The position numbers and the translations under genes were made by a program. Shown here piece after piece: positions 1-64,000 of a stretch of 64,000 nucleotides of DNA (position 1 is the stretch's first letter; the number at the start of each line of letters is the position of its first letter). The stretch is from Minisyncoccota bacterium (GTDB lineage: Bacteria > Patescibacteriota > Minisyncoccia > JBAYJV01), in the NCBI GenBank assembly GCA_041664925.1, contig JBAYJV010000001.1, positions 213,438 to 277,437 on the forward strand, in the 5' to 3' direction. Under the pieces are notes generated by a model that was not told the origin of the DNA, did no database searches, and was given only the letters and a program-made list of their open reading frames with translations.

Positions 1-179
1 ATATTTTCAACCGTACCCATAACGATTTTTCCTGTGTAATCGTTATGTTCCGATTCAGCTGCAAACTCTTCAGTGTTTTTCTTTAAATATTCTTCTAGTT
101 TGTCGTTGTGTTGACCATTAAAATCCCATTCATAGAGAGTTTGCATGGCAACACTTCGAGCTAAATGTCTTGAGCCCAT
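1..179 (-). CDS. nusB: Transcription antitermination factor NusB, N-terminal part (gene continues past window start)
   Basis: Minus-strand ATG at 179. Translation MGSRHLARSVAMQTLYEWDFNGQ... resembles the NusB N-terminus. Confidence 0.55.
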   Translation of the reverse strand, partial: MGSRHLARSVAMQTLYEWDFNGQHNDKLEEYLKKNTEEFAAESEHNDYTGKIVMGTVEN

Positions 180-229
180 TATAGTATAGAACTAATGAAC
201 ACAGATTAGAGAACAAATAATTCGTAAAA

Positions 230-559
230 TTATTCTACTTTTAATTCCTGCGCCCCCATTTCTCTTAATAATTTATTAAGTTCGATAAGCGCATTTGCTA
301 CTTCAAGGCGCACGAAGTCTGCTTTTTCTTCATTTCTGTCTATCATTCCTCCGCTATCTGGTATCATATGTGCCATATTGTATAGTTGCTCGAGCGGGGC
401 ATAACATTCCTCAATGGGCCTATGTAATTTTCTGATTTCTTCTCTTAACTTATTTTCTGTTTCTAGATTTTTTAAAAGTTCTGCTATATGTTCTGGTGTA
501 TTTTTATCTTCCAATTGATCGCCTTGCTCTTGTCCTGGCTTTAATTCTTGTTCTGACAT
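230..559 (-). CDS. hypothetical acidic helical protein (start taken at MSEQELK; the longer track ORF needs a TTG start)
   Basis: ORF track; no SD; lies between rpmF and nusB. Confidence 0.35.
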   Translation of the reverse strand: MSEQELKPGQEQGDQLEDKNTPEHIAELLKNLETENKLREEIRKLHRPIEECYAPLEQLYNMAHMIPDSGGMIDRNEEKADFVRLEVANALIELNKLLREMGAQELKVE

Positions 560-644
560 ATTGTTAAATTTATAAATTAAATATAAAAATCTACTTATTC
601 TGAGCTTGTTAAAGAATTTCCATATCCGTGACAATGCGTTTTGT

Positions 645-932
645 TTAGTGCTTTTTTGAAAGATCGCCTAAGTCCAATGGCTTATTGGCTTTTGTGTCTT
701 TTTCTTCTTTGGCTAATTGTTTTGATTTTTCTTTTTTCTCTTTCTTGTCCAATTTTGCTAAAACATCCACTCTTTTTATTCCTTTATAATAGCCGCAGTT
801 TGAACAAAGATTATGAGGTAAAACTGGTTCACCGCAATGAGAACAGACCCTCAGGTCTATTTTTTTAATCTTAAGATGAGAGCGTCTTTGGTTGCGTCTG
901 GAAGTTGTGTGTCTCTGTTTTGGGACGGGCAT
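645..932 (-). CDS. rpmF: 50S ribosomal protein L32 with Lys/Glu-rich C-terminal extension
   Basis: MPVPKQRHTTSRRNQRRSHLK N-terminus and CxxC...CxxC zinc ribbon typical of L32. Confidence 0.8.
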   Translation of the reverse strand: MPVPKQRHTTSRRNQRRSHLKIKKIDLRVCSHCGEPVLPHNLCSNCGYYKGIKRVDVLAKLDKKEKKEKSKQLAKEEKDTKANKPLDLGDLSKKH

Positions 933-1049
933 GAATCAATAAACATTAAAAATGAATAAACATTCTTTCTTGCGAAAGTACGACTTTCCTTGGAAAGTAA
1001 AGTTAATGGTAGCAAATAATCTTGGAAAAGTAAAGAGGGGTTGGTCCTT

Positions 1050-1559
1050 TTACAAAAAAGAGTAAAGTAAAAAGCTTAAAAGCCAGCCTAAAACAGCTCC
1101 GCCCACAATATCAATCGGCCAATGAAGACCGGTAATGATTCGACAAATACCCACTATCAGGCCCATGACCAATACTACCGAACCAAAGATGGGTGAAAAA
1201 TAAAAAATAATTGTTCCTGCGGCAAATAAAGGAGCTGCGTGTCCCGAAGGAAATGCCGGATCATTTTTTTTCTTTTTTAATAATATTTTAGTTTTTTTAT
1301 TAAGATATGGCCGCTCTGTGAAATGAAGAGTCTTAATTAAAACTGCTGCCACCCATGAAAAAGTGCTAATCAACCCAATAGCTATTAAAGAATAACGGCT
1401 TAAGCCAAAGATTTTTGCTAACGAAGGCACCAGAAATAAGATTCCTAAAAAAATTGTAAAATAAAAAACAAAATCTCTTGCCCAGAAGATAAAAAATCTA
1501 TCAAGTTTTTTCGATCTTCCTACCAAGTTATTTAGTTTGAAAAATATTACTCTGTTCAT
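1050..1559 (-). CDS. PAP2-family membrane phosphatase (undecaprenyl-diphosphatase-like)
   Basis: PSGHAA and HWPIDIVGG PAP2 motifs; multiple TM segments. Confidence 0.7.
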   Translation of the reverse strand: MNRVIFFKLNNLVGRSKKLDRFFIFWARDFVFYFTIFLGILFLVPSLAKIFGLSRYSLIAIGLISTFSWVAAVLIKTLHFTERPYLNKKTKILLKKKKNDPAFPSGHAAPLFAAGTIIFYFSPIFGSVVLVMGLIVGICRIITGLHWPIDIVGGAVLGWLLSFLLYSFL

Positions 1560-1568
1560 CTTTTAATT

Positions 1569-2804
1569 TTACATATGCTCACCGAGCTCGCCTTTGATTA
1601 TATCTTTATGTTCTGCTATTCTCTTTTCAAAAACTTTTCCCAAAATACCTGCCAAGAAAATTGAAAGTGCCGCTATTGGAAAGAAAATAACAATTCTCGA
1701 GTCAGGAAAGAGCAAGAAGAAAAAACCAGCAAAAGCGTAGATAAAAAAAGTACCCAAGTTTTGGACAACTTCACAAAAGACAATAAATCTCCCTTCATGA
1801 ATCCTTTCTCTTTGGGTCGTATCATAAATATAGGCAGTTAAAGGAGTTGTATCTAAGGTATCGCCAATTTGAAGGAAACTTTGAGCGGCGACCGCTGAAG
1901 GAGCTCCTTGGACAAAAATTTTGGCAATTTGACCAAGTGATGCCAAGAAACAGCCCGATCGAAACACTTTTATTTTATCGTACTTATCAGTTGCATGAGC
2001 CGTATAGAAAATTATTACTAAAGAAAGTAGTAGAGATATAGAACTAATAATTCCCAAATTGGCGTAATTGATTGCTATAATGAAAAGGAAAAGAGGCCAA
2101 AAAATTGTACTAATCCCAGAGTCAACTCCGTAAAGCATTAAAGATAATGTTTTTAATCGCCATCCTTTTTTGAAAATAAGACCAATTGCTGATTTATATG
2201 AATCTTGATAATGGGGCTTAATTTCAATGCTCAATATCAGAGGAATCATAGATAAAAGAAGAATAATCGTAACAATAATAAATAAAATATGAAAACCAAA
2301 CTCTGTTAAAATGAAAGCTCCTATCAATGGTCCCGCAACTGATCCAGCTAGCGTGATGACATTTAAAAAGCTTAACTGTTTTCCCCTTTTCTTTCTGCTT
2401 GATAATTTTGCAAAATCGGCATGAAAAGCCGGAAGAAAAGTGATTCTATAAAGAGTTGCTGCTATGGGCGCCAAATAAATTAACCAAGCCATTTTCCCTG
2501 AAAAAAATAAAAGAAGATAAAATGCCATTAAAAACGGGATTGAAAGAAGCATGCTATGCTTAACTCCGTACCTGGCCATTAATCTGCCACCAAGAGGAAC
2601 AAGTAAACTGTGTCCTCCTAAAATAAAAGCGTAAAACAAAAAAACCTTAGAAAGACTATTTCCAAAAAAAGTATAAAGAAAAATTGGTTCGTAAAGACCA
2701 ATTAACTGAATGCCGAAACGTCTTAATCCAACACTGTAATAAATCTCATCTACGCTTCGATGAATGAAATAATTGAAAATATGTTTGGGTCTATGAAAAA
2801 TCAT
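1569..2804 (-). CDS. polytopic membrane transporter (MFS-like)
   Basis: 411 aa, about 12 hydrophobic segments; no specific motif recognised. Confidence 0.4.
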   Translation of the reverse strand: MIFHRPKHIFNYFIHRSVDEIYYSVGLRRFGIQLIGLYEPIFLYTFFGNSLSKVFLFYAFILGGHSLLVPLGGRLMARYGVKHSMLLSIPFLMAFYLLLFFSGKMAWLIYLAPIAATLYRITFLPAFHADFAKLSSRKKRGKQLSFLNVITLAGSVAGPLIGAFILTEFGFHILFIIVTIILLLSMIPLILSIEIKPHYQDSYKSAIGLIFKKGWRLKTLSLMLYGVDSGISTIFWPLFLFIIAINYANLGIISSISLLLSLVIIFYTAHATDKYDKIKVFRSGCFLASLGQIAKIFVQGAPSAVAAQSFLQIGDTLDTTPLTAYIYDTTQRERIHEGRFIVFCEVVQNLGTFFIYAFAGFFFLLFPDSRIVIFFPIAALSIFLAGILGKVFEKRIAEHKDIIKGELGEHM

Positions 2805-2814
2805 TGTGTGTCTT

Positions 2815-2890
2815 TTAATTAGTCTCTGAGGACTTGTCTCTCAGGGCTAATCCCTGAGGACTTGTCTCTCAGGGTCAATCCCTGAGGATT
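2815..2890. repeat. tandem ~30-nt hairpin repeat (CCTGAGgacttgtctCTCAGGG x2 plus partial third copy) in the tsaC/transporter spacer
   Basis: direct reading of 2821-2885. Confidence 0.7.
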
Positions 2891-3447
2891 CTTGGAACAT
2901 TTCCAGAAGCATCAATCACTTTTGATGGCTTATGTTCTTCCAGTTCTCCGCCATCTAAAATTAAATCTGGCCTTATCTTTTCTTTTTTAAAAATTTCTAT
3001 AATCCTTCTTATGTCATTCCCTAATGGTTCACCAGAAAGATTGGCTGATGTTTGAGCAAGGGGAAATCCTAGCTCGTCTATGAGCGCTATTACTAGCTGG
3101 GAATTGGGAATACGAATACCAATTGTTTCCTTTTGAAAGGGGAGTTGTCTTATAAGTGGTAAAACAAAAGTATTGGCCGATTCTAATAATCTTTCCTGGT
3201 CTTTTCTTATTGTAGCATAATCTCTGGCCATCAAGATATCCCCAACGAAAGTCCCTATTGGCTTTTCTATGTCTCTTTTTTTTATCTCGAAGATTTTTCT
3301 AATCGCTACCTCGTCAGTCGCATCACACACCAAACCATAAACCGTGTCCGTTGGCACAATAACCACGCCGCCTGATTTGATCACATTGGCAGTTTTTTGA
3401 ATAACTGTTTCATTTAAATTTTCCAAATCAATTTTTAAAATTTCCAT
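2875..3447 (-). CDS. tsaC: L-threonylcarbamoyladenylate synthase (YrdC/TsaC family)
   Basis: VIVPTDTVYGLVCDA YrdC signature; length 190 aa. Confidence 0.8.
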   Translation of the reverse strand: MEILKIDLENLNETVIQKTANVIKSGGVVIVPTDTVYGLVCDATDEVAIRKIFEIKKRDIEKPIGTFVGDILMARDYATIRKDQERLLESANTFVLPLIRQLPFQKETIGIRIPNSQLVIALIDELGFPLAQTSANLSGEPLGNDIRRIIEIFKKEKIRPDLILDGGELEEHKPSKVIDASGNVPRILRD

Positions 3448-3493
3448 AATAGACAGATTTTAACATTCAAATTATAAAATAAAAAGGTCGGAG

Positions 3494-3880
3494 TTATTGC
3501 TCCGACCTTGTCATTTTCTCAAGCACTTCTTGTTTCTTTAGTTCTTCTTCTAGTTTATCTAGATACTTGAGAACTGCCCTCCGTTCTTTTTGGCTAAGAC
3601 CATAGAAATTTCCTTGCCTGAGATGATCCATAGTCTCCCGTAAGATTGTGATTCTTTCTTTTTGAGAAAGTCTTAATGCTTCCTCAAAAATTCTTAATCT
3701 ATCTTGTCTACCCGCCCTAACGACTGATATTTCATCTTGCGCTTCTACTTTTCTTGATGCTTGCAATTCTTCTAATGCGCAATCGATAATATTACGAATT
3801 ATGTCTTTTTGATATTCTGCTAAAGATTCAGAGTATCTATTAGCTGCTTCAAGCGCGTTAACCAGTCTCAGCGAGATCAT
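3494..3880 (-). CDS. hypothetical helical protein (start at MISLRL after SD AAAGGAGG)
   Basis: own promoter TTGACT-17-TACGAT at about 3905-3933 (minus strand); terminator hairpin 3470-3500. Confidence 0.5.
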   Translation of the reverse strand: MISLRLVNALEAANRYSESLAEYQKDIIRNIIDCALEELQASRKVEAQDEISVVRAGRQDRLRIFEEALRLSQKERITILRETMDHLRQGNFYGLSQKERRAVLKYLDKLEEELKKQEVLEKMTRSEQ

Positions 3881-3954
3881 TATTTCCTCCTTTTTGTTAG
3901 ATTTCTTTTTCTCTCCGTATCGTATCACGCTTAGAATAAAGAGTCAAGACATAT

Positions 3955-3982
3955 AAAAAAAGGCGAGCCTTGCTCGCCTGTA
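3955..3982 (-). terminator. intrinsic terminator (GGCGAGCaaGGCTCGCC + T run) after ORF 3988-4881
   Basis: hairpin followed by T-run on the minus strand. Confidence 0.6.
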
Positions 3983-3987
3983 ATGAT

Positions 3988-4881
3988 TTACATCTTCCTC
4001 AAGGCTTCATCAACAACTTGAAGCACAGGAGTAGTCTTGTAAGGATAAACACCCTCCACTGCTCCCTGATGTTTGCCAGATTGCCAACTGGCAACGATTT
4101 TCCCTGTTGGTTTAAACCCCTCTAATTCATAAGCATTAACCACTCGGTTAATAGGCTTATTACCAACAACTTCTCCATCGAGAACAATTAGATCTCCAAG
4201 CTTACAATCTAGCTTCAGGTGAAGTATTGTAAGAACATCAATCCCTCTAGTTTTGCGATCCAGACAAACTAGTGCTTGACAAATACGTTCTTTGCCTCGC
4301 CAAACAACTTTTACTTCCTGCGTAAAAGGAGTATCAATAAGAGACGCTTTAACTTCGTACAAGGGAACACTGCTTAGCTCTGAAAAAAGCCTTGATCCGC
4401 TTCTAACAATTTCTTCAAGTGCCAAATCAAAACCGAAATGATCTTGTTCAAGACATGGGCACACTAGACCGGTCGGCGTCTTCAGGAAAACTTCCTCTAC
4501 CCCTTCTCTTAGTGCAGTTCTCAGAGGATAACATATCTCTTCAATAGATCCTCCCAGACCTGAACCAATCGTATCACAATCAGGATAACTAGGCGCTCCT
4601 TTATCTCGATGAAGAGCCAATAAAACTTGCTGGCCATCGCTCAATTCGACAATCATCGCTGCTCCACCAGCTGGCCAACGCCAATCAGTGTTTGAACTAG
4701 CCTCAATGACCTTGCGGCTAAGCTTATTGACTGCCACAGAAGGATTATCAGCTATTTCAACTCGCAGATGTCCTGGTGTAATAGTAACATCAGATGTTTG
4801 TACTAGTAAAAAGGTCTCTTTTTCTTGAATTGCCAACAACTCCGCTAGTGTCAGCAAGGGAATCTGTCTCACCTCATCCAT
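3988..4881 (-). CDS. hypothetical protein, paralog A of a divergent pair (start MDEVRQ after SD AAAGGAGG)
   Basis: shares ...V.L..LhRD... and ..GG..IEE motifs with 5064-6014; G+C visibly higher than neighbours. Confidence 0.5.
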   Translation of the reverse strand: MDEVRQIPLLTLAELLAIQEKETFLLVQTSDVTITPGHLRVEIADNPSVAVNKLSRKVIEASSNTDWRWPAGGAAMIVELSDGQQVLLALHRDKGAPSYPDCDTIGSGLGGSIEEICYPLRTALREGVEEVFLKTPTGLVCPCLEQDHFGFDLALEEIVRSGSRLFSELSSVPLYEVKASLIDTPFTQEVKVVWRGKERICQALVCLDRKTRGIDVLTILHLKLDCKLGDLIVLDGEVVGNKPINRVVNAYELEGFKPTGKIVASWQSGKHQGAVEGVYPYKTTPVLQVVDEALRKM

Positions 4882-4974
4882 CTTTGTTCCTCCTTTATAG
4901 AACAGGACTTTTTGTCCCGCACCATAAACACGTTGTTTAAAGTACTGTATCTGTATTCTATGGTATTTTTTTAA

Positions 4975-5031
4975 AAAAGTCAATCTATTTAGTAATATTA
5001 TTGACAAGTTTGAAATAATTTGATAGGATGT
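4975..5031. promoter_or_regulatory. back-to-back divergent sigma70-like promoters (minus: TTGACT-17-TAGAAT; plus: TTGACA-17-TAGGAT)
   Basis: hexamers read directly; -35 boxes about 20 bp apart. Confidence 0.6.
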
Positions 5032-5063
5032 TGTCAGTTCTCAAACAAAGCATAAAAGGAGAC

Positions 5064-6014
5064 GCAATGACTTTCAAACAATTAAGCGAAGTGACTGGTC
5101 AAAGAGTTGATCTTTTGACTGTAAGAACAACTAATGCTAGTGTTTTTCAGAATCAATTAGTAGTTCATCTTAATCCAGATCCCGAAGTTTTAACAACTTC
5201 TCGCGAGCGAAGAGAGCACGGTCAAAGTGACAATCACGAATGGCTTAAGTCCCAGATTAAAAAAGTAGAGAGTTCTTCTTCTATAGCAATTATTAATGTA
5301 GCTGACCAAGATCATCCTCTTGAGGTTGTCACGGGAGATGTCTGTGTTGTCCTTGTCGTTGAAGGCAAGCGCTATATTGTGAGCTTGTTGCGAGATATCT
5401 GGCCTGTGGGCTGGCTTAGTCCGGGAGGATGTCCCAGAAGTTTTATAGAACTTTTGAATATTGTGGCTGTGGCTGAAAGAGAAGCTTGTGAAGAACTGAT
5501 CATTGCTGACACTGATATCAATATCTATGTCTTAGATTCTCCTCAAAATGTAGCACGTCACAAAGAAATACTAAGAATTCTTGGACTTTATGAACACAAG
5601 CAGAAATTCCATTTCCTCTGCACAGCACAGGTGCGAGAATTAAGTCCCTATCCTGGACATGCTAATCGTTTAACTATCTACCAAGGCGGAGAACAACTTT
5701 GCGATATCGGCAATCTCAATCTGTCTATTGATCCTGTGACAGCTTCTGTCGCAGCGACGCTTTATTGGGAAATTGAGCTGCCTATTCCTTTGTCTAAACT
5801 TCGCCTGTTTGATGGAGAGCTTCTTCCTGACGGATCACTTCTCGGTCGCCCGGTAAGACTAACCCAAAAAATTGCTCTTGCCGAAGCGCCAAGTAATGAC
5901 AAAGACGAAGTTGCCGCGCTTTTCTATCGCGGAATCAATGTTCTTAATACCAGCTGGCTAAGCCCGACCATGGCTTCCAGAATCGTTGATCCCAAACAAC
6001 CTGTTCTTTCTTAA
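5064..6014 (+). CDS. hypothetical protein, paralog B (start MTFKQLS after SD AAAGGAG; the track start at 5028 lies inside the -10)
   Basis: motif similarity to 3988-4881; promoter and SD positions. Confidence 0.5.
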   Translation, partial: AMTFKQLSEVTGQRVDLLTVRTTNASVFQNQLVVHLNPDPEVLTTSRERREHGQSDNHEWLKSQIKKVESSSSIAIINVADQDHPLEVVTGDVCVVLVVEGKRYIVSLLRDIWPVGWLSPGGCPRSFIELLNIVAVAEREACEELIIADTDINIYVLDSPQNVARHKEILRILGLYEHKQKFHFLCTAQVRELSPYPGHANRLTIYQGGEQLCDIGNLNLSIDPVTASVAATLYWEIELPIPLSKLRLFDGELLPDGSLLGRPVRLTQKIALAEAPSNDKDEVAALFYRGINVLNTSWLSPTMASRIVDPKQPVLS

Positions 6015-6033
6015 GATTTGAATACAACTAGAT

Positions 6034-6066
6034 ATGTACGAGGTTCGACCTCGTACATTTTATTTA
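6034..6066 (+). terminator. intrinsic terminator ATGTACGAGGTtcgaCCTCGTACAT + T run
   Basis: perfect 11-bp stem; the same stem recurs at 25974-25998. Confidence 0.7.
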
Positions 6067-6122
6067 TCAATATTTATTGATTAAAAAAACAGGGTTTTCT
6101 TTTACAAAAAACCCTGCTATTT

Positions 6123-6347
6123 CTAAGTTGCGGTCGCAATTTCCCTTCTAATCTGATCTCTGATATCGGCGTCTTCACTATCTGTTAAACCAAGGGCAAG
6201 TCTCATTCCATATAATTTTTGCCATGTATCGCTTTCCTCTTTAAGAGTGTACTCTATTTTGTGCTTCTTGCATTCCTCTGGTCTTAATATAGATTTTTTT
6301 ACTTCTCTCTCATAAACTTCCCGCCCTTCTTCGATAGTTTTGTGCAT
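6123..6347 (-). CDS. hypothetical 74-aa protein (start MHKTIEEG, 6 nt after GGAGGGG)
   Basis: preceded by the full leader module; terminator hairpin 6084-6118 on the minus strand. Confidence 0.5.
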   Translation of the reverse strand: MHKTIEEGREVYEREVKKSILRPEECKKHKIEYTLKEESDTWQKLYGMRLALGLTDSEDADIRDQIRREIATAT

Positions 6348-6473
6348 TTTCCCCTCCATTAGAGATTGTTGCTGAACTACAGTGAAGTTAGAAACTCTTA
6401 GGTCCCGGCTTGCCGGGACCACATTTATTTCCAAGAACTATCGACATCCTAACACATTAATAATTTTTGTCAA
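6348..6473 (-). promoter_or_regulatory. promoter (TTGACA-16-TAGGAT) plus conserved 5' leader: AGTTCTT box, GGTCCCGGCAAGCCGGGACC hairpin, TAAGAGTTTCTAAC..., ...AATCTCTAATGGAGG
   Basis: exemplar of a leader family seen at 10 or more loci in this window. Confidence 0.6.
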
Positions 6474-6527
6474 GAATTCAGCGTTCTCTGTTCTGAATTC
6501 TATATTCTAACTTCTGACTTCTGGTTT

Positions 6528-7037
6528 TTATTCTATTTTCCCCATTTCTATTTTAAACCACGGCGCATAAATTTCTGGATGGTTTTTTATGTCTTGTTTT
6601 AAGTCTTCAATATCAACCCATTTCCATTCTTCAATTTCTTCTGGATTTGGTTTTATTTCATCGCCCTCATATTCTCCAAAAAAAACTGAACACAATTCAT
6701 TCTCAGAACCAATATCTTTATATTTTACTTTATAAGAAAATTTAAATTTATGTTCCAATTCAGCTTCAATGCCTACTTCTTCTTTAAGTCGTCTTTTTGC
6801 CGCATCAAGATATTCTTCGTCTTTTCTTGGATGGCTGCAGCAAGTATTCGCCCAAAATCCTGGCCAAAGCATTTTACCTTGCGCTCTTTTTTGAATAAGC
6901 AATTTTCCTTCACTATTAAAAATAAAAATAGAAAAAGCGCGATGCTTTTTTCCTTCGCCTAGATGAGCTTTTAACTTTTCTTCGCACCCTAAAATATTAT
7001 CTTGTTCATCCACCAAAACTAAAATATCTTGTCGCAT
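6528..7037 (-). CDS. idi: isopentenyl-diphosphate delta-isomerase, type 1 (Nudix fold)
   Basis: WPGFWANTCCSHP and EE..LDAAKRRLKEEVGI motifs. Confidence 0.75.
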   Translation of the reverse strand: MRQDILVLVDEQDNILGCEEKLKAHLGEGKKHRAFSIFIFNSEGKLLIQKRAQGKMLWPGFWANTCCSHPRKDEEYLDAAKRRLKEEVGIEAELEHKFKFSYKVKYKDIGSENELCSVFFGEYEGDEIKPNPEEIEEWKWVDIEDLKQDIKNHPEIYAPWFKIEMGKIE

Positions 7038-7200
7038 AAGTTTAAAAAATTCAAAACGCAAAGCGCAAATCTCAAAGCCACAGCTCAAAATTAAAAACTA
7101 ATAAATTATAAGATTAAAAAGATTTTAGTTTTAAGTTTAGTTTTGACTTTTGAACTTTGAGTTCTGAGTTATCAATGAGTTAATTCAAAATTCTATAATA

Positions 7201-8193
7201 TTATCCCAATATCTCCATAATCGTTTTTGCCAATTTATCCGAATCATGACGAATCAAGGTTCGTTTTAATAAATCACTTTTTTCTTGTTTGTGAATTTCT
7301 CTACTTAACAAATTTTTACCTATAAATACCTTGCCATCTTTTTTGAAATTCTTTTCAGATGGAACCTTTACAAGTTCGCCTTCTTTATTATATTTATTAA
7401 GTAATTTTTTGTCAGGCGTTTCTGTATTAAATAAAACAATGTCAATTGTATTTTTTTCTAGATAACTTTCAATGGTTTGAACAAAATCAAATACAGAAGA
7501 ATTGTCAGCCTGACCATGTTTGGTCATTAAATTAATATTATAGAGAATCTTTGCTTTGGTTTGTTTTAGTGCTTTTGTAACACCATCAACTAAAAATAGA
7601 GGAATTAAGCTTGAGTAAAAATTGCCCGGCCCGATGATAATCAAATCTGCTTCTTTGATTGCAAAAAATGCTCTTGGATTTATTTTCGCTTTTGGTTGCA
7701 AAAATATTCTTTTTAGAGGATGTTTCCTTAATAATTTACATTCGGTAATTTCGTGTTCGCCAAAAAGGATCTTGCCATTTTCTAGTTCTGCCAATAATTT
7801 TGCTTTATTTAAAGTTACAGGAATGACTTTGCCTTGCAATGCTAAAATCTGATGGAGTTTTTCAAGCGCTTGATCAAAGCCACCTTCCATTTTTTCCAGC
7901 GCGGAGATCAAAAGATTGCCTAAGTTATGGCCCTTGAGTCCTCCTTTTGTAAAACGGTAACAAAAAAGCTCGCGCATAATTTCAGAAGATTCTGAAAGCG
8001 CTACCAAGCATTGTCTAATATCTCCGGGAGGAAGCACGCCCAATTCATCGCGTAAGATTCCGCTTGAACCGCCATCATCGGTCATAGCAACAATCGCGCT
8101 AAGATTAACTGGGTATTTTTTTAATCCACGCAAAACTGTATAGGTTCCAGTTCCTCCGCCCATAACAACAATTTTTTTTGTTTTAGCTGTCAT
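7201..8193 (-). CDS. YvcK/CofD-like gluconeogenesis factor family protein (UPF0052)
   Basis: KIVVMGGGTG...TDDGGSSGILR signature. Confidence 0.7.
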   Translation of the reverse strand: MTAKTKKIVVMGGGTGTYTVLRGLKKYPVNLSAIVAMTDDGGSSGILRDELGVLPPGDIRQCLVALSESSEIMRELFCYRFTKGGLKGHNLGNLLISALEKMEGGFDQALEKLHQILALQGKVIPVTLNKAKLLAELENGKILFGEHEITECKLLRKHPLKRIFLQPKAKINPRAFFAIKEADLIIIGPGNFYSSLIPLFLVDGVTKALKQTKAKILYNINLMTKHGQADNSSVFDFVQTIESYLEKNTIDIVLFNTETPDKKLLNKYNKEGELVKVPSEKNFKKDGKVFIGKNLLSREIHKQEKSDLLKRTLIRHDSDKLAKTIMEILG

Positions 8194-8265
8194 TGGAATT
8201 AATATTTTAAAATAATGAATTTTTCCAGCACTTTTCACTTTTAATTTTTAACTTTGCATTTCTTA

Positions 8266-10095
8266 TTATTCTACTGTTACTGATTTTGCCAAATTTCTCG
8301 GCTTATCAATGTCGCAACCACGCAACACCGCTACATAATAAGCAAATAATTGAAGAGGGATAACGCTTAAAATCGGCGTTAACATTTCAAGAGTTTTCGG
8401 AATATAAATAATGTCTTTAGTTATACTTTGTATTTTTTTATCTCCTTCGGTCGCAATCGCTAAAAATGGCCCTTTTCTTGCTTTAATTTCCTCCATAGCT
8501 GAAACTATTTTTTCATAAACACTGTCTTTGGGAGCTAAAAAGAAAGTCGGGAAATTTTCATCAATCAGAGCAATCGGACCGTGTTTCATTTCTCCAGCTG
8601 AATATCCTTCAGCGTGAATATAGGAAATTTCTTTAAGTTTCAATGCTCCTTCTTCTGCGACCGGAAAATTATATTTGCGTCCTAAATAAAAGAAGTCGTT
8701 GTAGTGACAATATTTTTTCGCTAAAGATTTAATAGTATTTTTTTTATCCAATACATTTTCTGCCAGTTCCGAAAGTTTGCCTAACTCATCAATAATTCTT
8801 CTTCCCATTACAAGTGACATATTTCTTTGCCTTCCTAAAAAGACCGTTAAAAGGGCTAGTACAACCAATTGAGATACAAATGCTTTTGTTGAAGCCACAC
8901 CGATTTCCGGACCAGCATGATTATAAATTCCCGCATCAGTTTCTCTGGCAATCGTCGATCCGACAACATTGATAATTCCCAAGGTTAGTACTCCTCTTCT
9001 TTTTGCTTCTCTTATTGCTAATAAAGTATCAATAGTTTCTCCTGATTGAGAAATTGCCAAGATAGCAGTATCTTCGTTCAAGATTGATTTTCGATAACGA
9101 AATTCAGAAGCATTTTCAACTTCGACAGGAATTTCCGCATACTCTTCAATCATGTATTTCCCAACCTTGCCCGCTAAAAGGGCAGTTCCCATGCCCAAAA
9201 TAATAATTCTTTTTATTTTCTTTAATCTGTCTTCCACTAGCTCTAATCCACCAAGTTTAACCATTCCATCTTTTGGAACAATTCTTCCTCTTATCGCATT
9301 CTCAATAACTTCTGGGATCTCATTCATTTCTTTCAACATAAAATGATCATATCCTGATTTCTTAGCCTGTCCAATGTCCCAATCAAGATAATTAGCTGAT
9401 CTTTCTATCTTTTTATTGTCAAGTGTTGAAAGAGAAAAATCTTTATCAGTAATTACTCCTATTTCTCCATCATTTAAATAGATAACTTTTCTGGTGTGAG
9501 CCAAAATTGCCGCTGCATCAGAGGCAATAAAGTTTTCGCCATCGCCCAATCCAACAATTAAAGGACTCGAGTTTCTGGCAAAAACGATTTTTTCAGGATC
9601 TCTTTTCGAAATTACAGCAATTGCATAGGCACCAATAACTTGCCTTAGTGATTTTTTAACCGCTTCTTCGAGAAGATTTTCAAAATTATCTTCGATAAGG
9701 TGAGTTAGAATTTCCGTATCTGTTTCGGTAATAAATTTGTGTCCTTTTTTTTGTAGTTTTTCTTTTATGGTTTTTGCGTTCTCTATAATGCCGTTATGAA
9801 CAAGATAAATTTCTTTTTTGCAATCCCATATGGGATGGGCATTTTTATCTGATGGCTCTCCGTGAGTCGCCCACCTGGTATGAGAAAGACCAGTATTGCC
9901 AGTAATTGTTTTTCCTGAAATTGTTCTTTCTAAATTCTCTATTCTTCCTTTCTTTTTATAACAACCGCCCTTGCCATTTTTACCAATTACAACTATGCCA
10001 GCTGAATCATAGCCACGATATTCAAGTCTTTTAATGCCTTCCATCAATATAGAAAAGGCTTGTTTTTTACCAACATAACCAACTATTCCACACAT
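8266..10095 (-). CDS. glmS: glutamine--fructose-6-phosphate aminotransferase
   Basis: MCGIVGY N-terminal nucleophile, two SIS domains, C-terminal VTVE. Confidence 0.9.
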   Translation of the reverse strand: MCGIVGYVGKKQAFSILMEGIKRLEYRGYDSAGIVVIGKNGKGGCYKKKGRIENLERTISGKTITGNTGLSHTRWATHGEPSDKNAHPIWDCKKEIYLVHNGIIENAKTIKEKLQKKGHKFITETDTEILTHLIEDNFENLLEEAVKKSLRQVIGAYAIAVISKRDPEKIVFARNSSPLIVGLGDGENFIASDAAAILAHTRKVIYLNDGEIGVITDKDFSLSTLDNKKIERSANYLDWDIGQAKKSGYDHFMLKEMNEIPEVIENAIRGRIVPKDGMVKLGGLELVEDRLKKIKRIIILGMGTALLAGKVGKYMIEEYAEIPVEVENASEFRYRKSILNEDTAILAISQSGETIDTLLAIREAKRRGVLTLGIINVVGSTIARETDAGIYNHAGPEIGVASTKAFVSQLVVLALLTVFLGRQRNMSLVMGRRIIDELGKLSELAENVLDKKNTIKSLAKKYCHYNDFFYLGRKYNFPVAEEGALKLKEISYIHAEGYSAGEMKHGPIALIDENFPTFFLAPKDSVYEKIVSAMEEIKARKGPFLAIATEGDKKIQSITKDIIYIPKTLEMLTPILSVIPLQLFAYYVAVLRGCDIDKPRNLAKSVTVE

Positions 10096-10200
10096 GTTAG
10101 AATTTTTTGATGAATAAAATGAATCTTAAAAATTCTTACACCCTTCCGTAGTCCCGGCTTGCCGGGACGAAGGAGGATTACAATAACTAAAAATTGAAAA
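10096..10200 (-). promoter_or_regulatory. degenerate copy of the leader family in front of glmS (CCTTCG-GTCCCGGCAAGCCGGGAC-TACGGAAGG hairpin, GTAAGAATTTTTAAG..., ...AAATTCTAACATG), no GGAGG
   Basis: direct reading of the minus strand. Confidence 0.45.
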
Positions 10201-10294
10201 TTGAAAATTTAAAATTGCTTCTTTTCCCATTATATATCCCAACTTCAAAAGCACAATAAAAAAAGGCCCGTTAACTTTTAACGGACCTGATTTT

Positions 10295-10549
10295 CTACTG
10301 AAGAACTTGTTCTGGCAACACAATATCAATCTCAACTGGGATTCCTAGTTCTCTGAATCTTCTTATGAAACAATCAAGTGCGCTTGGTAAGCCAGACCCC
10401 TCTGAAGAAGCAGAGCATTCTTCAAGCCTGTTTACTACAGCCAAAACATCGTCTTCTCTGTGCCCTTTTTGAGCAAGATGTCTTTCCGCGGCTTCTCTCA
10501 GATGATCAAAGCCACCTTCTGCAATAACTCTCACGCCTTCCCCGTCCAT
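10295..10549 (-). CDS. hypothetical 84-aa protein (higher G+C)
   Basis: SD ...CTCTAAGAGAGGAGGG-5-ATG; terminator hairpin GGTCCGTTAAAAGTTAACGGGCC + T run at 10262-10292. Confidence 0.5.
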   Translation of the reverse strand: MDGEGVRVIAEGGFDHLREAAERHLAQKGHREDDVLAVVNRLEECSASSEGSGLPSALDCFIRRFRELGIPVEIDIVLPEQVLQ

Positions 10550-10660
10550 TTTTCCCTCCTCTCTTAGAGTTTTTTCTTGAGCTCTGCGAAAGTTAAAAAT
10601 TCTTAGATCCTGAGCGTAGTCGAAGGACTACATTAATTCAATTCAAGAACTTACATTCTC
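10550..10660 (-). promoter_or_regulatory. leader-family variant (AAGTTCTTG..., GTAGTCCTTCGACTAC hairpin, GCTCAGGATCTAAGAATTTTTAAC..., CTCTAAGAGAGGAGG)
   Basis: direct reading. Confidence 0.5.
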
Positions 10661-10852
10661 TCAAAGAACTTAGTATGAGCTATTCATACTTCGTATGATA
10701 CTATCATACAATTAGATCTTTTCTTCGTCAATATTGGGTTATCCACAGGGTACCGTATGGTACCCCGCAAGCAGAGTAAATAAAAAAAGAATCTTCCGAT
10801 TCCTGCAATATTTATTCTAAATTCTAGCTTTTAAATTCTATATTCTCACAAA

Positions 10853-11689
10853 TTACTCTTTCCACTCTCGAATCGCTTTAGCGTAAGTTTCGGGTGTGCC
10901 AATATCAAACCATCTTCCTGATAATAAATATCCGTAAAAATTATTTTCTTGAATTAACTTGGGAAAAATTTCCTTTTCAATGCTGATTGTCTGGGAATTC
11001 ATATAGTCAAAAATTTCGTATTGAAAAACAAAAATACCAGCATTGACTACATAAGACTGAATATTCTTTTTTGCTGGTTTCTCTGAAAATTCTTTTACCC
11101 GCGATCCTTCCAGTTTAACCGTTCCCAACCCCATTGGATCGGATACCGATGAAAGTGCAATTGTTCCCAACGCTTTATTTGAAATATGGAAATCAATTAA
11201 ATCGTCTATATTAACATCGGCAATTTCGTCAATGTACCAGAGTAAAAATGGTTCTTGTTTAATAAACGGCTTAACAGCCAATAAGGCTGGCGCCGTTCCT
11301 TTTTCTTTCTTGTCGTCAATATAAATGATATTAACGCCAAATCTTTCACCGTTTCCAAAGTAGGCTTTTATTTTTTCTCCCAAAGTTCCAACAACGATAT
11401 AAATATTTTTTATATTATAACCTCTGAGATAATTAATCGTGTGTTCCAAGATCGGCTTGCCCTTGATCGGAATAAGCGCTTTAGGAATTTCGTAAGTCAA
11501 AGGTCTCCAGCGCACGCCCTTTCCAGCAGCCAAAATTACCGCCTGATTAATGCTCGGCCTTAAGCTCTTGGCAATCAAAGATTCGATGGCATGAGATCGA
11601 TTGCGGACTTTTTCGCCATCAACCAATCCATCAATTTTGCCAAGCAATTTTTCGTCTAATGTAATTGTAATGCGTGATTTTTTTGTCAT
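10853..11689 (-). CDS. sugar-phosphate nucleotidyltransferase with N-terminal ribbon-helix-helix (CopG-like) domain
   Basis: N-terminal ITLDEKLLGKID...RNRSHAIESLI (RHH), then LAAGKGVRWRPLT...IPKALIP NTP-transferase motif. Confidence 0.6.
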   Translation of the reverse strand: MTKKSRITITLDEKLLGKIDGLVDGEKVRNRSHAIESLIAKSLRPSINQAVILAAGKGVRWRPLTYEIPKALIPIKGKPILEHTINYLRGYNIKNIYIVVGTLGEKIKAYFGNGERFGVNIIYIDDKKEKGTAPALLAVKPFIKQEPFLLWYIDEIADVNIDDLIDFHISNKALGTIALSSVSDPMGLGTVKLEGSRVKEFSEKPAKKNIQSYVVNAGIFVFQYEIFDYMNSQTISIEKEIFPKLIQENNFYGYLLSGRWFDIGTPETYAKAIREWKE

Positions 11690-11796
11690 ACTTTTTCTTA
11701 TCTATATCTTGCCATAATTTAAAAAATATACAAGCGATTTTGTCATTCTGAGAAACTGAAGAATCCCGCGTATCTTGAGTAGTGTTAATTTTACTT

Positions 11797-11826
11797 GACA
11801 TCTGATAAGAATGTGATAATATATAA
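11797..11826 (+). promoter_or_regulatory. sigma70-like promoter TTGACA-16-TAATAT
   Basis: hexamers read directly; followed by SD AAAGGAGG and ATG at 11851. Confidence 0.5.
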
Positions 11827-11850
11827 GCAAGTGAGAGAAAAGGAGGAGAA

Positions 11851-12243
11851 ATGAGTCGAGAAATTGTCCAAGCGGGATTAACAGGATTTGTTGGACCGAT
11901 TGAACATAGCCTGCTCGATGCCCTAAACAATGCCTGGGATAACCGCACTTCGAGAGATGAAGATGGTTTAAAGAATACGCTTAGTAAGAAAATACAGAGT
12001 TTCGTTGGTCCTTTATTTAGAATAGCTACTAGTGACGGATATAAATGGTTCTGGGCAGCCAATTTCAAAATTGGCGCTGGGAAGTTAGTGTTGCTTTTCC
12101 CTTGGAGCCAAGATTGGAAGAAAAAAGACAGATCTCAGATGGACCGATCAATCGGTATTTATACAGAAGGAGAAGTTGACGACGACGCACTAAACACAGT
12201 TCTTGTTCAAATCATTAGGGCTCTTGAAAGACCAACAAGATAA
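11851..12243 (+). CDS. hypothetical 130-aa protein (G+C-richer cassette gene)
   Basis: own promoter, SD and terminator. Confidence 0.5.
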   Translation: MSREIVQAGLTGFVGPIEHSLLDALNNAWDNRTSRDEDGLKNTLSKKIQSFVGPLFRIATSDGYKWFWAANFKIGAGKLVLLFPWSQDWKKKDRSQMDRSIGIYTEGEVDDDALNTVLVQIIRALERPTR

Positions 12244-12249
12244 GAATCC

Positions 12250-12308
12250 AGAAGGAGCAGAAGAAATCTGCTCCTTTTTTTAATTTATTGAAGTCCGACT
12301 TCGATAAA
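12250..12308 (+). terminator. terminator module: GAAGGAGCagaagaaatcTGCTCCTTTTTTT followed by hairpin TTGAAG-TCCGA-CTTCGAT (direct-repeat copy A)
   Basis: near-identical to 12959-13016. Confidence 0.7.
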
Positions 12309-12420
12309 CGCATTATCCTAAGTATAGCGAAAAATCTCGCGTTTAGTTATTTCCCTTAAAATTCTTCCTCCTACAACGCTACAACATAGAGTCAGGATGA
12401 CAAAAAAAGCACATAATTAT

Positions 12421-12448
12421 TTGACATTAAAAATTATTATGATAAGAT
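12421..12448 (+). promoter_or_regulatory. sigma70-like promoter TTGACA-16-TAAGAT
   Basis: hexamers read directly. Confidence 0.5.
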
Positions 12449-12475
12449 AAAAACCGAACGGATAAAGGAGGCGTC

Positions 12476-12955
12476 ATGAAACAACCAAGTTCGGTCGAAA
12501 AAAACACTCCAATGGCTTTAATCCGCCAGAACCTGTTTGGATGGCTTGATAAAAAGGATTGGACGACACAAGAGCTAGTCGATTGGCTTACTGGTTACAA
12601 ACTCTTAGAAATCTTAAACACAGGATGCGACGACGAACCATATGGCTTAATCGTAAAAGCGCTTGAAGATGGAGTCGAGAGAAATCGGAAAAGACTCCTC
12701 AAGGATGAATTAGCGAGAAGAATCGCTAAACTCCTTAATGAAGGACCAGATGTTAACGGACCATGCGCGTCTCAGATAAGAAATGATCAATTGCTTTATA
12801 ATTTGCTTTTATTAGCAGCTTGCATAAAACGTTATCGAACTCTCCAAAGACCTCTTTGTGATATGCGACAACGAGGCAAATTAATAAACAGAAATTACTT
12901 AGCCATTAGTCTAAAGAGACTCCTTGATGATGCAATCTCACATCAATACAAGTAG
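12476..12955 (+). CDS. hypothetical 159-aa protein (cassette gene)
   Basis: SD AAAGGAGG; flanked by ~58-nt direct repeats. Confidence 0.5.
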   Translation: MKQPSSVEKNTPMALIRQNLFGWLDKKDWTTQELVDWLTGYKLLEILNTGCDDEPYGLIVKALEDGVERNRKRLLKDELARRIAKLLNEGPDVNGPCASQIRNDQLLYNLLLLAACIKRYRTLQRPLCDMRQRGKLINRNYLAISLKRLLDDAISHQYK

Positions 12956-12958
12956 AAT

Positions 12959-13016
12959 AGAAGGAGCAGAAAGAGTCTGCTCCTTTTTTAATTTATCGAA
13001 GTCCGACTTCGATAAA
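12959..13016 (+). terminator. terminator module, direct-repeat copy B (GAAGGAGCagaaagagtcTGCTCCTTTTTT + ATCGAAG-TCCGA-CTTCGAT)
   Basis: see 12250-12308. Confidence 0.7.
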
Positions 13017-13024
13017 TTATCTCC

Positions 13025-13094
13025 AATATTGACAAATAATAAACCTTGTTTTAGGATTGGGACAGTTCTTAAAAAATCTAACAAAGGAGAAAAG
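13025..13094 (+). promoter_or_regulatory. promoter TTGACA-17-TAGGAT and minimal leader (AGTTCTTAAAAAATCTAACAAAGGAG)
   Basis: direct reading. Confidence 0.5.
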
Positions 13095-13589
13095 ATGAAT
13101 GAAAGAAGAAAGACAAAGAAAGAGATTCGAGCAGAGTACGAAAGAAAATGGACTCTGGTAATGGCTCGATGGCTTGGCAGATTTGTCAGGAAGCCCAAAA
13201 ATAATGGTGATATCTTCGTGGGAATTTTCGGCGGCGAAATCGAAATATTTAAAAGACCTGTATATATGACAGATCTCCAAATATCAAAATTGTCGCCACT
13301 GGCTCAGGTAAAAGAAGAAACTAGAATACGGATGAAAAAATTTCCACCATCAGGAAAAAGATGGAACCCATTTAATGATTTCACTCCATGGATGGGTCCA
13401 AAAGGATTGCTTAAGAAAATTAGGACAACAGGTCTTTTGAATGTCTTTCTGGCAAAACTTGATCTTAGCAACCAACTTAATGGTATCGAAGAACTCTTTG
13501 GTTGGTTGGAAAATGATCCAAGTGTATTGGCAAAACTTATGGCCGAAGCGCTTGTCGAGATTCTCGAAGAAAAAAGTTTAAAGCCATAA
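13095..13589 (+). CDS. hypothetical 164-aa basic protein (start MNERRKT; the longer track ORF begins upstream of the promoter)
   Basis: promoter and SD positions. Confidence 0.5.
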   Translation: MNERRKTKKEIRAEYERKWTLVMARWLGRFVRKPKNNGDIFVGIFGGEIEIFKRPVYMTDLQISKLSPLAQVKEETRIRMKKFPPSGKRWNPFNDFTPWMGPKGLLKKIRTTGLLNVFLAKLDLSNQLNGIEELFGWLENDPSVLAKLMAEALVEILEEKSLKP

Positions 13590-13615
13590 TCGTTTGTTTC
13601 CAAAAGGAGGAAAGA

Positions 13616-13948
13616 ATGACACATGAATGGATGAAAGGGATCAGAGGGCTTGAAGTAGAAGCTGGTGCGCCGGCAAGGCTTTGGTATCCTGGAACAGGAG
13701 ACGGAATAAAGATCAGTGGAAAATTTGTGATTACTTTTGAAAACGGAGAAACGCTCGTGGGCATTTGGGAGATTTATTCTTCTCAAATGTATTTAAAAAC
13801 TAGTGATGGAAAACGCATAAGGAAAGATCATTCTTTGATCAGTCAAGCATTGCGCATAGAAATTGCAAATAGAGTTAATGAAGTCTGCAGAGTTTCATTT
13901 ACCACAATGATTCTTGAGAGTGCAATAAACGCAGAGCTTATCGATTAG
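13616..13948 (+). CDS. hypothetical 110-aa protein, probably co-transcribed with 13095-13589
   Basis: SD AAAAGGAGG; no intervening terminator. Confidence 0.5.
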   Translation: MTHEWMKGIRGLEVEAGAPARLWYPGTGDGIKISGKFVITFENGETLVGIWEIYSSQMYLKTSDGKRIRKDHSLISQALRIEIANRVNEVCRVSFTTMILESAINAELID

Positions 13949-13968
13949 TAAAAGAACAAATAGAAACA

Positions 13969-13998
13969 CAGAAGGAGCGAATAGTCGCTCCTTTTTTT
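13969..13998 (+). terminator. terminator GAAGGAGCgaatagtcGCTCCTTTTTTT (third member of the GAAGGAGC family)
   Basis: direct reading. Confidence 0.7.
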
Positions 13999-14176
13999 CA
14001 TTTTTTACCCAAGAATAAATGATTGGTTGTAAAAAATAGAACCCGCCTTTGGCGGGTATTACCAATCAAAATCGGAGGCTAAGCCTCCGATTTCTTATCT
14101 TACAACAAAATTAATCAATTTATCTTTCACCCCGCAAAATTCATTGCATTCATCGCGGGGCAAGCAAAAATCTAGA

Positions 14177-16840
14177 TCACTTAACTACAAAGTTTATTAG
14201 TTTATCCTGAACGTAGATCACTTTGACGATTTCCTTATCTCTCGTCCAGCCAATAATTTTTGAAGAAGAAAGCGCTTTTTCTTTTGCCTCTGATTCTGAA
14301 ATACCAATCGGACACTCAATCATTTCTCTGACTTTCCCATTCACCTGAACAACCAAACTAAATACGTCTTTTTTAATTAATTTTTCGTCATACTTCGGCC
14401 AAGGCTCTTCTGAAATTGACCTGAAATTAGAATTTGTTTCGGATTTCGGATTTCGGATTTCGGATTTGAGGAGTTGATATAACTCCTCTGTGATATGAGG
14501 CGCAAATGGTGAAAGGATTATTAAGAATTTTTCAAAAACTTCTTGTGCTAAATCCTTCGCTTTTTCAATTTCATTCAAAAAGATCATCATTTGAGAAACT
14601 GCCGTATTAAACTTCATCTGCTCAATGTCTTCCCCGACTTTCTTAATCGTCTGATTTAATAATCTTTCTAAATCTTTTGATTCCTGACCTTGAATCTTTG
14701 ATCCATGTTTTTCGCTTTTCGCTTTAAGCTTTACGCTTTCTCCTAAGTCCCAAACCCTACTCAAAAATCTATTCACTCCAATAACACTTTTCCCTTCCCA
14801 CGGAATTGCTTGATCAAATGGCCCCATAAACATTTCATAAAGCCTGACTGTGTCAGCTCCATATTCTTTTACGTAATCATCGGGATTAATGACATTGCCT
14901 TTTGACTTTGACATCTTAATTCCGCCCTCGCCCAAAATCATGCCATGAGCGGTTCTTTTTTTATAAGGCTCCGGTCCGCATTCTCTTGGAACTGCTCCAA
15001 TATCATAAAGAAATTTATAAATAAATCTTGAATATAATAAATGCAGTGTTGTATGCTCCATCCCGCCATTGTACCAATCAACCGGAGTCCAATATTTCAT
15101 TTGTTTCGTATTTCGTATTTCGAATTTCGAATTTTCGCTTATAGTATAAGCGATGTAGTACCAATTAGAACCCGCCCAGTTGGGCATGACATCGGTTTCT
15201 CGCCTTGCCTCGCAACCGCATTTTGGACATTTTACCTTGACCCAGTCTTTTGCCTTTGCCAATGGCGAGTCACCATCTTTCGTTGGTATAAAATCTTTAA
15301 TTTCCGGTAATTCAATCGGCAAATCTTTTTCTGGCACCGCAACCCAGCCAGGATTCAGAATTTCTCCTTCGTTGTGTTTCGTATTTCGTATTTCGTATTT
15401 CGTATTTTCCATTAATTTTTTGCACTTCGGGCAAAATATTAATGGAATCGGTTCTCCCCAATATCTTTGTCTTGAGAAAATCCAATCGCGCAAATGGTAA
15501 TTGATTGTTTTATCTCCTAATTTATTTTCCTTTAGCCAAGCGATTATTTTTTTCTGCGCTTCTTTGGTTTCAAGTCCATTCAAAAAACCAGAATTAATAT
15601 TAATGCCATCGCCCTCGTAAGCTTCGCTTTCCGCGAAGTTAGAATTTTGAATTTTGAATTTTGAATTTGTTTCGGATTTCGGATTTCGGATTTCGGATTT
15701 TAAATCATCCGTCGGCTTTACCACAATTTCGATCGGCAAATTATATCGCTTCGCGAATGCGTAATCACGAGTATCGTGTCCCGGTACTGCCATAATTGCC
15801 CCTGTTCCATAATCCATTGAAACATAATCTGCTATAAAAACAGGAATTTCTTTTTTTGTTGCTGGATTAATTGCCTTAATTCCCTTAATCTCAACTCCCG
15901 TTTTTTTCAACCCAAGGTTGACCAGCCTCGGGCTGGCTTTTTTTATATCACTAATATACTTTTCAATTTCTTCATAATTTTCGATTAACGATTCACTATT
16001 AACGATTAACGAATGATCAGGAGCAATCACCAAAAATGTCGCCCCAAAAATCGTATCTGCTCTTGTTGTGAATACCTCCAAATAGTTTTGGTCATTTGGA
16101 TTTAAATTATTAGATATTGTTTCGGATTTCTGATTTCGGATTTCGAATTTAATGCTTGCTCCTTCCGATCTACCAATCCAATTAATTTGCTGATTCTTGA
16201 TTCGATCCAAATAGTCAACATTTTTTAAATCATCGATCAGTCGATCAGCATATTTAGTAATTTTTAGAATCCATTGTTCACGTTCTTTTTTTATAACTTC
16301 GCTTCCGCATCTTTCACAAACTCCACCAACCACCTCCTCATTAGCTAAGCCAATTTTGCAGCTTGTGCACCAATTAATATTTTCTTTCGCTTTATAAGCT
16401 AAGCCATGTTTGAATAATTGGAGGAATATCCACTGGGTCCATTTATAGTATTCCGGATCGGAAGTTGAAAGCACTCGCGACCAATCAAAAGAAAATCCCA
16501 AAGATTTTAATTGCCTTGTGAAAATAGCAATATTTTCTTTGGTAATAATTTTAGGATTAACTTTTCTTTTTATGGCATAATTTTCTGTCGGTAGCCCAAA
16601 AGAATCAAAACCAATGGGATAAAGAACCGAATATCCTTCCATTCGGCGTTTTCGGCAAATAATATCCATCGCGGTATAGCTTCGTGGATGACCAGTATGA
16701 AGCCCATCTCCAGACGGATAAGGAAATTCTACTAAACCATAAAACTTCTTTTTTTCCTTATTTTCTTTAGCGTGAAAAATTCCTGTCTTTTCCCAAATAG
16801 CTTGCCACTTCTTTTCAATTTTTTCCGGATCGTAAGGCAT
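14177..16840 (-). CDS. leuS: leucine--tRNA ligase carrying five in-frame low-complexity insertions
   Basis: HTGHPRSYT (HIGH-like) and KMSKSKGN motifs; CP1 editing domain; start taken at MPYDPEKIEKKWQ. Confidence 0.9.
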   Translation of the reverse strand: MPYDPEKIEKKWQAIWEKTGIFHAKENKEKKKFYGLVEFPYPSGDGLHTGHPRSYTAMDIICRKRRMEGYSVLYPIGFDSFGLPTENYAIKRKVNPKIITKENIAIFTRQLKSLGFSFDWSRVLSTSDPEYYKWTQWIFLQLFKHGLAYKAKENINWCTSCKIGLANEEVVGGVCERCGSEVIKKEREQWILKITKYADRLIDDLKNVDYLDRIKNQQINWIGRSEGASIKFEIRNQKSETISNNLNPNDQNYLEVFTTRADTIFGATFLVIAPDHSLIVNSESLIENYEEIEKYISDIKKASPRLVNLGLKKTGVEIKGIKAINPATKKEIPVFIADYVSMDYGTGAIMAVPGHDTRDYAFAKRYNLPIEIVVKPTDDLKSEIRNPKSETNSKFKIQNSNFAESEAYEGDGININSGFLNGLETKEAQKKIIAWLKENKLGDKTINYHLRDWIFSRQRYWGEPIPLIFCPKCKKLMENTKYEIRNTKHNEGEILNPGWVAVPEKDLPIELPEIKDFIPTKDGDSPLAKAKDWVKVKCPKCGCEARRETDVMPNWAGSNWYYIAYTISENSKFEIRNTKQMKYWTPVDWYNGGMEHTTLHLLYSRFIYKFLYDIGAVPRECGPEPYKKRTAHGMILGEGGIKMSKSKGNVINPDDYVKEYGADTVRLYEMFMGPFDQAIPWEGKSVIGVNRFLSRVWDLGESVKLKAKSEKHGSKIQGQESKDLERLLNQTIKKVGEDIEQMKFNTAVSQMMIFLNEIEKAKDLAQEVFEKFLIILSPFAPHITEELYQLLKSEIRNPKSETNSNFRSISEEPWPKYDEKLIKKDVFSLVVQVNGKVREMIECPIGISESEAKEKALSSSKIIGWTRDKEIVKVIYVQDKLINFVVK
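14436..14467. repeat. heptamer microsatellite (TTTCGGA)n inside leuS, encoding SEIRNPKSETNS
   Basis: direct reading. Confidence 0.8.
15104..15137. repeat. heptamer microsatellite (TTTCGTA/TTTCGAA)n inside leuS, encoding FEIRNTK
   Basis: direct reading. Confidence 0.8.
15376..15408. repeat. heptamer microsatellite (TTTCGTA)4 inside leuS, encoding YEIRNTKHNE
   Basis: direct reading. Confidence 0.8.
15643..15703. repeat. (GAATTTT)3 + (TTTCGGA)4 inside leuS, encoding SEIRNPKSETNSKFKIQNSNF
   Basis: direct reading. Confidence 0.8.
16119..16150. repeat. heptamer microsatellite (TTTCGGA/TTTCTGA)n inside leuS, encoding FEIRNQKSETISNN
   Basis: direct reading. Confidence 0.8.
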
Positions 16841-17070
16841 AATGATTAACTCAAAAATCAAATCTTAAAACTCAAAGCCAAAACCCAAAACTATTAAGCT
16901 ATTTATTTTTTAGATTTAAGTTATGGTTTTAACTTTTGAATTTTAAGCTTTAAGTTTAACTTAATAATATCATAATATAGTACTATATTATCTAAATTTG
17001 CTTAAAAAGAAAAGAGCGCAGCTTTTACTACGCTCTTTATGTCTAATGATTTTTATTTCCTCTTCTAAGA

Positions 17071-17457
17071 TTAGGGTCTTTGAATGAATACTTCGCCGCT
17101 AATACTTTCGCCAGCTCGTTTAACCCATGAAAGAGGAATACCGTGAATGATTGTGCTATCTGTTGGTCTTTGACATGTCGTTGCCTTGGCTTCTCTTCCT
17201 GCGACCAATTCAGCAATCTGGCTAGATAGCATCCAAAGATCCATCAATGGATTTGCATCATCACTCTTCTGTAAAAGCACTTCGTCACCATGACCTTCCA
17301 CTGCGCCAATTACACAACTAGGTGAAATGTCTCTAAGACATAAGCCACTGCTTCGTTCTGTGGTATAAGCAACAACCTTTTCTCTTTTATTAAACCTAAC
17401 TAAATCATCTGGTCTGATAAAATAAAAAGTTCCGCATTTTCCCGATTGATTTTCCAT
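17071..17457 (-). CDS. hypothetical 128-aa protein (G+C-rich cassette gene)
   Basis: SD GAGGAGGAAAG-ATG; terminator hairpin at 17005-17040. Confidence 0.5.
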   Translation of the reverse strand: MENQSGKCGTFYFIRPDDLVRFNKREKVVAYTTERSSGLCLRDISPSCVIGAVEGHGDEVLLQKSDDANPLMDLWMLSSQIAELVAGREAKATTCQRPTDSTIIHGIPLSWVKRAGESISGEVFIQRP

Positions 17458-17536
17458 CTTTCCTCCTCGACTTTTCCTATTTGCTGAGCTTTTGAAGAAC
17501 TGTCAATATCTTAAATCAAAATTTATTGTGTGTCAA
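17458..17536 (-). promoter_or_regulatory. promoter TTGACA-17-TAAGAT with short leader (AGTTCTTCAAAAGCTCAGC...GTCGAGGAGG)
   Basis: about 90% identical over ~90 nt to 18085-18164. Confidence 0.6.
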
Positions 17537-17589
17537 GTCTAAAAGAAAAAAAAGGCGTAGCTCTTGCTACGCCCATCATGTTTTTGTGA

Positions 17590-18084
17590 CTATGTTTCAA
17601 TTTCAGCGCTTGCCTCTACGCCTTCACGCTGCGGCATCGCGCCTACAAAACGAGCAAGTCTCTCCAAGTATTCACGACAATCGACATGCGCAGATTTGCT
17701 TTCCGTCCCTTCGCTTTTGAATAATATAGTAGTACCATCGTCTTGATGCCTATAATCAACACGAGCACAACCCTCAGAATATTCAAAAATTACAATGCGA
17801 ACACCATTGTCAAGACAAAACAACGCGTAATCTTCGGCGACTACCCAACGAGATCTTTGACTACAAGTACCTGTAACAGACGGCTTCTTCTGAACTTCAA
17901 AGTACTGATTCTGTGCTCCATGTCTCTCTCTAGTATAGCCAACAATCCAATCAAAAGGAATGTCGCGCATACATACATGCCCCTTCTCTTCGTCTACCTG
18001 ACCAAGTGCTACTTCGCCTTTTAGCAAGTAGTCTACCTGATGAGGTAAAAAGTAAAGTCTCTCGATTGTCTGTGCGCTTCCCAT
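17590..18084 (-). CDS. hypothetical 164-aa protein (G+C-rich cassette gene, apparently unrelated to 17071-17457)
   Basis: same promoter-leader as the neighbouring gene; terminator hairpin 17549-17580. Confidence 0.5.
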   Translation of the reverse strand: MGSAQTIERLYFLPHQVDYLLKGEVALGQVDEEKGHVCMRDIPFDWIVGYTRERHGAQNQYFEVQKKPSVTGTCSQRSRWVVAEDYALFCLDNGVRIVIFEYSEGCARVDYRHQDDGTTILFKSEGTESKSAHVDCREYLERLARFVGAMPQREGVEASAEIET

Positions 18085-18164
18085 CTTTCCTCCTCGACTT
18101 TTCCTATGCGCTGAGCTTTTGAAGAACTATCAATATCCTAAGTTATAATTATTCAAATGTCAAG
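18085..18164 (-). promoter_or_regulatory. promoter TTGACA-17-TAGGAT with short leader, duplicate of 17458-17536
   Basis: direct reading. Confidence 0.6.
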
Positions 18165-18262
18165 CTAAAAACAAACAAATCGTATCAAATACGATTTATA
18201 GTTCTGATTAATTCATTCCTAATTCTTGATTCCTAATTCCAACTCGTTAACCCATTAACACG

Positions 18263-18706
18263 CTAACCCGTAACTTCTTTTCTGCAATACGGACAATGTT
18301 TCCATCCCTTTTTTATTGTTTTTCCACAATTGGGACAATGCTTAAAAATCTCACCTCCGCAAGAAGGACAGAAAACAAAGTTTTCTTTAATCTCAAGACC
18401 ACATTCGGGACAACCAAAAACATCTTGAGATAAATTTGAGAGTTCTTCTTCATAAGCCCTTTCTGATTTTGTCCTTGCTGGTCTGATTAAAAGATAGCCA
18501 AGTAATCCCGGCAAGTGAAAAAACAAAGGAAGAAGAATAACAAGATATTGAGATACCGATTTTTTATAGCGCCTTCTTGCGTCTTTGGCGACAAAGCTGA
18601 CTCCGCCTAACCAAACCACAACAAACAAAACCCAGAGTGAAGTTTTTAATATTTTAAAAAATTCACTTTTTGCTATTAAATCTAAAATTTGTTGAAACTC
18701 TTCCAT
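18263..18706 (-). CDS. membrane-anchored double zinc-ribbon protein
   Basis: TM helices followed by four CPxCG-type pairs at the C-terminus. Confidence 0.55.
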   Translation of the reverse strand: MEEFQQILDLIAKSEFFKILKTSLWVLFVVVWLGGVSFVAKDARRRYKKSVSQYLVILLPLFFHLPGLLGYLLIRPARTKSERAYEEELSNLSQDVFGCPECGLEIKENFVFCPSCGGEIFKHCPNCGKTIKKGWKHCPYCRKEVTG

Positions 18707-18707
18707 T

Positions 18708-20615
18708 TTATTGCTGAATCATAGACACAATTTCTTTGGGTGGATTTTCTATCGCGATTTTCATAATATCTGCCCACAGAGGAATAGCTAGCTGTAAACT
18801 ATCAACCGTGCTTTTTAAAAGAGAACTATCGTGATTCCCCAACCAGATGCCTACAATTATATCAGAATTATATCCAATTGCCCAAAAATCTCTTGGACCG
18901 TTACTGGTACCAGTTTTAACGCCGGTATTTTTTAAAATCGGATCGGCAGCAAATTTCTTAGTGGAAGAAAAATTATTTAAACTTTTTTTAAGAACGCTAT
19001 CTACTTCGCCAATCGCCTCTTTTGAAAAAATTTGACTTGAAGAAACTTCTGGATTTGCCATCAAAACCTTTCCGTTATTTTGTTTAACTCTGGCAAAATA
19101 ATTCGGCTTGAAACATTTTCCTTCGTTCGCTAGTGCAGTATAAGCCGAGGTAATATCAAGTAAACTTGCCGAAGCTCCGCCGATTGCCATTGAAAGACCC
19201 GCTTCTTTATTAAGATTTAAATGACAACTTGAAAGCGCATCTGTGAATCTTTTGGTGCCAATCTTTTCAAGAGTTGCAACTGCAGGAAGATTTAATGAAT
19301 TCACTAAAGCAGATTCTAGAGTTACTTTTCCTCTGAAATAGCCGCTAAAATTTTTCGGCTTATAGCCATTAAAATCCATAGGCTTGTCTTCAAGAATAGT
19401 TTTTTTTGTCCAGCCAAGATCCTGAATTGCCAAGGAATAAAGAAACGGTTTAAGAGTTGATCCCGGCTGCCTCAATGAAATTGCGCCGTTGTGCTGACCA
19501 TATTCTTCTTGATAAAAATCAGGAGAACCGACCATCGCCAAAACATCACCATTTTTCGCATTAATCACAACCACCGAACCATCATCAATTAAATATGGTT
19601 TCTTATATTTACTAATGGCATTTTTAAGAATTTTCTCTGTTTTTTCTTGAAGATTTAAATCAATAGTCGTTACAATTTCAAGACCTTCATTGATAGATTC
19701 TTCTGAAAAAATATTTTTGACATTATCTAAAACATAAAAGGAAAAATGAGGCGCCAAAACTTCTTTTTTTTCGCTTTGAAAATTTATTGGCTCCTTTTTT
19801 GCTTTATTTAATTCAAATTCATCAATAACACCCCTTTCTTTCATCAAATTTAATAATTCTTCTTTCTTTTTTGAAAGCTCTTCAGGATGATCGTAAGGAA
19901 AGAGACTATTGGGTGATCTAGGAATAGGCGCGATTGTTGCTGATTCAGCTAATGTTAAAAATTGAGCAGATTTTCCAAAAAAAGCGCGACTCGCCGCTTC
20001 AATGCCATAAATATTTGAACCAAAAGGAATTTTGTTTAAATAAAATTCTAGGATTTCCTTTTTAGAATATTTTCTTTCTATCTCACGAGCAAGAATCATT
20101 TCCTTTATTTTTCTTGAATAGCTGACGTCGCGTGTCAAAAAGAAATTAGTCGCAAGCTGTTGAGTGATAGTGCTCGCCCCGCTAATAACCCTCTTGTAAT
20201 AAAAGTTTTGCCAAAGGGCTCTGATGTTCGCCCAGAAATCAACACCAGAATGAGTGAAAAAATATTGATCCTCAGCCACCAAAATTGCCTTAAGAAAATA
20301 CGGTGAAACATTTTCAACTTTTGTGTAAATTCTTTGCTCGTCGCCAACTTCTTCATAAAGCAGTTTTCCTTCCCTGTCGTAGATATGGGTAATCGTTGGG
20401 TAATCCTCCTTAGTGATCTTAACTTCCGGAAGATCCTTGGAATAATATTCATAGACCTTATCTAGTATAGTCATTCCTAAGAAATTAATGCCGACAATGA
20501 GCAAAGTCACAAAACCTAAAAGTATGAAAAATTTGGGAAGCCAAAAAGAAAGACCCTTTGATTGTTTCGGTAAATATTTTCTTTTAAGAAGAATTTTTCG
20601 TTTTTTGCGTTGCAT
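18708..20615 (-). CDS. class A penicillin-binding protein (glycosyltransferase GT51 + transpeptidase)
   Basis: AEDQYFFTHSGVD GT51 motif; RQPGSTLKP SxxK transpeptidase motif; N-terminal TM. Confidence 0.8.
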   Translation of the reverse strand: MQRKKRKILLKRKYLPKQSKGLSFWLPKFFILLGFVTLLIVGINFLGMTILDKVYEYYSKDLPEVKITKEDYPTITHIYDREGKLLYEEVGDEQRIYTKVENVSPYFLKAILVAEDQYFFTHSGVDFWANIRALWQNFYYKRVISGASTITQQLATNFFLTRDVSYSRKIKEMILAREIERKYSKKEILEFYLNKIPFGSNIYGIEAASRAFFGKSAQFLTLAESATIAPIPRSPNSLFPYDHPEELSKKKEELLNLMKERGVIDEFELNKAKKEPINFQSEKKEVLAPHFSFYVLDNVKNIFSEESINEGLEIVTTIDLNLQEKTEKILKNAISKYKKPYLIDDGSVVVINAKNGDVLAMVGSPDFYQEEYGQHNGAISLRQPGSTLKPFLYSLAIQDLGWTKKTILEDKPMDFNGYKPKNFSGYFRGKVTLESALVNSLNLPAVATLEKIGTKRFTDALSSCHLNLNKEAGLSMAIGGASASLLDITSAYTALANEGKCFKPNYFARVKQNNGKVLMANPEVSSSQIFSKEAIGEVDSVLKKSLNNFSSTKKFAADPILKNTGVKTGTSNGPRDFWAIGYNSDIIVGIWLGNHDSSLLKSTVDSLQLAIPLWADIMKIAIENPPKEIVSMIQQ

Positions 20616-20744
20616 AGGGCTTGCGATTATGGTTCACTTCGTTTATTATATAATATGTTAGATTTTTCTGCCAAGAAATCGCAAAGCAATTGCGCGGCTT
20701 GAAAAATCTTTATATTAGAGAATCTCTGTTATAATTATAATAAT

Positions 20745-20879
20745 ATGATAAAAGGATCAAGACAACAAACAATAAAGAGAAAAAGAAAGTTTGGTTTTCT
20801 CAAACGAAGTCTCACAAAAGCCGGACGAGAAGTTTTGGCGCGTCGCAGAAGAAAGGGAAGGGCGAAGTTAACTGTTTAA
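20745..20879 (+). CDS. rpmH: 50S ribosomal protein L34 (44 aa, below the ORF-track cutoff)
   Basis: [44 protein letters not shown]; classical position upstream of rnpA. Confidence 0.8.
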
Positions 20880-20902
20880 TTCTCGCTCTGTGGCGACATT
20901 CT

Positions 20903-21250
20903 ATGTTAAAAAAGAAATACCGTCTTTCAAAAAAAGACTTTGAAACTGCTTTGAGAAAAAAAGGGACTTATCTAAAAGTAGATTTTTTGAAGTTCAAAGT
21001 AATTTACAATAATTTGGAAACAAGTCGTTTCGGTGTTTCTTGTGGTGTCAAGATTTCAAAGAAAGCAGTTATGCGTAATCAAATTAAGCGCCGCATTAAC
21101 GAGTCTTTAAGACTCAATTTTTCTTCTATAAGACTTGGTTTTGATGTCCTGGTGATGCCAGATCCAATTGTTATCGAAAAAACTTACCAAGATATAGATA
21201 AAGCAATTTTGGAATTCATAAAAATATTAAATACTGGCAGCTCCAGTTAA
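20903..21250 (+). CDS. rnpA: ribonuclease P protein component
   Basis: basic RnpA-like protein with RNQIKRRI motif; rpmH-rnpA-yidC synteny. Confidence 0.75.
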   Translation: MLKKKYRLSKKDFETALRKKGTYLKVDFLKFKVIYNNLETSRFGVSCGVKISKKAVMRNQIKRRINESLRLNFSSIRLGFDVLVMPDPIVIEKTYQDIDKAILEFIKILNTGSSS

Positions 21251-21326
21251 TATTTACCAATTACCAGCTACTGATTACCGATATTACTACTACTTAATAC
21301 TTATTACTTAATACTTAGTTTAATAT

Positions 21327-22157
21327 ATGTCCCTCTATAGCACTTTCATTCTACATCCCATCGCAAACCTAATGGTTTTGATATATAACTATCTTCCTAT
21401 TAAAGATCTAGGTTTAACGATTATTATTTTGACTATTATTATTCGACTTTTATTGTTGCCCTTATCCTATAAAGCCGCAAGAACACAAAGAGAAATCACT
21501 AAAATCCAACCAAGGCTTAAAGAAATCCAAAAGCAATACAAGGATAATCGCGAAGAACAGGCAAAGCTTTTGATGGCTCTCTATAAAGAGCACAAAATTA
21601 ACCCTCTGTCTGGTATTATTCCAATCTTAATTCAATTACCAATTCTGTTTGCCCTTTATCGTAGTTTTATGATGTTGATCAAGGGAACAGCGGCTATAGG
21701 TTCTAGTTTAGGCGCTTTAGTCGCCACCACGACAACTTCAACAATTGCTGTAATTTCTACCACAACACCTGCTATTGCTTCATTACTATATAGTTTTGTT
21801 GTCGATCCTGGCACAATTAATCCGACATTTTTGGGCTTAGTTGATTTATCTCAAAGAAATATACCGCTAGCAATAATTACGGGTCTTTTGCAGTTTGCCC
21901 TTTCCAAAATGATTGCCGGAGGAGCCCAGAAAACAAAAAGTGGTGATAAAAAATCTCCCAGTATTGGCAACATGATGGGAACCCAAATGACCTATATTTT
22001 GCCGGCCATGACTGTTTTGTTTGCTCTTCAATTACCTGCCGGCCTTCCCCTTTATTGGGCAACTACAACCCTTTTTAGTCTTGGTGAGCAGTTCTGGATA
22101 AAAAGAAAACATCCTGATCAATTAATAAAAAACGACCAAGAAATAAAAGCTTTATAA
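21327..22157 (+). CDS. yidC: membrane protein insertase YidC (short form)
   Basis: KAARTQREITKIQPRLKEIQKQYKDNREEQAKLLMALYKEHKINP motif region; 5 TM. Confidence 0.75.
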   Translation: MSLYSTFILHPIANLMVLIYNYLPIKDLGLTIIILTIIIRLLLLPLSYKAARTQREITKIQPRLKEIQKQYKDNREEQAKLLMALYKEHKINPLSGIIPILIQLPILFALYRSFMMLIKGTAAIGSSLGALVATTTTSTIAVISTTTPAIASLLYSFVVDPGTINPTFLGLVDLSQRNIPLAIITGLLQFALSKMIAGGAQKTKSGDKKSPSIGNMMGTQMTYILPAMTVLFALQLPAGLPLYWATTTLFSLGEQFWIKRKHPDQLIKNDQEIKAL

Positions 22158-22167
22158 ATTTAGTGTT

Positions 22168-23586
22168 ATGAGCGTTTTTCGTAAAATTACCCTAAATACT
22201 TTAATTGCCTCTGGAGCGAAAATAATTGATACTGTTTTCGCTCTGTTTTTAATTGCGCTTTTAACTCGTTATTTGGGCACAGAAGGATATGGTAAGTACA
22301 CGACAATCATTGCTTATGTCAACATTTTTATCACTTTTGCGAATCTGGGACTTTACAACATTCTTCTTAGAGATATTGGCAAACCGGGAGCTGACGAAAG
22401 CGAGCTTTCAAGTATTGCTTTTACTCTAAGATTTGTCGCTGGACTAATTATTGTTCCCGTATCGATTTTGATTGCTTTTCTTTTGCCATACCCGCCCATC
22501 TTAAAAATCGGCATCACTATCGCAGGCTTATCAACACTTTTTCTTTCTCTCTATCAGGTTCTTGTGCCTATTTTTCAAAAACATTTCAAAATTATTTATG
22601 TATCGATGGCGGAACTCGCCAATCGAATTATTTATTTAGGCCTTGCCTTTGTCCTTTTTACAAAATTTAATAGTGGTCTTATTCCTATTGTTTGGGCAAT
22701 GGTCATTGCAAGTTTTGTAAATTTCATTTTGGTTTTTTGTTTCGCTCAGCGCTTTACTAAAGTTAAAATTAGTTTTGATTGGAAAAAGTGGAAGCTTCTT
22801 TTAAAAGAAGCTCTTCCTATTGGAGCATCAATTATTTTCACTCTCATTTATTTCAGAATTGACACTGTTATGCTTTCGATCATGAAACCAGCAGGAGATG
22901 TGGGCATCTATGGTCTTGCTTATAAAATTCTAGAAAACCTCATATTTTTCCCTGCAATGTTTGTTGGTTTTGTTGTACCAGTTTTATCTCGTTATTATGT
23001 CGAAGATCTTCAAAAATTTAAAGAAACCTTCCAAAAAGTTTTCAATATTTTCATTTTAGGAATTGTACCTCTCGTGATTGGCTTAATTTTTACGGCCTCC
23101 CCGATTGTAAGGCTTTTAGGAGGAGAACCTTTTATGGCTGCCTCACCAGTTCTTCAAATTCTCTCAGTCGCGGTCGGTTTCATTTTCCTAGGAAGCCTTT
23201 ATGGACAAGGAGTGATTATTATAAAAAAACAATTCGTCGGTATGTGGATTTATATGGCTGGCGCTATTTTTAACATTCTTATTAATCTTTATTTTATTCC
23301 TCGTTTTTCTTATACAGGCGCCGCTATCACCACCGCCCTGACTGAATTGTTTATTACAATTTCTTTAATTTGGATAGTGAGTCGAAAAACCCATTTCTTT
23401 CCATCGCTTAAAATTTTCTCTAAAGCTTTCTTGGCAATTCTTCCTGTAATTATTTTTCTTTACCTGTTTGGAAATTTGCATATTATTTTATTAGTCGCTA
23501 TAAGCGCTATTATTTATTCCGCCGTTGTGCTTTTATTGGGAGGGATCTCTAAAAAAGATATTAAACTTTTCTTGCATCACGCTTAA
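22168..23586 (+). CDS. polysaccharide flippase (Wzx/MOP superfamily)
   Basis: 472 aa, about 12-14 TM helices, typical N-terminal region. Confidence 0.6.
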   Translation: MSVFRKITLNTLIASGAKIIDTVFALFLIALLTRYLGTEGYGKYTTIIAYVNIFITFANLGLYNILLRDIGKPGADESELSSIAFTLRFVAGLIIVPVSILIAFLLPYPPILKIGITIAGLSTLFLSLYQVLVPIFQKHFKIIYVSMAELANRIIYLGLAFVLFTKFNSGLIPIVWAMVIASFVNFILVFCFAQRFTKVKISFDWKKWKLLLKEALPIGASIIFTLIYFRIDTVMLSIMKPAGDVGIYGLAYKILENLIFFPAMFVGFVVPVLSRYYVEDLQKFKETFQKVFNIFILGIVPLVIGLIFTASPIVRLLGGEPFMAASPVLQILSVAVGFIFLGSLYGQGVIIIKKQFVGMWIYMAGAIFNILINLYFIPRFSYTGAAITTALTELFITISLIWIVSRKTHFFPSLKIFSKAFLAILPVIIFLYLFGNLHIILLVAISAIIYSAVVLLLGGISKKDIKLFLHHA

Positions 23587-23587
23587 T

Positions 23588-24922
23588 ATGAAAAAGGTCC
23601 TTCTTTTCTTTTTTTTCTTTCTGCCATTTCAATTCGCCTTGAACCCTGCGCCCGGAATTGATTTAAGTATAGCAAGACTTTTTATTGTTCTTGCTTTTTT
23701 TGTTTGGCTCATCAAAGGATTAATTAAAAACGGAGTCAAGATTTCTCATAATTATATAACCTGGGGACTTTTAATTTTCTTGTCCTTTGGATTGTTGTCT
23801 TTCATTAAAGCCGAGGAAACGGGCTGGGCGATAAGAAAGTTCTTGGTCTTTCTTTCGATTTTTCCTCTTTATTTTTTGGTTTCATCTGTCTTTCAAAAAA
23901 AAGATTTTTCAAAACTCAGTCTTTCTTTAATAATTTCAAGTACTATTGTTGGTTTTTTGGGAATCCTCCAATTTTTAAGTCAATTTATTCTTGGTCCAGA
24001 TGCCGTTTTCAATTTTTGGTCAAAATATCTAGCAAGATTTTTCTTGGGAGAATCTTTCGGTCAAGCGGTTGTTGCTAATCCTAGCTGGTGGGTAAATATT
24101 GGGGGACACACTTTGCTTCGCGCTACTTCAGTTTTTCCTGATCCTCACATGCTTTCTTTTTTTCTAGGCATGATTCTTCCCTTATTTATTCCGTTGATAA
24201 TAAAGAAGCGCCAGTCCTTAAAATTACCTTGGCTTTATGGGTTTATGGCTAGTATAGTTTTTGTCGCTTTGATTTTGACATTTTCTCGTGGCGGTTACAT
24301 TGGACTTTTGGTTTCAGGATTATGGCTCCTGTTTTATTTATTCTCTAATCGCTTAAATGAATTTGGTAAAAAGCAAAAAATAGGATTAGTTTTTATTGCC
24401 TGTATTTTATTATTAATAATCTTTTTTGTTCCTTCGGTAAAAGAACGACTTTTTTCAAGCCTGAATTTTGAGGAAGGATCAGTGGCTGGAAGACTAGAAA
24501 TTTGGCATCAAGCTTTTTCGGTTTGGCTTAAAAATTTTTGGCTAGGGGTAGGCATAGGCAATTATTCATATTATCTAAATCCACTTTACGAATACCGCCT
24601 GCCCGTTTACGCCCATAATACTTATTTGGATATTGCTGTTGAAATGGGAATTTTTGGGTTAATCGCTTGGCTTTCAGTTTTTGTCTATACATTTTATAAA
24701 TTAATAAAACTCCAATGGTTGAAAGTTGAAAATTTTCAGCCCAAAGCTGGTCGTCCTTGGGACGAAAGGTTTAAGGTACAGAGCGCCGCTCTGATTGCTT
24801 CTTTAATGTATTTTTCAGCGCATGCCCTTTTCGACACTCCTATTTATTCTCCTCAAATTCTCCCTCTTTTAATAATAATCTTGGGGCTAACAAGTATTAT
24901 GATTACAAAAGAAAAAACATGA
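23588..24922 (+). CDS. O-antigen ligase/polymerase-like membrane protein
   Basis: YAHNTYLDIAVEMGIFGL Wzy_C-type motif; start at MKKVLLFF. Confidence 0.55.
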   Translation: MKKVLLFFFFFLPFQFALNPAPGIDLSIARLFIVLAFFVWLIKGLIKNGVKISHNYITWGLLIFLSFGLLSFIKAEETGWAIRKFLVFLSIFPLYFLVSSVFQKKDFSKLSLSLIISSTIVGFLGILQFLSQFILGPDAVFNFWSKYLARFFLGESFGQAVVANPSWWVNIGGHTLLRATSVFPDPHMLSFFLGMILPLFIPLIIKKRQSLKLPWLYGFMASIVFVALILTFSRGGYIGLLVSGLWLLFYLFSNRLNEFGKKQKIGLVFIACILLLIIFFVPSVKERLFSSLNFEEGSVAGRLEIWHQAFSVWLKNFWLGVGIGNYSYYLNPLYEYRLPVYAHNTYLDIAVEMGIFGLIAWLSVFVYTFYKLIKLQWLKVENFQPKAGRPWDERFKVQSAALIASLMYFSAHALFDTPIYSPQILPLLIIILGLTSIMITKEKT

Positions 24923-25090
24923 TTCATGTGTCATTCCGTACTTGATACGGAATCCAGAAACTTTGTCATTCTAAAACCCCGCACCAATATATGGTGCGGG
25001 GTTATTGATTCTGTATTTCTTCACTTCGCTCAGAAACACAATCAATAAAAAGACCAGCCCTAGGCTGGTCTTGCTTCTTATATACTGATA

Positions 25091-25876
25091 CTAAACGTGT
25101 TCGCCTCCTCCCCTTAATCCAACGCGTCTCCGTCTTTTTTCATCAGCTTTTCTTTTTTCTTTCTTTTCTTCTTGTAGCGTCCAAAGGAAAAGATAAGTTG
25201 CGATTCTTACTTGTTTTAATGCTTGACTGAAAAGAAAATGATCTTGTTCTTGTTCTAATCTTCTTTCAAAAACTGCCTTAACTTCTGTAAGGAAGTTTTG
25301 ATTTTCGCTAGTGTTTACATGATCATAAAGCATCATTATGGCATCTTCCTGAGAAGGATTATCCAATAAATCAATCCCGTATCCATTTTTGATAAAAACA
25401 TCAATTACTATTCGCCTAATGGTCAAATTTCTTGTTGTCTCAAATAAATCTATTAAAAATTTCTTTACAATGCCTCTATTAGGGTTAACAAGTCCCGTGT
25501 GGTTTCTTAAACATTTCAACAATTCTGTAATGGCCTCTGTCTGTAGTTCAGACCATCTTTCTGGATAAAACATATCTCCAAAATTACATCCCATCAAGTC
25601 TTCCAAGAGATGATGAGTTAGACAAACAAGCGTCTGTTTATTACCAGCATTTGCGTAGGCAACATAAATTCTTATCCTTTGCCATCTTTCATTTATCGTT
25701 AAGTCTCTAACCTGCGCCATTTTAAAGAACAATCCATCGGCTGTTTCCTGGCAATCTGTTTTCTTTATTTCCTCTGAAAACACATCTAAGGAACTCTCTC
25801 CTGGATGCCGAACACCCCAGTCAAAACCTTTTCTGAATGTTTTGACCGCTACCGGCTCGATCGCCTTACCTGTTTG
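25091..25876 (-). CDS. hypothetical 262-aa protein (G+C-richer orphan; start MQTGKAIEP after GGAG)
   Basis: promoter TTGACA-17-TAGGAT about 25905-25933 on the minus strand; terminator hairpin 25040-25075. Confidence 0.5.
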   Translation of the reverse strand, partial: QTGKAIEPVAVKTFRKGFDWGVRHPGESSLDVFSEEIKKTDCQETADGLFFKMAQVRDLTINERWQRIRIYVAYANAGNKQTLVCLTHHLLEDLMGCNFGDMFYPERWSELQTEAITELLKCLRNHTGLVNPNRGIVKKFLIDLFETTRNLTIRRIVIDVFIKNGYGIDLLDNPSQEDAIMMLYDHVNTSENQNFLTEVKAVFERRLEQEQDHFLFSQALKQVRIATYLFLWTLQEEKKEKRKADEKRRRRVGLRGGGEHV

Positions 25877-25973
25877 CATTGCTTTCTCCTTTTCCTCGCC
25901 CGCCATTCTCGGCAGACATCTATATCCTATGTTATTTAACAAAAATTGTCAAGTATTATATAGTGAAAACAAA

Positions 25974-25998
25974 ATGTACGAGGTTGAATCTCGTACAT
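25974..25998 (-). terminator. terminator hairpin ATGTACGAGAttcaaCCTCGTACAT for the pgeF-like gene; same stem as 6034-6058
   Basis: direct reading; T-rich on the minus strand. Confidence 0.6.
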
Positions 25999-26018
25999 TT
26001 TTATGGTTATAAAAATTA

Positions 26019-27032
26019 TTATTCGGTCTCTGATTTTTTTAACGCCATAAGAAAGGCGAAAGAATCTCTTTTTTCCTGTCCTTCGAGGCGCTCCGAAGGA
26101 AACAGTTTGTTCCCTTTTTCGCTCATTGTTGAATATCCAGAAACCTGAATATGTTCTTCTAGCACGCCCGCTTTAAGTAAAGAAGTTTTAATCGCAAGAC
26201 CGGTATCAAGGAAATAAAATCCGGGTTTTTCCGGTCGAGCCTTAAAGAATGTTGCGACTTCTTCTGGGGTATAAATCGGATTTTCTTCTTCGTCTTTTGC
26301 GCCAATAAATTCATTATAAACCTTTTGGTCTACTTCAAAATCTTCTCCGCCAGCGCGAGGACCAATTACTACCAAAAGATCTTCTGGTTTTGATCCATAA
26401 TGTTTGCACATAGCCTCAACACCTTTGCGAGAAATCTGCTTTAGTGTTCCTTTCCAGCCAGAATGAAAAGCTCCAATCGCTTCATTTGTTGGATCATAAA
26501 TTCCAACCGGCGCGCAGTCAGCCGCTACAACCATAAGAGGAATCTCTCTAAGATTAGTAATCATACCGTCAGCTAAAACTCTGGCGCGCTCTTTTTTATC
26601 TTTGGCCAAACATTCTTCATCAATAACGGCGATATTATTTCCATGTTCAAGCGCAGTTTTTTGAATATTATGAGGGTCAACTCCCGGAGCAATTCTTCGC
26701 AAGGCATTGATGATAATTCGACCAGCGCTAATTTTATCTTTCCTTTTTTTAGGATCTTCTTTGTCAAATCTTTCATCAAATCGATCTTGGGGTGCCGTAA
26801 TTCTAATCCTTTCATTTTCCCGATCAAGAATTCTTTTTAATTCTTTTGTTGTCGCGCCTACCCCTAAGCGATCTTTAAACTTTTCAAAAATCGAAGCTTT
26901 CCAAACCCCATCCCTAATGACCTCTCTATCATTTTCAATTTCTTCTTTGATTTCTTCATTGATTTCAATTGTCGAATCTTCTTGTATTGGATCTTCTTCC
27001 ATTCTAATTTCTGGTTGTTGTTCAAATGACAT
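26019..27032 (-). CDS. peptidoglycan editing factor PgeF/YfiH family (Cu-oxidase_4) with ~100-aa acidic N-terminal extension
   Basis: ADCAPVGIYDP...AFHSGWKGT motifs. Confidence 0.7.
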   Translation of the reverse strand: MSFEQQPEIRMEEDPIQEDSTIEINEEIKEEIENDREVIRDGVWKASIFEKFKDRLGVGATTKELKRILDRENERIRITAPQDRFDERFDKEDPKKRKDKISAGRIIINALRRIAPGVDPHNIQKTALEHGNNIAVIDEECLAKDKKERARVLADGMITNLREIPLMVVAADCAPVGIYDPTNEAIGAFHSGWKGTLKQISRKGVEAMCKHYGSKPEDLLVVIGPRAGGEDFEVDQKVYNEFIGAKDEEENPIYTPEEVATFFKARPEKPGFYFLDTGLAIKTSLLKAGVLEEHIQVSGYSTMSEKGNKLFPSERLEGQEKRDSFAFLMALKKSETE

Positions 27033-27051
27033 AGTGAGTTAGTTAGTTTCG

Positions 27052-27912
27052 CTATAAAGACAAAACAGATTGTTTTGTATATTTTAAATTAAGATTTTTA
27101 TGAATATTTTTTATAAAAATTTTTCCTGTTTTTTTATTATCTTTTTTCTGTGTCCCATTTTTAATGTGATATTCGATTCCGCTATCTTCACAAAATCTAG
27201 TAACTGTTTCAGCGCAATCATGATAAAAGTCCCCCTTATAACTGAATTGTGTCGATTCTACGTTGTAATTCAATTTTCCAAAAATAATTTTATTCACAAA
27301 AGAAACTTTTTTTAGAATTTTTAGTAAATCTTGCTTTACCAAATTTTCAGTTGGATATGGCTCCATACTAATCCAGGTTTTCAAGCCTTTGTTGTGTAAA
27401 AATTTTAATGATTCAATTCTTTTTCCATAAGGAGCTGTGTACGGTTCAAATCTTGTTTTAAATTTTTTATCTAAAGAAACTAAAGTAATCCCATATTCAT
27501 TATTTTTGCCATATTTTTTAGTATTAGTTAGGTCTTTCGGGTAAATTCCTTTTGTTAAAACCGTACAACGAATATTGTCTTTATTTAATCTTTCTATAAT
27601 TCTTAGAGTTAGATCCGTTACTTCTGGGTATTTATACATAAAAGGATCTGTAGAAAAACAGAGATGAACAAATTTAATCTTATTTTTATATTTAGGAATT
27701 TCTTTATCCAGTAGCTCTAAGGCGTTAATTACTATTTTGGGTTGTAACCATTCTTCGTAACTTTTTATTATTCCGCATCTTTTTTTCATCATCATTGCAT
27801 AGCAAGGAAATTTACACCCGTGAGCGCATCCCTCTACATGATTTATACAAAAATCAGCATATTCAACACCGCTTCTATATAATAAAGTTTTTCTTTTTAT
27901 TTGAGAAATCAT
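27052..27912 (-). CDS. radical-SAM-related three-Cys protein (SplB/DNA-repair-photolyase-like, COG1533-type)
   Basis: INHVEGCAHGCKFPCYA resembles the NPYxGCxHGCxYCYA box but with C-x3-C-x3-C spacing. Confidence 0.45.
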   Translation of the reverse strand: MISQIKRKTLLYRSGVEYADFCINHVEGCAHGCKFPCYAMMMKKRCGIIKSYEEWLQPKIVINALELLDKEIPKYKNKIKFVHLCFSTDPFMYKYPEVTDLTLRIIERLNKDNIRCTVLTKGIYPKDLTNTKKYGKNNEYGITLVSLDKKFKTRFEPYTAPYGKRIESLKFLHNKGLKTWISMEPYPTENLVKQDLLKILKKVSFVNKIIFGKLNYNVESTQFSYKGDFYHDCAETVTRFCEDSGIEYHIKNGTQKKDNKKTGKIFIKNIHKNLNLKYTKQSVLSL

Positions 27913-27936
27913 ATTCTTACTTTTATTATAACATTT

Positions 27937-29022
27937 TTAGATTAAGCTGAATAATTCTTTTTCATTAAACGATCTTGCACCTTTTCTTTTGTTATTCCTA
28001 ATTAATTTTCCTTCTTTTTCTAATGAAACAAGAACCTCCTTAAAGTCTTGTTTCCTATAACAGTGTTTTCCTGTTAATAATCTATCTAATATCTTATCCA
28101 ATGAAATATTAACTGTTCCATTAAATACTTTATACACTTCTATTTTTAAATCTTGCAAAAAAAACAAAGTATTTCTTGTTGGTTCTTTTTTAACAAACTC
28201 ATCTTTCATTTTTTCCAATCCTCTAAGATTTTTCGTAGCATATATTAAATAGTAAATGTGATTGCCTATTGAATTTTTAATGTTTTTAACAGCATAGTAT
28301 TTAAAACCAATTGAAATCAGATTTGTAAGATATATGTCTAGATATTTTTCTCTTGCAACTCTTGGAGAAATCCTATTCTTTTTTCTTTCTCGATATACAT
28401 TCTTCCAATCCTTGCAACCAAAAATTAAATCAATTTTATTTTCCATTTCCATATTGATTTCTTTCTTCTCTTCTAGTGGCATATAACGACTAATTGCCAT
28501 ACCGAAAGGAAAATTAATTAAAGCCTCTGCTTTGCTTCTCTCTCCGATCTTTCTAATTGTATCCCAATATAAATCTCCTGCTTGAGGATCTAGTAAAGCC
28601 ATAAAAGGTGTATTTTCATTAAATTGCTTTAAGATTGAATCAATTTCTTTATTGCAATCACCATTTTTTATTACAACGTTCCTTTTGGAAAAATCTCCGC
28701 TTACAATATTTTTTAAACAATCACATTTGTTTTGATCTAGTTCAATAAAAAAATATTTAGTAAATGGAGGTTCTATGCTTAATGATATTAACGTTGATCC
28801 TTTCTTGGTTTCTTTTGTCTTTTTGGTTTTACAAAGCCCAGAGCCAGCAAATGCATCAATAAAACAATATTCTTTAAAGCCTGCAAAATTTAAAATATTT
28901 GAATAAGCACCCAAATATTTTCTAATATATTCTAATTTTAACTCTGTCCATTTTCCTATATCGTTACCGAAAACCTTTTTTGCCATATTTTTATAAATTA
29001 TTATATTTTTTCTTAAATCCAT
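27937..29022 (-). CDS. SAM-methyltransferase-like protein, possibly three-Cys-motif partner (TcmP-like)
   Basis: FIDAFAGSGL motif-I-like box; adjacent to the three-Cys protein; track start at 29049 overlaps the upstream terminator. Confidence 0.4.
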   Translation of the reverse strand: MDLRKNIIIYKNMAKKVFGNDIGKWTELKLEYIRKYLGAYSNILNFAGFKEYCFIDAFAGSGLCKTKKTKETKKGSTLISLSIEPPFTKYFFIELDQNKCDCLKNIVSGDFSKRNVVIKNGDCNKEIDSILKQFNENTPFMALLDPQAGDLYWDTIRKIGERSKAEALINFPFGMAISRYMPLEEKKEINMEMENKIDLIFGCKDWKNVYRERKKNRISPRVAREKYLDIYLTNLISIGFKYYAVKNIKNSIGNHIYYLIYATKNLRGLEKMKDEFVKKEPTRNTLFFLQDLKIEVYKVFNGTVNISLDKILDRLLTGKHCYRKQDFKEVLVSLEKEGKLIRNNKRKGARSFNEKELFSLI

Positions 29023-29055
29023 TTTAACGAACAATAAATAATTATGCAAAAAAAT

Positions 29056-29084
29056 ACCTGTATTAACAGGTATTAAAAACTTCT
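29056..29084 (-). terminator. terminator AATACCTGTtaatACAGGTATTTTTTT for ORF 29106-29555
   Basis: perfect 9-bp stem + T run on the minus strand. Confidence 0.65.
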
Positions 29085-29105
29085 ATTGAACGGCCAAATA
29101 AATCT

Positions 29106-29555
29106 TTATTCTAACTTAAGGGTATTATTATCAATAATCTTTCCGTAAAAATCTAACCTTTCACCTGTTTGATCATTAATTCCTAAGCTCAAATAACTAT
29201 TGTCTTTTGCTTTAAAATCCCAAAATCTTTCGCTATCACCTTTTTTAAACATTCCTTCTCCTTGAATTTCTTCAGCGACAGCATGAGTCGAATATAGAAA
29301 TTTAAATTTTTTTCCTTCAAAATTAAGTTCTTTTGAAAACGGTTGCTGAAAAAAAGTTTTTATTTCTTTAACCAAAAGAAACATATTGCTATTCAAGTCA
29401 TCCGCAAAAACATAACCATCATTTAAACAACATTTGATATAAAAACTGCCATCGTCAAACCTGAATTTAACCACTTCTTCTACGATAAAATCTTTTCCAT
29501 CGGCTGATAATTTTATGTTCGGTTTAATTTTTGTACGAAATTCTGCAACTTCCAT
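29106..29555 (-). CDS. hypothetical 149-aa protein
   Basis: ORF track. Confidence 0.45.
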   Translation of the reverse strand: MEVAEFRTKIKPNIKLSADGKDFIVEEVVKFRFDDGSFYIKCCLNDGYVFADDLNSNMFLLVKEIKTFFQQPFSKELNFEGKKFKFLYSTHAVAEEIQGEGMFKKGDSERFWDFKAKDNSYLSLGINDQTGERLDFYGKIIDNNTLKLE

Positions 29556-29567
29556 AAATAGTTTATT

Positions 29568-29807
29568 TTATGATTTCTTTTTTAATTTCTTTATCATATC
29601 AACCAAGGCAATTAAAACACCGATGCCCATCAGTCCATATCCTACTAATCTATTTTCTCCAAAAATAATTCCTGCCAGCACAAAAGCAAAAGCTAAGCCG
29701 GCGAGAGGAGAAAGTTTGCTCCCTGATTTTTTTCCTTTCATAAAAAACATCAAGCTTGCGATAACCGCTAATACTGCTATGGCGATTATAATATAAATCT
29801 GTTTCAT
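29568..29807 (-). CDS. small two-TM membrane protein
   Basis: 79 aa, two hydrophobic helices, Lys-rich C-terminus. Confidence 0.45.
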   Translation of the reverse strand: MKQIYIIIAIAVLAVIASLMFFMKGKKSGSKLSPLAGLAFAFVLAGIIFGENRLVGYGLMGIGVLIALVDMIKKLKKKS

Positions 29808-29824
29808 GTTTATAATTTTATAAT

Positions 29825-30409
29825 TTATTTTTCCAAAATAATTTTTAATAACTCTGGAAATTCTTCAGTTCCCATATGGCTTATTACATAATGTCCGTGA
29901 TTTTTTAATTCAATAATTTTTCCTCCTAATGCTTCGTGAAAAATTTTTAAACTTTCTTTTCCGTCACTTTCTTCATCGTCAGAAGTAAACATGATTATTT
30001 CGCCAACTCTTGATTTTATACTCCCGTCAATTTGATAGTTATAAAAAGCTTCTCTCGCTTCATCGCCCAAATCATTAATTTTCCATGGGGCAACAAGGAT
30101 GAGTTTGGAAATTTTTTTCTTTGTTTCCCCAAGCCAACGAACTAAAAAAGCACAACCACAGCTGTGCCCGATTAAAATTGTGTTTTCCCCAATATCATAT
30201 TTCTCAAACTCATTTTTATATTTTGTATAATCAGGCTTCCATGGGGTTGGCATGAGGGGCGTTTCCGTTTCTATTCCTCTTTTTAACAACTCTTTTTTAA
30301 TCCATGGCATCCAGTGTTTATCATAATCCCTTGTTTCCGGACTCATCGCTTTTTCAACATTCGAAGGACAACCATGAATAATAAAAACTTTTCCTTGTGT
30401 AAGTTTCAT
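29825..30409 (-). CDS. alpha/beta hydrolase (YdeN/RBBP9-like serine hydrolase)
   Basis: GHSCG nucleophile-elbow motif. Confidence 0.6.
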   Translation of the reverse strand: MKLTQGKVFIIHGCPSNVEKAMSPETRDYDKHWMPWIKKELLKRGIETETPLMPTPWKPDYTKYKNEFEKYDIGENTILIGHSCGCAFLVRWLGETKKKISKLILVAPWKINDLGDEAREAFYNYQIDGSIKSRVGEIIMFTSDDEESDGKESLKIFHEALGGKIIELKNHGHYVISHMGTEEFPELLKIILEK

Positions 30410-30424
30410 AAAAAACATGAAAAT

Positions 30425-30862
30425 TTATAATTTTATCCCCCGAAATTTCATATAGTCTTTTATAGTTTTGTCGTAACTCTCAGCCAAATTCATTTCAAGG
30501 GCTTCTTTTGGACTAACCCACTTATATTCAACTAGTTCTTTGTTATCAATTTTAACATCAGGGGTCTCTGTTTTACAGAAAATATCAAAATAAACAAAAT
30601 GAGCCGGTCTATCAAAATCCTGAGAGTCAATAAGTTCACCATATGAAATTATCCCTTCTGATTTGAGAGATAATCCCACCTCTTCTTCAGCCTCTCTTAA
30701 AAGTGCTTCATTAATTGTTTCGCCAGGCTCAATATGACCACCTGGCATTGTCCATTTATTGTGCCATTTCGGTGATTTGACAAGCAATATTTTGCCATCA
30801 GAATTTTCAATGATAGCCGAACCAACCACCTCTACGCCTCTTGGAAATTTATTATCTTTCAT
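30425..30862 (-). CDS. NUDIX hydrolase
   Basis: GGHIEPGETINEALLREAEEEVGL Nudix box. Confidence 0.75.
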   Translation of the reverse strand: MKDNKFPRGVEVVGSAIIENSDGKILLVKSPKWHNKWTMPGGHIEPGETINEALLREAEEEVGLSLKSEGIISYGELIDSQDFDRPAHFVYFDIFCKTETPDVKIDNKELVEYKWVSPKEALEMNLAESYDKTIKDYMKFRGIKL

Positions 30863-30921
30863 AAATACATAAATTATTAATGTGATTTTATTCTGTGCAA
30901 GCTGTAGTTAAGTTATTGTAG

Positions 30922-31272
30922 TTATACTAACCTTTCAACAAATTCAACTTTATTTTTATCTGGATCTAATACGCTAAAGTTTTTACCCCATTTCTGAATA
31001 GTTAACTCTTTGTAAATTTGCACATTCTTTTGTTGTAGCAACTCATACCAATTTTCGATTCCACTCTCCATAGAAATAATTACCGTTTGAGCTCCTGGCA
31101 ATTCTCTTTCTTTGTCTTTCTTCTTGATGCCTAATTTTGCGCCATTGGAAAAAATAAAAGACACATACTTATCGCCATCTTGATATTCAAGATTAAAGCC
31201 AAAAATATCCCGATAAAATTCGGTAATTTTGTTAATGTTATCTGTATAAAATACTGCGGTTTCTAGGTTCAT
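30922..31272 (-). CDS. VOC/glyoxalase-family protein
   Basis: size and beta-alpha-beta(3) pattern; weak motif support. Confidence 0.45.
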   Translation of the reverse strand: MNLETAVFYTDNINKITEFYRDIFGFNLEYQDGDKYVSFIFSNGAKLGIKKKDKERELPGAQTVIISMESGIENWYELLQQKNVQIYKELTIQKWGKNFSVLDPDKNKVEFVERLV

Positions 31273-31667
31273 ATATGAGTTAACCAATTCTTCATTGGCA
31301 TAACTATGTCGTCAATCACATTATATTCTATGATTAGGCTGGCAATTCCCTTGGTTGTGTCTTTTATTTGTGTTCCTTTTTTTGCTATAACAATTACTTT
31401 TTTATTAAGAGTAAAAGCCATGCCAGCTTCTATAGCCCTTCCCGTTGGTTTATTTGTCATATCAATTAACAATACATCTGATTTACTGATTTCGTCTTTG
31501 GCTCGTTTCATCAGCTCCTGAGGATTATTAAATATTTTTATGTAATTTTCAATATCTCGGATAAAACAAAAGTCTTCAAAACCAGCCATTCTTACAAGTT
31601 CGCAAAGATGTTCAATTTCTTTCTTATTTTCTCCATTTTGAAAACTAGCTGTTATAAAGACTTTCAT
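31269..31667 (-). CDS. nucleoside 2-deoxyribosyltransferase-like protein
   Basis: LLIDMT...GRAIEAGMA...KKVIVI pattern. Confidence 0.45.
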   Translation of the reverse strand: MKVFITASFQNGENKKEIEHLCELVRMAGFEDFCFIRDIENYIKIFNNPQELMKRAKDEISKSDVLLIDMTNKPTGRAIEAGMAFTLNKKVIVIAKKGTQIKDTTKGIASLIIEYNVIDDIVMPMKNWLTHI

Positions 31668-31847
31668 AGATATACAAAGTAAAATTTCGTGGACTGGGAG
31701 GGACTTGTCCCAGAAACTTCTATCCCGATAATTCGGGATTAGAATTTCGGGATCCCGTCATTGTAATTCCGGTAAACCGGAATAACAAGTGACTGGGAAA
31801 CCCTCTACCTCCCCGGCATGCCGGGGTGTTCTACCATCCTTAATATA
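31668..31847 (-). promoter_or_regulatory. GC-rich multi-hairpin element between tRNA-Ala and the downstream gene (CCCCGGCATGCCGGGG, TTCCGGTTTACCGGAA, CCCGAATTATCGGG, CTGGGAcaagtcccTCCCAG; contains AGAAGTTTCTGGGAC)
   Basis: hairpins belong to the same families used in the leader modules. Confidence 0.4.
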
Positions 31848-31918
31848 TGGACTCACCGGGAATCGAACCCGGATATCGACAATGCGAATGTCGCGTAATA
31901 CCGTTATACTATGAGCCC
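31848..31918 (-). tRNA. tRNA-Ala (anticodon CGC)
   Basis: cloverleaf folds by hand; G3:U70; anticodon loop UUCGCAU; T-loop GGUUCGAUUCC; CCA not encoded. Confidence 0.85.
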
Positions 31919-32033
31919 ATTGAAGGAAACTCAAAACTTAAATCTCAAAACGCAAAACCATAACTTAAAACTAAAAGCTTAATAGTTTTAATTTTTGAAT
32001 TTTGGCTTTAACTTTTGAGCTTTGAGCTCTAAG

Positions 32034-32477
32034 CTATCCTCTTATCTTTCTCGCAATTCTTCTCAAGGTTTCATCTTCGGCTTTTTCACCCGACCTGGTA
32101 TCAATAAATCCCGGGTAATTTTCATAATAAACCGTTTCATCAGAAGCAGTCATTTTGGATTCATCATCATTGTGCATCGGATAAAGCTTTATATGAGCAT
32201 GATCGACTCCGGTACCCTCAATTACCAAAGCGACTCTTTCTACCTCCAATTTTTTCTTTAAAATATGACTGAGCGCTTTTCCCGAAGTTAAAAAATTGCG
32301 AAATGTTTCCTCGGGCATTTTTGTAAAATCGGAAGGATAGTGGATTTTTGAAATCACAACTGCTTGTCCCTCGGTATTGGGAAACAAGTCTAAAATTCCG
32401 ATGCTATTTTTATCTTCGTAAATTTTATGCGCTTCGATCTCGCCTGAAATAATTTTACAAAATAGACACTTAGGCAT
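32034..32477 (-). CDS. HIT-family (histidine triad) hydrolase
   Basis: CLFCKII...HxHxK pattern. Confidence 0.7.
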   Translation of the reverse strand: MPKCLFCKIISGEIEAHKIYEDKNSIGILDLFPNTEGQAVVISKIHYPSDFTKMPEETFRNFLTSGKALSHILKKKLEVERVALVIEGTGVDHAHIKLYPMHNDDESKMTASDETVYYENYPGFIDTRSGEKAEDETLRRIARKIRG

Positions 32478-32495
32478 ATTTGAATTTAAAATAAT

Positions 32496-33065
32496 TTAGG
32501 CCTTGCTAACTCTTTCCGTGTAATCACCTGTTTCGGTATTCACCATAATTCTGTCGCCTGTGTTTATGAAAACAGGAGCTTTTATTTCTGTGCCATTTTC
32601 AAGAACAATCATTTTTGTTCCTCTCTGGGCAGCATCGGATTTGTCTCCCGGAGGCGCTTCTTTTACTAGAAATTCCATTTTAACGGGGATTTCCAAGGAA
32701 ACAATTTTTTCATCAAATTCCATCGCTCTAACAATGCTGTTTGGTTTTAAAAATCTTACCTGATCGCCAATAATCTTTTCTTCAATCATAAACCTTTTTG
32801 AGGGATTATTTATTTCACAAAACCAAAACTCGCCTCGATGGCTATAAAGATATTTAATTTCTCGCTTTGAAATATCGGCTTCTTCAAAGGTATCAGCCGC
32901 CCTGAAGCTTAAAGTCAGCACATTTCCTGAAATCAAGTTTTTAATTTTTGCTTGGAGCGAAGAAGCGCCCCTAGCAACAAAAACATGCTTAGATTCTAAA
33001 ACTCTGAAGGGCTGTTTTTGCCAGAGAAAAACGGTGTTTACTTTTAAATCATTAATAGACAACAT
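32496..33065 (-). CDS. efp: elongation factor P
   Basis: 189 aa; N-terminal KOW-like region with SSLQAKIKNLISG. Confidence 0.8.
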   Translation of the reverse strand: MLSINDLKVNTVFLWQKQPFRVLESKHVFVARGASSLQAKIKNLISGNVLTLSFRAADTFEEADISKREIKYLYSHRGEFWFCEINNPSKRFMIEEKIIGDQVRFLKPNSIVRAMEFDEKIVSLEIPVKMEFLVKEAPPGDKSDAAQRGTKMIVLENGTEIKAPVFINTGDRIMVNTETGDYTERVSKA

Positions 33066-33252
33066 AATTAAATTAAAAACTTAAAGTTAAAAATGCCTGC
33101 CTGCCGGTAGGCAGGAAAAATAACAATTTAAAATTAAAAATTATTAAATACTTCCGATATTTTTCACTTTTCGCTTTACGTTTTTCGTTTTTCTAATATA
33201 CCATAATTTATGAAAAAGAAAAGGCCTAGTCGCAATAACTAGGCCTATGGTA

Positions 33253-33741
33253 TCAATTACTGCTCTCTAGTTTTCCTTTTACAGAAGTTAAATTACTAAC
33301 ATGAGTAGGACTTTTCTTAATCAAACATCTTCGTGCTTGTACCGTCTGAACAGTTCTTCCAAGATATTTAGCAAGCTCACGATCTTTTGCTCCTGTAGCA
33401 ATTATTACTTTCTTAGAATCGATGATTATTTTAAACAAAATCATGATTTCTTCAAGAGTACTATACGCTTCTCCGCTGTTATAATTGTGTTCTGCGCCAA
33501 TTATATAATTCCTTTTCTTTCCCTCATTTCTTTTGTGTGGATTTCTACTTCTCCATCTTTTGTGATTCTTATAATGACGACCAGGATGATCGGCGCGCCA
33601 TTGCTTGTTATATTCTCGATCACGTTTTCTTGCTTTTTCAAGATTCTCTGTCCGCCACCAATGATCATAACATCTTCTGCACATGCCTCGTGCATAGACC
33701 TTTCTTCCGCATCCCTCCGTCTTGCACTTTTTCTCGGACAT
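33253..33741 (-). CDS. hypothetical basic protein with N-terminal Cys4 zinc finger and C-terminal HTH-like segment (ATG start; the track start is a GTG upstream)
   Basis: CKTEGCGRKVYARGMCRRCY; ELAKYLGRTVQTVQARR. Confidence 0.5.
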   Translation of the reverse strand: MSEKKCKTEGCGRKVYARGMCRRCYDHWWRTENLEKARKRDREYNKQWRADHPGRHYKNHKRWRSRNPHKRNEGKKRNYIIGAEHNYNSGEAYSTLEEIMILFKIIIDSKKVIIATGAKDRELAKYLGRTVQTVQARRCLIKKSPTHVSNLTSVKGKLESSN

Positions 33742-33925
33742 TTTCACCCTCCTTTAGAGATTCTTAGCAAAGTCATGAGCTTAGAAACTCTTAAGTCCCG
33801 TACCGTGCTTGCTCTGGTACGGGACAGTTATTATCAGCACACCTCTTCGTGTACTTGGCGAAGGACTACCTCACCTTTCCTCCCAAGAACTTCTCTTATT
33901 CTATAATATATTTATTTTTTGTCAA
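33742..33925 (-). promoter_or_regulatory. promoter TTGACA-16-TAGAAT with full leader module (AGTTCTTGG, GTCCCGTACCAGAGCAAGCACGGTACGGGAC hairpin, TAAGAGTTTCTAAGCTCA..., GCTAAGAATCTCTAAAGGAGG)
   Basis: direct reading; the -35 overlaps the 3' end of udg. Confidence 0.6.
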
Positions 33926-34508
33926 GCACTTTCTTGATTATTTTAAAGTCTTCTATAAGGGTTTCTTTTTGATTAGCATCATATACAGCAACAGCGGGGT
34001 GATAGAGAGGAATGATTTTTCGCTGTTTTTCTTCAAAAACTTGTCCTCTAATTTTGCTAATTCCTTGAACTTTATCGGTGAAACCAAATTTTTCTAAAAT
34101 ATATCTAGTCGCAAAATTGCCTAAGGTACAGATTATTTTTGGGTTAATAATTTCAATTTGCTTATCTAGATAAGAAACGCAATTAGAAATTTCGTTAGGT
34201 AGGGGATTTCGATTATCGGGCGGACGACATTTTAAAATATTGCAAATATAAACATCTTCTCTTTCAAGCCCAATCGCTTCCAAAAGTTCCGATAAAACTT
34301 CGCCTGATCTACCGCAAAATGGCCGACCCTGCAAATCTTCGTTTTTTCCCGGGGCTTCGCCAATAAACATAATTCCAGCGCTATGACTTCCTTGGCCAAT
34401 TACAGGCAAGGTTCGCGTTTTATAGAGCGGACAGTTTTGACAAGCAATAACTTGGTTTTTTACATCAAGCAATCCTTTGTCGGCTTTTGTTAGTTTATTT
34501 TTATCCAT
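33912..34508 (-). CDS. udg: uracil-DNA glycosylase, family 4
   Basis: GEAPG motif and CQNCPL Fe-S Cys cluster. Confidence 0.8.
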   Translation of the reverse strand: MDKNKLTKADKGLLDVKNQVIACQNCPLYKTRTLPVIGQGSHSAGIMFIGEAPGKNEDLQGRPFCGRSGEVLSELLEAIGLEREDVYICNILKCRPPDNRNPLPNEISNCVSYLDKQIEIINPKIICTLGNFATRYILEKFGFTDKVQGISKIRGQVFEEKQRKIIPLYHPAVAVYDANQKETLIEDFKIIKKVLDKK

Positions 34509-34606
34509 AATGTTAAAATATTTTAACCTGATTTAATTCTATCATTTTTTAAAATAATCAAAAAGTGTTACAATGAGAATTGTTATATAATTTGTAAATT
34601 AAAAAA

Positions 34607-35188
34607 ATGAAAGAAACTCTAAAAAACTTAACCAAGGCCTTTATCGGCGAATCTCAAGCGAGAAATCGCTACACTTTTTATTCAAGAGTTGCTCAAAAAG
34701 AAGGTTACGAACAAATCGGCGAAATTTTCCTCCTAACGGCTGATAATGAAAAAGCTCATGCCAAGAGACTCTTTGAGCATATTCAAGAATTAAAGAAAGA
34801 AGAAAAAGATTCTAGTGAAGTTACGGTTGAAGCTGGTATGCCAGCAGTTTATGGAACAACTATAGAAAACTTGAAAGCATCAATTGAAGGCGAAAACTTT
34901 GAAAATACAAAAATGTACCCAGAGTTTGCTGACACAGCCGAAAAAGAAGGTTATCTAGAAATCGCTAAAAGGTTGAAGGCAATTGCCATGGCTGAACTTC
35001 ATCACAAAGAAAGATACGAAAAACTTTTAGCGCAACTTGAGGCTGGAACGGTTTTTAAAAAAACAAAAGAAACTTGGTGGGTTTGTCGTGAATGCGGCTA
35101 TATCCATTTTGGCACCACTCCTCCAGAAGCTTGCCCATCTTGCGATCACCCGACCGCTTTTTATCAGGTCCAGTGTGAAAATTATTAA
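34607..35188 (+). CDS. rbr: rubrerythrin
   Basis: ferritin-like E...EXXH pairs plus C-terminal CxxC...CxxC rubredoxin domain. Confidence 0.8.
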   Translation: MKETLKNLTKAFIGESQARNRYTFYSRVAQKEGYEQIGEIFLLTADNEKAHAKRLFEHIQELKKEEKDSSEVTVEAGMPAVYGTTIENLKASIEGENFENTKMYPEFADTAEKEGYLEIAKRLKAIAMAELHHKERYEKLLAQLEAGTVFKKTKETWWVCRECGYIHFGTTPPEACPSCDHPTAFYQVQCENY

Positions 35189-35196
35189 ATATAACT

Positions 35197-35574
35197 ATGA
35201 CAAAATTAAACCAAATTTATCGCTGCAATATTTGCGGCAATATCGTTGAGATGATTCATGAAGGCGCTGGCCAGCTTGTTTGTTGCGGACAGGCCATGGA
35301 ATTACTTCTAGAAAAAACCGAAGATCAAGGAGCAGAAAAACATCTTCCTGTCGCAAAAAAAATTGATGGTGGTGTCAGAATAAAAATTGGCTCTGTCGCT
35401 CATCCTATGGAAAAAGAACATTATATTGAATGGATAGAAATCATCACTGAAGATGGGAAAGTTGGCAGAAAGTTCTTGCGTCCCGACGACAAACCAGAGG
35501 CTGATTTTTTCACGCCAAGTTCGCCAAAAACATTTAGAGCTTATTGCAATCTTCACGGATTGTGGAAGGCATAG
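35197..35574 (+). CDS. dfx: desulfoferrodoxin / superoxide reductase
   Basis: N-terminal CNICGN...CCG desulforedoxin domain + SOR domain. Confidence 0.75.
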   Translation: MTKLNQIYRCNICGNIVEMIHEGAGQLVCCGQAMELLLEKTEDQGAEKHLPVAKKIDGGVRIKIGSVAHPMEKEHYIEWIEIITEDGKVGRKFLRPDDKPEADFFTPSSPKTFRAYCNLHGLWKA

Positions 35575-35580
35575 TAAAAA

Positions 35581-36708
35581 ATGAATACTAAAGAAACTGT
35601 CGGTATTATTGTTCACAAATACGAAAATCCCAATATTTTTTCTGTTCCCTATGGAGAGCAGAATAATTTTTTTAATGAACTATTAATAGAGGCAAAAAAA
35701 ATAAATTTAGAATTGTTTATTTTCCAACCAAAAGATATTAATTGGAAGAAAAAAACTATTAAAACTTTTGTCAATATAAACAATAACTTTATTGAAAAAG
35801 AAATGCCTCTTCCCGACATAGTTTACGACAGAATGTTTTCCAAGACAGCTCAAGAAATCGAAATTTTCAAAGAAGTCCATAAAAAATTTAATCAACTAAA
35901 TATTTTAATTGTTAATTCGAGAAAGTTTATCAAATTGACATGCAATAAATGGGAATTTTATCAATTGTTATATAAAAATAAATTTTTTAGACCCTATCTC
36001 CCCAAAACTTTTCTTTATGAAATAAATATTGCTAAACATTTATTAAAAAAGTGTCGAGCTGTTATTTTAAAACCAAAATACGGAGGACTGGGAACCGGAA
36101 TTATTAGTGTTATTAAAAAAAATTTTATCTTACCAATCTATATTATTGAGTATCAAACTAAAAATAATAGCATTCACAAAAAATATAAAAAATTTAACAT
36201 TTCTCTAAAAACAATTTCATCTTTGATCGAAAAAGGTTGGAAAAGAGGCGGTGGTTATATCGTCCAAGAAAAACTGACTGTAGCTCAATATCAAAAAAGA
36301 GTTTTTGATCTCAGGGTCATGATGCAAAAAACAAAAAAGGGCTGGTCTGTAAGCGGTATTGGCGGAAGAGTCGCCCCTCTAAAAGGATTCTTGGCCAATA
36401 TTCATGCTGGAGGAACAATAGAAAATGGAGTAGATATAATAAAAAATGTTTTTCCTAAAAAATCTACAATCATTCTTAGAAAAATTAAAAAACTTAGCGT
36501 AGCCTTAGCCAGTTATTTAGAAAAGTCCACGGGACCGGCTATCGAAATGGGGGTTGATTGTATCCTAGATAAGAGAGGAAATATCTGGATTATAGAAGTA
36601 AATTCAAAACCTTCGCGATTCATATTTTCTCGAAAAGATATGCTCCATCTTAGAAAAAAAATGATCTTACGACCATTACTATATATGAAGTGGTTAATTG
36701 AGAATTAA
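35581..36708 (+). CDS. YheC/YheD-family ATP-grasp protein
   Basis: KPKYGGLGTGI ATP-grasp-like phosphate-binding loop; overall architecture. Confidence 0.5.
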   Translation: MNTKETVGIIVHKYENPNIFSVPYGEQNNFFNELLIEAKKINLELFIFQPKDINWKKKTIKTFVNINNNFIEKEMPLPDIVYDRMFSKTAQEIEIFKEVHKKFNQLNILIVNSRKFIKLTCNKWEFYQLLYKNKFFRPYLPKTFLYEINIAKHLLKKCRAVILKPKYGGLGTGIISVIKKNFILPIYIIEYQTKNNSIHKKYKKFNISLKTISSLIEKGWKRGGGYIVQEKLTVAQYQKRVFDLRVMMQKTKKGWSVSGIGGRVAPLKGFLANIHAGGTIENGVDIIKNVFPKKSTIILRKIKKLSVALASYLEKSTGPAIEMGVDCILDKRGNIWIIEVNSKPSRFIFSRKDMLHLRKKMILRPLLYMKWLIEN

Positions 36709-36738
36709 AACTACTTGTCAAATTTATTAGAAAAACAG

Positions 36739-36778
36739 CTCGTTAATTGAGCTGTATTTTTGTTTTTTTATAGATTGT
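36739..36778. terminator. bidirectional terminator ACAGCTCgttaattGAGCTGT flanked by A/T runs
   Basis: between convergent genes. Confidence 0.65.
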
Positions 36779-37696
36779 TTATTTTTTAAAAAAGACTCTT
36801 TGAGGAATTTTTTTTAAATGCCATCGTTCCTTCCATCCTAAATCTTCTACGCCAGCATCAAGGTATTTTGTTCCAAGAGAAATTGCCTTTTCAAAATTCT
36901 TTGCTGTTAAGTACGTTCCAAGACTAGGAAAATCTTTTTTGTTTGCCCCTGAGTTTATATAAGTGTAGATGTCTTTATATTTTAGCGCCAAAGATACTGC
37001 TTCTTTTTTGCCATTTATAATAATCGTCAGAACTTGAAAACTTAAATCAAGTTTGAGCAAATCTCGAAAAATTTCTTTTCTATGAGGCGTACTAAAAACA
37101 GAATCATCACCAAAACTTCTAATATTTAATTCAAATAATTGATCAACGTCTTCAAAATTATTTTCAAGAATCTTTGGTTGATATAACCTTTCAATTCGAC
37201 GAAGAAGTTTTTTCATTTTGGCGCACGACTTTTGACTGAATTCCCTTGAAAGATAATCATTGGTATTTTTAAGACCAGAAAGATCAGCAACATATTTATA
37301 TTCCAGAATATCGAATTTCTTTGTAAAATCGTCTTCTCCAATAATATCATCTAGTCCCGCTTCTTGCTCAATGGCCTCATAAAATTTAGGAATATATTTT
37401 TCATAACCAGATTTTATGAATATCCGATTATCTTCCATATAACCACCACCAATAAAATCTAAATATCCTTTTTCGGCATTAAATTGTAGCGGAAGCAAGC
37501 CAATATTTTCTTGACCAATTCGTCCTACATAAAAAAATAAGGGATGCTGGAAATACTTATAAAAACAGTATCTCACATCCCAAAGATCATACATGATTTC
37601 ATTAGGACTTAACTCTTGCCAAACTTTTTTTGCTTCTTCTATTTTATCAATTCGGCTAATTTTCAATTTTTGATCACTGCTATCTTTAGGCATCAT
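36779..37696 (-). CDS. GNAT-fold acyltransferase (FemAB/CelD/BioF2-like, Acetyltransf_6-type)
   Basis: size and secondary-pattern resemblance; no catalytic motif verified. Confidence 0.4.
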   Translation of the reverse strand: MMPKDSSDQKLKISRIDKIEEAKKVWQELSPNEIMYDLWDVRYCFYKYFQHPLFFYVGRIGQENIGLLPLQFNAEKGYLDFIGGGYMEDNRIFIKSGYEKYIPKFYEAIEQEAGLDDIIGEDDFTKKFDILEYKYVADLSGLKNTNDYLSREFSQKSCAKMKKLLRRIERLYQPKILENNFEDVDQLFELNIRSFGDDSVFSTPHRKEIFRDLLKLDLSFQVLTIIINGKKEAVSLALKYKDIYTYINSGANKKDFPSLGTYLTAKNFEKAISLGTKYLDAGVEDLGWKERWHLKKIPQRVFFKK

Positions 37697-37700
37697 ATAT

Positions 37701-40163
37701 TTAGAGCACGCTCGGTTGGAGATGATGATAGGGAGGGTGATTTTTATATCTTTTTATCGCCATCCTGATAATCTCTTCCAAAAAATCTCCATAATCCAAC
37801 CCAATTACTTTTGCTGAATTAGGCACAGAGTCGCCAATATTAATCGAAGGGTTGGGATTTAATTCCAAAACATAGGGGTTATTATTTTTATCTACTCTCA
37901 ATTCGACTCGTCCATAATCATGACAATCTAAAATATTGTAGGTATCAAGAGCAATTTCAGTAATAAGTTTTGAAAGTTTCTTGCTAATATTTTTTGGTGG
38001 TCGTTGAATAGTGATTCCTTTGTCATAAGCATCATCTTCTTCCCATTTCGCTTCAAAAGGATAAATGTGCCAATATCCAGGAGGCATTTTATCAAACATA
38101 GACCTTGTTAGTGGCAAGACTCTTAGATCATCTTCTTCACTTCCTAAAATTGAAACATCATACTCATCTCCATCAATATATTCTTCTATAATCGCTGGTC
38201 GGCCAATTTCCATAATAATTTTTTCAAGTTGTTTTTCTAGTCTTTTTTTATTAGTTACCACCGAATCATTGGTAATGCCGATAGAATTGTCTGTGTTAGC
38301 TGGTTTTACTATCAATGGATACCTTAGATCCTCTCTGATATCGTCCTCTAAACTATAAATATAATCCCATTTCGGTGTCGGCATATTGTGGAATGCCAGC
38401 AACTTTTTAACCCTAATCTTGTCAATGCATAATCCAAGAGTAAATGAACTTGATCCCGTATAAGGAATTTGAAGCGCGTCTAAAATTGCCGCGGCATGGG
38501 GTTCAAGCAGACTTGATTCATTGATTCTTTCGCAGACATTAAAGATAAGATCGACATCGCTCTTTCTTAAATCTTCGAGTACGCGCGAAAGATTATTAAA
38601 ATCAAAGAAAGTCACTCGATATCCCCGTTCTATCAGGGTTTTTTCAATATTCTTTCCAACTGACATTAAATCTTTCTCAACTGCCCCAGCATTTTCATCA
38701 TAAAAATTACATGCAATACCAATATGGAGATTTCTCTGATTTTTTATCGACATTCTTCTAATCTTTTCAATTTTTCCGCTCCTAATAAGAATGTCTTGAT
38801 TGATAGCTGAAGGTGAAAAATGATTTTTACGCAATGTTTTTCCAATCGATGAAGCCGATTGAAAACGAGCCACTTCATAATTAACGCAATCCAAGGCCTC
38901 TTTTAGATTGTCTTGAGCATCTAAAGGATTATCGCCAGAAACCACAATCCATCCCAAATATTCGTACCCTTCAGGTGGCACCAAGACGGGATCGCCAATT
39001 TTTTTAAAAAATTCGATTTCTTCTACAAATGGTTTCTTCTTTATTTTCTCATCTATGTCAAATTGAACAATAATGCCAGAGTAATTGCTTAAAAAATCAT
39101 GTGACGCTAAATACATGTAAGGATTTTCTGGCTTATTGATTTTCGGAAAATATATTCCTAGGGCAATTTTGGCAGCTCCTTCGATAAAATCAATACGCCA
39201 AGCTTTTTTTATACTGTCGTAAATTTCATCTCCTCCCATTCTTAAATTAACCTCGATTGGCACAGGACCTTCTTTTGTTGATTTAGCTTCAAGATGAATA
39301 CAGCCATCTTGTATTCCCAGTTTTTCCAAAATTTCATCGGCCATAACTATAAGAGCCTCTTTATTTTTTTCTGGCAAACCCGATGGCGTTAAACGTCCCG
39401 TTTCGACAAAAAATGGTTCATTGGTTTTATTATTATCAGAAATAGAATGAAACTTAACTCTGCCATTTTGAATTAAAATATCGATATCAACCTCATCCCC
39501 GTCAATGTATTCTTCTATCATTATGTCTGTTCCGTCATTAAGCGCAGATTCCACCTCAGTATTAATGCTTTTTTTAATATATTGATAAGTTGATGTTAAT
39601 TCTTCTTCATTGTCGACTCTTACAACAAAGGCGCTGCTTGCTCCAAATGTTGGTTTAATCACTAAGGGAAATCCTAATTCCTTTGAAATTTTCTTTAAAT
39701 CCTCTGCTGATTTGACCATAATATGCCTTGGTGTCGGTAGGTTATTTTCTTGACAAAATTCACGAAACAGATATTTATTTCTAACCCTCTTTGAAATATT
39801 AAGAGGGATGCCTATAAAATTAAATTTATCTGTTATTTTTGAAGTCAAAAGAACATCGTCTTCCCAAAAAGTAATTGCTCCGTCAATTTTTATATTGGGA
39901 TTATTTGCCATAAAATCTTTTATGGCTTGGATTGATTCTGTATGATTGGTGTTATCTGCCAAAATCCAGTGATCAACATAAGGTTGCGCCCAGTTTTTTT
40001 CTTTATTGAGCACCACTATTTGAAGTCCCATTTTCTTAAGCTTCTGAATTACAAAACGCTTCTTAATAGAACCAGTATTTACCAAAAGAATTGTTTTTCC
40101 TAAAAGAGAATTTACGCCATTGTTTGGATTTAAAATTTTATCGTTATGATGACTATCTTTCAT
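37701..40163 (-). CDS. tandem ATP-grasp ligase (N-terminal ATP-grasp + C-terminal D-Ala-D-Ala-ligase-like ATP-grasp)
   Basis: FPLVIKPTFGASS and YPLIVKPANTDNS phosphate loops; DYGRVELRVDKNNNPYVLELNPNPSI Ddl-like C-terminus. Confidence 0.65.
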   Translation of the reverse strand: MKDSHHNDKILNPNNGVNSLLGKTILLVNTGSIKKRFVIQKLKKMGLQIVVLNKEKNWAQPYVDHWILADNTNHTESIQAIKDFMANNPNIKIDGAITFWEDDVLLTSKITDKFNFIGIPLNISKRVRNKYLFREFCQENNLPTPRHIMVKSAEDLKKISKELGFPLVIKPTFGASSAFVVRVDNEEELTSTYQYIKKSINTEVESALNDGTDIMIEEYIDGDEVDIDILIQNGRVKFHSISDNNKTNEPFFVETGRLTPSGLPEKNKEALIVMADEILEKLGIQDGCIHLEAKSTKEGPVPIEVNLRMGGDEIYDSIKKAWRIDFIEGAAKIALGIYFPKINKPENPYMYLASHDFLSNYSGIIVQFDIDEKIKKKPFVEEIEFFKKIGDPVLVPPEGYEYLGWIVVSGDNPLDAQDNLKEALDCVNYEVARFQSASSIGKTLRKNHFSPSAINQDILIRSGKIEKIRRMSIKNQRNLHIGIACNFYDENAGAVEKDLMSVGKNIEKTLIERGYRVTFFDFNNLSRVLEDLRKSDVDLIFNVCERINESSLLEPHAAAILDALQIPYTGSSSFTLGLCIDKIRVKKLLAFHNMPTPKWDYIYSLEDDIREDLRYPLIVKPANTDNSIGITNDSVVTNKKRLEKQLEKIIMEIGRPAIIEEYIDGDEYDVSILGSEEDDLRVLPLTRSMFDKMPPGYWHIYPFEAKWEEDDAYDKGITIQRPPKNISKKLSKLITEIALDTYNILDCHDYGRVELRVDKNNNPYVLELNPNPSINIGDSVPNSAKVIGLDYGDFLEEIIRMAIKRYKNHPPYHHLQPSVL

Positions 40164-40541
40164 AGTGATATTTTGAATAAAAAAAGACCCGCTTTCTTTT
40201 TTGTTCTAAAGAATGATTGCGAGTTTAATTGAACCAAGGTCTTGCCAGGAGGCTCGTCTCCTTCGTCAACGCTAGTCGATAATGAATCAGAAATTGGTTT
40301 CTTAAATAAATTTTTCATTCGTTATTTTTTAATTCCTATAAAGATAATATCTCCTTCGTCGATTTTATTCCTATCAGAATAATAATCCCTTTCCTCTCAT
40401 TGTCAATATGTGAATAATTTCTCTTTTATTGGCCAAAAACGGTTGATTTGTATAGCTATCAAGTGCTTCAGAAATTCTCTTGCTAAGCTGTTTTTATATG
40501 ATAACCTGAAATTAGAATAGTACTTTTTAAAAGGAGGAAAT

Positions 40542-40874
40542 ATGTGCGATAGAACTTTGGCCGATGTTCTTGTTTTTGACATCGGAATAATGGGACGGCA
40601 ATCACCTAACGGATCTGTTGAATTTTGCAATGCTTTCGTAAGAAAACATCTTGGGGGAATTACTGGAGAGATTCCCAAAATAGCTTGTCCTATATGCAAA
40701 CAAGGTGTCTTAATTGAAACTGAAAGAGGTGATGTTTTTTCTGAACCAACTCACCTTGGAGAAGGTATTTCTCAAGAAAAAGCATCAATTCCTATCGGAA
40801 GAAGTATTCGCCTCAGGTGTTCCGAATGTCAAAAAGTTTTCTCAGGAAAACGCATTTTCCTCACGGTCGCTTAG
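40542..40874 (+). CDS. hypothetical Cys-rich 110-aa protein
   Basis: CPICKQG...CSECQ pairs; SD AAAGGAGG. Confidence 0.5.
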   Translation: MCDRTLADVLVFDIGIMGRQSPNGSVEFCNAFVRKHLGGITGEIPKIACPICKQGVLIETERGDVFSEPTHLGEGISQEKASIPIGRSIRLRCSECQKVFSGKRIFLTVA

Positions 40875-40878
40875 ATAG

Positions 40879-40932
40879 CAAACCCCGGCAAGCCGGGGTT
40901 TTTCTTGACAATGCTAAAAACAATGATAGAAT
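40879..40932 (+). promoter_or_regulatory. fused terminator-promoter module: AAACCCCGGCAAGCCGGGGTTTTT then TTGACA-16-TAGAAT
   Basis: direct reading; sister copy at 41571-41627. Confidence 0.65.
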
Positions 40933-40956
40933 GAAAATGACCTAAAGGAGGTCACA

Positions 40957-41562
40957 TTGAACAAGAGAATGAATAGTTTCGGAGTTTTGATCGTTGCGGT
41001 GTTGGTTTTCGTTTCTTTACTTTCCGGAGTAGCGTTGGGAGCAGATCAAGGTATTGTTCTTTTATATAACACTCCCAGGACTGTGATGATTCCTTATCGA
41101 GTTGATGGTGTCGATATTCGATATTCGCTCGATGACAATATTGGAGTAAAACTGCAAGTGTATTTTCAGATTCCCTTTGGATCAGAAATCTATCTGGCAA
41201 AAAAATATGTTCCAGACTATTTCTTGGGAATGAATTATCAAGTAGAATTACCTCAACTTCCTAGTAATAAAAAATTTATAGGAGCGCCTTGTTCAAAATT
41301 GGTCTTTGGAATTCAAACCTATACATGGTGCGATTCGTCAGGCTCTTGGTTTCAATTACTTTCGTCGCTTCCTCCTATGCTTAGTGAACCATCAAAGGAC
41401 ATTCCTCACGCACCCATTAGTATTGATGGCAGCACCAATAAGCTCGTCTTCATTAATGTTCCCGATGGTCGCTGGTTGATGATTACTCTGCCCACCGGAG
41501 AAAGCCGCGAAGGCTATTGTAAGGCTTATTTATACAAACCAGTTCTTCCTATAAATCCTTAG
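40957..41562 (+). CDS. secreted hypothetical protein (signal peptide, probable TTG start 5 nt after AAAGGAGG)
   Basis: MNKRMNSFGVLIVAVLVFVSLLSGVALGA signal peptide. Confidence 0.5.
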   Translation: MNKRMNSFGVLIVAVLVFVSLLSGVALGADQGIVLLYNTPRTVMIPYRVDGVDIRYSLDDNIGVKLQVYFQIPFGSEIYLAKKYVPDYFLGMNYQVELPQLPSNKKFIGAPCSKLVFGIQTYTWCDSSGSWFQLLSSLPPMLSEPSKDIPHAPISIDGSTNKLVFINVPDGRWLMITLPTGESREGYCKAYLYKPVLPINP

Positions 41563-41570
41563 AGAAATCC

Positions 41571-41627
41571 AAGCCCCGGCAAGATGTCGGGGTTTTTTTT
41601 GACAATACACAACTAAAGATATAAGAT
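41571..41627 (+). promoter_or_regulatory. fused terminator-promoter module: CCCCGGCAAGATGTCGGGGTTTTTTT then TTGACA-17-TAAGAT
   Basis: direct reading. Confidence 0.65.
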
Positions 41628-41657
41628 ATTTATAGTTCCATATAGCCAAGGAGGAAA

Positions 41658-42074
41658 ATGGCCATAAACGAAAAACAGTGGCAAAAAGAGACAAGGAAGT
41701 TTCATAGAGATGCCTTGAAAGTTATTGATTCGGCTCGAGACAAAGTTATTGTTTATAATCCCGGTCTTGTTAGCGATGTCTTTCAAGACGGACAGATCGC
41801 AGAAGCGATAAAAAGAGCTAAGGCTAGAGATATCAAAATCACCATTCTCGTTCAGAGAAGTAATTCTGCAAATATTGAAGCATTCTTGGCACAATTTGGT
41901 GAAGATGTAGTTTTCGTAGAAGAAGATTTGGATAGGCATGCCTATGTGATATCCGATATTGGATATGTCAAATTCTTAAAAAGAGCCACATGTGTTGAAT
42001 CAATCTACATTCAAGAAGGCGATGTTGGTTCTATTATCAAAACCATTACTGAAGAACTTAGAAGAGCTAACTAA
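41658..42074 (+). CDS. hypothetical 138-aa protein
   Basis: SD CAAGGAGG. Confidence 0.5.
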   Translation: MAINEKQWQKETRKFHRDALKVIDSARDKVIVYNPGLVSDVFQDGQIAEAIKRAKARDIKITILVQRSNSANIEAFLAQFGEDVVFVEEDLDRHAYVISDIGYVKFLKRATCVESIYIQEGDVGSIIKTITEELRRAN

Positions 42075-42098
42075 AGTAGATAGAATACAAACCCCGAC

Positions 42099-42130
42099 AG
42101 ATATGTCGGGGTCTTTTTTTTATTATAAAA
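42099..42130 (+). terminator. terminator AAACCCCGACAGATATGTCGGGGTCTTTTTTTT
   Basis: direct reading. Confidence 0.7.
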
Positions 42131-42300
42131 CAAAAAATCGCCCCCATTAGCCTGAGGCGAAGAAGACCGAAAGACAGAGCTTTCGGCGAAACATTCCCCG
42201 AGGAGTAATCCAGCCTTACCTAGGAGTAGATAAAACCACATTATCCGTATTCTAAGGAAATGCCCCACCCCGACAAAAATCGGGGGTTCTCGCGCCTACA
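42131..42300. other. G+C-richer non-coding stretch with two hairpins (CCGAAAGacagagCTTTCGG; CCCCGAcaaaaaTCGGGG); possible sRNA or decayed cassette
   Basis: no convincing ORF on either strand. Confidence 0.3.
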
Positions 42301-42532
42301 GACTAATAAGGGCGAAACGAAAAAACCTGAACCCTCCATAAGTTCATTATATTCGCTCCTATTCAGTTTATATACCTAGTATAGCAGAAAAAAGAAAAAA
42401 GTCAATAGTTTCGACCTCAGCATGAGTAGTTTTGAGTTATTTAGAGAAAATTTGACATCTATTTTATAATGCTTTATGATATTGATAGTACACAAATTTC
42501 GCCTTTTTAAAGGAGAGAAAAAGGAGAGAAAC

Positions 42533-42808
42533 ATGGACGATATCCAAAAAAGAGACGTTAGGACAATATTAGATGCATCTACTGAGGATGCGAAGTATTT
42601 CTATGAAAACCTCGAATCATTAAGGCAGCAATATCCTGACAAGTATGTGGCTATTCACGACGGAGAAGTTATCGCCTCAGGCAAGAATTATTCGAAACTA
42701 TTACAAAGATTGCGTACTCAATATGGACAAAGGGCTGTCTCGTCTTTCTTTATAAACTTCGTAGATCTTCACCCTGTTTCGTGGATTCTTTCTGCAATGT
42801 CTGCTTAG
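42533..42808 (+). CDS. hypothetical 91-aa protein
   Basis: promoter TTGACA-17-TATGAT; SD AAAAGGAG; terminator 42822-42862. Confidence 0.5.
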   Translation: MDDIQKRDVRTILDASTEDAKYFYENLESLRQQYPDKYVAIHDGEVIASGKNYSKLLQRLRTQYGQRAVSSFFINFVDLHPVSWILSAMSA

Positions 42809-42989
42809 TCCTCTGTTTAGGGAATGTCAAAAAAACATTCCCTCTTTTTTTAATATATGAAAAATTATCTAGAGAATATGGATAAAATATGCTTGAAAAT
42901 GCTGAATGCTTTTGACTTTACCGATTTTTTTGGTAAAATTCATTTATTATAAACTTTAAATTTTTAATTTTAAACTTTTAACTTGAAAC

Positions 42990-43700
42990 ATGTCTGGTCA
43001 TTCAAAATGGGCAACAATTAAACATAAAAAAGCCTTGCTCGACCAAAAACGAGGCAAAGTTTTTTCTCAGTTGGTTCGACAGATTCAAATCGCTGCTAGA
43101 GATAATCCCGACCCATCTACTAATCCAAGTTTGAGAGTTTTGGTTGATAAAGCCAAGGCTTCTAATATGCCAAATGACAATATTGAGCGCGCTATTAAAA
43201 AGGGTAGCGGTCAAGAAGATGGTTCTGTTATTGAAGAGTTAACTCTCGAAGCATATGGTCCTGTTGGTAGCGCTTTTTTAATTGAAGCGATTACTGATAA
43301 CCACAATCGAACTGTCGCAGAAATGAAACATCTTGTAGAAAGAAATGGCGGCCATATGGCTGAAAAAGGTTCTGTCGCCTGGCTTTTTGAGAAAAAAACT
43401 ATTTTCAAAATCTCTCTTTCTGATTGGAATGAAGATTTAGAACTTGCCTTGATTGATGCCAGTCTTGAAGACAGTCAAAAAACAGACGATGGCGTTTTGC
43501 TTTTATTTAATCCTCAGTTCGAATCTCAGGCAAGGCAAATTTTCAAAGATAAAGGAGTAACTTTAATATCAGAAGAGCTTGATTGGCAGGCGAAAAATCC
43601 TATCGAACTTTCTGGAGGAGATTTAGAAAAAGTTGAAAATTTCAACGACCTCATTGACGAAAATGATGATACTAAGGCAGTATATAATAATTTAGGTTGA
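42990..43700 (+). CDS. YebC/PmpR-family transcriptional regulator
   Basis: MSGHSKWATIKHKKA N-terminus. Confidence 0.85.
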   Translation: MSGHSKWATIKHKKALLDQKRGKVFSQLVRQIQIAARDNPDPSTNPSLRVLVDKAKASNMPNDNIERAIKKGSGQEDGSVIEELTLEAYGPVGSAFLIEAITDNHNRTVAEMKHLVERNGGHMAEKGSVAWLFEKKTIFKISLSDWNEDLELALIDASLEDSQKTDDGVLLLFNPQFESQARQIFKDKGVTLISEELDWQAKNPIELSGGDLEKVENFNDLIDENDDTKAVYNNLG

Positions 43701-43718
43701 TTAATTAGATTCAAAAAT

Positions 43719-44198
43719 ATGAAAATTCTTGGCATCGATCCTGGTACTGCTAGAACTGGTTATGGTTCGATTCGTTCTGTAGGTAAAAAGATGACTTGTC
43801 TCGATTATGGTTGTATCGAAACTTCTCAGGAGGAAAGCGATGCCAAGCGATTAACTAGAACATATCATGCTGTCAAGAAAATTCTTGATAAGGAAAAACC
43901 TGACCTTGTCATAGTTGAGCGCCTTTTCTTTTTTAAGAACATGAAAACCGTTATGACTGTTTCTCAATCCAGGGGTGTAATTTTGATGGCTTGTGAACAA
44001 AAAAAAGTTCCTATCATTGAATATACCCCTCTTCAAATTAAACAAAGTCTTTCTGGTTATGGCAGAGCTCAAAAGAAGGAAGTTCAAGAATGCGTTAAAA
44101 AACATCTTGGACTTGAGGACATCCCTCGTCCCGATGACGCTGCCGACGCTTTAGCGGGAGCAATTTGTCATCATCTGCGCAAAAACGAAAAAAAATGA
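43719..44198 (+). CDS. ruvC: crossover junction endodeoxyribonuclease RuvC
   Basis: ILGIDPGTARTGYG and acidic catalytic residues; yebC-ruvC synteny. Confidence 0.8.
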   Translation: MKILGIDPGTARTGYGSIRSVGKKMTCLDYGCIETSQEESDAKRLTRTYHAVKKILDKEKPDLVIVERLFFFKNMKTVMTVSQSRGVILMACEQKKVPIIEYTPLQIKQSLSGYGRAQKKEVQECVKKHLGLEDIPRPDDAADALAGAICHHLRKNEKK

Positions 44199-44231
44199 TA
44201 AAAAATAAAATAAATCTATTAAATTTTGACC

Positions 44232-44882
44232 ATGACTACTATTCTTTCCTATATAGTTAATCAAGGTGTCTCCGAACAAGTTTTGTCATATATCTTGTTG
44301 GCACCGCTCGTAGCGACCTTGATTGTTTTTTTAAGGCAGGTAATCGGATTAAAAAGCTTAGGCGTCTATCATCCTCTTCTTTTGGCTTTTGCCTTCGCTA
44401 GCGCTGGATTAAAAGAAGGGCTGTTTTTTTTCCTGTTAATTGTCCTTCTTGCTAATGCTATAACATATGTAGTTAAAAAGTTTCCCCTTCTTTACCTTCC
44501 GAGACTGACAATCGTTGTGACAGTCACCACTCTAGCTTTAATTTTAGTTATATCAATTATTCGTCTTTCGGATTACAGTTTAGCGCTAAGTGGTTACTTT
44601 CCTATTATCATCATCCTTGCACTAAGCGATAAGTTAGTCACCGCTCAAATGAAAAGAAATATAAAACCCGCATTGATTTTAACTGGCAGCACCCTTGCAG
44701 TAGCTCTTTTGGGATATTTTATTCTTAATATTGTTTGGTTACAAAACATTGTTTTAAATTATCCTTTAATTTTTCTTCTGGTTATAGTCGTGATAAATAT
44801 TTTTCTCGGACGTTTTCATGGTCTTCGTTTAAATGAGCTCTGGCGTTTTCGTCATCTCTTAAAATTACCTCCAAAGAATTAA
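44232..44882 (+). CDS. 7-TM membrane protein partnered with the RimK-like ligase (7TM 'inactive-transglutaminase-fused'-type family)
   Basis: about 7 hydrophobic helices; stop overlaps the next start (TAATG). Confidence 0.45.
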   Translation: MTTILSYIVNQGVSEQVLSYILLAPLVATLIVFLRQVIGLKSLGVYHPLLLAFAFASAGLKEGLFFFLLIVLLANAITYVVKKFPLLYLPRLTIVVTVTTLALILVISIIRLSDYSLALSGYFPIIIILALSDKLVTAQMKRNIKPALILTGSTLAVALLGYFILNIVWLQNIVLNYPLIFLLVIVVINIFLGRFHGLRLNELWRFRHLLKLPPKN

Positions 44883-46180
44883 TGTTCAATACCCTTAAAA
44901 ACTATCACGGCATTTTGGGACTTAATGCTCGAAACTTAGACTATGTTATCAAAAAACATGGTCAACGTCTTGATGTTGCCAATAATAAATTGTTGACAAA
45001 AAAAATTCTTCAAGGCGCTGGTTTGCCGATGCCAGAAACATATTTTGTTATTCGCAATAAAAAAGATTTTAATAAATTTAATTGGGACCTACCTAAATCG
45101 TTCGTTATCAAACCAAGTCGCAGCTTAGGCGGCGAAGGCGTGTTGATTGTCTATGGCAAGAAAAAAAATATTCCTACATGGATTAAAGCAGGACAACGAT
45201 TAATAGACTTAGAAGAAATCAAACACCATATTTATAATATTCTTGAAGGTAATTTCAGCCCTAAGGAAAAAGAAGATAGGGCTATTTTTGAAGAACGCGT
45301 TAAGTTACATCCCGCTTTTAAACCGTATACATTTAAAGGAGGCATTCCTGACGTTAGAGTTATTGTCTATCAAAAGATTCCTATAATGGCTCAACTGAGA
45401 TTGCCCACAGAAGAATCAGAAGGACGAAGCAATTTACATCTTGGAGGTATTGGAGTAGGCATTGATCTAAAAACTGGCATTACTACAACCTCTATCCTCC
45501 ATGATCATTTTATAGATAAAATTCCGGGCACAAGACACATTTTGTCTGGCATTCAAATTCCTTATTGGAAAGATGTTTTGAGAATTGCCGCTCTTGCTCA
45601 AAAACATGCTGGCATCGACCTTCTTGGTATTGATATCGCCATAGATAGAGAAAAAGGTCCGATGATTTTTGAAATAAATTCAAGGCCAGGCATTGCCATT
45701 CAAATGGCAAATCAATCTCCGTTAAGAGAAAGATTGGAAAGAATTGAAGGACTTAAGATCAAGTCAGCCAATCGGGGAACAAAAATTGCTCAAGAACTTT
45801 TTGGCGGAGAAGTTGAGGAAGAACTTGAAGAGATTAGTGGACGAAAAGTTATTGGTTTGTTTGAATTTATCGATATTATTGGTCCAAATAATAAAAAACT
45901 CAGACTGACTGCCAAGATTGATACTGGCGCCTATCGAACTTCTGTCGACAAAGATGTAATAGATAAACTTGGCTTGAAGGAAAGTAAAAAAAAGATTAAA
46001 TTTGTTTCATCTCTCGGAGGAGAGGAAAGATCCCTTGTTGATTTGGCTTTTTCTCTTGCGGGGCAAAGCATAGAAACAGAAGCTTCAATTGCTAATCGAT
46101 CAAATTTAAAATATAGCATAATTATTGGCAGACGCGATTTAAATCTTTTTCTGATTGACCCATTAAAGAAGATTAGTTAA
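44882..46180 (+). CDS. alpha-L-glutamate-ligase-like (RimK-related) ATP-grasp fused to C-terminal retropepsin-like DTGA aspartic protease
   Basis: FVIKPSRSLGGEGV ATP-grasp loop; C-terminal AKIDTGAYRTSV and IIIGRRDL. Confidence 0.65.
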   Translation: MFNTLKNYHGILGLNARNLDYVIKKHGQRLDVANNKLLTKKILQGAGLPMPETYFVIRNKKDFNKFNWDLPKSFVIKPSRSLGGEGVLIVYGKKKNIPTWIKAGQRLIDLEEIKHHIYNILEGNFSPKEKEDRAIFEERVKLHPAFKPYTFKGGIPDVRVIVYQKIPIMAQLRLPTEESEGRSNLHLGGIGVGIDLKTGITTTSILHDHFIDKIPGTRHILSGIQIPYWKDVLRIAALAQKHAGIDLLGIDIAIDREKGPMIFEINSRPGIAIQMANQSPLRERLERIEGLKIKSANRGTKIAQELFGGEVEEELEEISGRKVIGLFEFIDIIGPNNKKLRLTAKIDTGAYRTSVDKDVIDKLGLKESKKKIKFVSSLGGEERSLVDLAFSLAGQSIETEASIANRSNLKYSIIIGRRDLNLFLIDPLKKIS

Positions 46181-46195
46181 TAAATTATTCATAAC

Positions 46196-48826
46196 ATGGC
46201 AAAAAGAAAATACTACCGCCATCAGGACGGAGTCGGTAGTATTCCTATAAATAAAAAAAGAAAATATCATGCTTGGCGCAAAAGAAGTTTTAGTGCTTAC
46301 CTGCGTCTATTTTTTAAATTAAGTCTTATTGGGATTGCTTCGTTGTTTTTTGTTATTCTTCTGGCTTTCATCTATTACACCAAAGATCTTCCTAATCCTC
46401 AGGAAGTCCTCAATAAGCCATTTGATCAATCTACAAAAATTTATGCTCGTGATGAAAAAACTCTCCTTTATGAAGTCTTTAATGGTGGAAAAAGAACTGT
46501 TGTTGGCATTGAAAACATTTCTCCTTACGTCATAAATGCGACCATAGCCATAGAAGACAATAATTTTTATAAGCATCCCGGTATTGATTTCAGGGGAATT
46601 TTGAGATCTGCCTGGATTGCGGTAAAAACCGGTGGACAATATGTTCAGGGAGCATCAACGATTACTCAGCAATTTGTTAGAAATTCTCTCTTAACTCTTG
46701 ATCGGACTATCAGTAGAAAATTAAAAGAAATTATTTTGTCATTGGAACTAGAAAGAAGATACACAAAAAATGACATTTTGGCTTTCTATTTAAATCAAAT
46801 ACCCTACGGATCAAATACCTACGGTGTTGAATCAGCCAGTCGGGCCTTTTTTGGAAAATCAGTTAAAGATGTCACTTTGGGAGAAGCCGCAATTCTAGCT
46901 GCCATACCCAAAGCCCCATCAAAATATTCTCCTTATGGTACTAACCCCGAACTTCTTTTGGGTCGCCAGAAATTAGTCTTAAAAAGAATGAAAGATCTTG
47001 GATATATTACAGAAAAGGAAATGACTGATGCTTTGGCAGAAAAGATTGAATTCCAGAAACAAAAAACTGGATTTAAGGCTCCTCATTTTGTCATGTATAT
47101 CAAAGAACAATTAGAGGCAAAATATGGTAAAGATGTTATCGAAACGGGAGGGCTTCATGTTTATACAACTCTTGATTGGGATTTACAGCAAAAAGCTGAA
47201 GAAATTGTCTCAAAAAATGGTGTTCAAAATGAAAAAGAGTTTGGCGCAAAAAATGCTGCTTTAGTTGCTATCGATCCTAGGACTGGTGAAATTTTATCTA
47301 TGGTTGGTTCCAGAGATTATTTCGACACAGAAAATGATGGCAATGTAAATGTTGCCCTTAGACCTCGCCAGCCCGGATCTGCCTTTAAGCCTTTTGCTTA
47401 TTCAACTGCTTTCGCAAAAGGATATACGCCAGACACAATTCTTTATGATGTTAAAACTGAGTTCAATCCTTATTGCCTCTCTAGCGCTGTTCAAGCCAAG
47501 GATCAGTTCGGCTTAGACTGCTATCATCCTAATAATTATGACAATAACGAGCGTGGTCCTCTCACGATGCGCTCAGCCTTAGCTCAATCACTTAATATTC
47601 CTTCCGTTAAAACTCTTTACCTGGCAGGAATAGACGACACGATTGCGCTGGCAAAAAAAATGGGCATTTCTACCCTTGAAGATCGATCACGCTTTGGATT
47701 AGCTTTAGTTCTTGGCGGAGGCGAAGTTAAGCTTCTAGAATTAACCTCAGCTTACGGGATTTTTGCTACCGAAGGATTAAAAAATAATTATTACAGCATT
47801 GTTCGCGTTGAGGATGGTAAAGGAAATATCCTTGAAGAATATAAGCCCGAACAGCCAGAAAGAGTTTTGGATCAAAATGTTTCTCGATTGATCACTGATG
47901 TTTTATCAGATAATAATGCTCGCGCGCCGATATTTGGCACTGCCAGCTCCTTGTATTTTGGAGATACTCCTGTAGCGGCAAAAACTGGAACAACTCAAGA
48001 TTATCGAGATGGTTGGACAATTGGTTATACGCCAAATTTCGTCGCTGGTGTTTGGACCGGCAATAATGATAATTCATCTATGGGTAAAACTGCTGGCATC
48101 AGAACTGCCGGACTGATTTGGCATGAATTTATGCTCGAAGCTCTAAAAAATAGAGAAAAAACAAGCTTTAATCCGCCAACTATTGCTGTTCCAGATAAGC
48201 CGGTATTAAGAGGAGTGGTCGGCGGAGAGACTGTTAAGATAGATACTGTTTCTGGCAAGCGAGCTACTGACTTAACACCGCCGGAATTAATAGAAGAAAA
48301 AACTTTTTTGAAGGCCCATTGCATTCTTTACTATGTAAACAAAGATGATCCTCAGGGTCCTGCGCCAACAAATCCAGCTGATGATCCTCAGTTTAATAAC
48401 TGGGAACAAGCTGTTAGGTCGTGGGCGCAAGATCCAGCAAGAGGCAATCTTGTCGAAGAAATCCCTCCTCAAGAATTTGACAATATTCATACGCTAGAAA
48501 ATAAACCGATTCTTGAGATATTATCGCCCGGCAACGGCGATACGCTCAGAAGCGATACTGTTAGAATTTCCGCTGATGTCAGGGCTAATTATCCAATTAA
48601 AGAAGTAGATTTTTTCTTTGACGATATTTTCCTGGGATCAAAAGTTTCCTCTCCTTATGATTGGAGTTTTAAACCATCAGGAGATCAATTGTTGGGTCGT
48701 CACAAAATCACGGTTAAGGCCTATGACATCTATCTAAACTCATCCGCAAAGAGTATTAATATTACAACTGATATTGGAAATATTTCTGATAGCAGCGAAG
48801 CAACAGGTACCATTATAATTCCGTAA
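46196..48826 (+). CDS. class A penicillin-binding protein (second copy) with ~250-aa C-terminal extension
   Basis: AIEDNNFYKHPGID GT51 motif; RQPGSAFKP SxxK motif. Confidence 0.8.
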   Translation: MAKRKYYRHQDGVGSIPINKKRKYHAWRKRSFSAYLRLFFKLSLIGIASLFFVILLAFIYYTKDLPNPQEVLNKPFDQSTKIYARDEKTLLYEVFNGGKRTVVGIENISPYVINATIAIEDNNFYKHPGIDFRGILRSAWIAVKTGGQYVQGASTITQQFVRNSLLTLDRTISRKLKEIILSLELERRYTKNDILAFYLNQIPYGSNTYGVESASRAFFGKSVKDVTLGEAAILAAIPKAPSKYSPYGTNPELLLGRQKLVLKRMKDLGYITEKEMTDALAEKIEFQKQKTGFKAPHFVMYIKEQLEAKYGKDVIETGGLHVYTTLDWDLQQKAEEIVSKNGVQNEKEFGAKNAALVAIDPRTGEILSMVGSRDYFDTENDGNVNVALRPRQPGSAFKPFAYSTAFAKGYTPDTILYDVKTEFNPYCLSSAVQAKDQFGLDCYHPNNYDNNERGPLTMRSALAQSLNIPSVKTLYLAGIDDTIALAKKMGISTLEDRSRFGLALVLGGGEVKLLELTSAYGIFATEGLKNNYYSIVRVEDGKGNILEEYKPEQPERVLDQNVSRLITDVLSDNNARAPIFGTASSLYFGDTPVAAKTGTTQDYRDGWTIGYTPNFVAGVWTGNNDNSSMGKTAGIRTAGLIWHEFMLEALKNREKTSFNPPTIAVPDKPVLRGVVGGETVKIDTVSGKRATDLTPPELIEEKTFLKAHCILYYVNKDDPQGPAPTNPADDPQFNNWEQAVRSWAQDPARGNLVEEIPPQEFDNIHTLENKPILEILSPGNGDTLRSDTVRISADVRANYPIKEVDFFFDDIFLGSKVSSPYDWSFKPSGDQLLGRHKITVKAYDIYLNSSAKSINITTDIGNISDSSEATGTIIIP

Positions 48827-48867
48827 AAAAAGAGGCTTGTGTGACGTTGTATATTGATTTGTTAGAC

Positions 48868-48905
48868 ACTGATTTGTTAGACACCGAGTGTCTAACAAGT
48901 TTTTT
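48868..48905 (+). terminator. terminator TTGTTAGACACcgaGTGTCTAACAA + T run (preceded by direct repeat TTGTTAGACAC)
   Basis: direct reading. Confidence 0.7.
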
Positions 48906-48943
48906 TATATTAGCAAAAAAGTGCCATATGTGTGTGCACATTA

Positions 48944-48972
48944 CCATAAACTATTGACTTTTGATATATAAT
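48944..48972 (+). promoter_or_regulatory. tRNA-operon promoter TTGACT-17-TACAAT
   Basis: direct reading; leader contains a long hairpin (GTTGAAACatcgaaGGGCAAGCAA / TTGCTTGCTCaccgaaGTTTCAAC) at 49000-49075. Confidence 0.55.
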
Positions 48973-49081
48973 ATGCTACAATGAGTAGTATTGAGTATCG
49001 GTCCTTTGTTGAAACATCGAAGGGCAAGCAATTGCAAAAATATTATAAAAACAACTTGCTTGCTCACCGAAGTTTCAACAT

Positions 49082-49157
49082 GCTCCGGTAGCTCAGTGGA
49101 CAGAGCGACGGCCTTCTAAGCCGTGGGTCGGGGGTTCAAATCCTCTCCGGAGTACCA
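49082..49157 (+). tRNA. tRNA-Arg (anticodon TCT), CCA encoded
   Basis: hand-folded cloverleaf; anticodon loop CUUCUAA. Confidence 0.85.
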
Positions 49158-49161
49158 GAAA

Positions 49162-49238
49162 GGGTCCGTAGCTCAGTTGGATAGAGCAGCCGGCTCATAA
49201 CCGGTAGGTCTCGGGTTCAAGTCCCGGCGGACCCACCA
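49162..49238 (+). tRNA. tRNA-Met (anticodon CAT; elongator-type or Ile2 precursor), CCA encoded
   Basis: anticodon loop CUCAUAA; 1-72 paired; no 3xGC in anticodon stem. Confidence 0.8.
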
Positions 49239-49246
49239 GAGCAGCA

Positions 49247-49321
49247 GGGCGCATAACTCAGCGGAAGAGTAGCGGACTTTTAATCCGTTAGCCGCGGGTT
49301 CGATCCCCGCTGCGCCCACCA
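49247..49321 (+). tRNA. tRNA-Lys (anticodon TTT), CCA encoded
   Basis: anticodon loop CUUUUAA; acceptor GGGCGCA/UGCGCCC. Confidence 0.85.
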
Positions 49322-49362
49322 GCCCCGCACTAAACAGAGTTAGTGCGGGGATCTTTTTTTTA
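49322..49362 (+). terminator. terminator CCCCGCACTAAacagagTTAGTGCGGGG + T8
   Basis: direct reading. Confidence 0.8.
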
Positions 49363-49369
49363 TAGACTA

Positions 49370-49397
49370 TTGACAACATTTTTGTTTATCCTATAAT
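49370..49397 (+). promoter_or_regulatory. promoter TTGACA-16-TATAAT driving the ncRNA
   Basis: consensus hexamers. Confidence 0.65.
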
Positions 49398-49404
49398 TGT
49401 TTTT

Positions 49405-49640
49405 ACTGGGGGCGGGCGTCGCAGATGGTTCGGTTGTTGGTGTAACTTGTGGTTACAGACGCATAGTTGCAGACGCAGACTCGGATCTTGTGAGAGTAGG
49501 TAAGTAGCTTTCAAGTCTCCATCAATAGACGGCGTTCTCGGGCTGCGCGCCTCCCCCTTCTTCATTCTAAAAGTTCTTTGAATCAAATTTCGTTCATAAG
49601 CGATACTCCCGAGAGAAGCATAGGCTTCTCTCTTTTTTTG
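49405..49640 (+). ncRNA. candidate structured small RNA (~150-nt core 49408-49557 closed by 5' GGGGGCGGGCGTCGCAG / 3' CTGCGCGCCTCCCCC; possibly 6S-like)
   Basis: own consensus promoter; long closing helix; no ORF; terminator 49607-49640. Confidence 0.45.
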
Positions 49641-49709
49641 TTGCTTTTCGGGGAAATAGTTGACAAATAAATATATAGTTGTAGAATGACAATATCTAAG
49701 GAGGTTTCT

Positions 49710-50036
49710 ATGGCAAACATGTCATTAGTAGGACATGAGAATGTTAGGGTTGAAGTTGTTGGCATTAACAATCGAAAAGGTGAAATCAATATCGTTATTT
49801 CTTATACATTAAAACAATTGCTGAGCAGCGAAACAGAATCACTGGTTATTCCATCAGAAAAACAAGCTCTTATAAAAACATTAATGGGTTTGACTTCAAT
49901 AGAACTTGATTCTCTCCGTGTTGCATTAATATCGTTACGAGGCGTTATGCACGATAACGATAAAAATCTTAGTTTTTCAATTCTTCGAACTATTGAATTT
50001 GTTCGTAACTGGAATCCGGAAAAAGAAAATGACTAA
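49710..50036 (+). CDS. hypothetical 109-aa protein (start MANMSLVG after AAGGAGG)
   Basis: promoter TTGACA-16-TAGAAT at 49660-49687; flanked by ~50-nt direct repeats. Confidence 0.5.
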   Translation: MANMSLVGHENVRVEVVGINNRKGEINIVISYTLKQLLSSETESLVIPSEKQALIKTLMGLTSIELDSLRVALISLRGVMHDNDKNLSFSILRTIEFVRNWNPEKEND

Positions 50037-50046
50037 TAGATCAGTT

Positions 50047-50098
50047 CTCCCGAGAGAAGCATAGGCTTCTCTCTTTTTTGTTGATTTTTGGAGAAAAT
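50047..50098 (+). terminator. terminator CTCCCGAGAGAAGCATAGGCTTCTCTCTTTTTT; direct-repeat copy of 49606-49658
   Basis: ~50 nt near-identical. Confidence 0.75.
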
Positions 50099-50118
50099 GA
50101 AGTGATAATTATTTAATT

Positions 50119-51363
50119 ATGAAATACGATTTAATTGTCATTGGCGGAGGACCAGCCGGCATGATGGTAGCTGGAAGAGCGGCAGAAAATGGCGCTCGTG
50201 TTTTGTTGATTGAAAAAAACGATATTCTTGGAAAAAAACTTCTATTAACCGGCAAAGGAAGATGCAATATCACTCATGCCGAATTTAATGTTGAAAATTT
50301 TTGCCGTTATTTTGGAAAAAGTAGCTACTTTTTGAAACCCGCCCTATATCAATTTGGCCCCAAAGAAATCATTGATTTTTTTGAAAAAAGAAATGTTGGT
50401 ATAAAAATCGAACGAGGAAAGCGCGCTTTTCCAAAAAGTGATAAATCTCAAGATGTTTTAAGGGCGCTTATTGATTATTTGAAAAACACGAATGTTGAAA
50501 TAAAAACTGGATCAACCGTAAAATCAGTAATTACAGAAAACAAAGAAATAAAAAAAATAATCTTATCAGATGGCAAGATCTTTGAAGCAAATAATTACGC
50601 AGTCTGCAGTGGCGGACAATCTTACCCATTAACAGGATCAATAGGCGACGGTTACCTGTGGCTCGAAAAAATGGAACACAGTATTGTACCTCCAAGACCC
50701 GCCTTAGTGCCAATTATTGTCAAAGAAAGATTTGTAAAAGATATTGAAGGGTTGAGCCTAAAAAATGTTTCTATTGCTATTTTTCAAAACAATAAAAAAA
50801 TAGACTCACGTTTTGGCGAAGCTTTATTCACAGATAATGGTATGAGCGGACCAATTATTTTAGATATGAGCAAGAAAATTGGCGAGCTTTTAAAGACAGG
50901 TAGCGTTGACCTTGAAATAGATTTTAAGCCTGCGCTAAGTTTTGAAATTTTAGATGAACGGCTTTTGCGAGATTTTAAAGAATTTTCTGGAAAGATGTTT
51001 AAAAATTATCTTGATGAGCTTCTGCCAAAAAAAATTATTCCTTTAATATTAAAACTTTCCGGTATTGACCCAGAGAAAAAGATTAATTCTATATCAAAAG
51101 ATGAGCGAAAAAAAATAATCCATCTGCTCAAAAATTTCAAGCTTACTATTGATAGAACTGACGGATTTGAGAATGCTATTATAACGGCTGGCGGAGTGAG
51201 TTTAAAAGAAGTTGATCCAAAAACCATGAAATCAAAAATTATAAAAAACCTCTATTTAGCAGGAGAAATATTGGACATAGATGGTCCAACCGGAGGTTTT
51301 AACTTGCAAGTTTGTTGGTCAACTGGTTTTGCGATTGGAGAAAATTTTAAAAAAATTAAATAG
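50119..51363 (+). CDS. HI0933/BaiN-family FAD-dependent oxidoreductase
   Basis: DLIVIGGGPAG dinucleotide fold; family-typical length. Confidence 0.7.
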   Translation: MKYDLIVIGGGPAGMMVAGRAAENGARVLLIEKNDILGKKLLLTGKGRCNITHAEFNVENFCRYFGKSSYFLKPALYQFGPKEIIDFFEKRNVGIKIERGKRAFPKSDKSQDVLRALIDYLKNTNVEIKTGSTVKSVITENKEIKKIILSDGKIFEANNYAVCSGGQSYPLTGSIGDGYLWLEKMEHSIVPPRPALVPIIVKERFVKDIEGLSLKNVSIAIFQNNKKIDSRFGEALFTDNGMSGPIILDMSKKIGELLKTGSVDLEIDFKPALSFEILDERLLRDFKEFSGKMFKNYLDELLPKKIIPLILKLSGIDPEKKINSISKDERKKIIHLLKNFKLTIDRTDGFENAIITAGGVSLKEVDPKTMKSKIIKNLYLAGEILDIDGPTGGFNLQVCWSTGFAIGENFKKIK

Positions 51364-51369
51364 AAAAAT

Positions 51370-52167
51370 ATGAAAATTGGGCTCAAGATAAAATACACAA
51401 GAAATGCTTCTTCGATTTTTCCATATCTAGATAAATTGCGTGGAAAAATTGATTATCTTGAATTAGGAACACGTCCAGAAGAAGATTTTCATCAATTCGA
51501 AATTTTAAAAAACCAGGGATTTTCTTTTACAGTCCATGCCCCTATGCAAGAAAATAATGTTAATATTGCAGAGCCAAAGAAAGATGTTTCTAGTCACCAT
51601 GGCATTGATATCGCTAGGCAAGCCGCTGACCTTTTCGATGCACCTGTTATAGTTATTCATCCTGGAGATGTTGAAACTGAAAATTCTTCTATCGAACATA
51701 TGGTAACATTGCTTAATGAGTATCGTGATTCAAGATTCTATATCGAGAATTTATATGACCAAGCAAGATCTCTCCCATTTATAAGAATTGCTTACGATAT
51801 CAATAATCTAAAGCGCACAAAAAATGAAGCAAAAACAGGATTTTGTTTAGATTTTGGACATGCTTTAGTTCAGGCTTCGCGAGAAAAAAGAGAATATTAC
51901 AGTTACATAGAAGAGATGGCAAGAGAACTTCACCCGACCTATTTTCATCTTCACAATGGCGATGGGCTGGAAGATAAACATTGGCCTATTTCTTACCGAA
52001 AAGGGTTTATTGACTACAAAAAAATTACCCATCTTTGGCCAGAAAACGCTATGCTTACCCTAGAAATCGCTGTCTTTGATGAGAATAATGCCTTTAATAT
52101 TAAGAGTGTTTTAGGGGATGTGGATTACTTGAGAAATTTGCTTATTGACACAGGGAAAATAAAATAG
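51370..52167 (+). CDS. xylose-isomerase-like TIM-barrel protein (sugar-phosphate isomerase/epimerase or AP-endonuclease-2 fold)
   Basis: weak motif resemblance only. Confidence 0.4.
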   Translation: MKIGLKIKYTRNASSIFPYLDKLRGKIDYLELGTRPEEDFHQFEILKNQGFSFTVHAPMQENNVNIAEPKKDVSSHHGIDIARQAADLFDAPVIVIHPGDVETENSSIEHMVTLLNEYRDSRFYIENLYDQARSLPFIRIAYDINNLKRTKNEAKTGFCLDFGHALVQASREKREYYSYIEEMARELHPTYFHLHNGDGLEDKHWPISYRKGFIDYKKITHLWPENAMLTLEIAVFDENNAFNIKSVLGDVDYLRNLLIDTGKIK

Positions 52168-52288
52168 AAAATATTAATTAGAAAAGGTGATTGCGTCGAT
52201 CCATTTTTTACGGACCGAAACCGATCACCTTTTTGTTTTAAAATAAAAGCGCAAGAAGTCTTTTCCTGCGCCATCTGTTGTGAATACA

Positions 52289-52681
52289 TTAATCTATGAG
52301 AAGCCTATTGCTTGCTTTTAGAGCAGGCACCCTACAAAGCATAGCAATTTCCTCTGGAGTCTTATAACACAAAGTTAAAAGAACTAAAAAGAAAAGCAAG
52401 GAATTGGGAACAAATACTCCTTGAAGAGGATATTCAATCAAATGAGCATCTTCTTCGTGAAGATCTTTCTCGTTAACCCATGTCCATTTCTTTGTACCAC
52501 CATGAAATAGCGACCACCCAAGACCAAGCGGTCCCCTAAGAAGTCCTCCTTGAATCCCTCTTCCTTCAGGACATTCAAAGATTAAGAGAAAAAGAGGATT
52601 CACTCTTTCTTGGTCTGATTTTAGATATACCTTGACACATCTTGCGGGTTTTAGATCTATTCTCTCAGCCTCGTCTGTCAT
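52289..52681 (-). CDS. hypothetical 130-aa protein with C-terminal TM
   Basis: second gene of a leader-driven two-gene unit. Confidence 0.45.
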   Translation of the reverse strand: MTDEAERIDLKPARCVKVYLKSDQERVNPLFLLIFECPEGRGIQGGLLRGPLGLGWSLFHGGTKKWTWVNEKDLHEEDAHLIEYPLQGVFVPNSLLFFLVLLTLCYKTPEEIAMLCRVPALKASNRLLID

Positions 52682-52701
52682 TCAACCTCCTTTTAATAAT
52701 T

Positions 52702-52989
52702 CTAAAGATTAATCTCTGTCTTGCGACGCATCATCGTCCAGGAAATACTACACACAACATTGCCAATAAGTAGCAGAAAGACGAGATAGCCCGCCTTAGC
52801 ACCACAAACAAGTTTTTTTCGACAAATTATGATTGTCGCCACAGAAATAATACCCACCGAAAGAAGCGTTAGTGTGAGGGTTGTGTTTGATACGCTAAAA
52901 AATGATCCAATTAAAGTCGTTATACTGACATAAGTCAAAAGACAGCCCAAAACCACCCACCAATCGTATGACCTAATCCACTTTTTCAT
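52702..52989 (-). CDS. hypothetical 95-aa membrane protein
   Basis: CTCTAACGGAGGGAAAG-ATG. Confidence 0.5.
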   Translation of the reverse strand: MKKWIRSYDWWVVLGCLLTYVSITTLIGSFFSVSNTTLTLTLLSVGIISVATIIICRKKLVCGAKAGYLVFLLLIGNVVCSISWTMMRRKTEINL

Positions 52990-53146
52990 CTTTCCCTCCG
53001 TTAGAGATTCTTAACGAACTTGTGAGTTTAGAAACTCTTACGTCCCGGCTTGCCCTGCCTACCGGCAGGCAGGCGGGACAACCTTAGTTATTTTTAAAGA
53101 ACTTGCCAGTTTTAAAATCTTATCATTTTACTATTTTATAGTCAAG
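52990..53146 (-). promoter_or_regulatory. promoter TTGACT-17-TAAGAT with full leader module (AAGTTCTTT, GTCCCGCCTGCCTGCCGGTAGGCAGGGCAAGCCGGGAC hairpin, GTAAGAGTTTCTAAACTCAC, GTTAAGAATCTCTAACGGAGG)
   Basis: direct reading. Confidence 0.6.
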
Positions 53147-53193
53147 GATTATATATAAAAACAGGGAGACGAACTACTCGTCTCCCTTTTTCT

Positions 53194-54195
53194 CTAGTAA
53201 AGATACTTTGGATCGATTTCTTGTCCTAAATGGATTGCTCGGACAACATCTGCTAGCATTTGCGCAATTGAAATGATTTTCGTATTTGGTAATCGTTTTG
53301 TTGCGGGAATTGGCAAGCTATTGGTAAAAATAAATTCAACGCTAATTCCTCTTGATCTTGCTAATCCTACGATATGGAAAAGTTTTTTATTAGCAAGTCC
53401 GCAAAGAACACCATGGGCAGAAATATAGATAAATCTTTTAAGGATTGGGTAATTTTCAATAAGATCAATTGCGATGTCTTCAAAAGTTCCACCTTCACTG
53501 ATCTCATCGTCAATACCAATGACGATTTCTTTAACTTCTCCATCAATTCCAAGAAATTTTGATTTACCATCACCCGATCTGCTTTTTTTGCCATGAATTA
53601 CTGGCAACCTCATTTCTTTGGCGAAAGTTGCTAACCGCTCTTCCCGTCCTCCGTCTGGAGTTAAAAGAGTAACATTGTCAGCCCCAATCAATCCTTCTAA
53701 CTCCTCAACGATCCGATATTTTGCCCCCAAGTGAATTACTGGTACGCCAAAATATTCTTTGACATCAAGATTATGAAGCATAATAATAACAACTTGGTCA
53801 GCGCCAGCAAGTTTTATCTCTTCGGCATAAAGCTTGGCTCCAATGGGAACACCTTTTGGTTTTTCCCGATGCGATCTGCCGTAAGAGAAATAGCCAATAA
53901 CTGCAATAACCTTTCTGGCTCCATTTTCTTTAGCAGCACGCATCAATTTCTTAAACTCAGCAAACTCTTCCTCAATCCCTCTAGTCGGTGCAAAAGTATG
54001 AAACACGAAGACAGTGCAACCATCTACATTAGAACCTTCTTCTTCTATGAGTAACTGAGGTAGCGTGTTTTCGTTTGGAAACTTAAGTATCTGATGGCGA
54101 GCGTGATCAATGCCAAGAATTTTAGCAACTTCTTCCATTAAATCTGGATGAGCACTGGTGCTTAACAGCCGAACTTTTTCTAATCCCGTTGCCAT
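53194..54195 (-). CDS. ribose-phosphate pyrophosphokinase (PRPP synthetase)-family protein, divergent
   Basis: MLHNLDVKEYFGVPV, PDGGREERLATFA and IVIGIDDEISEGGTF correspond to Prs flag/PRPP-binding motifs. Confidence 0.55.
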   Translation of the reverse strand: MATGLEKVRLLSTSAHPDLMEEVAKILGIDHARHQILKFPNENTLPQLLIEEEGSNVDGCTVFVFHTFAPTRGIEEEFAEFKKLMRAAKENGARKVIAVIGYFSYGRSHREKPKGVPIGAKLYAEEIKLAGADQVVIIMLHNLDVKEYFGVPVIHLGAKYRIVEELEGLIGADNVTLLTPDGGREERLATFAKEMRLPVIHGKKSRSGDGKSKFLGIDGEVKEIVIGIDDEISEGGTFEDIAIDLIENYPILKRFIYISAHGVLCGLANKKLFHIVGLARSRGISVEFIFTNSLPIPATKRLPNTKIISIAQMLADVVRAIHLGQEIDPKYLY

Positions 54196-54359
54196 AACAC
54201 ACCTCCGTTAGAGATTCTTAGCGAACTTTTGTGAGCCTAGAAGCTCTTACGTCCTGCCGTAGCTCCGGTTTACCGGAGCGAAGGAGGACCGCCTTTATTC
54301 TATTGTGAATGAACTTTTCCCCTTATTCTTCTTTTATCAAAGTTTTAAACGAATGTCAA
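54196..54359 (-). promoter_or_regulatory. promoter (TTGACA, weak -10) with full leader module (GGTCCTCCTTCGCTCCGGTAAACCGGAGCTACGGCAGGAC hairpin, GTAAGAGCTTCTAGGCTCAC, GCTAAGAATCTCTAACGGAGG)
   Basis: direct reading; perfect palindrome GTGTTACCaGGTAACAC at 54383-54399 just upstream. Confidence 0.55.
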
Positions 54360-54514
54360 AGAAATCGTATGTTATATTATGTAGTGTTACCAGGTAACAC
54401 TAAATAAACCCCGCACCAATTTGGTACGGGGTTCTTAATTTTGTTTCTTTTCGCTTTACTCAAAGACAAAATTAGAAAAAAGCGCCGAGTCTGACTCAGC
54501 GCCATGATTTAGAA

Positions 54515-54838
54515 CTAAGCATGCGGAAGTTGTTCTTCCCACAATTGCTTATCTTCTCCCAATAACCGATTTTTAATCGGCTTAAGTTGAATGGCAAGTT
54601 CTTCTTCACTTAATGTTCTTGGATCAACTCCTAATTGATTTGTTAATTCTTTGCGAAAACGCCTCATAACTACTTCGATTAACTTACTCTTAGGAACCTG
54701 ACATGCTTCTGAAAGCACCTCGAGAAAATCACAGACATCGGCTGTAATATTAAATTTCTATTCAATTGTTCGCTTCGAGGTACCCACGGTACAGTACCCA
54801 ATCCTTCACGAACTTTAACATCTTCTCTTTTCATCTTT
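54515..54838 (-). pseudogene. small gene apparently split by a frameshift: 51-aa ORF from ATG 54838 (leader + SD) overlaps a GTG-started 67-aa ORF (54718-54515) in another frame
   Basis: direct translation of both frames; terminator at 54478-54510. Confidence 0.35.
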
Positions 54839-54956
54839 CCTCCTATTAGATTCTCTTTGTGAGTTTACGAACATCAGAAAATCTTACATCCTGAGTTTAT
54901 CGAAGGATTATTTTTAAGAACTATTAATATCTTACTATTATTTCAATTTATGTCAA
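54839..54956 (-). promoter_or_regulatory. promoter TTGACA-16-TAAGAT with leader (AGTTCTTAAAAATAATCCTTCGATAAACTCAGGAT, GTAAGATTTTCTGA..., ACTCACAAAGAGAATCTAATAGGAGG)
   Basis: closely related to the leader at 62294-62532. Confidence 0.6.
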
Positions 54957-55010
54957 GGGTTAATGTTGTTATTAATCAAAAAGGAGACACTTTCTCTGTG
55001 TCCCCTCGTT

Positions 55011-55217
55011 TTATACAGAAATACTTTTTTTCAAAGAACGATTTTTGAAATAGGCATAGATTTTCCCTCGCCGCCTTGTATACCTCTCTGGACTCCACGT
55101 CCAAACATCATGAATGGGAATTCCTGCGATAAGAAACGAGATGCAAGGTCCAATTACAGCAAATACCGCTGCGCCAAATACGCACATTATCGCAAATTCA
55201 ACAAAACTCAATTCCAT
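55011..55217 (-). CDS. small membrane protein (68 aa)
   Basis: SD AAGGGAGG 6 nt before ATG; preferred over the overlapping + strand ORF. Confidence 0.45.
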   Translation of the reverse strand: MELSFVEFAIMCVFGAAVFAVIGPCISFLIAGIPIHDVWTWSPERYTRRRGKIYAYFKNRSLKKSISV

Positions 55218-55344
55218 TTTTCCTCCCTTTGGCTTCTAATAAAATGATATCAAAATTTGTTTTTAAATCAACTTTAATCCACTTTTAGTCATCATCCTTT
55301 TAATGGTATAATAGATCTAATGAATTAGAAAACATAAATAGTTT

Positions 55345-55725
55345 TTGGTTTTGTTGTTTGTTTTTATTGTTTCTATGAATACTGTTTCTTATGCCATAAA
55401 AGGATTGTTGCGAAGTTTTTTGGGATTTTTTGGCGATTGGTATCTCGTTTTTCCTCAAATTTATTGGAAAAAAACGCTTAAATTTACCAAAGAACTTGAT
55501 AAAAGTCTCGCCTTTAGAGAAATGGCGCGTAATTGGTTTAGTCCCCTTTATCAGGACTACAATATCGTTGGATTTTTGGTTGGTATTTGTATCAGAACTC
55601 TTTGGATTATTTTTGACTCTATTTTTTATATTTTCTTTTTCTTTTTCGCCAGCCTGATTTTTATCATCTGGCTTTTGATTTTGCCTTGCATTATTTATTT
55701 AATCTTATATAACCTCGTACCGTGA
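55345..55725 (+). CDS. hypothetical polytopic membrane protein
   Basis: stop overlaps the GTG start of the next gene (GTGA). Confidence 0.45.
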   Translation: MVLLFVFIVSMNTVSYAIKGLLRSFLGFFGDWYLVFPQIYWKKTLKFTKELDKSLAFREMARNWFSPLYQDYNIVGFLVGICIRTLWIIFDSIFYIFFFFFASLIFIIWLLILPCIIYLILYNLVP

Positions 55726-58292
55726 ATCAAGAAACAAACAATCCCAAAGAAGAACAGACAGAAAAGACTTTTGGTTATTTATATTTCAAAGACCCACTAG
55801 TTGAGCTTCCTAAAACATTTCGCTTCCCCCTTCTTTTAATATCTTTTGCTGTTTGGGGATTGATAACTTTAGTTAGTTTTCTGGGGATTCTTTTTGGTAT
55901 ATTTCGCGTACTAGAAAACGGCAATTTCGAACCAGATCCGGTATTGTCATTTTTTTGGTTTGGAATTATTTTGATGCTTTACGCAATTCATCATTTATAC
56001 AAATCTAAAAAATCTTGGAAATCTCTCTTGGATTTAGGAAAAAGAGGTGATTTGTCCAGTACAGAAATCAATATTGCTGAATATTTCAATCCCAAGAGTA
56101 AAAAAATTCTATCTCTAGCCTATAACGAATCTAGGGTTACCAATGACCCATTAGAACTGGTTCTTTTCAAGACCCTAATCTCTACTCCAGAAACAGAAGA
56201 TTTTTTGAATCATCTTGAGCTCGATTCTGAAACCATAAACAATGAATTTAGAAATAAGATTAAAACATTTAATAGGGATTATGAATTATCAAAAGAAACG
56301 CCGAGACAATCTCTCGAAGAAATAACCCAAAGGAGCTTTGTCGAAGCCTATAATACTGGGTCATCAGATATCAGATCGTATCATTTCTTGATGGCGCTTT
56401 TTTCTAAACCTCATCCTGTCCTAGAAGATCTTTTCTTAAAACATAATATTGAGCTTGAAGATGCACGAAATGTTGCCACTTGGCTGCGCATGAAGAATAA
56501 TCTTATTGTTTCTAGGCAAAGACCTCGTCGAGTCAAACATAAAGTAATGAATCGATCGTTTACGGCAAAACCGACTTATTTTCTTGATAGTTTTAGTGAT
56601 GATCTAACTGATTTGGCGCGTCATGGTGTTTTTGCTTCCCTTATTGGCCATCAAGAGGAATATAAGGAAATGATCAATATTCTAAATCAAGATGCAAGAA
56701 ATAACGCTTTAATTGTCGGAAGCGCCGGTAGTGGCAGACAAGCCATCATCAACGAATTAGCTCGAAGAATTTCAATAGACGATATTCCAAAAAACCTCTA
56801 CGACAAAAGATTGGTTTGTTTAGATGCAGGCAGTATGCTAGCGGGACTCAAAACGCCGGGAGAACTCCAAGAAAGACTTCAGAAAATTATGGATGAAATT
56901 ATCGCCTCAAAGAATATCATTCTAGGCATTCCCCAGATTCACGACTTAATCCGTGCTGTTGAAAATCAATCACTTTCCTTTATGAGCTTTTTTGGTCCCG
57001 TATTTGAATCTGTTAATTTTCCTTTAATTGCCTCAACTGATGAAACTAACTATCACCAACTTATCGAAAAGAGAAGTGACCTAGCTGGAACATTTAATAT
57101 TGTAAAAATAAAAGAGATATCAAGAGAAGATGCTTTCAAGTTTTTAATAAGAGAAGCGATTGTTTTTGAAAAACAAGGAGGAGTTGCGATTGGTCATTTT
57201 GCCATAAAGGAAGCTATTGATTTATCTGAGCGTTTCATTAAAAATCGCCTCTTGCCAAGCAAAGCTTATGATCTTTTAACTCAGGCTGTTGAAGAGGCAA
57301 AAACAAAAGGAAAGAAATTTATAACCCGAGAAGATATTGGCGTTAGTCTTTCAAAATCAACCGGGATTCCTGTTGGTCAAGCCAGTACTGGTGAAGCAAA
57401 AGAACTTTTAAACTTAGAAGAAAAACTTCATGAAAAAATGATTGATCAAGAACCTGCCGTTAAGGCGGTAAGCGAAGTCTTAAGACAAGCTAGGGCAGGG
57501 CTTGAAAGACGTACTGGCCCAATCGGCACTTTTCTTTTTGTTGGTCCAACCGGCGTCGGTAAAACCGAGCTTGCCAAGGCATTAGCTGAAACATATTTTG
57601 GCGGCGAAGAAAGAATGGTTAGATTTGATATGTCAGAATATCAATCATCCGACAGTATTTACCGATTAATTGGAACCAAAGATAGTGGAGGATTTCTGAC
57701 AGAAAAAATCAAGAATCAGCCTTTTTGCCTCTTGCTTTTAGATGAATTTGAAAAAGCTTATCATGATGTTTTAAATCTTTTCCTTCAAGTTTTTGAAGAT
57801 GGTCGTATTACCGATGAATTGGGAAATGTTGTTGATTTTACCAATACGATTATTATTGCCACTTCAAATGCCCACGCTGTTTTAATTCAAGAAAAACTCA
57901 AAGAAGGAATGGCAATTCAAGAGCTGCAAAAACTTATTAGAGAAAAACTTACCGACATTTATCGCCCAGAACTTTTAAATAGGTTTGATGAAGTTATTGT
58001 TTTTAAAACCTTAGAAGCCAAAGAATTGGAACAGATTGCTGTTCTGAAATTAAAAACTCTTTTTACTAGACTTGAAGAAGAACAAAGTGTAAAATTCTCA
58101 ATAACCCAAGAAGCGCTCAAGAAAATTTCTGAGCTTGGCTACGATCCCCAAAACGGCGCTCGCCCCATTAGACGCGCCATTTCTAAATATATAAACAATT
58201 TAATTGCCAATGCCATTTTGACTGGAGAATTGAAAAAAGGAGAAAGTTATAGTATAGATTTTATAGATAATAAATTTATCATAAAAGCGTAA
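55722..58292 (+). CDS. membrane-anchored Clp/Hsp100-like AAA+ ATPase (2 TM + Clp_N repeats + degenerate D1 + intact D2)
   Basis: D2 Walker A GPTGVGKTELAKALAE and Walker B LLLLDEFEKA; D1 P-loop reads GSAGSGRQA (no Lys). Confidence 0.65.
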   Translation: MNQETNNPKEEQTEKTFGYLYFKDPLVELPKTFRFPLLLISFAVWGLITLVSFLGILFGIFRVLENGNFEPDPVLSFFWFGIILMLYAIHHLYKSKKSWKSLLDLGKRGDLSSTEINIAEYFNPKSKKILSLAYNESRVTNDPLELVLFKTLISTPETEDFLNHLELDSETINNEFRNKIKTFNRDYELSKETPRQSLEEITQRSFVEAYNTGSSDIRSYHFLMALFSKPHPVLEDLFLKHNIELEDARNVATWLRMKNNLIVSRQRPRRVKHKVMNRSFTAKPTYFLDSFSDDLTDLARHGVFASLIGHQEEYKEMINILNQDARNNALIVGSAGSGRQAIINELARRISIDDIPKNLYDKRLVCLDAGSMLAGLKTPGELQERLQKIMDEIIASKNIILGIPQIHDLIRAVENQSLSFMSFFGPVFESVNFPLIASTDETNYHQLIEKRSDLAGTFNIVKIKEISREDAFKFLIREAIVFEKQGGVAIGHFAIKEAIDLSERFIKNRLLPSKAYDLLTQAVEEAKTKGKKFITREDIGVSLSKSTGIPVGQASTGEAKELLNLEEKLHEKMIDQEPAVKAVSEVLRQARAGLERRTGPIGTFLFVGPTGVGKTELAKALAETYFGGEERMVRFDMSEYQSSDSIYRLIGTKDSGGFLTEKIKNQPFCLLLLDEFEKAYHDVLNLFLQVFEDGRITDELGNVVDFTNTIIIATSNAHAVLIQEKLKEGMAIQELQKLIREKLTDIYRPELLNRFDEVIVFKTLEAKELEQIAVLKLKTLFTRLEEEQSVKFSITQEALKKISELGYDPQNGARPIRRAISKYINNLIANAILTGELKKGESYSIDFIDNKFIIKA

Positions 58293-58293
58293 A

Positions 58294-58680
58294 ATGCAAA
58301 GCGAAAAGCGTAAAACAACAATGCAAAATTCAAAACTAGATCTAAAGAAACGTGCTTATGTTTATGCTTTAGATATTATAAAATTTATCAATACTTTGCC
58401 CAATAATAAAACGGTTGATGTTTTAACAAAACAATTACTAAGGAGCGCAACAAGTGTTGGTGCCAATATAATTGAGGCACAAGCAGGAAGAACCCGAAAA
58501 GATTTTGTCAATTTTTTTACACATGCCTTGAAATCGGCCAATGAAAGCGTATTCTGGCTTTGTCTTTTAAAGGATAGCCACAACGCAAATTTAGATTCAA
58601 CAGAAAAGCTCATAAAAGAAACTCAAGAACTTGCAAATATCTTAGGGGCAAGTATTTTAACTCTTAAGGGCAGAAGATAG
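58294..58680 (+). CDS. four-helix-bundle protein (TIGR02436-like; start possibly at 58321)
   Basis: LLRSATSVGANIIEAQAGRTRKDFVNFFTHALKSANES pattern. Confidence 0.6.
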   Translation: MQSEKRKTTMQNSKLDLKKRAYVYALDIIKFINTLPNNKTVDVLTKQLLRSATSVGANIIEAQAGRTRKDFVNFFTHALKSANESVFWLCLLKDSHNANLDSTEKLIKETQELANILGASILTLKGRR

Positions 58681-58733
58681 TTTTAAATTTTAAATTTTTA
58701 TTCTACGCTTTGCGCTTTACATTTTAAGTTTTT

Positions 58734-60167
58734 ATGTCTAACCAAGAAATATCTAAAATTTTATATGAAATATCGGAATATTTAGAGATGGAAGATGAGC
58801 CGTTTCGTCCGATTGCCTATAACAGAGCAGCCCGCGTGATTGATTTGCAAAACCGAAGCCTTTCGGCAATTTATGATCGTGAAGGCATCAAGGGACTTGA
58901 TAGAATTCCTGGCATTGGCCAAGAAATTTCCAAGAAAATTGAGGAATTGCTTTTGACTGGTAGATTACAATATCTTGAAAAACTCAAAGCCGAATCGCCC
59001 GTTGATGTATCAACCCTCACAAAGATAGAAGGATTGGGCCCTAAAAAAATAAAGACACTTTATCGCGAATTAGATATTCGAAACCTTGATGATTTGGTAA
59101 AAGCTGTTCAATCTCACAAGATCAGAGACCTTGATGGTTTCGGTGAAAAATCAGAAGCCAATATTTTAAAAGGGATTGATGCTTTAAAAAATCAAAAAGA
59201 AAGATTGCCCCTTGAAAAGGTCCTGCCTGTCGCCCGAGACATTAAGCAAAAATTGGCATCGCTTCCAGAAGTAAAAAAAGTTGAAATCGCTGGATCGATT
59301 AGAAGGAAAAAAGAAACCGTTGGTGATATTGACGTTTTAGTAGTATCTGATGATCCGAATAAGGTTGCTGATTTTTTTGTAACCCTTCCTCAGATCGTTG
59401 ATGTATACGGTAAGGGAAAAACCAAGTCATCTGGAAGATTAGATATCGGCATTGATGTTGATTTGCGAATTGTTCCGGAAGATTCCTTTGGAGCAGCACT
59501 TCAATATTTTACTGGAAGCCAAGTCCATAATATTAAATTAAGAAGCCTTGCACGTAAAAAGGGCTATAAATTGAGTGAATACGGACTTTTTAAGGGAAAT
59601 GAAAAAATTGCCGGTAAAACCGAAGAAGAAATTTACCAAAAACTTGGTATCAGATATATCGAACCAGAAAAAAGAAAAGGAGAAAACGAAATTGTCATTA
59701 CTGATACCAATATTCACGAAAAATCAGTAGGCACAGTCATTTTTTATAAAACACAGAATAAAAAAATTGAGTACCTGTTACTTCATTATCCTAAAGGAGT
59801 AAGAACAAAATTTCATGGACATTGGGACCATGTGAAGGGCCATGTTGATGAAGGGGAAAGTGAAACAGAAACATTAATCCGAGAAATTGAAGAAGAAACT
59901 GGACTTATACACGGTGACCTTGAAATCATAGACGGATTTAGAGAGGACATCCATTACAATTTTAGAACCGAACGCGGTCTTCATTATAAAGAAGTTATTT
60001 TCTATTTGGTCCGTTCGAATACAAAAGAAGTTCATATCTCTGAAGAACATGATGATTACAAATGGCTCTTGTACGAAGATGCGCTTGAGACAATTACTTT
60101 TCAGGGAGGAAAAGATATTTTGACAAAAGCAAATGCGTTTTCTATAAAAATGTTTCATGACCAATGA
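58734..60167 (+). CDS. DNA polymerase beta-like (PolX) nucleotidyltransferase fused to a C-terminal NUDIX hydrolase domain
   Basis: HhH-rich N-terminus, GSIRRKKETVGDIDVLV PolX box; C-terminal GHVDEGESETETLIREIEEETGL Nudix box. Confidence 0.65.
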   Translation: MSNQEISKILYEISEYLEMEDEPFRPIAYNRAARVIDLQNRSLSAIYDREGIKGLDRIPGIGQEISKKIEELLLTGRLQYLEKLKAESPVDVSTLTKIEGLGPKKIKTLYRELDIRNLDDLVKAVQSHKIRDLDGFGEKSEANILKGIDALKNQKERLPLEKVLPVARDIKQKLASLPEVKKVEIAGSIRRKKETVGDIDVLVVSDDPNKVADFFVTLPQIVDVYGKGKTKSSGRLDIGIDVDLRIVPEDSFGAALQYFTGSQVHNIKLRSLARKKGYKLSEYGLFKGNEKIAGKTEEEIYQKLGIRYIEPEKRKGENEIVITDTNIHEKSVGTVIFYKTQNKKIEYLLLHYPKGVRTKFHGHWDHVKGHVDEGESETETLIREIEEETGLIHGDLEIIDGFREDIHYNFRTERGLHYKEVIFYLVRSNTKEVHISEEHDDYKWLLYEDALETITFQGGKDILTKANAFSIKMFHDQ

Positions 60168-60462
60168 TTTCCAAGAAAAAGTTTATGAGGCAACAAAGAA
60201 AATTCCTTGCGGCAAAGTATCAACTTATGGTATGATTGCCTGCGTTATTGGAAATTGTCTGGCATCCCGAGCGGTCGGAAACGCACTTAATAAAAATTTC
60301 AGTACCGATATTCCCTGTCACCGCGTTATTAAGTCTGATGGGACAATTGGTGGTTATCGTGGAAATATTTCCCAAAAGATTATAAAATTAGAAAAAGAAG
60401 GTGTTAAAATAAAAAATAACAAAATCGATTTAAAAAAATTTGGTTGGCTAGAAATTCCATAA
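60157..60462 (+). CDS. ogt: methylated-DNA--protein-cysteine methyltransferase, DNA-binding domain only
   Basis: PCHRVI active-site motif; overlaps the PolX-Nudix stop by 11 nt. Confidence 0.7.
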   Translation: MTNDFQEKVYEATKKIPCGKVSTYGMIACVIGNCLASRAVGNALNKNFSTDIPCHRVIKSDGTIGGYRGNISQKIIKLEKEGVKIKNNKIDLKKFGWLEIP

Positions 60463-60938
60463 TTAATAATTTTATTAATATGACAAACGAATTTGAGAAC
60501 AAAAAACCCGAATCCCTCGATCAGCAACAACGAGAATTGAATAAGGAAGAAGGAGAAATTATAAATTTAGACAATGAGTTGATTTTTAAAAAATTACACG
60601 TCAAGAGAGATGAATACGAACAGCGTATTAAGAAATACGAAGATAAAGTAGCTTCAGAAACCCTAACATTTGATGATCTCCGTGAAATTCGCGATGCGAT
60701 TCACAAAAAATTAGTTCTTGATCATCTTTTGGCAATCGGCAAAACAACTTTTGATTCAACAAAAATTTTCGTTAAGCAGGAACTTCTAAAACCAACAAGA
60801 ATAGGTAGTCGAGAAATTGATATTGGTTACGATGTTGTTGATATGATTAATGCCTGGCACGTAATTGTAGATTATGTTAAAACAGGAGGAGGAAATGTTG
60901 ATGGAGGAACAGGATTACCTGAAATAGAACAAAAATGA
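60444..60938 (+). CDS. hypothetical protein (start possibly MTNEFENK at 60480)
   Basis: ORF track. Confidence 0.4.
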   Translation: MARNSIINNFINMTNEFENKKPESLDQQQRELNKEEGEIINLDNELIFKKLHVKRDEYEQRIKKYEDKVASETLTFDDLREIRDAIHKKLVLDHLLAIGKTTFDSTKIFVKQELLKPTRIGSREIDIGYDVVDMINAWHVIVDYVKTGGGNVDGGTGLPEIEQK

Positions 60939-61378
60939 AACAAGAATATCCAAAATATAAATATATCTTTCTCTTTTTCGAAGCCATTGAAGACACGCTT
61001 CATTTTAAGCGTTTAATCCCTTATTGGTTTCCTGCTTGGTCTTGGGTGGTTTTTATCTGGTTTATGTCAAGTCGGTCAAGTTTTGATAATATTCCATGGC
61101 GACTAGATCCTGCTTGGCACCTTTTCGCTTTTGGTTTTCTTGCTTTTTGGATTTATCGCGCCTTTAGAAGCTACACATTCTCCGTATTAGATTCTTATAT
61201 TCTTGCTGCCGTAGGATCATTCCTTTATGGAGTTCTTGACGAAGTTCATCAGCTTTTCGTTCCGGGAAGAACATTTAGCGTTTTTGATATGCTAACAGAC
61301 CTTGTTGGTATTCTTGTTTTGGGACTCATTATTAGATTAGTGATTCAGTTTAAAGAAAAAAATACGCAATCAACATGA
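60935..61378 (+). CDS. VanZ-like membrane protein
   Basis: DEVHQLFVPGRTFSVFDMLTDLVG motif. Confidence 0.65.
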   Translation: MKQEYPKYKYIFLFFEAIEDTLHFKRLIPYWFPAWSWVVFIWFMSSRSSFDNIPWRLDPAWHLFAFGFLAFWIYRAFRSYTFSVLDSYILAAVGSFLYGVLDEVHQLFVPGRTFSVFDMLTDLVGILVLGLIIRLVIQFKEKNTQST

Positions 61379-62250
61379 AAATTACTAAAAAAACTCTCAT
61401 ATATTCAGCTGTCGTAGCAGCGATTATTACGCTAGCCATTATGGCTATTTTTAGAGGAAATGAAGATGATTGGATTTGCGAAAATCACCAATGGGTAAAA
61501 CATGGCCATCCTTCAGCTTCTATGCCATCAGAACCGTGCGGCAATATTGTCCTTGATAAACCTACTATCAACGAAGAAATAACAAGCCCGCTTTTGATTG
61601 AAGGACGCGCCCGAGGCACTTGGTATTTTGAAGCCAGTTTCCCTATTAAATTAATAGACGGTGCTGGTAATGTTCTTGCTACCGGTATTGCTCAAGCTCA
61701 GGGCGATTGGATGACAGAAGATTTTGTGCCATTTAAAGCAAGCCTTGATTTCAAAGTAGATACGCTGACAATTGCCAATCTTGTTTTAGTAAAAGACAAT
61801 CCCTCTGGTCTTCCGGAAAATGACGACCAAATGAGTGTGCCGATTAATCTTATTTCTTCTGAAAAAATGACCATTAATGTTTATTTTAATAATTCCAAGC
61901 TCGATCCAGAAATTACTTGTGAAAAAGTTTTTCCCGTTAAAAGAGAAATTCCCAAAACTCAAGCAGTCGCTAGAGCTGCCATTGAGGAACTTCTCAAGGG
62001 TCCAACCGATGAAGAAAAACAAGAAGAATATTCAACTGCCATCAATGACGGTGTTAAAGTTCAAAGCCTAACTATCGATAAAGAAATCGCTAAGATTGAT
62101 TTTAACAAACAATTAGAATTTCAAGTTGGCGGATCGTGTCGAGTCGCTGCGATTGCTCATCAAATCACCGAAACCTTAAAACAATTTTTGACAGTTAAAG
62201 ATGTTATTATATCAATCGATGGTCGAACTGAAGATATTTTACAGCCTTAA
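61375..62250 (+). CDS. Gmad2 + GerMN domain lipoprotein-like protein
   Basis: N-terminal TM, Gmad2-like Ig region, C-terminal GerMN-like segment. Confidence 0.5.
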   Translation: MKITKKTLIYSAVVAAIITLAIMAIFRGNEDDWICENHQWVKHGHPSASMPSEPCGNIVLDKPTINEEITSPLLIEGRARGTWYFEASFPIKLIDGAGNVLATGIAQAQGDWMTEDFVPFKASLDFKVDTLTIANLVLVKDNPSGLPENDDQMSVPINLISSEKMTINVYFNNSKLDPEITCEKVFPVKREIPKTQAVARAAIEELLKGPTDEEKQEEYSTAINDGVKVQSLTIDKEIAKIDFNKQLEFQVGGSCRVAAIAHQITETLKQFLTVKDVIISIDGRTEDILQP

Positions 62251-62293
62251 AAAATAATTATTTATCAAAAAACCGCGTCAAATGCGGTTTTTT

Positions 62294-62532
62294 GTTTGAC
62301 AACAGGTATTAATTATGATAAATAGATACTAGTCCTATAAATCAGTTCTTTTAAAAATCCTTCGACTTCGCTCAGGACAAGCTCCTTCGACTTCGCTCAG
62401 GACAAGCTCCTTCGACTTCGCTCAGGACAAGCTCCTTCGACCCTTCAATTAAATTCAGGGCAGGCTTCGCTCAGGATGTAATTTTTTCTAAACCTCACAT
62501 CCGTTCGGCAAGAAAAACTAACAGGAGGAAAT
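62294..62532 (+). promoter_or_regulatory. promoter TTGACA-17-TAAATA and long leader of the same family, expanded by a tandem triplication
   Basis: AGTTCTTTTAAAAATCCTTCGACTTCGCTCAGGAC..., GTAATTTTTTCTAAACCTCAC, AAGAAAAACTAACAGGAGG. Confidence 0.55.
62359..62440 (+). repeat. 25-nt unit CCTTCGACTTCGCTCAGGACAAGCT x3 plus a partial 4th copy inside the leader
   Basis: perfect tandem copies. Confidence 0.9.
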
Positions 62533-62895
62533 ATGGCAAATCGGAAAATAGAAATCACGAAAAGCATAAAAAATTTTCTAGGATCAGTCCTAGTAACTTT
62601 TAAGATGATGGAGTTAATTATGTTTTATTGCCTTTTCTACATAGATTGTCCTATTTATGTGGATCATGAGAATGCTACTGTTTATGCAAAGACTGAAAAA
62701 ATGACAAAGAAAAAAAGAATCAGACGATCTGTGTGGGCATACATTATGTCTACGTTCCTATTTCTTATAGCGCTTGCTATTATGTCAACTCCTAGTGAAC
62801 TCTTTGTTGTCGGATGTATTTTAGGAATCATGTCTATCGGTTTAAATTCTATAGCATACTTCGACTTGACTAAGGTCACATCTATAAAAGCGTAG
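62533..62895 (+). CDS. hypothetical membrane protein (120 aa)
   Basis: SD CAGGAGG. Confidence 0.5.
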   Translation: MANRKIEITKSIKNFLGSVLVTFKMMELIMFYCLFYIDCPIYVDHENATVYAKTEKMTKKKRIRRSVWAYIMSTFLFLIALAIMSTPSELFVVGCILGIMSIGLNSIAYFDLTKVTSIKA

Positions 62896-62905
62896 AGGAG
62901 GAAAG

Positions 62906-63259
62906 ATGGCACAGGAAAGAACTTTCAGGAAAATCCGCATCGATAAATACACAAGAGATCTTTTGAAAAAAGCAGGAATTGAAAAAGCTTCTCGCTTTCC
63001 TCTTAAGGTCTCACAAGATCAAGTTGATGCGCTGAAAACAACCCTGGAGGCAATATTGCCAAAAGAGCGATCTGATTTCAGGTTTACAACCGCAGAAGAC
63101 AGTTCTGGTATCTATATTGTTTGTCTAGGTCCTTCTGGTTTTACGGCTACGCAATTCCTGAAGATAATGAGCTTGAATCCTGGTGTTGATTGGAAAAAGA
63201 TGAGAGTTTATAGTCCTTTTTGTCGAAGACCTCCGTTCTTTGCCTTCGCTTGCGCTTAA
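62906..63259 (+). CDS. hypothetical 117-aa protein
   Basis: SD GAGGAGG. Confidence 0.5.
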   Translation: MAQERTFRKIRIDKYTRDLLKKAGIEKASRFPLKVSQDQVDALKTTLEAILPKERSDFRFTTAEDSSGIYIVCLGPSGFTATQFLKIMSLNPGVDWKKMRVYSPFCRRPPFFAFACA

Positions 63260-63262
63260 ACA

Positions 63263-63297
63263 AAAAACCCCGGAAAGCCGGGGTCTTTTTTTTATTC
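63263..63297. terminator. bidirectional terminator AAAACCCCGGAAAGCCGGGGTCTTTTTTTT (CCCCGG family)
   Basis: between convergent genes. Confidence 0.75.
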
Positions 63298-63305
63298 TAA
63301 ATTCT

Positions 63306-63653
63306 TTATGCTTTCACTTTCGTCACAATCTTTTCAAATATAACCGGATGATTTTCAGCTAAGTTAGCCAAAATTTTTCTATCAAGCTCGATTTTTTTCT
63401 GCTTCAATATATTGATAAACTTTGAGTAGGTTAAACCATATTGACGAACACCGGCGTTAATCTTTATCTGCCAGAGCTGCCTGAAATCCCTCTTTCTAAC
63501 GCGTCTATCGCGATAAGCATAAGTAAGAGCTTTATAGACGGCTTGTTTTGCCGCAACATATTTTGATTTGCGACCCCATCTGTAGCCCTTTGCCATTTTT
63601 ATAATAGCTTTTTTTCGAGCTCGTTTTGCTTTTGATCGTTTTACTCTAGCCAT
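63306..63653 (-). CDS. rplT: 50S ribosomal protein L20
   Basis: [15 protein letters not shown]... Confidence 0.85.
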
Positions 63654-63657
63654 TTTT

Positions 63658-63843
63658 TTATTTTACAGCCTTTCTAATTTGGCGCGCAACACATTCAGGA
63701 AGCACTCGAGGATTGCGTTTTTTTCTTCTGTCTTTTCCTGATAATTTTGATCGGAAATGATCTTGTCCAGCGCCACGATAAACAACCTTACCATTTCTGG
63801 TAATTTTGAATCTTTTTAAAATTGATTTTCTTGTTTTTTTCAT
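63658..63843 (-). CDS. rpmI: 50S ribosomal protein L35
   Basis: 61 aa, Lys/Arg-rich, upstream of rplT. Confidence 0.8.
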
Positions 63844-63871
63844 AGTATTGTTCTAATTTTCTGAAAAATAC

Positions 63872-64000
63872 TTACTTTCTTGAAATGGTCATTTGTATTC
63901 CTTTAGGATTGTTCTTTGGTGCTTGCTCTACATTGTATGCCTCTGATATCTTAGAGAGAAAATTGTTAAGCTTTTCTTTAATTACATCTATGTGTGCTTT
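63872..64000 (-). CDS. infC: translation initiation factor IF-3, C-terminal part (gene continues past window end)
   Basis: ...EAYNVEQAPKNNPKGIQMTISRK* resembles the IF-3 C-terminus; infC-rpmI-rplT synteny. Confidence 0.6.
   Translation of the reverse strand, partial: KAHIDVIKEKLNNFLSKISEAYNVEQAPKNNPKGIQMTISRK

Follow-up and report, generated by a model that had tools for sequence, protein, structure and literature searches.

ATP-grasp L-amino-acid ligases (LALs) join unprotected L-amino acids into alpha-dipeptides while converting ATP to ADP and Pi, and the characterised members, such as BL00235 of Bacillus licheniformis, RizA, BacD/YwfE and TabS, share a three-domain ATP-grasp fold with a LAL_C2 domain. 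To our knowledge, no characterised LAL is fused to another ligase. Two sequential ATP-dependent amide ligases do occur in one polypeptide in GshF (gamma-glutamylcysteine ligase/glutathione synthetase), which makes a tripeptide; its first module is a GshA-type ligase and its second a Ddl-like ATP-grasp. Among transferases, FemX/FemABX, Sba18/Sbb17 of streptothricin-type pathways and the C-terminal domains of MprF are tandem-GNAT proteins that span ~300 residues and lack the FemA coiled coil, and in cell-wall as well as antibiotic pathways GNATs of the Fem/MprF type work with aminoacyl-tRNA (PMC2922099). An engineered route to L-Cys-D-Val works by coupling a LAL, which makes the L,L-dipeptide, to an enolase-superfamily epimerase that inverts its C-terminal residue (PMC13338154). 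The rhizoferrin FslA/FslC and butirosin BtrJ/BtrK systems combine a ligase with an Orn/DAP-type decarboxylase able to act on an amide-linked amino acid.

Here we describe a patescibacterial locus in which a LAL-type module is fused to a second, Ddl-like ligase and followed by the gene for a FemX-fold transferase. The fusion resembles GshF in carrying two ligases in one chain, but its first module is a LAL ATP-grasp, and no GshF structure was among its PDB sequence matches. Unlike the LALs, the fusion family is almost entirely restricted to Patescibacteria, where it is highly conserved, and a literature search found no description of it.

Organization of the locus

The features below lie within the window, that is, the whole 64-kb stretch of DNA that was analysed.

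35581..36708, plus strand: YheC/D-family ATP-grasp gene (375 aa; PF14398, E 1.8e-61)
36735..36755, no strand assigned: candidate bidirectional terminator, hairpin followed by a T-run on each strand, in the gap that separates the convergent GNAT and YheC/D genes
36779..37696, minus strand: tandem-GNAT, FemX-fold transferase gene (305 aa; PF13480, AlphaFold, Foldseek)
37701..40163, minus strand: fusion gene with two ATP-grasp modules (820 aa; PF13535, PF18603, PF07478)
37704..37739, minus strand: C-terminal tail of the fusion (conserved RYKNxPPYxHLQ; predicted disordered)
37740..38729, minus strand: C-module of the fusion, Ddl-like ATP-grasp (aa 479-808; PF07478, Foldseek)
38730..38864, minus strand: inter-module linker of the fusion (aa 434-478; conserved sequence, low pLDDT)
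38865..40097, minus strand: N-module of the fusion, LAL-type ATP-grasp with LAL_C2 (aa 23-433; Pfam, PDB, Foldseek)
40160..40318, minus strand: small upstream ORF (52 aa, beginning MKNLFKKPISDSLSTSVDEGDEPPGKTLV; candidate for a leader or regulatory peptide, perhaps a peptide substrate)
40379..40406, minus strand: sigma-70-like promoter candidate (TTGACA-16-TATTAT)

The three ORFs of the original prediction (375, 305 and 820 aa) are present at the positions given there, and Pfam searches recovered the same domains; long intact frames, strong profile matches and hundreds of full-length homologues indicate that they are real and not due to chance. The 820-aa protein does consist, as had been proposed, of two ATP-grasp modules, one of them Ddl-like (PF07478); the other is an LAL (PF13535 and PF18603), and the GNAT-fold protein is Fem-like, with tandem GNAT domains and FemX as its top structural match. 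On the minus strand the order is small ORF, fusion, GNAT; the stop of the small ORF overlaps the fusion ATG by 4 nt, and 4 bp separate the fusion from the GNAT gene. A fourth ATP-grasp gene, beyond the three-ORF set, lies at 44882-46180.

The promoter candidate, 5' of the small ORF and the fusion, matches the consensus at 11 of 12 positions and is the best on its strand in the region; promoter-like sites are not in excess there (28 versus 24.9 in shuffles), which leaves it weakly supported. The same holds for the terminator candidate, with stems of 8 and 7 pairs and T-runs on both strands (5 such sites in the region versus 4.0 in shuffles).

Two parts of the original prediction did not survive, namely that the locus is a cluster of three ATP-grasp domains and that the YheC/D gene faces the operon head-on. 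The YheC/D gene (208.1 bits to PF14398, cut-off 26.8) and the fusion/GNAT operon are convergent, tail to tail and 70 bp apart, and YheC/D is the last gene of a plus-strand unit after rubrerythrin (34607-35188) and desulfoferrodoxin (35197-35574), with gaps of 8 and 6 bp, so that it starts 6 bp past desulfoferrodoxin. We sampled 125 fusion loci, 45 from genomes and 80 from metagenomes. YheC/D was found at only one of these 125 other than the window's own, being absent from the 44 other genome loci and present at a single metagenome locus (L076, 96% identical) but not at the remaining 79; beyond L076, the gene was seen near a fusion in L066/L067 and L071 alone, which are the window's nearest relatives. 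It lies directly convergent with the fusion in L071, which has no GNAT gene, whereas L070 has the GNAT without YheC/D, indicating that the two are gained and lost independently. The YheC/D family is almost missing from Patescibacteria: among 5.8 billion proteins there were three close homologues only, then one at 40% identity and Bacillota sequences at 33% or less. The 40% homologue, the only other one from Patescibacteria, belongs to a 7TM_transglut/ATPgrasp_ST operon beside an Asp/Glu racemase and MurD. Adjacency in the window, L066/L067, L071 and L076 would fit a single system in which YheC/D works with the fusion and the GNAT, but its opposite strand, its place in the rubrerythrin/desulfoferrodoxin unit and the distribution above make this very unlikely. 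The YheC/D ATP-grasp is an unrelated neighbour in a separate transcription unit, outside the fusion/GNAT system.

A LAL-type module fused to a diverged Ddl-like module

The N-module belongs to the ATP-grasp LAL family by its fold, its LAL_C2 domain and its catalytic residues. It matched PF13535 (E 2.2e-33; 115.6 bits, cut-off 27) and PF18603 LAL_C2 (E 1.7e-11; 44.7 bits, cut-off 29.4), and its top PDB sequence match was the LAL BL00235 (3vot, E 2.7e-31; 24% identity), which Foldseek also ranked first (TM 0.85), followed by RizA and BacD. The ATP-binding lysines, Mg ligands and catalytic arginine (E-x-N-x-R) of LALs are conserved: K130, K170, E292, E304, N306 and R308 are invariant or near-invariant in 58 and 39 homologues; among the 39 homologues, the full invariant set also comprises E224, H290, K294 and G310-G311-D312. 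The N-module differs from characterised LALs in being fused to a second ligase.

The C-module resembles Ddl in fold, with TM 0.83-0.85 to the Ddl structures 3r5x and 8evz, and in sequence, matching the Ddl C-terminus model PF07478 with an E value of 1.4e-37 (129.6 bits, cut-off 24). It retains the equivalents of Ddl K97, K144, R255, E270 and N272, and K582, K586, K620, E660, E661, E667, K706, R752, E754, E767 and N769 are invariant; the peptide quoted in the original prediction, DYGRVELRVDKNNNPYVLELNPNPSI, corresponds to fusion residues 749-774, at 37842-37919. However, the C-module falls below both NCBIfam Ddl cut-offs (NF002378/TIGR01205; 208.1 versus 243 and 160.4 versus 245.65), whereas a canonical patescibacterial Ddl (L065), with which it shares only 24% identity, passes them (271.3 and 257.5). 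In an alignment with Y. pestis Ddl (DdlB numbering), S150, Y216, S281 and L282, the positions that we take to bind D-Ala in DdlB, are replaced by N626, W707, D778 and S/C779, and the replacements are conserved throughout the family. Also unlike Ddl, the module is fused behind an LAL and has no dcw context; no conserved mur/fts neighbour of the fusion was present in the 45 + 80 loci. The C-module could still be a housekeeping D-Ala-D-Ala ligase joined to an unrelated LAL by an accident of gene order, and its top family matches (Ddl models), its intact fold and ATP, Mg and R255-equivalent residues, and the lack of a second Ddl gene within the 64-kb window fit that account. Its co-variation with peptide-tailoring genes, together with the missed cut-offs, the replaced residues and the gene context, leaves this account little room, and we rate it as decidedly improbable. 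As the C-module differs from ordinary Ddl and MurF paralogues, the locus does not reduce to such paralogues beside an unrelated gene, the outcome that the original prediction had named as its refutation.

A single ORF encodes the fusion in every homologue, and the catalytic residues of both modules are invariant (39-58 homologues). More than 120 full-length homologues of 63-95% identity were found, all labelled Patescibacteria, and metagenome contigs held at least 451 relatives. The linker carries the conserved motifs SSIGKTxRKN and KIEKIRR and the invariant residues S438, G441, T443, K464 and E466, and residues 436-463 are predicted to be disordered (pLDDT < 50). In the C-terminal tail R805, Y806, P810, P811, Y812, H814 and L815 are invariant, and residues 811-820 again have pLDDT < 50. 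The relative orientation of the modules was modelled with low confidence (pTM 0.59), so any channelling from one active site to the other is putative.

Cyanophycin synthetase likewise carries two different amide ligases in one polypeptide, and the fusion matched cyanophycin synthetase ATP-grasp models weakly, which raised the alternative of two modules alternating to build a poly-amino-acid or poly-dipeptide. However, the TIGR02068 score was 67.3 bits against a cut-off of 850, the fusion has neither a Mur-ligase-type M domain (no Mur_ligase match) nor a primer-binding N domain, no cyanophycinase was found nearby, and the accessory enzymes described below suggest discrete small peptides. We therefore regard a polymerase of this kind as exceedingly improbable.

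A FemX-fold GNAT paired with the fusion

The 305-aa protein matched PF13480 Acetyltransf_6 (E 2.1e-10) and not PF02388 FemAB in the Pfam search; PF04339 FemAB_like is also present in a few of its homologues. Its AlphaFold model (pLDDT 96) consists of two GNAT domains in tandem with the Fem fold, and the best PDB match by Foldseek was FemX (7z6a, E 5.5e-10, TM 0.63), with further matches to the aminoacyl-tRNA-dependent peptide synthases Sba18/Sbb17 (TM 0.65-0.67), MprF C-domains and FemA. It shares the tandem architecture, the length of ~300 residues and the lack of a FemA coiled coil with FemX, Sba18/Sbb17 and MprF C-domains, yet only 11-14% sequence identity, and has PF13480 in place of PF02388; like Sba18/Sbb17, it is encoded in a small-molecule-type gene cluster. 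VipF and glucosamine N-acetyltransferases were also among the structural matches, indicating that the fold alone cannot separate aminoacyl-tRNA from acyl-CoA donors.

The GNAT family comprises ~100 clusters, and each source-labelled cluster is patescibacterial. Among genome loci, 11 of 45 have its gene adjoining the fusion, and among metagenome loci 36 of 80 have it directly downstream; in the fusion tree, these GNAT-linked cases are distributed over several distinct clades. In L073 and L074, distant GNAT homologues (36-39% identity) adjoin a free-standing LAL that is orthologous to the N-module (45% identity over aa 23-435), in the order LAL-GNAT-GNAT. Fusion and GNAT form a conserved unit and are genuinely paired in function.

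Variable partners and a small upstream ORF

Other partners of the fusion vary between loci. On the same strand as the fusion are a dipeptide epimerase, a SET methyltransferase, an ABC exporter, and further LAL copies accompanied by a PLP decarboxylase; a PP-loop-like protein is another recurrent partner. The epimerase is a member of the L-Ala-D/L-Glu epimerase group, with profile E values of 2.7e-65 (3jva) and 1e-63 (YkfB). Free dipeptides are the substrates of dipeptide epimerases, and such a partner implies a free dipeptide intermediate. The decarboxylase, of the DAP/ornithine type, is nearest lysA and also matches the N-citrylornithine decarboxylase FslC. These combinations recall the engineered L-Cys-D-Val route, FslA/FslC and BtrJ/BtrK, which however consist of separate enzymes in unrelated organisms. 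A Bdellovibrionales-labelled MAG encodes a 29%-identical fusion with the same syntax, FUS-LAL-decarboxylase-LAL-SET. The window itself has neither epimerase nor decarboxylase, and at approximately one-third to one-half of the loci the fusion has no recognised partner gene nearby, so the partners might not be essential or might be encoded at other sites.

Small ORFs just 5' of the fusion share, in independent lineages (L007/L070, L011, L028, L029, L071, L083, L088 and L152), an acidic run followed by PP[G/N/S/Q]; they occur at 4 of 44 and 7 of 76 loci, compared with 0.05 and 0.2 in shuffles. Between the window and its 96%-identical relatives, the first 38 codons of the small ORF show 7 synonymous and 3-4 non-synonymous differences. 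This recurrence, the translational coupling and the excess of synonymous change would fit a scheme in which the ligases extend the small-ORF product or another protein, as RimK or the pheganomycin ligase PGM1 does. However, only ~10% of loci have a detectable small ORF, and the peptides are unrelated beyond the short motif, so that a regulatory leader fits better; moreover, the LAL and Ddl families use free amino acids, and the epimerase again implies free dipeptides. Modification of a ribosomal peptide or protein is thus very improbable.

Proposed function of the unit

We consider it fairly probable that the small ORF-fusion-GNAT unit is a Patescibacteria (CPR)-specific, ribosome-independent assembly line for a short peptide. 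By analogy with LAL chemistry, and given its fold and intact ATP, Mg and catalytic residues, the N-module would use ATP to phosphorylate the carboxylate of one amino acid and couple it to the amine of a second, releasing a free dipeptide. The C-module, a diverged Ddl paralogue with an intact catalytic core and replaced substrate-site residues, would carry out a second ATP-dependent ligation, most likely adding a third amine-bearing block to the dipeptide. The FemX-fold GNAT, to judge from its fold and tight gene linkage, would then add a further residue to a free amine of the product, probably from aminoacyl-tRNA. The expected product would be a short, possibly branched tri- or tetrapeptide, in which, in other Patescibacteria, the partner epimerase would turn the C-terminal residue from L to D.

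Fem transferases, Ddl-type ligases and L-Ala-D/L-Glu-type epimerases are classical cell-wall enzymes, and the two class A PBPs encoded in the window indicate that the organism makes peptidoglycan; both points count against the assembly line. So does the 60-70% identity of the fusion across distant Patescibacteria, which is unusually high for secondary metabolism and more in keeping with a housekeeping role, for example in the cell envelope. Instead, the fusion and its Fem-like GNAT might act in peptidoglycan synthesis, making or altering a side chain, a cross-bridge or a precursor of the stem peptide, for example with a D-amino-acid branch from the ATP-grasp ligase and an L-amino-acid or Gly branch from aminoacyl-tRNA. 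Such a division of labour has precedent, ATP-grasp ligases making D-amino-acid cross-links and Fem ligases Gly and L-amino-acid ones (PMC2922099). The FemX match of the GNAT, FemX being a peptidoglycan branch transferase, the Ddl-like C-module, the epimerase group, a decarboxylase nearest DAP decarboxylase, the high conservation of the fusion and the PBPs all agree with it. However, a conserved mur/dcw link was seen in none of the 125 loci, SET methyltransferase, ABC exporter, PP-loop-like and extra LAL partners typify small-molecule clusters, dipeptide epimerases act on free dipeptides, and the GNAT has no PF02388 FemAB match and is missing from many fusion loci. We therefore judge a cell-wall role unlikely.

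For the assembly line, we agree with the original prediction that its product cannot be predicted from sequence; ATP-dependent, non-ribosomal ligation by the fusion and a Fem-type GNAT, which it had also suggested, remains the most plausible activity of this conserved unit. The wider and variable cluster, which had been missed, is easier to reconcile with a small modified peptide than with a cell-wall cross-bridge. Across Patescibacteria, the fusion forms the core of a variable, modular gene cluster, whose accessory genes suggest that the product is a small peptide that is tailored, probably exported and possibly built with a diamino acid.

Gene organization of the locus

All three open reading frames of the original prediction are present with exactly the predicted boundaries, and Pfam searches assigned them as follows:

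35581-36708, + strand: YheC/D-family ATP-grasp protein of 375 aa (PF14398, E 1.8e-61)
40163-37701, - strand: fusion protein of 820 aa with two complete ATP-grasp modules
37696-36779, - strand: GNAT protein of 305 aa (Acetyltransf_6, PF13480, E 2.1e-10)

The surrounding window has a G+C content of ~35% and carries typical Patescibacteria housekeeping genes, among them two class A PBPs, and 100%-identical copies of the GNAT and YheC/D proteins are recorded in a 'Candidatus Paceibacterota' MAG. Elsewhere in the window, a 370-aa ORF without a Pfam match (27937-29049) coincides with the G+C minimum (0.279 at 28-30 kb; region 27937-30000), and a 477-aa protein (58734-60167, + strand) joins a DNA polymerase X (beta-like HHH, palm and thumb) to a C-terminal NUDIX domain.

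A fusion of two different ATP-grasp ligases

Residues ~23-433 of the fusion (N-module) matched both ATP-grasp_4 (E 2.2e-33) and the L-amino-acid-ligase-specific profile LAL_C2 (E 1.7e-11), and residues ~479-808 (C-module) matched the D-Ala-D-Ala ligase C-terminal domain (E 1.4e-37). The structure model (pLDDT 82) comprises two well-folded modules, whose relative orientation is uncertain (pTM 0.59); the linker that joins them (residues 436-463) is disordered. The N-module superposed best on the L-amino-acid ligase (LAL) BL00235 (3vot, TM 0.85), followed by RizA and BacD, and the C-module superposed on Ddl structures (TM 0.83-0.85). The carbamoyl-phosphate synthetases, the sole two-ATP-grasp proteins in the PDB, differ from the fusion in the arrangement of their modules (rmsd ~27 Å). 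In both modules, the lysines that bind ATP, the ligands of Mg and the catalytic arginines were invariant or nearly so among 39-58 homologues (K130, K170, E292, E304, N306 and R308 in the N-module; K582/K586, K620, R752, E754, E767 and N769 in the C-module). The fusion is a single chain of two ligase modules from different subfamilies, both with an intact set of catalytic residues. Two further segments predicted to be disordered, the linker (aa 434-478; 38730-38864; SSIGKTxRKN...KIEKIRR) and the C-terminal tail (aa 809-820; 37704-37739; RYKNxPPYxHLQ), are nearly invariant throughout the family, which suggests that they are loops with a function, for example as lids, as docking sites or as a carrier within the molecule.

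The C-module missed both curated NCBIfam thresholds for Ddl (208 versus 243, and 160 versus 245.65), whereas a canonical Patescibacteria Ddl from Taylorbacteria, with which it shares only 24% identity, cleared both (271 and 257). When the C-module was aligned to Yersinia Ddl and numbered as E. coli DdlB, the substrate-site residues S150, Y216, S281 and L282 were found to be replaced by N626, W707, D778 and S/C779, residues that the family conserves. Given the missed thresholds and the altered substrate site, the possibility raised with the original prediction, that these proteins are ordinary Ddl or MurF paralogs, does not hold. The serine replaced by D778 is the DdlB contact to the D-Ala2 carboxylate, and an aspartate at this position hints at an acceptor that would bear a positive charge.

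Matches from Chloroflexota and Bacteroidota (~34% identity) were rejected as fusions, being pairs of stand-alone Ddl-like genes. Such adjacent pairs (~333 and ~359 aa) occur at ~7900-10000 in each of the loci L048-L057, from Dehalococcoidia/Chloroflexota and one Bacteroidota MAG; each member is 30-34% identical to the C-module and both fall under the Ddl family cut-offs. They represent a different, likewise uncharacterized, two-ligase arrangement.

A Fem-fold transferase is coupled to the fusion

An AlphaFold model of the GNAT protein, built on 35 homologues (pLDDT 96), is a tandem GNAT. In the PDB it matched best Weissella viridescens FemX (E 5.5e-10, TM 0.63), two peptide synthases that depend on aminoacyl-tRNA, Sba18 and Sbb17 (TM 0.65-0.67), MprF C-terminal domains and FemA. 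On the basis of these similarities, the earlier label 'FemAB-like' is correct at the level of the fold. The gene lies only 4 bp behind the fusion on the same strand, and the Fem-fold transferase is translationally coupled to the two-ligase fusion.

We compared the neighbourhoods of the fusion in 45 non-redundant genome-collection loci and 80 metagenome loci. The GNAT gene adjoined the fusion in 11 of the former; in 36 of the latter it came immediately after the fusion, downstream and on the same strand. These loci are spread over several clades of the fusion-protein tree, indicating that the linkage is recurrent and not merely inherited. The GNAT family itself is tiny (~100 clusters), and all of its source-labelled members are from Patescibacteria. 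On two Patescibacteria contigs of ~1.08 Mb (L073 and L074), tandem distant GNAT homologues (36-39% identity) follow a stand-alone ligase with 45% identity to the N-module across its whole length, which shows a LAL plus a Fem-like GNAT to be the evolutionary core of the system. Directly upstream of this LAL-GNAT-GNAT operon, ~2.4-2.6 kb lack any called gene (L074 2346-4755; L073 1213-3853), and the longest ORF in the L074 interval is at most 82 aa.

YheC/D belongs to a separate unit

The original prediction had placed all three ATP-grasp domains in one ligation cluster. The YheC/D gene, however, converges with the GNAT gene at a distance of 70 bp, the interval holding a hairpin as well as T-runs on both strands, and follows rubrerythrin and desulfoferrodoxin genes on the + strand (34607-36708; gaps of 8 and 6 bp). 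The family is nearly absent from Patescibacteria, with three close homologues, one at 40% identity and the rest in Bacillota at 33% or less, and the fusion loci that carry a YheC/D gene are confined to the nearest relatives of the window. YheC/D also varies independently of GNAT: both are present in L066/L067 and L076, L071 has YheC/D without GNAT, and L070 has GNAT without YheC/D. In view of its position, distribution and independent variation, a cluster of three ATP-grasp domains is unsupported. The ATP-grasp ligase gene is the last of this oxidative-stress operon; in L071, an MscS channel gene is inserted in the unit.

The window also contains a fourth ATP-grasp system and a PBP gene:

44226-46180, + strand: 7TM_transglut protein (PF14402), then an ATPgrasp_ST ligase with a RimB/retropepsin-like C-terminal tail
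46196-48826: class A PBP, directly after the ATPgrasp_ST ligase

The window shares a conserved YebC-RuvC-7TM-ATPgrasp_ST array with the relatives L066, L068 and L070. In L068 (5673-11566), the genes run YebC-RuvC-7TM_transglut-ATPgrasp_ST-YheCD-ATP-grasp-racemase-MurD and looks like a D-amino-acid cell-wall branch operon, in which the 40%-identical YheC/D homologue lies between ATPgrasp_ST and ATP-grasp_3 ligases, with an Asp/Glu racemase and MurD alongside. The same 7TM_transglut/ATPgrasp_ST pair is present in the window, whose YheC/D protein may be functionally part of that system.

Distribution and partners of the fusion

More than 120 full-length homologues of the fusion (63-95% identity) were found, and all source-labelled ones are from Patescibacteria (Peregrini-, Gracili-, Pacei-, Roizman-, Komeili-, Buchananbacteria and others), with 60-70% identity across many lineages. 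HMMER, run exhaustively against 1.8 billion cluster representatives, returned ~12 full-length fusion clusters at 50% identity, together with stand-alone N-module-like and C-module-like proteins, and metagenome contigs hold at least 451 relatives. One 29%-identical fusion, in a Bdellovibrionales-labelled MAG, lies in a locus with the same gene syntax (FUS-LAL-decarboxylase-LAL-SET).

The commonest partner in the genome-collection loci is a ~460-aa protein encoded on the same strand, with an SFGK[E/D]S motif and CxxCxxC. It had no Pfam or NCBIfam match, and a profile search of the PDB gave only the TtuA PP-loop (E 0.11); from its SFGK[E/D]S motif, we tentatively regard it as a putative PP-loop protein. 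Other recurrent same-strand partners are extra LAL-like ligases paired with an Orn/DAP/Arg-family PLP decarboxylase (nearest to lysA, and matching the N-citrylornithine decarboxylase FslC too), a SET-domain methyltransferase that in most cases comes after GNAT, an ABC exporter, and a genuine enolase-superfamily dipeptide epimerase (profile matches 3jva, E 2.7e-65, and B. subtilis YkfB, E 1e-63). The Patescibacteria epimerases have Glu at the position of YkfB Arg24; deriving their specificity from this residue was abandoned, as the best structural relative, 3rit, has Arg there. Extended clusters include FUS-epimerase-PP-loop-c14-LAL-decarboxylase in L039 and FUS-GNAT-SET in L118. One third to one half of the loci have none of the recognized partner families near the fusion. 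In L072, near-identical peptide strings are repeated in several reading frames upstream of the fusion (~4600-5000), indicating direct repeats in the DNA that are either arranged as an array or left over from a mobile element.

No conserved linkage to mur or dcw genes was found in the 45 genome and 80 metagenome loci, and the SET, ABC and PP-loop-like partners likewise argue against a role of the fusion in forming a peptidoglycan branch or precursor. We consider such a role improbable, although it is favoured by the unusually high conservation of the fusion and by the fact that Fem, Ddl and L-Ala-D/L-Glu-epimerase enzymes come from cell-wall metabolism.

A small ORF upstream of the fusion

A 4-nt overlap with the start codon of the fusion couples a 52-aa ORF (40318-40160, - strand) to the fusion in translation. 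This ORF is preceded by the region's best promoter-like site; promoter and terminator scans of the region gave plausible sites, yet their counts were no higher than in shuffled sequence. Its motif, an acidic run followed by PP[G/N], also appears upstream of the fusion in small ORFs that have nothing else in common (4 of 44 genome loci versus 0.05 in shuffles), as does a slightly broader acidic-PP pattern (7 of 76 metagenome loci versus 0.2), and such acidic-PP[G/N] ORFs are found in ~10% of loci, in independent lineages. PPG and PPN belong to the stalling motifs that depend on EF-P. When the window is compared with 96%-identical relatives, codons 1-38 of the 52-aa ORF differ by 7 synonymous and 3-4 non-synonymous changes. 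The simplest reading of these sequence features is that the ORF would encode a regulatory leader or stalling peptide; alternatively, its product may be a peptide substrate.

Discussion

We consider it reasonably likely that the fusion and GNAT form a short non-ribosomal peptide assembly line. This part of the original interpretation is retained, whereas YheC/D, which varies independently in a separate unit, is not a member. LALs and Ddl work through acyl-phosphate intermediates, and on this family chemistry the N-module would produce a free L,L-dipeptide and the C-module would catalyse a second ligation, probably extending the dipeptide. GNAT would then add a residue to a free amine, probably from aminoacyl-tRNA, the donor of Fem/MprF-type GNATs (PMC2922099). 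A free dipeptide intermediate is implied by the epimerase partner in relatives, a partnership that mirrors an engineered LAL-plus-epimerase route (PMC13338154). The ABC exporter suggests that the peptide is secreted in some lineages. The classic substrates of the decarboxylase, SET-domain and Fem-like enzymes are lysine-, ornithine- or DAP-type amines, which, by analogy and together with D778, weakly suggest a product containing a diamino acid.

All of the enzyme classes involved are already known, and database entries label the fusion 'ATP-grasp domain-containing protein' or, wrongly, 'D-alanine-D-alanine ligase'. Our literature searches returned nothing on this family, and the LAL-Ddl fusion, its exclusive partnership with this Fem-like GNAT family and the modular cluster across Patescibacteria are not described in the literature found.

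Patescibacteria are regarded as organisms that have shed almost all of their biosynthetic pathways and depend on host cells for their living. An ATP-costly peptide-ligation enzyme that is 60-70% identical across lineages and forms the core of a modular tailoring cluster stands out in this setting and suggests an indispensable metabolite or envelope component; we know of none such described in Patescibacteria. As a more speculative possibility, the system might make a small peptide that defines Patescibacteria: a conserved tri- or tetrapeptide, possibly containing D-residues or diamino acids and possibly exported, with control by a translationally coupled acidic-Pro-Pro-Gly/Asn leader in some lineages and, since its synthesis is kept in biosynthetically minimal episymbionts, an essential or host-interaction role. 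Once its product is identified, the system would bring a new two-ligase architecture into ribosome-independent peptide synthesis, and the finding could give a chemical handle on Patescibacteria-host biology.

Follow-up and report, generated by a model that had tools for sequence, protein, structure and literature searches.

A probable strain-variable gene locus built around a conserved minus-strand RNA, with terminator repeats as candidate recombination joints, in a Patescibacteria genome

CPR/Patescibacteria have tiny genomes that are rich in genes with no annotated function, and how they gain genes is poorly understood. In the 64-kb window analyzed here, by which we mean the whole stretch of DNA under study, an earlier note had described an array of four small orphan cassettes separated by fused terminator-promoter repeats. 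How did such genes come to stand between conserved neighbors, and do the terminators take part in their gain and loss? We consider it probable that the interval from the small-ORF/ATP-grasp operon to yebC-ruvC is a strain-variable gene-slot locus built around a conserved structured RNA of approximately 187 nt on the minus strand (Table 1). The terminator repeats would be recombination joints, and the genes moron-like, self-contained cassettes in a setting that resembles a minimal mobile element. The locus offers a concrete and testable picture of gene gain in these bacteria.

Table 1. Features of the variable locus, in window coordinates
Feature	Position	Strand	Basis or remark
Small ORF, 52 aa	40160..40318	-	ORF list; conserved left edge of the variable region
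Promoter-like TTGACA-16-TATTAT, small ORF/ATP-grasp operon	40379..40406	-	11/12 matches; diverges from ORF1
ORF1, 110-aa putative Zn-ribbon protein, CPxC...CxxC, orphan	40542..40874	+	Sub-threshold Zn-ribbon Pfam matches only
T1, hairpin CCCCGG-CAAG-CCGGGG, then TTTTTC	40883..40904 (hairpin 40883-40898)	+	Read from the sequence; motif scan
P2, promoter-like TTGACA-16-TGaTAGAAT, for ORF2	40905..40932	+	11/12 matches, TG; directly 3' of the T1 T-run
ORF2, 201 aa, predicted Sec signal peptide, beta-rich, TTG start, orphan	40957..41562	+
Direct repeat, left copy, 38 nt	41563..41600	+	Contains T2: hairpin 41574-41592, T-run 41593-41600 (terminator scan)
P3, promoter-like TTGACA-17-TAAGAT, slot 3	41599..41627	+	-35 (41599-41604) shares 2 nt with the T2 T-run
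ORF3, 138-aa single-domain protein of predicted PLD fold	41658..42074	+	Without a conserved HxK catalytic motif
Direct repeat, right copy	42082..42119	.	Contains T3: hairpin 42092-42111, terminator-like on both strands
Candidate structured RNA gene, unclassified, ~187 nt, previously unannotated	42132..42318	-	Folding and conservation
Promoter-like TTGACT-16-TGcTATACT, for the RNA gene	42378..42405	-	Promoter scan
P4, promoter-like TTGACA-17-TATGAT, for ORF4	42452..42480	+	11/12 matches
ORF4, 91-aa DUF5678 protein	42533..42808	+	Window lineage only, at this locus
T4, hairpin AGGGAATG..CATTCCCT (42819-42843) and T-run	42819..42851	+	Terminator scan; not of the CCCCG type

The locus is flanked by ATP-grasp, yebC, ruvC and a PBP gene. 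On its left, the 52-aa small ORF lies just upstream of an 820-aa double ATP-grasp gene, whose start it overlaps by 4 nt. Its translation has matches in the relatives L088 (87.5%) and L083 (75%) and a weaker counterpart, read by eye, in L003, and the promoter-like site of the operon is also conserved in the alignment of L088 and L083. The four plus-strand ORFs and their strong Shine-Dalgarno (SD) sequences were found as the earlier note had claimed, the SDs being of the GGAGG type in all four. We predicted sigma-70-type promoters upstream of ORF2, ORF3 and ORF4, and a terminator made of a hairpin and a T-run behind every ORF. Close behind the stop codon, the terminator scan returned a G+C-rich hairpin with a T-run for T2, T3 and T4; that of T1 was found by reading. 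Promoters and terminators are here matches to a consensus, and, taken over all its sites, the promoter scan shows no enrichment (46 found and 40 expected from shuffles). The G+C content of the region 40542-42862 is 38.7%, lower than the 42% previously estimated by eye, with 36.9-40.2% in the ORFs and 35.7% in the 64-kb window.

Are these ORFs genes at all? ORF1, ORF2 and ORF3 belong to no Pfam family above threshold and have two, five and one non-self homologues, respectively, those of ORF1 among 5.8 billion clusters, which is what one might expect of a noncoding spacer with frames left open by chance. However, their frames, lengths and starts are kept at dS values of 0.4-1.4, similar to those of the flanking genes, and dN/dS is well below 1 (0.16-0.54 for ORF1 over five lineages, 0.11-0.23 for ORF2 and 0.39 for ORF3). 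Moreover, ORF4 matches a known domain and ORF3 has a predicted PLD-like fold. The conservation refutes the idea of chance frames, to which we give practically no weight, and the ORFs are true coding genes under purifying selection. Their dN (0.08-0.31 for ORF1-3, compared to 0.013-0.031 for ATP-grasp, yebC and ruvC) shows that the proteins evolve approximately 3-15 times faster than those of the flanking genes. No homologues of the ORFs were found in 27 metagenome loci carrying ATP-grasp at 41-70% identity, and they are restricted to a narrow clade.

The predicted products are diverse. For ORF2, both the TTG start and the signal peptide proposed earlier gained support: the start lies 5 nt past the SD and is GTG in the same place in four relatives, and the N-terminus combines a K/R-rich segment with a hydrophobic one and the motif ALG|A. 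ORF2 has no Pfam, PHROG or PADLOC match, and its profile, searched against 1.84 billion representatives, returned only two remote full-length matches and no informative relatives. Its AF2 model is unusable (pLDDT 37), with an N-terminal helix at 7-26. When all ORFs were compared to PADLOC and PHROGs, weak PLD-type matches (DrmC/MkoC) were obtained for ORF3 only, and no PHROG match was significant. ORF3 has one homologue (72-74% identity) and a Pfam match to PLDc_2 (E = 6e-4, 20.1 bits) below the curated cut-off of 27. Its AF2 model (pLDDT 67.5), for which 2 sequences were aligned, resembles TrmBL2, Zucchini and NucT in Foldseek (E~2e-5, TM 0.6-0.7). In size (~140-150 aa) and, putatively, in its predicted fold, ORF3 is like single-domain PLD proteins (Nuc/NucT, Zucchini) and the C-terminal domain of TrmB/TrmBL2. 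Unlike them, it has a PLDc_2 score under threshold, and the HxK(x)4D catalytic motif of the superfamily is absent or not conserved in the two sequences compared, with DRHAYVISD in the window and RRLACVTSD in L091: the His is replaced by Leu in L091, and Lys is missing from both. ORF4 matches DUF5678 (PF18929, 45.9 bits over a cut-off of 23.2, E = 5e-12), a domain for which a literature search returned nothing relevant. A longer reading of ORF4, of 110 aa, would place its ATG inside the -10 hexamer of P4, and the 91-aa start is therefore favored. Because of fast evolution, secretion and strain variability, our best guess is that the secreted protein, the Zn ribbon, the pseudo-PLD and the DUF5678 protein are accessory factors for interaction with the host, phages or the environment.

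The gene content of the locus varies among close relatives; full conservation of the array, which would have refuted the earlier note, was not found. Between ATP-grasp and yebC we found five different contents across the compared lineages, four of the relatives being known from short contigs only. The window, L001 and L002 carry ORF1, ORF2, ORF3, the RNA gene and ORF4; L088 and L083 have ORF1, ORF2 and the RNA gene; L091 has ORF2, ORF3 and the RNA gene; L092 and L094 have ORF2 and the same P3, followed by a different Zn-ribbon ORF; and L003 retains the RNA gene but none of the four ORFs. Counts of 0, 2 or 3 ORFs thus occur in relatives, as does another gene in slot 3, while the flanking genes show 94-97% identity among the window, L083 and L088 (67-69% in L003). 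A genome scan based on YebC (universal KWATIKHK pattern) returned one close relative among the matches listed. The distribution of the ORFs also conflicts with the ORF2 tree: the ORF2 proteins of L088 and L092 are 94% identical, yet slot 3 is missing in the former and present in the latter, and ORF3 accompanies both types of ORF2.

In slot 3, in agreement with the proposal that terminator repeats separate the cassettes, P3 and ORF3 are bracketed by the two copies of a 38-nt direct repeat, which are 71% identical. The single terminator of ORF2 in L083 is the orthologue of T3 (39 of 40 positions match), and in L091 T2 and T3 have the same sequence, including a loop that occurs in no other lineage. 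In L091 the gene behind P3 is again ORF3, and L092 and L094 have another ORF there. This pattern fits insertion with duplication of the terminator and deletion between older repeats equally well.

The earlier note had also claimed that every ORF ends in a CCCCG-type hairpin and that, in two cases, the T-run leads straight into the next promoter. The first claim applies to ORF1-3 and fails for ORF4, whose terminator T4 is of a different sequence. The motif CCCCGRC..YCGGGG is found at 6 places in the 64 kb, 4 of which fall within these 2.3 kb. Since most copies are palindromic, the 6 places give 10 matches over both strands, compared to 0.01 expected by chance. The second claim was recovered by the scan at both T1/P2 and T2/P3: the T-runs continue into TTGACA, and the T2 run and the -35 behind it have two T in common, which close the former and open the latter. 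Since the -35 overlaps or directly follows the T-run, a joint would terminate one gene and at the same time start its successor. Relatives retain this junction, and the terminator stems still pair despite sequence changes, for example in the orthologous T1 hairpins of L083, L092 and L093, whose stem sequences differ. From the -35 to the SD, the T1/P2 module is 88-96% identical over five lineages, compared to 59-76% at four-fold degenerate sites of the flanking genes.

The idea of a fused unit of ~55 nt can be kept in part. Common to the two modules are the hairpin with its T-run and TTGACAAT (19 nt, 95% identity). The remaining promoter sequence is dissimilar, and the portions from -35 to SD belong to the slot rather than to a shared repeat. 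The genome-wide family that had been predicted did not appear in the window: CGGGGTTTTTNTTGACAAT occurs exactly twice in the 64 kb, and allowing up to three mismatches gives 3 sites (0.09 expected). Closeness of terminator and promoter is common at sites of the window that are unrelated to each other. TTGAC(A/T) lies 7-11 nt past the terminators at 3979, 17573, 36755, 49323 and 53187 and about 20 nt past that at 49611, and it overlaps the terminator at 62273-62300. Of the window's roughly 27 terminator-like hairpins, about 10 lie 0-20 nt from a TTGAC(A/T). The T1 and T2 junctions are the extreme of a window-wide habit and not a dedicated 55-nt repeat unit.

These observations raise the possibility that the locus simply reflects ordinary compact architecture and vertical descent with differential loss: a genome of 36% G+C needs G+C-rich stems, short intergenic space would by itself bring promoters close to terminators, and the repeats would play no part in rearrangement. 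As in compact genomes with (bidirectional) intrinsic terminators, G+C-rich stems with T-runs follow the stop codons, and T3, between the convergent ORF3 and RNA gene, is scored on both strands. The frequent proximity of TTGAC(A/T) to hairpins and the mere 19 nt or so shared by the two modules fit this explanation. So do the CCCCGG-type stems at the unrelated terminators 31811 and 63268, which imply that part of the hairpin similarity could be due to convergence, and a hairpin inside the RNA of L003, CCCCGGCAAGCCGGGG, identical in sequence to T1 of the window, which indicates that this 16-mer recurs easily. The locus differs from such terminators in that the T-runs of T1 and T2 abut the next -35 or supply part of it, and in that terminator copies coincide with indel boundaries. 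That coincidence is seen in two independent comparisons, slot 3 and a second site of the window. There, a 52-nt repeat at 49606/50047 surrounds a 116-aa orphan, and L088 has neither the orphan nor more than one terminator copy; the two copies in the window share a loop base that is different in L088. At a third site, a repeat of ~59 nt at 12250/12959 surrounds a 159-aa orphan, so that an orphan stands between two copies of one terminator at slot 3, 49.6 kb and 12.3 kb. The 38-, 52- and ~59-nt repeats all extend past the stems into the flanks. Together with the private loop shared by T2 and T3 in L091 and the disagreement between slot content and the ORF2 tree, this makes compact architecture with differential loss an unlikely explanation.

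A different origin of the similarity would be tandem duplication of promoter-gene-terminator units whose coding parts then diverged fast, the cassettes being old paralogues rather than acquired genes. The slot-3 Zn-ribbon ORF of L092 and L094 is indeed faintly paralogous to ORF1 (25% identity, E = 3e-4), protein divergence is very fast, and at 17.0-18.2 kb two adjacent orphans have a 102-nt promoter/5'UTR in common at 81% identity and proteins that are 29% identical over 48 aa. Nevertheless, neither length nor features nor predicted fold relates the secreted, beta-rich ORF2 and the PLD-fold ORF3 to each other or to ORF1, P2 and P3 are alike in TTGACAAT only, and duplication leaves unexplained why one promoter precedes two unrelated slot-3 genes. 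We regard it as quite improbable.

We return to the gene-slot reading. The terminator hairpins would have a dual role, insulating genes and serving as cassette joints, and as short direct repeats they would be the sites where cassettes are added, deleted or exchanged. Related strains would be the probable source of the DNA, and recombination, whether homologous or illegitimate, may use the conserved flanks as for the minimal mobile elements of Neisseria. The units may be functionally akin to phage morons placed in a chromosome. Phage morons were first described in HK97/HK022 and are reviewed in PMC3594210. Like morons, the units here are single genes with their own predicted promoter and terminator, and they stand between neighbors that lie side by side in relatives (L083 and L088 lack ORF3 and ORF4, and L003 lacks all four ORFs); they also have a slight G+C offset (37-40% compared to 35.7%). 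By analogy, they may be independent transcription units with accessory functions, as predicted here from sequence. Unlike morons, they lie between housekeeping genes of a bacterial chromosome rather than in a phage or prophage, have no significant PHROG match, and in slot 3 are bracketed by a duplicate of the upstream terminator, which to our knowledge is not part of the moron definition. The second likeness is to the minimal mobile elements of Neisseria (Saunders & Snyder 2002), in that alternative small sets of up to three genes occupy one syntenic site between conserved flanking genes. The concept is used in PMC1797815. Such elements would spread by transformation and homologous recombination in the flanks, of which the conflict between slot-3 content and the ORF2 tree may be an indirect sign here. 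The present locus differs in its CPR host, in the short terminator repeats that mark the joints and in sharing the site with a conserved RNA gene.

A more specific version is that intrinsic terminators are preferred, att-like insertion sites, and that a dedicated mechanism places promoter-bearing orphan cassettes, or 'chromosomal morons', after the hairpin while duplicating the terminator, which would yield arrays whose joints both close one gene and open another, with slot 3 and the sites at 49.6 kb and 12.3 kb as footprints. This we find highly doubtful, and a literature search on terminator-flanked orphan insertions returned nothing relevant. Should terminator joints operate throughout the genome, their repeats would mark the flexible gene pool in a simple way and give a lead to genes for interaction with hosts or phages.

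The locus also recalls integrons, which are likewise strain-variable arrays with a hairpin, more conserved in structure than in sequence, behind each short ORF. Integron cassettes are mostly promoterless and are expressed from Pc, next to a gene for the tyrosine recombinase IntI with attI, and attC sites are imperfect palindromes of 57-141 nt with R''/L''-L'/R' boxes (RYYYAAC / GTTRRRY). If the hairpins were attC-like and a recombinase were encoded elsewhere, the ORFs could have been captured one by one, and hairpin copies do flank cassettes. However, the called genes within ~7 kb on each side in L001 and ~10 kb on each side in L083 and L088 encode no integrase, recombinase or transposase domain, and attI and attC boxes are missing. 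The hairpins are predicted intrinsic terminators of 16-20 nt with T-runs and no GTTRRRY core at the joints, ORF2-4 have predicted promoters directly upstream that are conserved in relatives, and ORF4 lacks a repeat and ends in another type of terminator. An integron-like system is extremely improbable.

ORF4 seems to have had a history of its own. It is absent from the locus in L083, L088, L094 and L003, its indel is not flanked by a repeat, and L094 has a degenerate counterpart of T4 that cannot form a hairpin. ORF4 would be a separate insertion, with a terminator unlike the CCCCG type.

In the window, ORF3 and ORF4 are separated by the RNA gene with its own predicted promoter. The array is accordingly not contiguous, although the description of its members as orphan, self-contained units stands. 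The RNA gene had been missed by the earlier note, and the fourth CCCCGAC..TCGGGG (42268-42285), previously read as a terminator, is an internal helix of it. In the predicted shape, a closing stem of 27 bp leads to a four-way junction that bears three hairpins, and a U-run comes last (MFE -92.4 kcal/mol, z = -8.5). Covariation support is weak (2 compensatory pairs) because the more distant relatives lack the synteny.

Rfam searches of the RNA gene (6S, SRP, RNase P, tmRNA and riboswitches among the families) gave no match at gathering scores and no relevant family at E<=10. With gathering and permissive thresholds, the whole window and two RNA candidates returned tRNAs only, and ARAGORN found no tmRNA. 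A scan of viral contigs gave no match, and a literature search on 6S RNA in Patescibacteria gave nothing relevant. The RNA gene, which matches no Rfam family, is a candidate for a new RNA class of Patescibacteria.

We rejected two other readings of this RNA. A riboswitch or leader is contradicted by the 2 kb of opposite-strand genes that separate it from the ATP-grasp operon in the window group, where it is still 97-99% identical, and a short peptide encoded in the leader by the loss of its frame in L003. The transcript is inferred to start near 42371, which would give a conserved leader of ~52 nt (42319-42371). When the covariance model was run against the 27 metagenome loci with the ATP-grasp gene, matches were found in the L003/L095 lineage only (150 bits), in agreement with nhmmer. 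In four other lineages the RNA gene is 97-99% identical, its leader and promoter are 92-98% identical in relatives, and the conservation of the RNA exceeds that of any neighboring protein gene.

Four ORFs on the + strand occupy the interval between a double ATP-grasp gene and yebC-ruvC (table below), each with a GGAGG-type SD and exactly where the earlier note had placed them. The 433-kb contig carries the NCBI source label 'Candidatus Paceibacterota bacterium' MAG (locus tags WC242_02010-02020). G+C is ~36% in the window, 38.7% in the array and 36.9-40.2% in the ORFs, rather than the 42% estimated by eye. Terminators of the CCCCG type, which had been assigned to every ORF, follow ORF1-ORF3 (T1-T3, CCCCGRC..YCGGGG hairpins) but not ORF4, whose hairpin is AGGGAATG..CATTCCCT. 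The CCCCGRC..YCGGGG motif occurs at six places in 64 kb, with 0.01 matches expected, and four of the six lie within this interval. The fourth CCCCGAC..TCGGGG (42268-42285) is no terminator but a helix within a minus-strand RNA gene. As described, the T-run leads into a TTGACA -35 in two cases, after T1 and T2, and the -35 of P3, the promoter-like site before ORF3, begins with the final two T of the T2 run (41599-41600). In a promoter scan, the top + strand sites of a 12-kb stretch sit exactly 5' of ORF2, ORF4 and ORF3 (11/12 with TG, 11/12 and 10/12 matches, respectively).

Features of the interval and its flanks, in window positions
Feature	Position	Strand	Remark
Double ATP-grasp gene, 820 aa	37701-40163	-	left flank of the four-ORF interval
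Small ORF, 52 aa	40160-40318	-	4-nt overlap with ATP-grasp start codon
ORF1, 110 aa	40542-40874	+	
ORF2, 201 aa	40957-41562	+	
ORF3, 138 aa	41658-42074	+	
Unannotated structured RNA gene, ~187 nt	42132-42318	-	folding, conservation
RNA-gene promoter-like site, TTGACT-16-TGnTATACT	42405-42378	-	promoter scan
ORF4, 91 aa	42533-42808	+	
yebC-ruvC	from 42990	+	right flank of the four-ORF interval

The four ORFs are genes. Across lineages at dS 0.4-1.4, dN/dS is 0.16-0.54 for ORF1, 0.11-0.23 for ORF2 and 0.39 for ORF3; for ATP-grasp, yebC and ruvC it is 0.02-0.05 among the same close lineages and up to 0.13 against L003, a contig of the distant syntenic lineage. Among close lineages, dN reaches 0.08-0.31 in the small ORFs versus 0.013-0.031 in the flanks, and protein identity is 55-84% where the flanks share 94-97% (94% for ORF2 between contigs L088 and L092). 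By database searches, the ORFs are orphans. Non-self matches among 5.8 billion clusters numbered two for ORF1, five for ORF2 and one for ORF3, and an ORF2 profile search of 1.84 billion representatives returned two further remote full-length matches and nothing else. ORF1 has a CPxC...CxxC pattern, with sub-threshold Zn-ribbon matches only. The N-terminus of ORF2 is signal-peptide-like and its proposed TTG start gains support from four relatives with GTG at the identical place; its AF2 model was unusable. ORF3 has a predicted PLD-like fold (AF2 model, structure search), and comparison with its homologue revealed no conserved HxK motif. ORF4 is a DUF5678 protein, and its 91-aa start is favoured over an alternative ATG that falls in the -10 box of P4, the promoter-like site before it. 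The products may be accessory interaction factors, as suggested by secretion, variability among strains and the rapid evolution of the proteins.

The array is not fully conserved in relatives, and its content differs among lineages. Near-identical contigs retain the window arrangement. L088 and L083 have ORF1-ORF2 followed by the ORF2 terminator abutting the RNA 3' end, and lack ORF3 and ORF4. The order in L091 is ORF2, terminator with P3, ORF3 homologue, terminator, RNA. In L092 and L094, P3 is kept with a different gene behind it in slot 3, the position held by ORF3 in the window; ORF1 and this gene are faint paralogues (25% identity, E=3e-4, shared Cys pattern). Apart from the small ORF, the RNA and yebC, the interval of L003/L095 is empty. 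In L083, L088 and L094, ~110 nt of unrelated sequence stand in place of ORF4, its promoter and its terminator, and more distant ATP-grasp loci lack both the synteny and all four ORFs. Slot-3 content is also at odds with the ORF2 tree: L088 and L092 are 94% identical in ORF2 and only L092 has slot 3, while ORF3 is found alongside both ORF2 types. Since contents vary and conflict with this tree, conservation of the array is excluded, and cassettes have indeed been gained, lost or exchanged. Tandem duplication followed by rapid divergence accounts for ORF1 and its slot-3 paralogue but leaves ORF2 and ORF3 unexplained, and so covers only part of the picture. L088 also has a hairpin-rich insertion of ~140 nt just 5' of yebC (11590-11735), with none in the window, L083 or L094.

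P3 and ORF3 are flanked by a 38-nt direct repeat (41563-41600 / 42082-42119, 71% identity). T3 of the window is orthologous to the single terminator of L083 (39/40 positions), and both terminator copies of L091 are identical, including a loop present nowhere else. The repeats may have originated in insertions that duplicated the terminator, or may simply facilitate deletion; the derived loop bases shared by paired copies favour recent duplication or gene conversion. Orthologous T1 hairpins change in sequence and keep their pairing, and the stretch from the -35 to the SD of P2, before ORF2, is 88-96% identical; selection therefore acts on the joints in their regulatory role. Three points speak against an integron-like system: no integrase is found among the called genes around the locus in L001, L083 and L088, the hairpins lack attC features, and the cassettes have their own predicted promoters. 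The data agree best with a variable locus of the minimal-mobile-element kind that houses self-contained, moron-like units, and the locus is a variant of these known kinds (PMC3594210, PMC1797815) in a CPR chromosome. The terminator hairpins would keep the genes insulated from one another and would also serve as short direct repeats that mark the sites of unit addition or removal.

Overall, the observation in the earlier note is confirmed in part, and its interpretation is supported in part. The two fused units, described as alike, have only CGGGGTTTTTnTTGACAAT and the stem in common, and a scan of the 64-kb window found no separate family of ~55-nt terminator-promoter repeats. Of the ~27 terminator-like hairpins that the window contains, about 10 have TTGAC(A/T) 0-20 nt away, and the terminator/-35 fusion is an extreme case of a genome-wide habit. 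A third overlap lies at 62273-62300 (GCGGTTTTTTGTTTGACA).

Similar arrangements recur in the window. A 52-nt direct repeat (49606-49657 / 50047-50098; terminator plus ~20 nt) lies on either side of a promoter and a 116-aa orphan (ORF 49686-50036), and at the equivalent spot in L088 the ORF is missing and only one terminator copy is present; this locus is an independent second terminator-flanked cassette. A ~59-nt direct repeat (12250-12308 / 12959-13016), containing the terminator AAGGAGCAGA..TCTGCTCCTT and a second hairpin GAAGTCCGACTTC, brackets a Pfam-less orphan of 159 aa (ORF 12476-12955), which lies within another small-orphan run (11.8-14 kb). At 17071-18179 (-), two adjoining orphans (164 and 128 aa) have a common 102-nt promoter/5'UTR/SD (81% identity) and barely alignable proteins (29% over 48 aa); after duplication, the regulatory module has persisted longer than the coding sequence. 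The 5'UTR element of the L094 slot-3 gene (470-590) recurs at 62.4 kb before an unrelated orphan: the downstream part of the 62.4-kb 5'UTR, CTTCGCTCAGGAyGTAAkTTTTTCTAA...AAAAACTAACrGAGG, also makes up the 5'UTR insertion in L094, so this module is common to unrelated orphans. A 25-nt tandem repeat (~3.3 copies) is also present in the 5'UTR at 62273-62535.

Also within the interval is a structured RNA, unclassified and strongly conserved, which the earlier note had passed over. In its predicted fold, a 27-bp stem closes a four-way junction and a U-run follows (MFE -92.4 kcal/mol, z = -8.5). Identity is 97-99% in four other lineages, where the flanking genes are 59-76% identical at 4-fold degenerate sites, and the RNA is also found (150 bits) in L003/L095, the syntenic relative furthest removed. 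Nothing else in the interval is as conserved. No Rfam family matched, even at E<=10, a tmRNA is ruled out (no tmRNA call), and a scan of viral contigs did not find it. Covariation is thin (two compensatory pairs; 98% of cells paired versus 43-55% in slid controls), and, because the structure was derived from the very sequences tested, stability and conservation carry the case. In L003 the RNA sits immediately 5' of the small-ORF/ATP-grasp promoter, and in the window group the two are 2 kb apart, with opposite-strand genes between, and conservation is undiminished. Most likely, therefore, the RNA stands alone and is not a leader.

A second unclassified RNA gene is possibly located at 49396-49600 (+), where a perfect TTGACA-17-TATAAT precedes ~200 nt of G+C-rich, ORF-less sequence and a terminator. 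The ends of this sequence pair (GGGGGCGGGCG / CGCGCCUCCCCC), and the element is kept in L088 with changes; the fold z is only -2.1 and Rfam gave no match. The small ORF is 87.5% identical in L088 and 75% in L083. ATP-grasp and an Acetyltransf_6 gene follow downstream, and given these two neighbours the small ORF might, speculatively, encode a substrate or precursor peptide. The conserved neighbourhood (44226-46180 and the ATP-grasp gene; L001 genes) comprises double ATP-grasp, Acetyltransf_6, 7TM_transglut and ATPgrasp_ST/RimK-like genes, and looks like a peptide-ligase or peptide-modification set. Finally, leuS (14177-16861, -) contains five in-frame copies of a 46-nt element with (ATTTCGG)n (14422-16150), which encode recurring 'EIRNPKSETNS'-like peptide insertions in leucyl-tRNA synthetase.

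What the first reader, a model, noticed from the sequence alone, without database searches (positions are those of the whole stretch)
44232..46180. 7TM protein translationally coupled to a RimK-like ATP-grasp fused to a DTGA aspartic protease
The TAATG overlap joins a 7-TM protein to a 432-aa protein. Its N-terminus is an alpha-L-glutamate-ligase-like ATP-grasp. Its C-terminal ~130 aa carry AKIDTGAYRTSV ... IIIGRRDL, a retropepsin-like clan AA active site. A ligase, protease and 7TM triad has been predicted computationally as a peptide-tagging or maturation system. As far as I know it remains biochemically uncharacterised. Here ligase and protease are fused in one polypeptide.
Basis: partly seen in the sequence, partly recalled or inferred. 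Interest (0 to 1): 0.6.

Follow-up and report, generated by a model that had tools for sequence, protein, structure and literature searches.

The report
Membrane-coupled ligase fused to retropepsin protease
This is a real two-gene module, conserved across the ultra-small Patescibacteria, in which a seven-helix membrane protein is paired with one polypeptide that joins a glutamate-ligase-like enzyme to an HIV-protease-like peptidase; it is a stripped-down, differently wired version of the recently described Rlo/Rim systems, not a wholly new kind of system.

Summary
A 216-aa 7TM protein (44232-44882) overlaps by TAATG a 432-aa protein (44882-46180). The N-terminus of the larger protein is an RloC-type ATP-grasp (PF14397 6.6e-60; TIGR02291 7.7e-79). 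Its C-terminus is a retropepsin-like domain, with top Foldseek hits to RloA, Lpg0085, Ddi1 and HIV protease.

The claim that the triad is uncharacterised is out of date. It corresponds to the rloABC operon of Pseudomonas (mBio 2025), a relative of RimK/RimB, and a RimB-RimK hybrid has already been shown to be proteolytically active (JBC 2025).

Four things differ here:
- The domain order is ligase then protease, so the protease is cytoplasmic.
- The protease flap region is about 30 residues shorter than in RloA.
- The RloB-like partner has only the 7TM core and no transglutaminase ectodomain.
- A nearly invariant Glu-rich linker (LFGGE[IV]EEE[LIV]E[ED]ISG) joins the two domains.

The pair sits in a conserved yebC-ruvC-7TM-fusion(-ATP-grasp)-PBP1A neighbourhood in 78 of 80 Patescibacteria species representatives. 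Three RloA polyglutamate-contacting residues and the catalytic Asp are conserved.

My best reading is a membrane-docked, self-editing acidic-peptide (probably oligo-alpha-glutamate) ligase/peptidase. The chemistry, the substrate and the 7TM role are inferred, not shown. Verdict: a new variant of a known kind, of moderate interest.

The parts
42912..42939 (+). Promoter-like site upstream of yebC; candidate start of the transcription unit
   Evidence: Consensus scan gives TTGACT-16-TAAAAT with a TG extension, 10 of 12 matches. The number of such sites in the region is no higher than in shuffles, so this is weak evidence.
42990..43700 (+). yebC/TACO1-family gene (context, same strand)
   Evidence: Pfam TACO1_YebC_N 7e-31 and Transcrip_reg 1.8e-36. 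A YebC homologue lies upstream of the pair in 68 of 80 species loci.
43719..44198 (+). ruvC gene (context, same strand)
   Evidence: Pfam RuvC 5.8e-47. A RuvC homologue lies upstream of the 7TM gene in 72 of 80 species loci.
44232..44882 (+). 7TM membrane protein: the RloB-type seven-helix core without any ectodomain (216 aa)
   Evidence: PF14402 7TM_transglut 4.3e-28, matching profile positions 51-247 only. NCBIfam RloB matches only its positions 311-507 of 508. Hydropathy gives segments read as seven helices, with basic residues on the inferred cytoplasmic loops and tail. A 7TM gene lies directly upstream of the fusion gene in 78 of 80 loci. Conserved motifs RQxIGxKxFGxYxP, LYLPR and G[RK]WxGLRxxExxRF[RK] fall on the inferred cytoplasmic face.
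44880..44884 (+). TAATG stop/start overlap between the 7TM gene and the fusion gene
   Evidence: Read directly from the sequence. In related loci the two genes overlap or lie within about 13 nt in most cases; these are approximate start calls.
44882..45805 (+). ATP-grasp ligase domain of the RloC / TIGR02291 / PF14397 clade (residues 1-308)
   Evidence: TIGR02291 7.7e-79 at 264.9 bits, below the 314 cutoff; PF14397 6.6e-60; RimK family only 40.9 bits. AF2 pLDDT is about 90 over residues 40-265. Foldseek gives ArgX/LysX, RimK, cyanophycin synthetase and PsnB. K77, R139, D251, E264 and N266 are invariant in 81 orthologues.
45797..45841 (+). Conserved Glu-rich linker LFGGEVEEELEEISG (residues 306-320)
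   Evidence: Translation. It is the most conserved stretch of the protein, with mean column conservation 0.84 against 0.72 for the ATP-grasp and 0.60 for the protease over 81 species representatives. AF2 predicts a helix at 311-319 with low confidence. Stand-alone ATPgrasp_ST partners of protease-7TM fusions end about 20 residues before it.
45842..46180 (+). Retropepsin-like (RimB/RloA family, PF05618) aspartic peptidase domain (residues 321-432) plus stop codon
   Evidence: Profile against PDB: RloA2 9g59 2.3e-8, RloA 9g58 7.4e-7, Ddi1 5e-4. AF2 domain model pLDDT 81, with Foldseek top hits RloA, Lpg0085, APRc, foamy-virus, Ddi1 and HIV proteases.
45920..45931 (+). Catalytic motif D347-T-G-A350
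   Evidence: D is kept in 81 of 81 orthologues, T/S in 81, G in 81 and A in 81. K345, two residues upstream, corresponds to RloA K46.
46127..46138 (+). G416-R-R-D419, the retropepsin 'G-R-D/N' motif
   Evidence: G is kept in 81 of 81, R/K in 80 of 81 and D/N in 78 of 81. The correspondence to HIV-1 protease G86-R87-N88 rests on established knowledge of retropepsins.
46196..48826 (+). Class A penicillin-binding protein (PBP1A-type), starting 16 nt after the fusion gene; probably co-transcribed
   Evidence: Pfam Transgly 1.2e-60, Transpeptidase 4.3e-18 and Big_7. A PBP1A homologue lies downstream on the same strand in 52 of 80 loci and immediately adjacent in 6.
48871..48901 (+). Terminator-like hairpin after the PBP1A gene
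   Evidence: 14-bp stem followed by a T-run. No plus-strand terminator-like site was found between 42843 and 48871.

Best explanation
This is the Patescibacteria (CPR) version of the Rlo system, reduced to two genes.

Gene 1 encodes only the seven-helix core of RloB. I infer N-terminus out and C-terminus in, with the conserved residues on the cytoplasmic loops and a basic cytoplasmic tail.

Gene 2 encodes one cytoplasmic polypeptide with two domains. The first is an RloC-clade ATP-grasp amide ligase. It most likely adds alpha-linked L-glutamate (or another acidic residue) stepwise, either to a carboxylate acceptor or as a free oligomer. The second is a RimB/RloA-type retropepsin. It must dimerise to form its Asp-Asp active site, and it cuts acidic, oligo-glutamate-like chains.

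I propose that the ligase-peptidase docks on the cytoplasmic face of the 7TM protein. There it builds and trims an acidic peptide chain, so that polymer length or abundance is set by two opposing activities held at 1:1 stoichiometry. The 7TM protein would either hand the product across the membrane or anchor and regulate the enzyme. The nearly invariant Glu-rich helix between the two domains is likely an intramolecular element for the peptidase or for dimer assembly: an autoprocessing site, a pseudo-substrate or a docking helix.

Shown here: domain identities, intact catalytic motifs, conservation of three of RloA's polyglutamate-binding residues, strict gene pairing, and domain shuffling among the three partners. 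Inferred: glutamate as the substrate, the nature of the acceptor, translocation by the 7TM protein, the role of the linker, and a link to the cell envelope.
For: Component identity:
- The 7TM protein matches PF14402 (4.3e-28) and the C-terminal 7TM part of NCBIfam RloB.
- The ligase matches TIGR02291 at 265 bits against 41 bits for the RimK family, and PF14397 at 6.6e-60. Its fold is closest to ArgX/LysX, RimK and cyanophycin synthetase.
- The peptidase profile hits RloA2 and RloA structures at 2.3e-8 and 7.4e-7, and the model's best Foldseek hits are RloA, Lpg0085 and retroviral or Ddi1 proteases.

Both active sites look intact:
- K77, D251, E264 and N266 are in 81 of 81 orthologues, as are D347, G349 and A350.

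Substrate-channel residues:
- The HMMER alignments to RloA map K345=K46, D347=D48, R383=R114 and R406=R137. The spacings are 2 and 23 in both proteins.
- R114 and R137 are the residues whose mutation most reduced polyE cleavage by RloA and abolished complementation (PMC12239564).
- They are kept in 78-81 of 81 orthologues.

Functional linkage of the three parts:
- The 7TM gene is directly upstream of the fusion gene in 78 of 80 species-level genomes.
- Elsewhere the same retropepsin type is fused to the N-terminus of the 7TM protein behind a signal anchor, with a stand-alone 290-aa ATPgrasp_ST gene next to it (P0198, P0203, P0250, P0124; loci L089-L092).
- In Pseudomonas the three are separate genes of one operon, and rloB or rloC loss suppresses the rloA-null phenotypes.

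Precedent for ligase-protease cooperation:
- RimB binds RimK, trims its polyGlu product and stimulates poly-alpha-Glu synthesis. The RimBK hybrid is proteolytically active.

Acidic-tail theme:
- Some orthologues carry a C-terminal MATCAP-type metallocarboxypeptidase domain. MATCAP-like genes follow the fusion gene in 7 of 80 loci.

Envelope context:
- In this window I infer a single unit yebC-ruvC-7TM-fusion-PBP1A. There is a promoter-like site at 42912 and terminator-like sites only at 42819 and 48871.
Against: - No activity of any RloC-clade ligase has been measured, so glutamate is inferred only from family resemblance. TIGR02291 is a 'hypothetical equivalog', and the score here is below its cutoff.
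- The protease sits on the cytoplasmic side here but outside the membrane in Pseudomonas (secreted RloA) and in the signal-anchor-retropepsin-7TM fusions. A simple model of 'export, then cleave outside' therefore cannot hold for all variants.
- The flap region, which carries several polyE contacts in RloA (R92, K95, K97, R99, K109), is about 30 residues shorter here, so specificity may differ.
- No Glu-tailed or poly-Glu protein is encoded in the window.
- RuvC and YebC are conserved neighbours as often as, or more often than, PBP1A. The PBP1A adjacency may therefore be inherited synteny rather than a functional link.
- The basic 7TM tail motif also occurs where the ligase lacks the acidic linker. 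The tail therefore cannot be a dedicated partner of that linker.
- Topology and operon structure are predictions from hydropathy and consensus scans only.
Confidence: 0.55

Rival explanations
1. A cytoplasmic protein-tail modification cycle of the RimK/RimB type. The fused enzyme adds Glu residues to, and removes them from, the C-terminus of a cytoplasmic protein such as ribosomal protein S6. The 7TM protein only localises or regulates it, and nothing is exported.
For: - Both catalytic domains are cytoplasmic, as in RimK/RimB and the RimBK hybrid.
- The fold is close to RimK.
- RimB-type polyE contacts are conserved.
- The occasional MATCAP-type carboxypeptidase partner fits C-terminal tail editing.
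Against: - The ATP-grasp scores 265 bits on the RloC-type model against 41 bits on the RimK family.
- It lacks the RimK-type N-terminal pre-ATP-grasp region seen in the RimK-like gene of L093.
- Pairing with a membrane protein in 78 of 80 genomes is not a feature of rim loci.
- No rpsF or Glu-tailed ORF is nearby.
Confidence: 0.2
2. A cell-wall enzyme. The ligase adds an amino acid to a peptidoglycan or other envelope precursor at the membrane, and the module works with the co-transcribed class A PBP. The retropepsin would process an envelope protein or peptide.
For: - The PBP1A gene starts 16 nt downstream with no predicted terminator between.
- PBP1A is downstream on the same strand in 52 of 80 loci.
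[quoted passage not shown] The authors themselves raise peptidoglycan homeostasis.
- The window carries further amide-ligase genes nearby: a fused L-amino-acid-ligase/Ddl-like protein, a YheC/D-like ATP-grasp and a GNAT Acetyltransf_6 protein.
Against: - Adjacency to RuvC and YebC is stronger than to PBP1A, so the order may simply be conserved CPR synteny.
- In most loci 1-5 kb of unrelated genes separate the pair from PBP1A.
- The nearest characterised ligases act on alpha-carboxylates of peptides and proteins, not on UDP-MurNAc peptides. The Ddl hits are weak.
Confidence: 0.15
3. A ribosomal-peptide (RiPP-like) tagging or maturation system. A small precursor peptide would be modified by the ATP-grasp, cut by the protease and exported by the 7TM protein.
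For: - The ligase-plus-protease-plus-membrane-protein logic resembles RiPP clusters.
- The graspetide ligase PsnB is among the structural neighbours.
Against: - No conserved small ORF accompanies the pair in 80 loci. The genes overlap or abut, and the flanks are housekeeping genes.
- There is no acidic or repeat-rich small ORF in the window.
- The family belongs with RimK/RloC-type chain-extending ligases rather than macrocyclising graspetide ligases, by sequence.
Confidence: 0.05
4. The retropepsin domain is catalytically silent here and serves only as a dimerisation or allosteric module for the ligase. This would resemble RimB's stimulation of RimK without its cutting activity.
For: - RimB stimulates RimK ATPase and poly-Glu synthesis independently of its trimming role.
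- Fusing a dimerising domain would dimerise the ligase.
Against: - D-[TS]-G-A, G-[RK]-x-[DN] and the basic channel residues are essentially invariant across 81 divergent orthologues. That is not expected for a purely structural domain.
- The RimBK hybrid's protease domain is active.
Confidence: 0.05

Closest known systems
RloABC operon of Pseudomonas aeruginosa/fluorescens (Lormand et al., mBio 2025, PMC12239564)
   Same: - It has the same three protein families: a PF05618 retropepsin-like peptidase with DTGA, a PF14402 seven-helix membrane protein, and a TIGR02291/PF14397 ATP-grasp.
- The genes lie in one operon.
- Catalytic D48 and polyE-binding K46, R114 and R137 are conserved (here D347, K345, R383, R406).
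   Different: - Here the peptidase has no signal peptide and is fused to the C-terminus of the ligase, so it is cytoplasmic rather than periplasmic.
- Its flap region is about 30 residues shorter, and the periplasmic disulfide cysteines are irrelevant.
- The membrane protein lacks the inactive transglutaminase ectodomain. Some CPR relatives carry a PKD domain instead.
- The gene order is 7TM then ligase-protease, rather than the rloA, rloB, rloC order implied by the PA14 locus tags.
- The host is Patescibacteria, whereas RloB was reported as 96% Proteobacteria.
- There is a conserved Glu-rich linker.
RimK/RimB and the RimBK hybrid (Little et al., JBC 2025, PMC11957791)
   Same: - An ATP-grasp alpha-L-glutamate ligase works with a cytoplasmic retropepsin-like endopeptidase that cuts oligo-Glu.
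- A natural single-polypeptide hybrid exists and is proteolytically active.
   Different: - RimBK has the protease at the N-terminus and a RimK-clade ligase at the C-terminus. Here the order is reversed and the ligase is of the RloC clade (265 bits against 41 bits).
- Rim loci have no 7TM partner.
- RimBK was found mostly in Flavobacteriales and Rhodobacterales.
- The known target RpsF has no demonstrated link here.
Retroviral and Ddi1 retropepsins (MEROPS family A2 and relatives)
   Same: - A compact fold of about 110 residues.
- DTGA and G-R-D/N motifs.
- The active site is expected to be homodimeric.
- The protease is embedded in a larger polyprotein next to a possible cleavage site.
   Different: - The sequence family is bacterial PF05618.
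- The substrate channel is basic, implying acidic substrates.
- There is no evidence yet of autoprocessing.
Polymer synthase / membrane component / depolymerase systems (poly-gamma-glutamate PgsBCA with a depolymerase; cyanophycin synthetase with cyanophycinase). This is an analogy from general knowledge only.
   Same: An ATP-dependent amide ligase that makes an amino-acid polymer is paired with a dedicated hydrolase. For poly-gamma-glutamate there are also membrane components.
   Different: The ligase (apart from the ATP-grasp of cyanophycin synthetase), the hydrolase and the membrane proteins belong to unrelated families. The linkage expected here is alpha, not gamma.

Membership tests
Rlo system (RloA/RloB/RloC) | RloC-type ATP-grasp (TIGR02291 / PF14397) | tested here: met
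   PF14397 at 203 bits against a cutoff of 31.4. TIGR02291 at 7.7e-79 over 301 of 317 positions, but 264.9 bits is below the curated 314. It is a clear clade member, not a strict equivalog.
Rlo system (RloA/RloB/RloC) | RloB: seven-helix PF14402 membrane protein | tested here: met
   PF14402 at 98.9 bits against a cutoff of 25.
Rlo system (RloA/RloB/RloC) | RloB: periplasmic inactive transglutaminase domain fused to the 7TM region | tested here: not met
   The protein is 216 aa. It matches only positions 311-507 of the 508-position RloB model, at 69 bits against a cutoff of 900. Long CPR relatives carry PKD domains, not a transglutaminase domain.
Rlo system (RloA/RloB/RloC) | RloA: secreted (signal peptide) stand-alone retropepsin-like peptidase | tested here: not met
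   The domain is C-terminal to a cytoplasmic ATP-grasp with no intervening hydrophobic segment. RloA1, RloA2 and RloA3 models score 19-27 bits against cutoffs of 210-280.
Rlo system (RloA/RloB/RloC) | Catalytic DTG(A) and basic polyE-binding residues (K46, R114, R137) | tested here: met
   Alignment to 9g58 and 9g59 and conservation in 81 orthologues.
Rlo system (RloA/RloB/RloC) | [quoted passage not shown] | not testable with these tools
   This needs genetics in a cultivable host.
RimK/RimB (and the RimBK hybrid) | RimK-family ligase (TIGR00768) | tested here: not met
   40.9 bits against a cutoff of 143.4, matching only residues 30-93.
RimK/RimB (and the RimBK hybrid) | RimB equivalog peptidase; in RimBK, protease N-terminal to ligase | tested here: not met
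   The RimB model scores 18.9 bits against a cutoff of 200. The domain order here is ligase then protease.
RimK/RimB (and the RimBK hybrid) | Polyglutamylation and de-glutamylation of RpsF | not testable with these tools
   No rpsF gene is in the window and no biochemistry was possible.
Clan AA retropepsin-like peptidases | Retropepsin fold with D-T/S-G-A and G-R-D/N motifs | tested here: met
   Foldseek hits, each reported at probability 1.00, to RloA, APRc, Ddi1, foamy-virus, HIV, HTLV, FIV, EIAV and XMRV proteases. The motifs are at 45920-45931 and 46127-46138.
Clan AA retropepsin-like peptidases | Homodimer forming an Asp dyad | not tested
   Only monomer models could be made. There is a single DTG per chain, so dimerisation is required by inference.

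The most novel reading that the evidence does not exclude
The Glu-rich linker is the enzyme's own built-in substrate. By analogy with retroviral polyproteins, the retropepsin domain would dimerise and cut its own polypeptide at LFGGE[IV]EEE[LIV]EE|ISG. That would free an active protease and leave the ligase with a C-terminal oligo-Glu stub. The stub could prime or regulate chain extension at the 7TM protein, which then passes an acidic peptide to the cell surface of these wall-bearing but envelope-poor ultra-small bacteria. If so, this would be a bacterial, chromosomal example of polyprotein-style retropepsin autoprocessing. It would also give a compact two-gene system in which the unknown chemistry of RloC and RloB could be solved.
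Probability: 0.12. Interest if true: 0.75.

Novelty: new variant of a known kind. Interest (0 to 1): 0.45.

Why it matters
The Rlo system affects osmotic survival, biofilm formation and tolerance to cell-wall-targeting antibiotics in Pseudomonas. What its ligase makes, what its protease cuts in vivo and what the 7TM protein does are all unknown.

The Patescibacteria version is a natural minimal form: two genes, no ectodomain, and ligase and protease at fixed 1:1 stoichiometry. That makes it a convenient handle for biochemistry and structure work.

The retropepsin appears in several arrangements: secreted, tethered outside on the 7TM protein, or fused inside to the ligase. The 7TM-ligase pairing stays constant throughout. 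This is strong comparative evidence that all three act on one product, and it constrains models of where that product lies.

The module is also one of the few conserved, lineage-wide, envelope-adjacent gene pairs of unknown function in the reduced genomes of Patescibacteria.

Tried and rejected
- Single-sequence tests of the C-terminal domain were inconclusive. Pfam and NCBIfam hits were all sub-threshold, and phmmer against PDB gave only 2.3e-3. An orthologue profile and a separate AF2 model settled the question.
- The Foldseek search with the full-length model returned only ATP-grasp hits and said nothing about the C-terminus.
- I looked for a substrate or precursor nearby. No ORF of 50 aa or more in the window has a Glu-rich tail or an acidic run. 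No conserved small ORF accompanies the pair.
- I tested whether the window's 820-aa double ATP-grasp is the counterpart of the roughly 500-aa ATP-grasp that follows the fusion gene in 30 of 80 loci. The similarity is only generic to ATP-grasps (34 bits, 24% identity), so I rejected this.
- I tested the idea that the acidic linker pairs with the basic 7TM tail. The tail motif is equally conserved in 7TM proteins whose ligase partner lacks the linker, so a dedicated pairing is not supported.
- PADLOC gave no defence-system match for either protein.
- The 2009 Iyer et al. amidoligase paper, which the mBio paper cites for ATP-grasp diversity, is not in the held library. What it predicted could not be checked.
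- Literature searches found no description of the Patescibacteria fusion.
Full report
**1. What is in the sequence**

Two same-strand ORFs occupy 44232-46180. The first is 216 aa from the ATG at 44232, with an in-frame TTG at 44226. It ends with TAA at 44880-44882. The second is 432 aa and starts with an ATG at 44882-44884, so the genes share one base in TAATG.

**2. The membrane protein**

It matches Pfam 7TM_transglut (PF14402) at 4.3e-28, but only over profile positions 51-247. It matches the NCBIfam RloB model only over positions 311-507 of 508. So it is the seven-helix core with no ectodomain.

Hydropathy gives hydrophobic segments that I read as seven helices. Basic residues cluster on alternate loops and on the C-terminal tail.

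In nine related loci the orthologue is about 510-525 aa. It starts with a signal peptide, followed by a PKD domain and about 200 further residues before the same 7TM core. That fixes the topology as N-terminus out, C-terminus in.

The conserved motifs are RQxIGxKxFGxYxP, LYLPR and G[RK]WxGLRxxExxRF[RK]. All fall on the inferred cytoplasmic face.

**3. The ligase domain**

Residues 8-308 match TIGR02291 ('alpha-L-glutamate ligase-like protein') at 7.7e-79 and PF14397 at 6.6e-60. The RimK family model gives only 41 bits.

The AF2 model has a mean pLDDT of 79.7, and about 90 across the core. Its closest solved structures are ArgX/LysX, RimK, cyanophycin synthetase and PsnB.

K77, R139, D251, E264 and N266 are invariant in 81 orthologues. 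This fits an active ATP-grasp, because E-x-N is the usual Mg/ATP motif of the superfamily (established knowledge).

The first 28 residues are predicted disordered yet contain invariant G13, N15 and R17.

**4. The protease domain**

On the single sequence all aspartic-protease models are sub-threshold:
- PF05618 scores 26.2 bits against a cutoff of 27.
- Asp_protease_2 gives 3e-4.
- RloA3 gives 2.5e-6 and clan_AA_DTGF 2e-4.

A 19-sequence profile of the linker plus domain gives clearer results against PDB:
- RloA2 (9g59) at 2.3e-8.
- RloA (9g58) at 7.4e-7.
- Yeast Ddi1 at 5e-4.
- Lpg0085 (2pma) at 2.3e-3.

A separate AF2 model of the domain (pLDDT 81) has the following as best Foldseek matches: RloA, Lpg0085, Rickettsia APRc, foamy-virus protease, Ddi1 and HIV-1 protease.

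The HMMER alignments give a residue map onto RloA of P. aeruginosa: K345=K46, D347=D48, R383=R114 and R406=R137. The K-to-D spacing (2) and the R-to-R spacing (23) are identical in both proteins. The D-to-R spacing is 36 here against 66 in RloA. So the long RloA flap is about 30 residues shorter here.

R114 and R137 are the residues whose mutation most impaired polyE cleavage and abolished complementation. All four mapped residues are kept in 78-81 of 81 orthologues, and G416-[RK]-x-[DN]419 in 78-81.

**5. The linker**

Residues 306-320 (LFGGEVEEELEEISG) are the best-conserved stretch of the whole protein across 81 species-level orthologues. Mean column conservation is 0.84, against 0.72 for the ligase and 0.60 for the protease.

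The linker has six Glu in eight positions, with hydrophobic residues at i, i+4 and i+7. AF2 draws it as a low-confidence helix.

Stand-alone ATPgrasp_ST proteins that partner protease-7TM fusions end about 20 residues before it. It is therefore a feature of the fused form. A few lineages have degenerate or expanded versions (L025, L051, L055, L061, L064).

RimB needs 5 or more terminal Glu, and RloA needs 8 or more internal Glu. The interrupted run here is not an obvious canonical substrate. Its function is open: autoprocessing site, pseudo-substrate or docking helix.

**6. Distribution and context**

The 120 best hits in the 5.8-billion-protein collection are all 426-458 aa. Nearly all carry precomputed PF14397 and PF05618. 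Those that are named come from Portnoybacteria or the 'Patescibacteria group'.

A scan of one genome per GTDB species found 469 genomes encoding a relative. The best 80 are Patescibacteria-type MAGs, including Portnoy-, Falkow-, Moran-, Andersen-, Specht- and Doudnabacteria. Some carry evidently loose labels.

In those 80 loci:
- A 7TM gene lies directly upstream in 78.
- RuvC lies upstream in 72 and YebC in 68.
- A roughly 500-aa ATP-grasp_3 gene is immediately downstream in 30.
- A class A PBP is downstream on the same strand in 52, and adjacent in 6, as in this window.

In the window itself, a promoter-like site at 42912 and terminator-like hairpins only at 42819-42843 and 48871-48901 suggest one unit: yebC-ruvC-7TM-fusion-PBP1A. 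These are consensus matches only.

**7. Domain shuffling**

An exhaustive profile search with the linker plus protease found 2463 cluster representatives at E ≤ 1e-3 and 539 at E ≤ 1e-10. Among the best hits the domain occurs in several settings:
- At the C-terminus of ATPgrasp_ST, as here.
- In that arrangement with a further C-terminal MATCAP-type metallopeptidase, ATP-grasp_3 or YdjC domain.
- Behind a signal anchor at the N-terminus of the 7TM protein, once or in tandem, with a stand-alone 290-aa ATPgrasp_ST gene next door.
- As a 119-aa stand-alone gene between a PKD-7TM gene and a RimK-like gene.

So ligase, protease and 7TM protein are linked by gene fusion in every pairwise combination except ligase-7TM. 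The protease can sit on either side of the membrane.

**8. Comparison with what is known**

The three families are those of the rloABC operon (PMC12239564):
- RloA is a secreted retropepsin-like dimer that cleaves polyGlu.
- RloB is an inactive-transglutaminase/7TM protein.
- RloC is a cytoplasmic ATP-grasp.
- Loss of rloB or rloC rescues the rloA1-3 triple mutant.
- The biochemical activities of RloB and RloC are unknown.

The sister system is RimK/RimB. It polyglutamylates and trims RpsF, and RimB also stimulates poly-alpha-Glu synthesis. A RimB-RimK hybrid with the protease at the N-terminus is proteolytically active (PMC11957791).

The window's module fails the strict RloA, RloB and RimK/RimB membership tests:
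- It has no signal peptide.
- It has no transglutaminase domain.
- It scores below the equivalog cutoffs.
- Its domain order is reversed relative to RimBK.

It clearly belongs to the same functional class. I found no paper describing this Patescibacteria form. Public annotation calls it 'RimK/LysX family protein' or 'alpha-L-glutamate ligase-like protein'.

**9. Mechanism**

The best-supported reading is a membrane-docked pair of opposing activities acting on an acidic, probably oligo-alpha-glutamate, chain. The 7TM protein would serve as a platform or conduit.

The Pseudomonas genetics suggest to me (my inference, not the authors' statement) that the RloB/RloC product becomes harmful when it is not cleaved. 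Fusing the protease to the ligase would guarantee such editing in a lineage with no periplasm.

The envelope link (PBP1A, osmotic and shape phenotypes) is suggestive but not established, because the RuvC and YebC adjacency is stronger. Rival readings are listed with their tests. They are RimK-like tail modification of a cytoplasmic protein, a cell-wall precursor ligase, RiPP maturation, and a silent protease domain.

**10. Verdict**

The finding is real and the domains were correctly read. It is a widespread but undescribed architectural variant of a system first characterised in 2025. I rate the novelty as a new variant of a known kind. Interest is moderate. Its main value is as a minimal experimental handle on the unknown RloC/RloB chemistry, together with the conserved Glu-rich linker.

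Noticed in passing
window 37701-40163 (-): An 820-aa protein fuses two ATP-grasp ligases. The N-terminal half resembles an L-amino-acid ligase (ATP-grasp_4 2.2e-33, LAL_C2 1.7e-11). The C-terminal half resembles D-Ala-D-Ala ligase (Dala_Dala_lig_C 1.4e-37; PRK01372 1.2e-61). A homologue sits at the same relative position in locus L009.
   Followed up: partly
window 35581-36708 (+) and 36779-37696 (-): A YheC/D-like ATP-grasp (PF14398 1.8e-61) lies next to a GNAT Acetyltransf_6 protein (2.1e-10). Together with the 820-aa protein and the finding itself, that makes four amide-bond-forming enzymes within about 11 kb of a small genome.
   Followed up: no
loci L046, L048, L054, L064, L072, L074, L083, L084, L086 and L093 (7TM gene upstream of the fusion gene, or of the stand-alone protease in L093): In these Patescibacteria lineages the 7TM protein is about 510-525 aa in the five forms translated. 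It has a signal peptide, a PKD domain and about 200 residues of unassigned ectodomain in place of the proteobacterial inactive transglutaminase.
   Followed up: partly
P0124 / loci L091-L092; P0198, P0203 (L089), P0250 (L090): Outside the CPR-type loci the same retropepsin type is fused, behind a signal anchor, to the N-terminus of the 7TM protein. In P0124 it occurs twice in tandem, which could give a pepsin-like pseudo-dimer. A stand-alone 290-aa ATPgrasp_ST gene follows. L089 carries two further aspartic-protease genes.
   Followed up: partly
P0136, P0159 (proteins); loci L029, L032, L055, L064, L075, L077, L085: A MATCAP-type (PF08014, tubulin tyrosine carboxypeptidase family) metallopeptidase is fused to, or encoded directly after, the ligase-retropepsin protein. 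Together these are bacterial counterparts of both a tubulin-tail ligase fold and a tubulin-tail carboxypeptidase in one locus.
   Followed up: partly
P0122 (539 aa): A class I lysyl-tRNA synthetase (tRNA-synt_1f 2.3e-84) carries the same retropepsin-like domain at its C-terminus. This is unexplained.
   Followed up: no
locus L093, 2909-5308: A CPR-like yebC-ruvC locus has a PKD-7TM gene, then a stand-alone 119-aa retropepsin gene, then a gene whose N-terminus looks RimK-like rather than RloC-like. This suggests ligase-clade swapping within the same neighbourhood.
   Followed up: partly
window 49082-49321 (+) and 31847-31919 (-): A tRNA-Arg(tct), tRNA-Met(cat), tRNA-Lys(ttt) cluster lies just downstream of the PBP1A terminator, and a tRNA-Ala(cgc) lies further upstream. 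The ORF listing entry at 49173-49379 (-) overlaps these tRNA genes and is probably spurious.
   Followed up: yes
window 40542-40874 (+), 40957-41562 (+), 42476-42808 (+): Three small ORFs lie between the ligase genes and yebC. One is a 110-aa protein with two CxxC pairs. One is a 201-aa protein with an N-terminal hydrophobic segment and no Pfam match. One is a DUF5678 protein (7.3e-12). None of them is Glu-rich.
   Followed up: no
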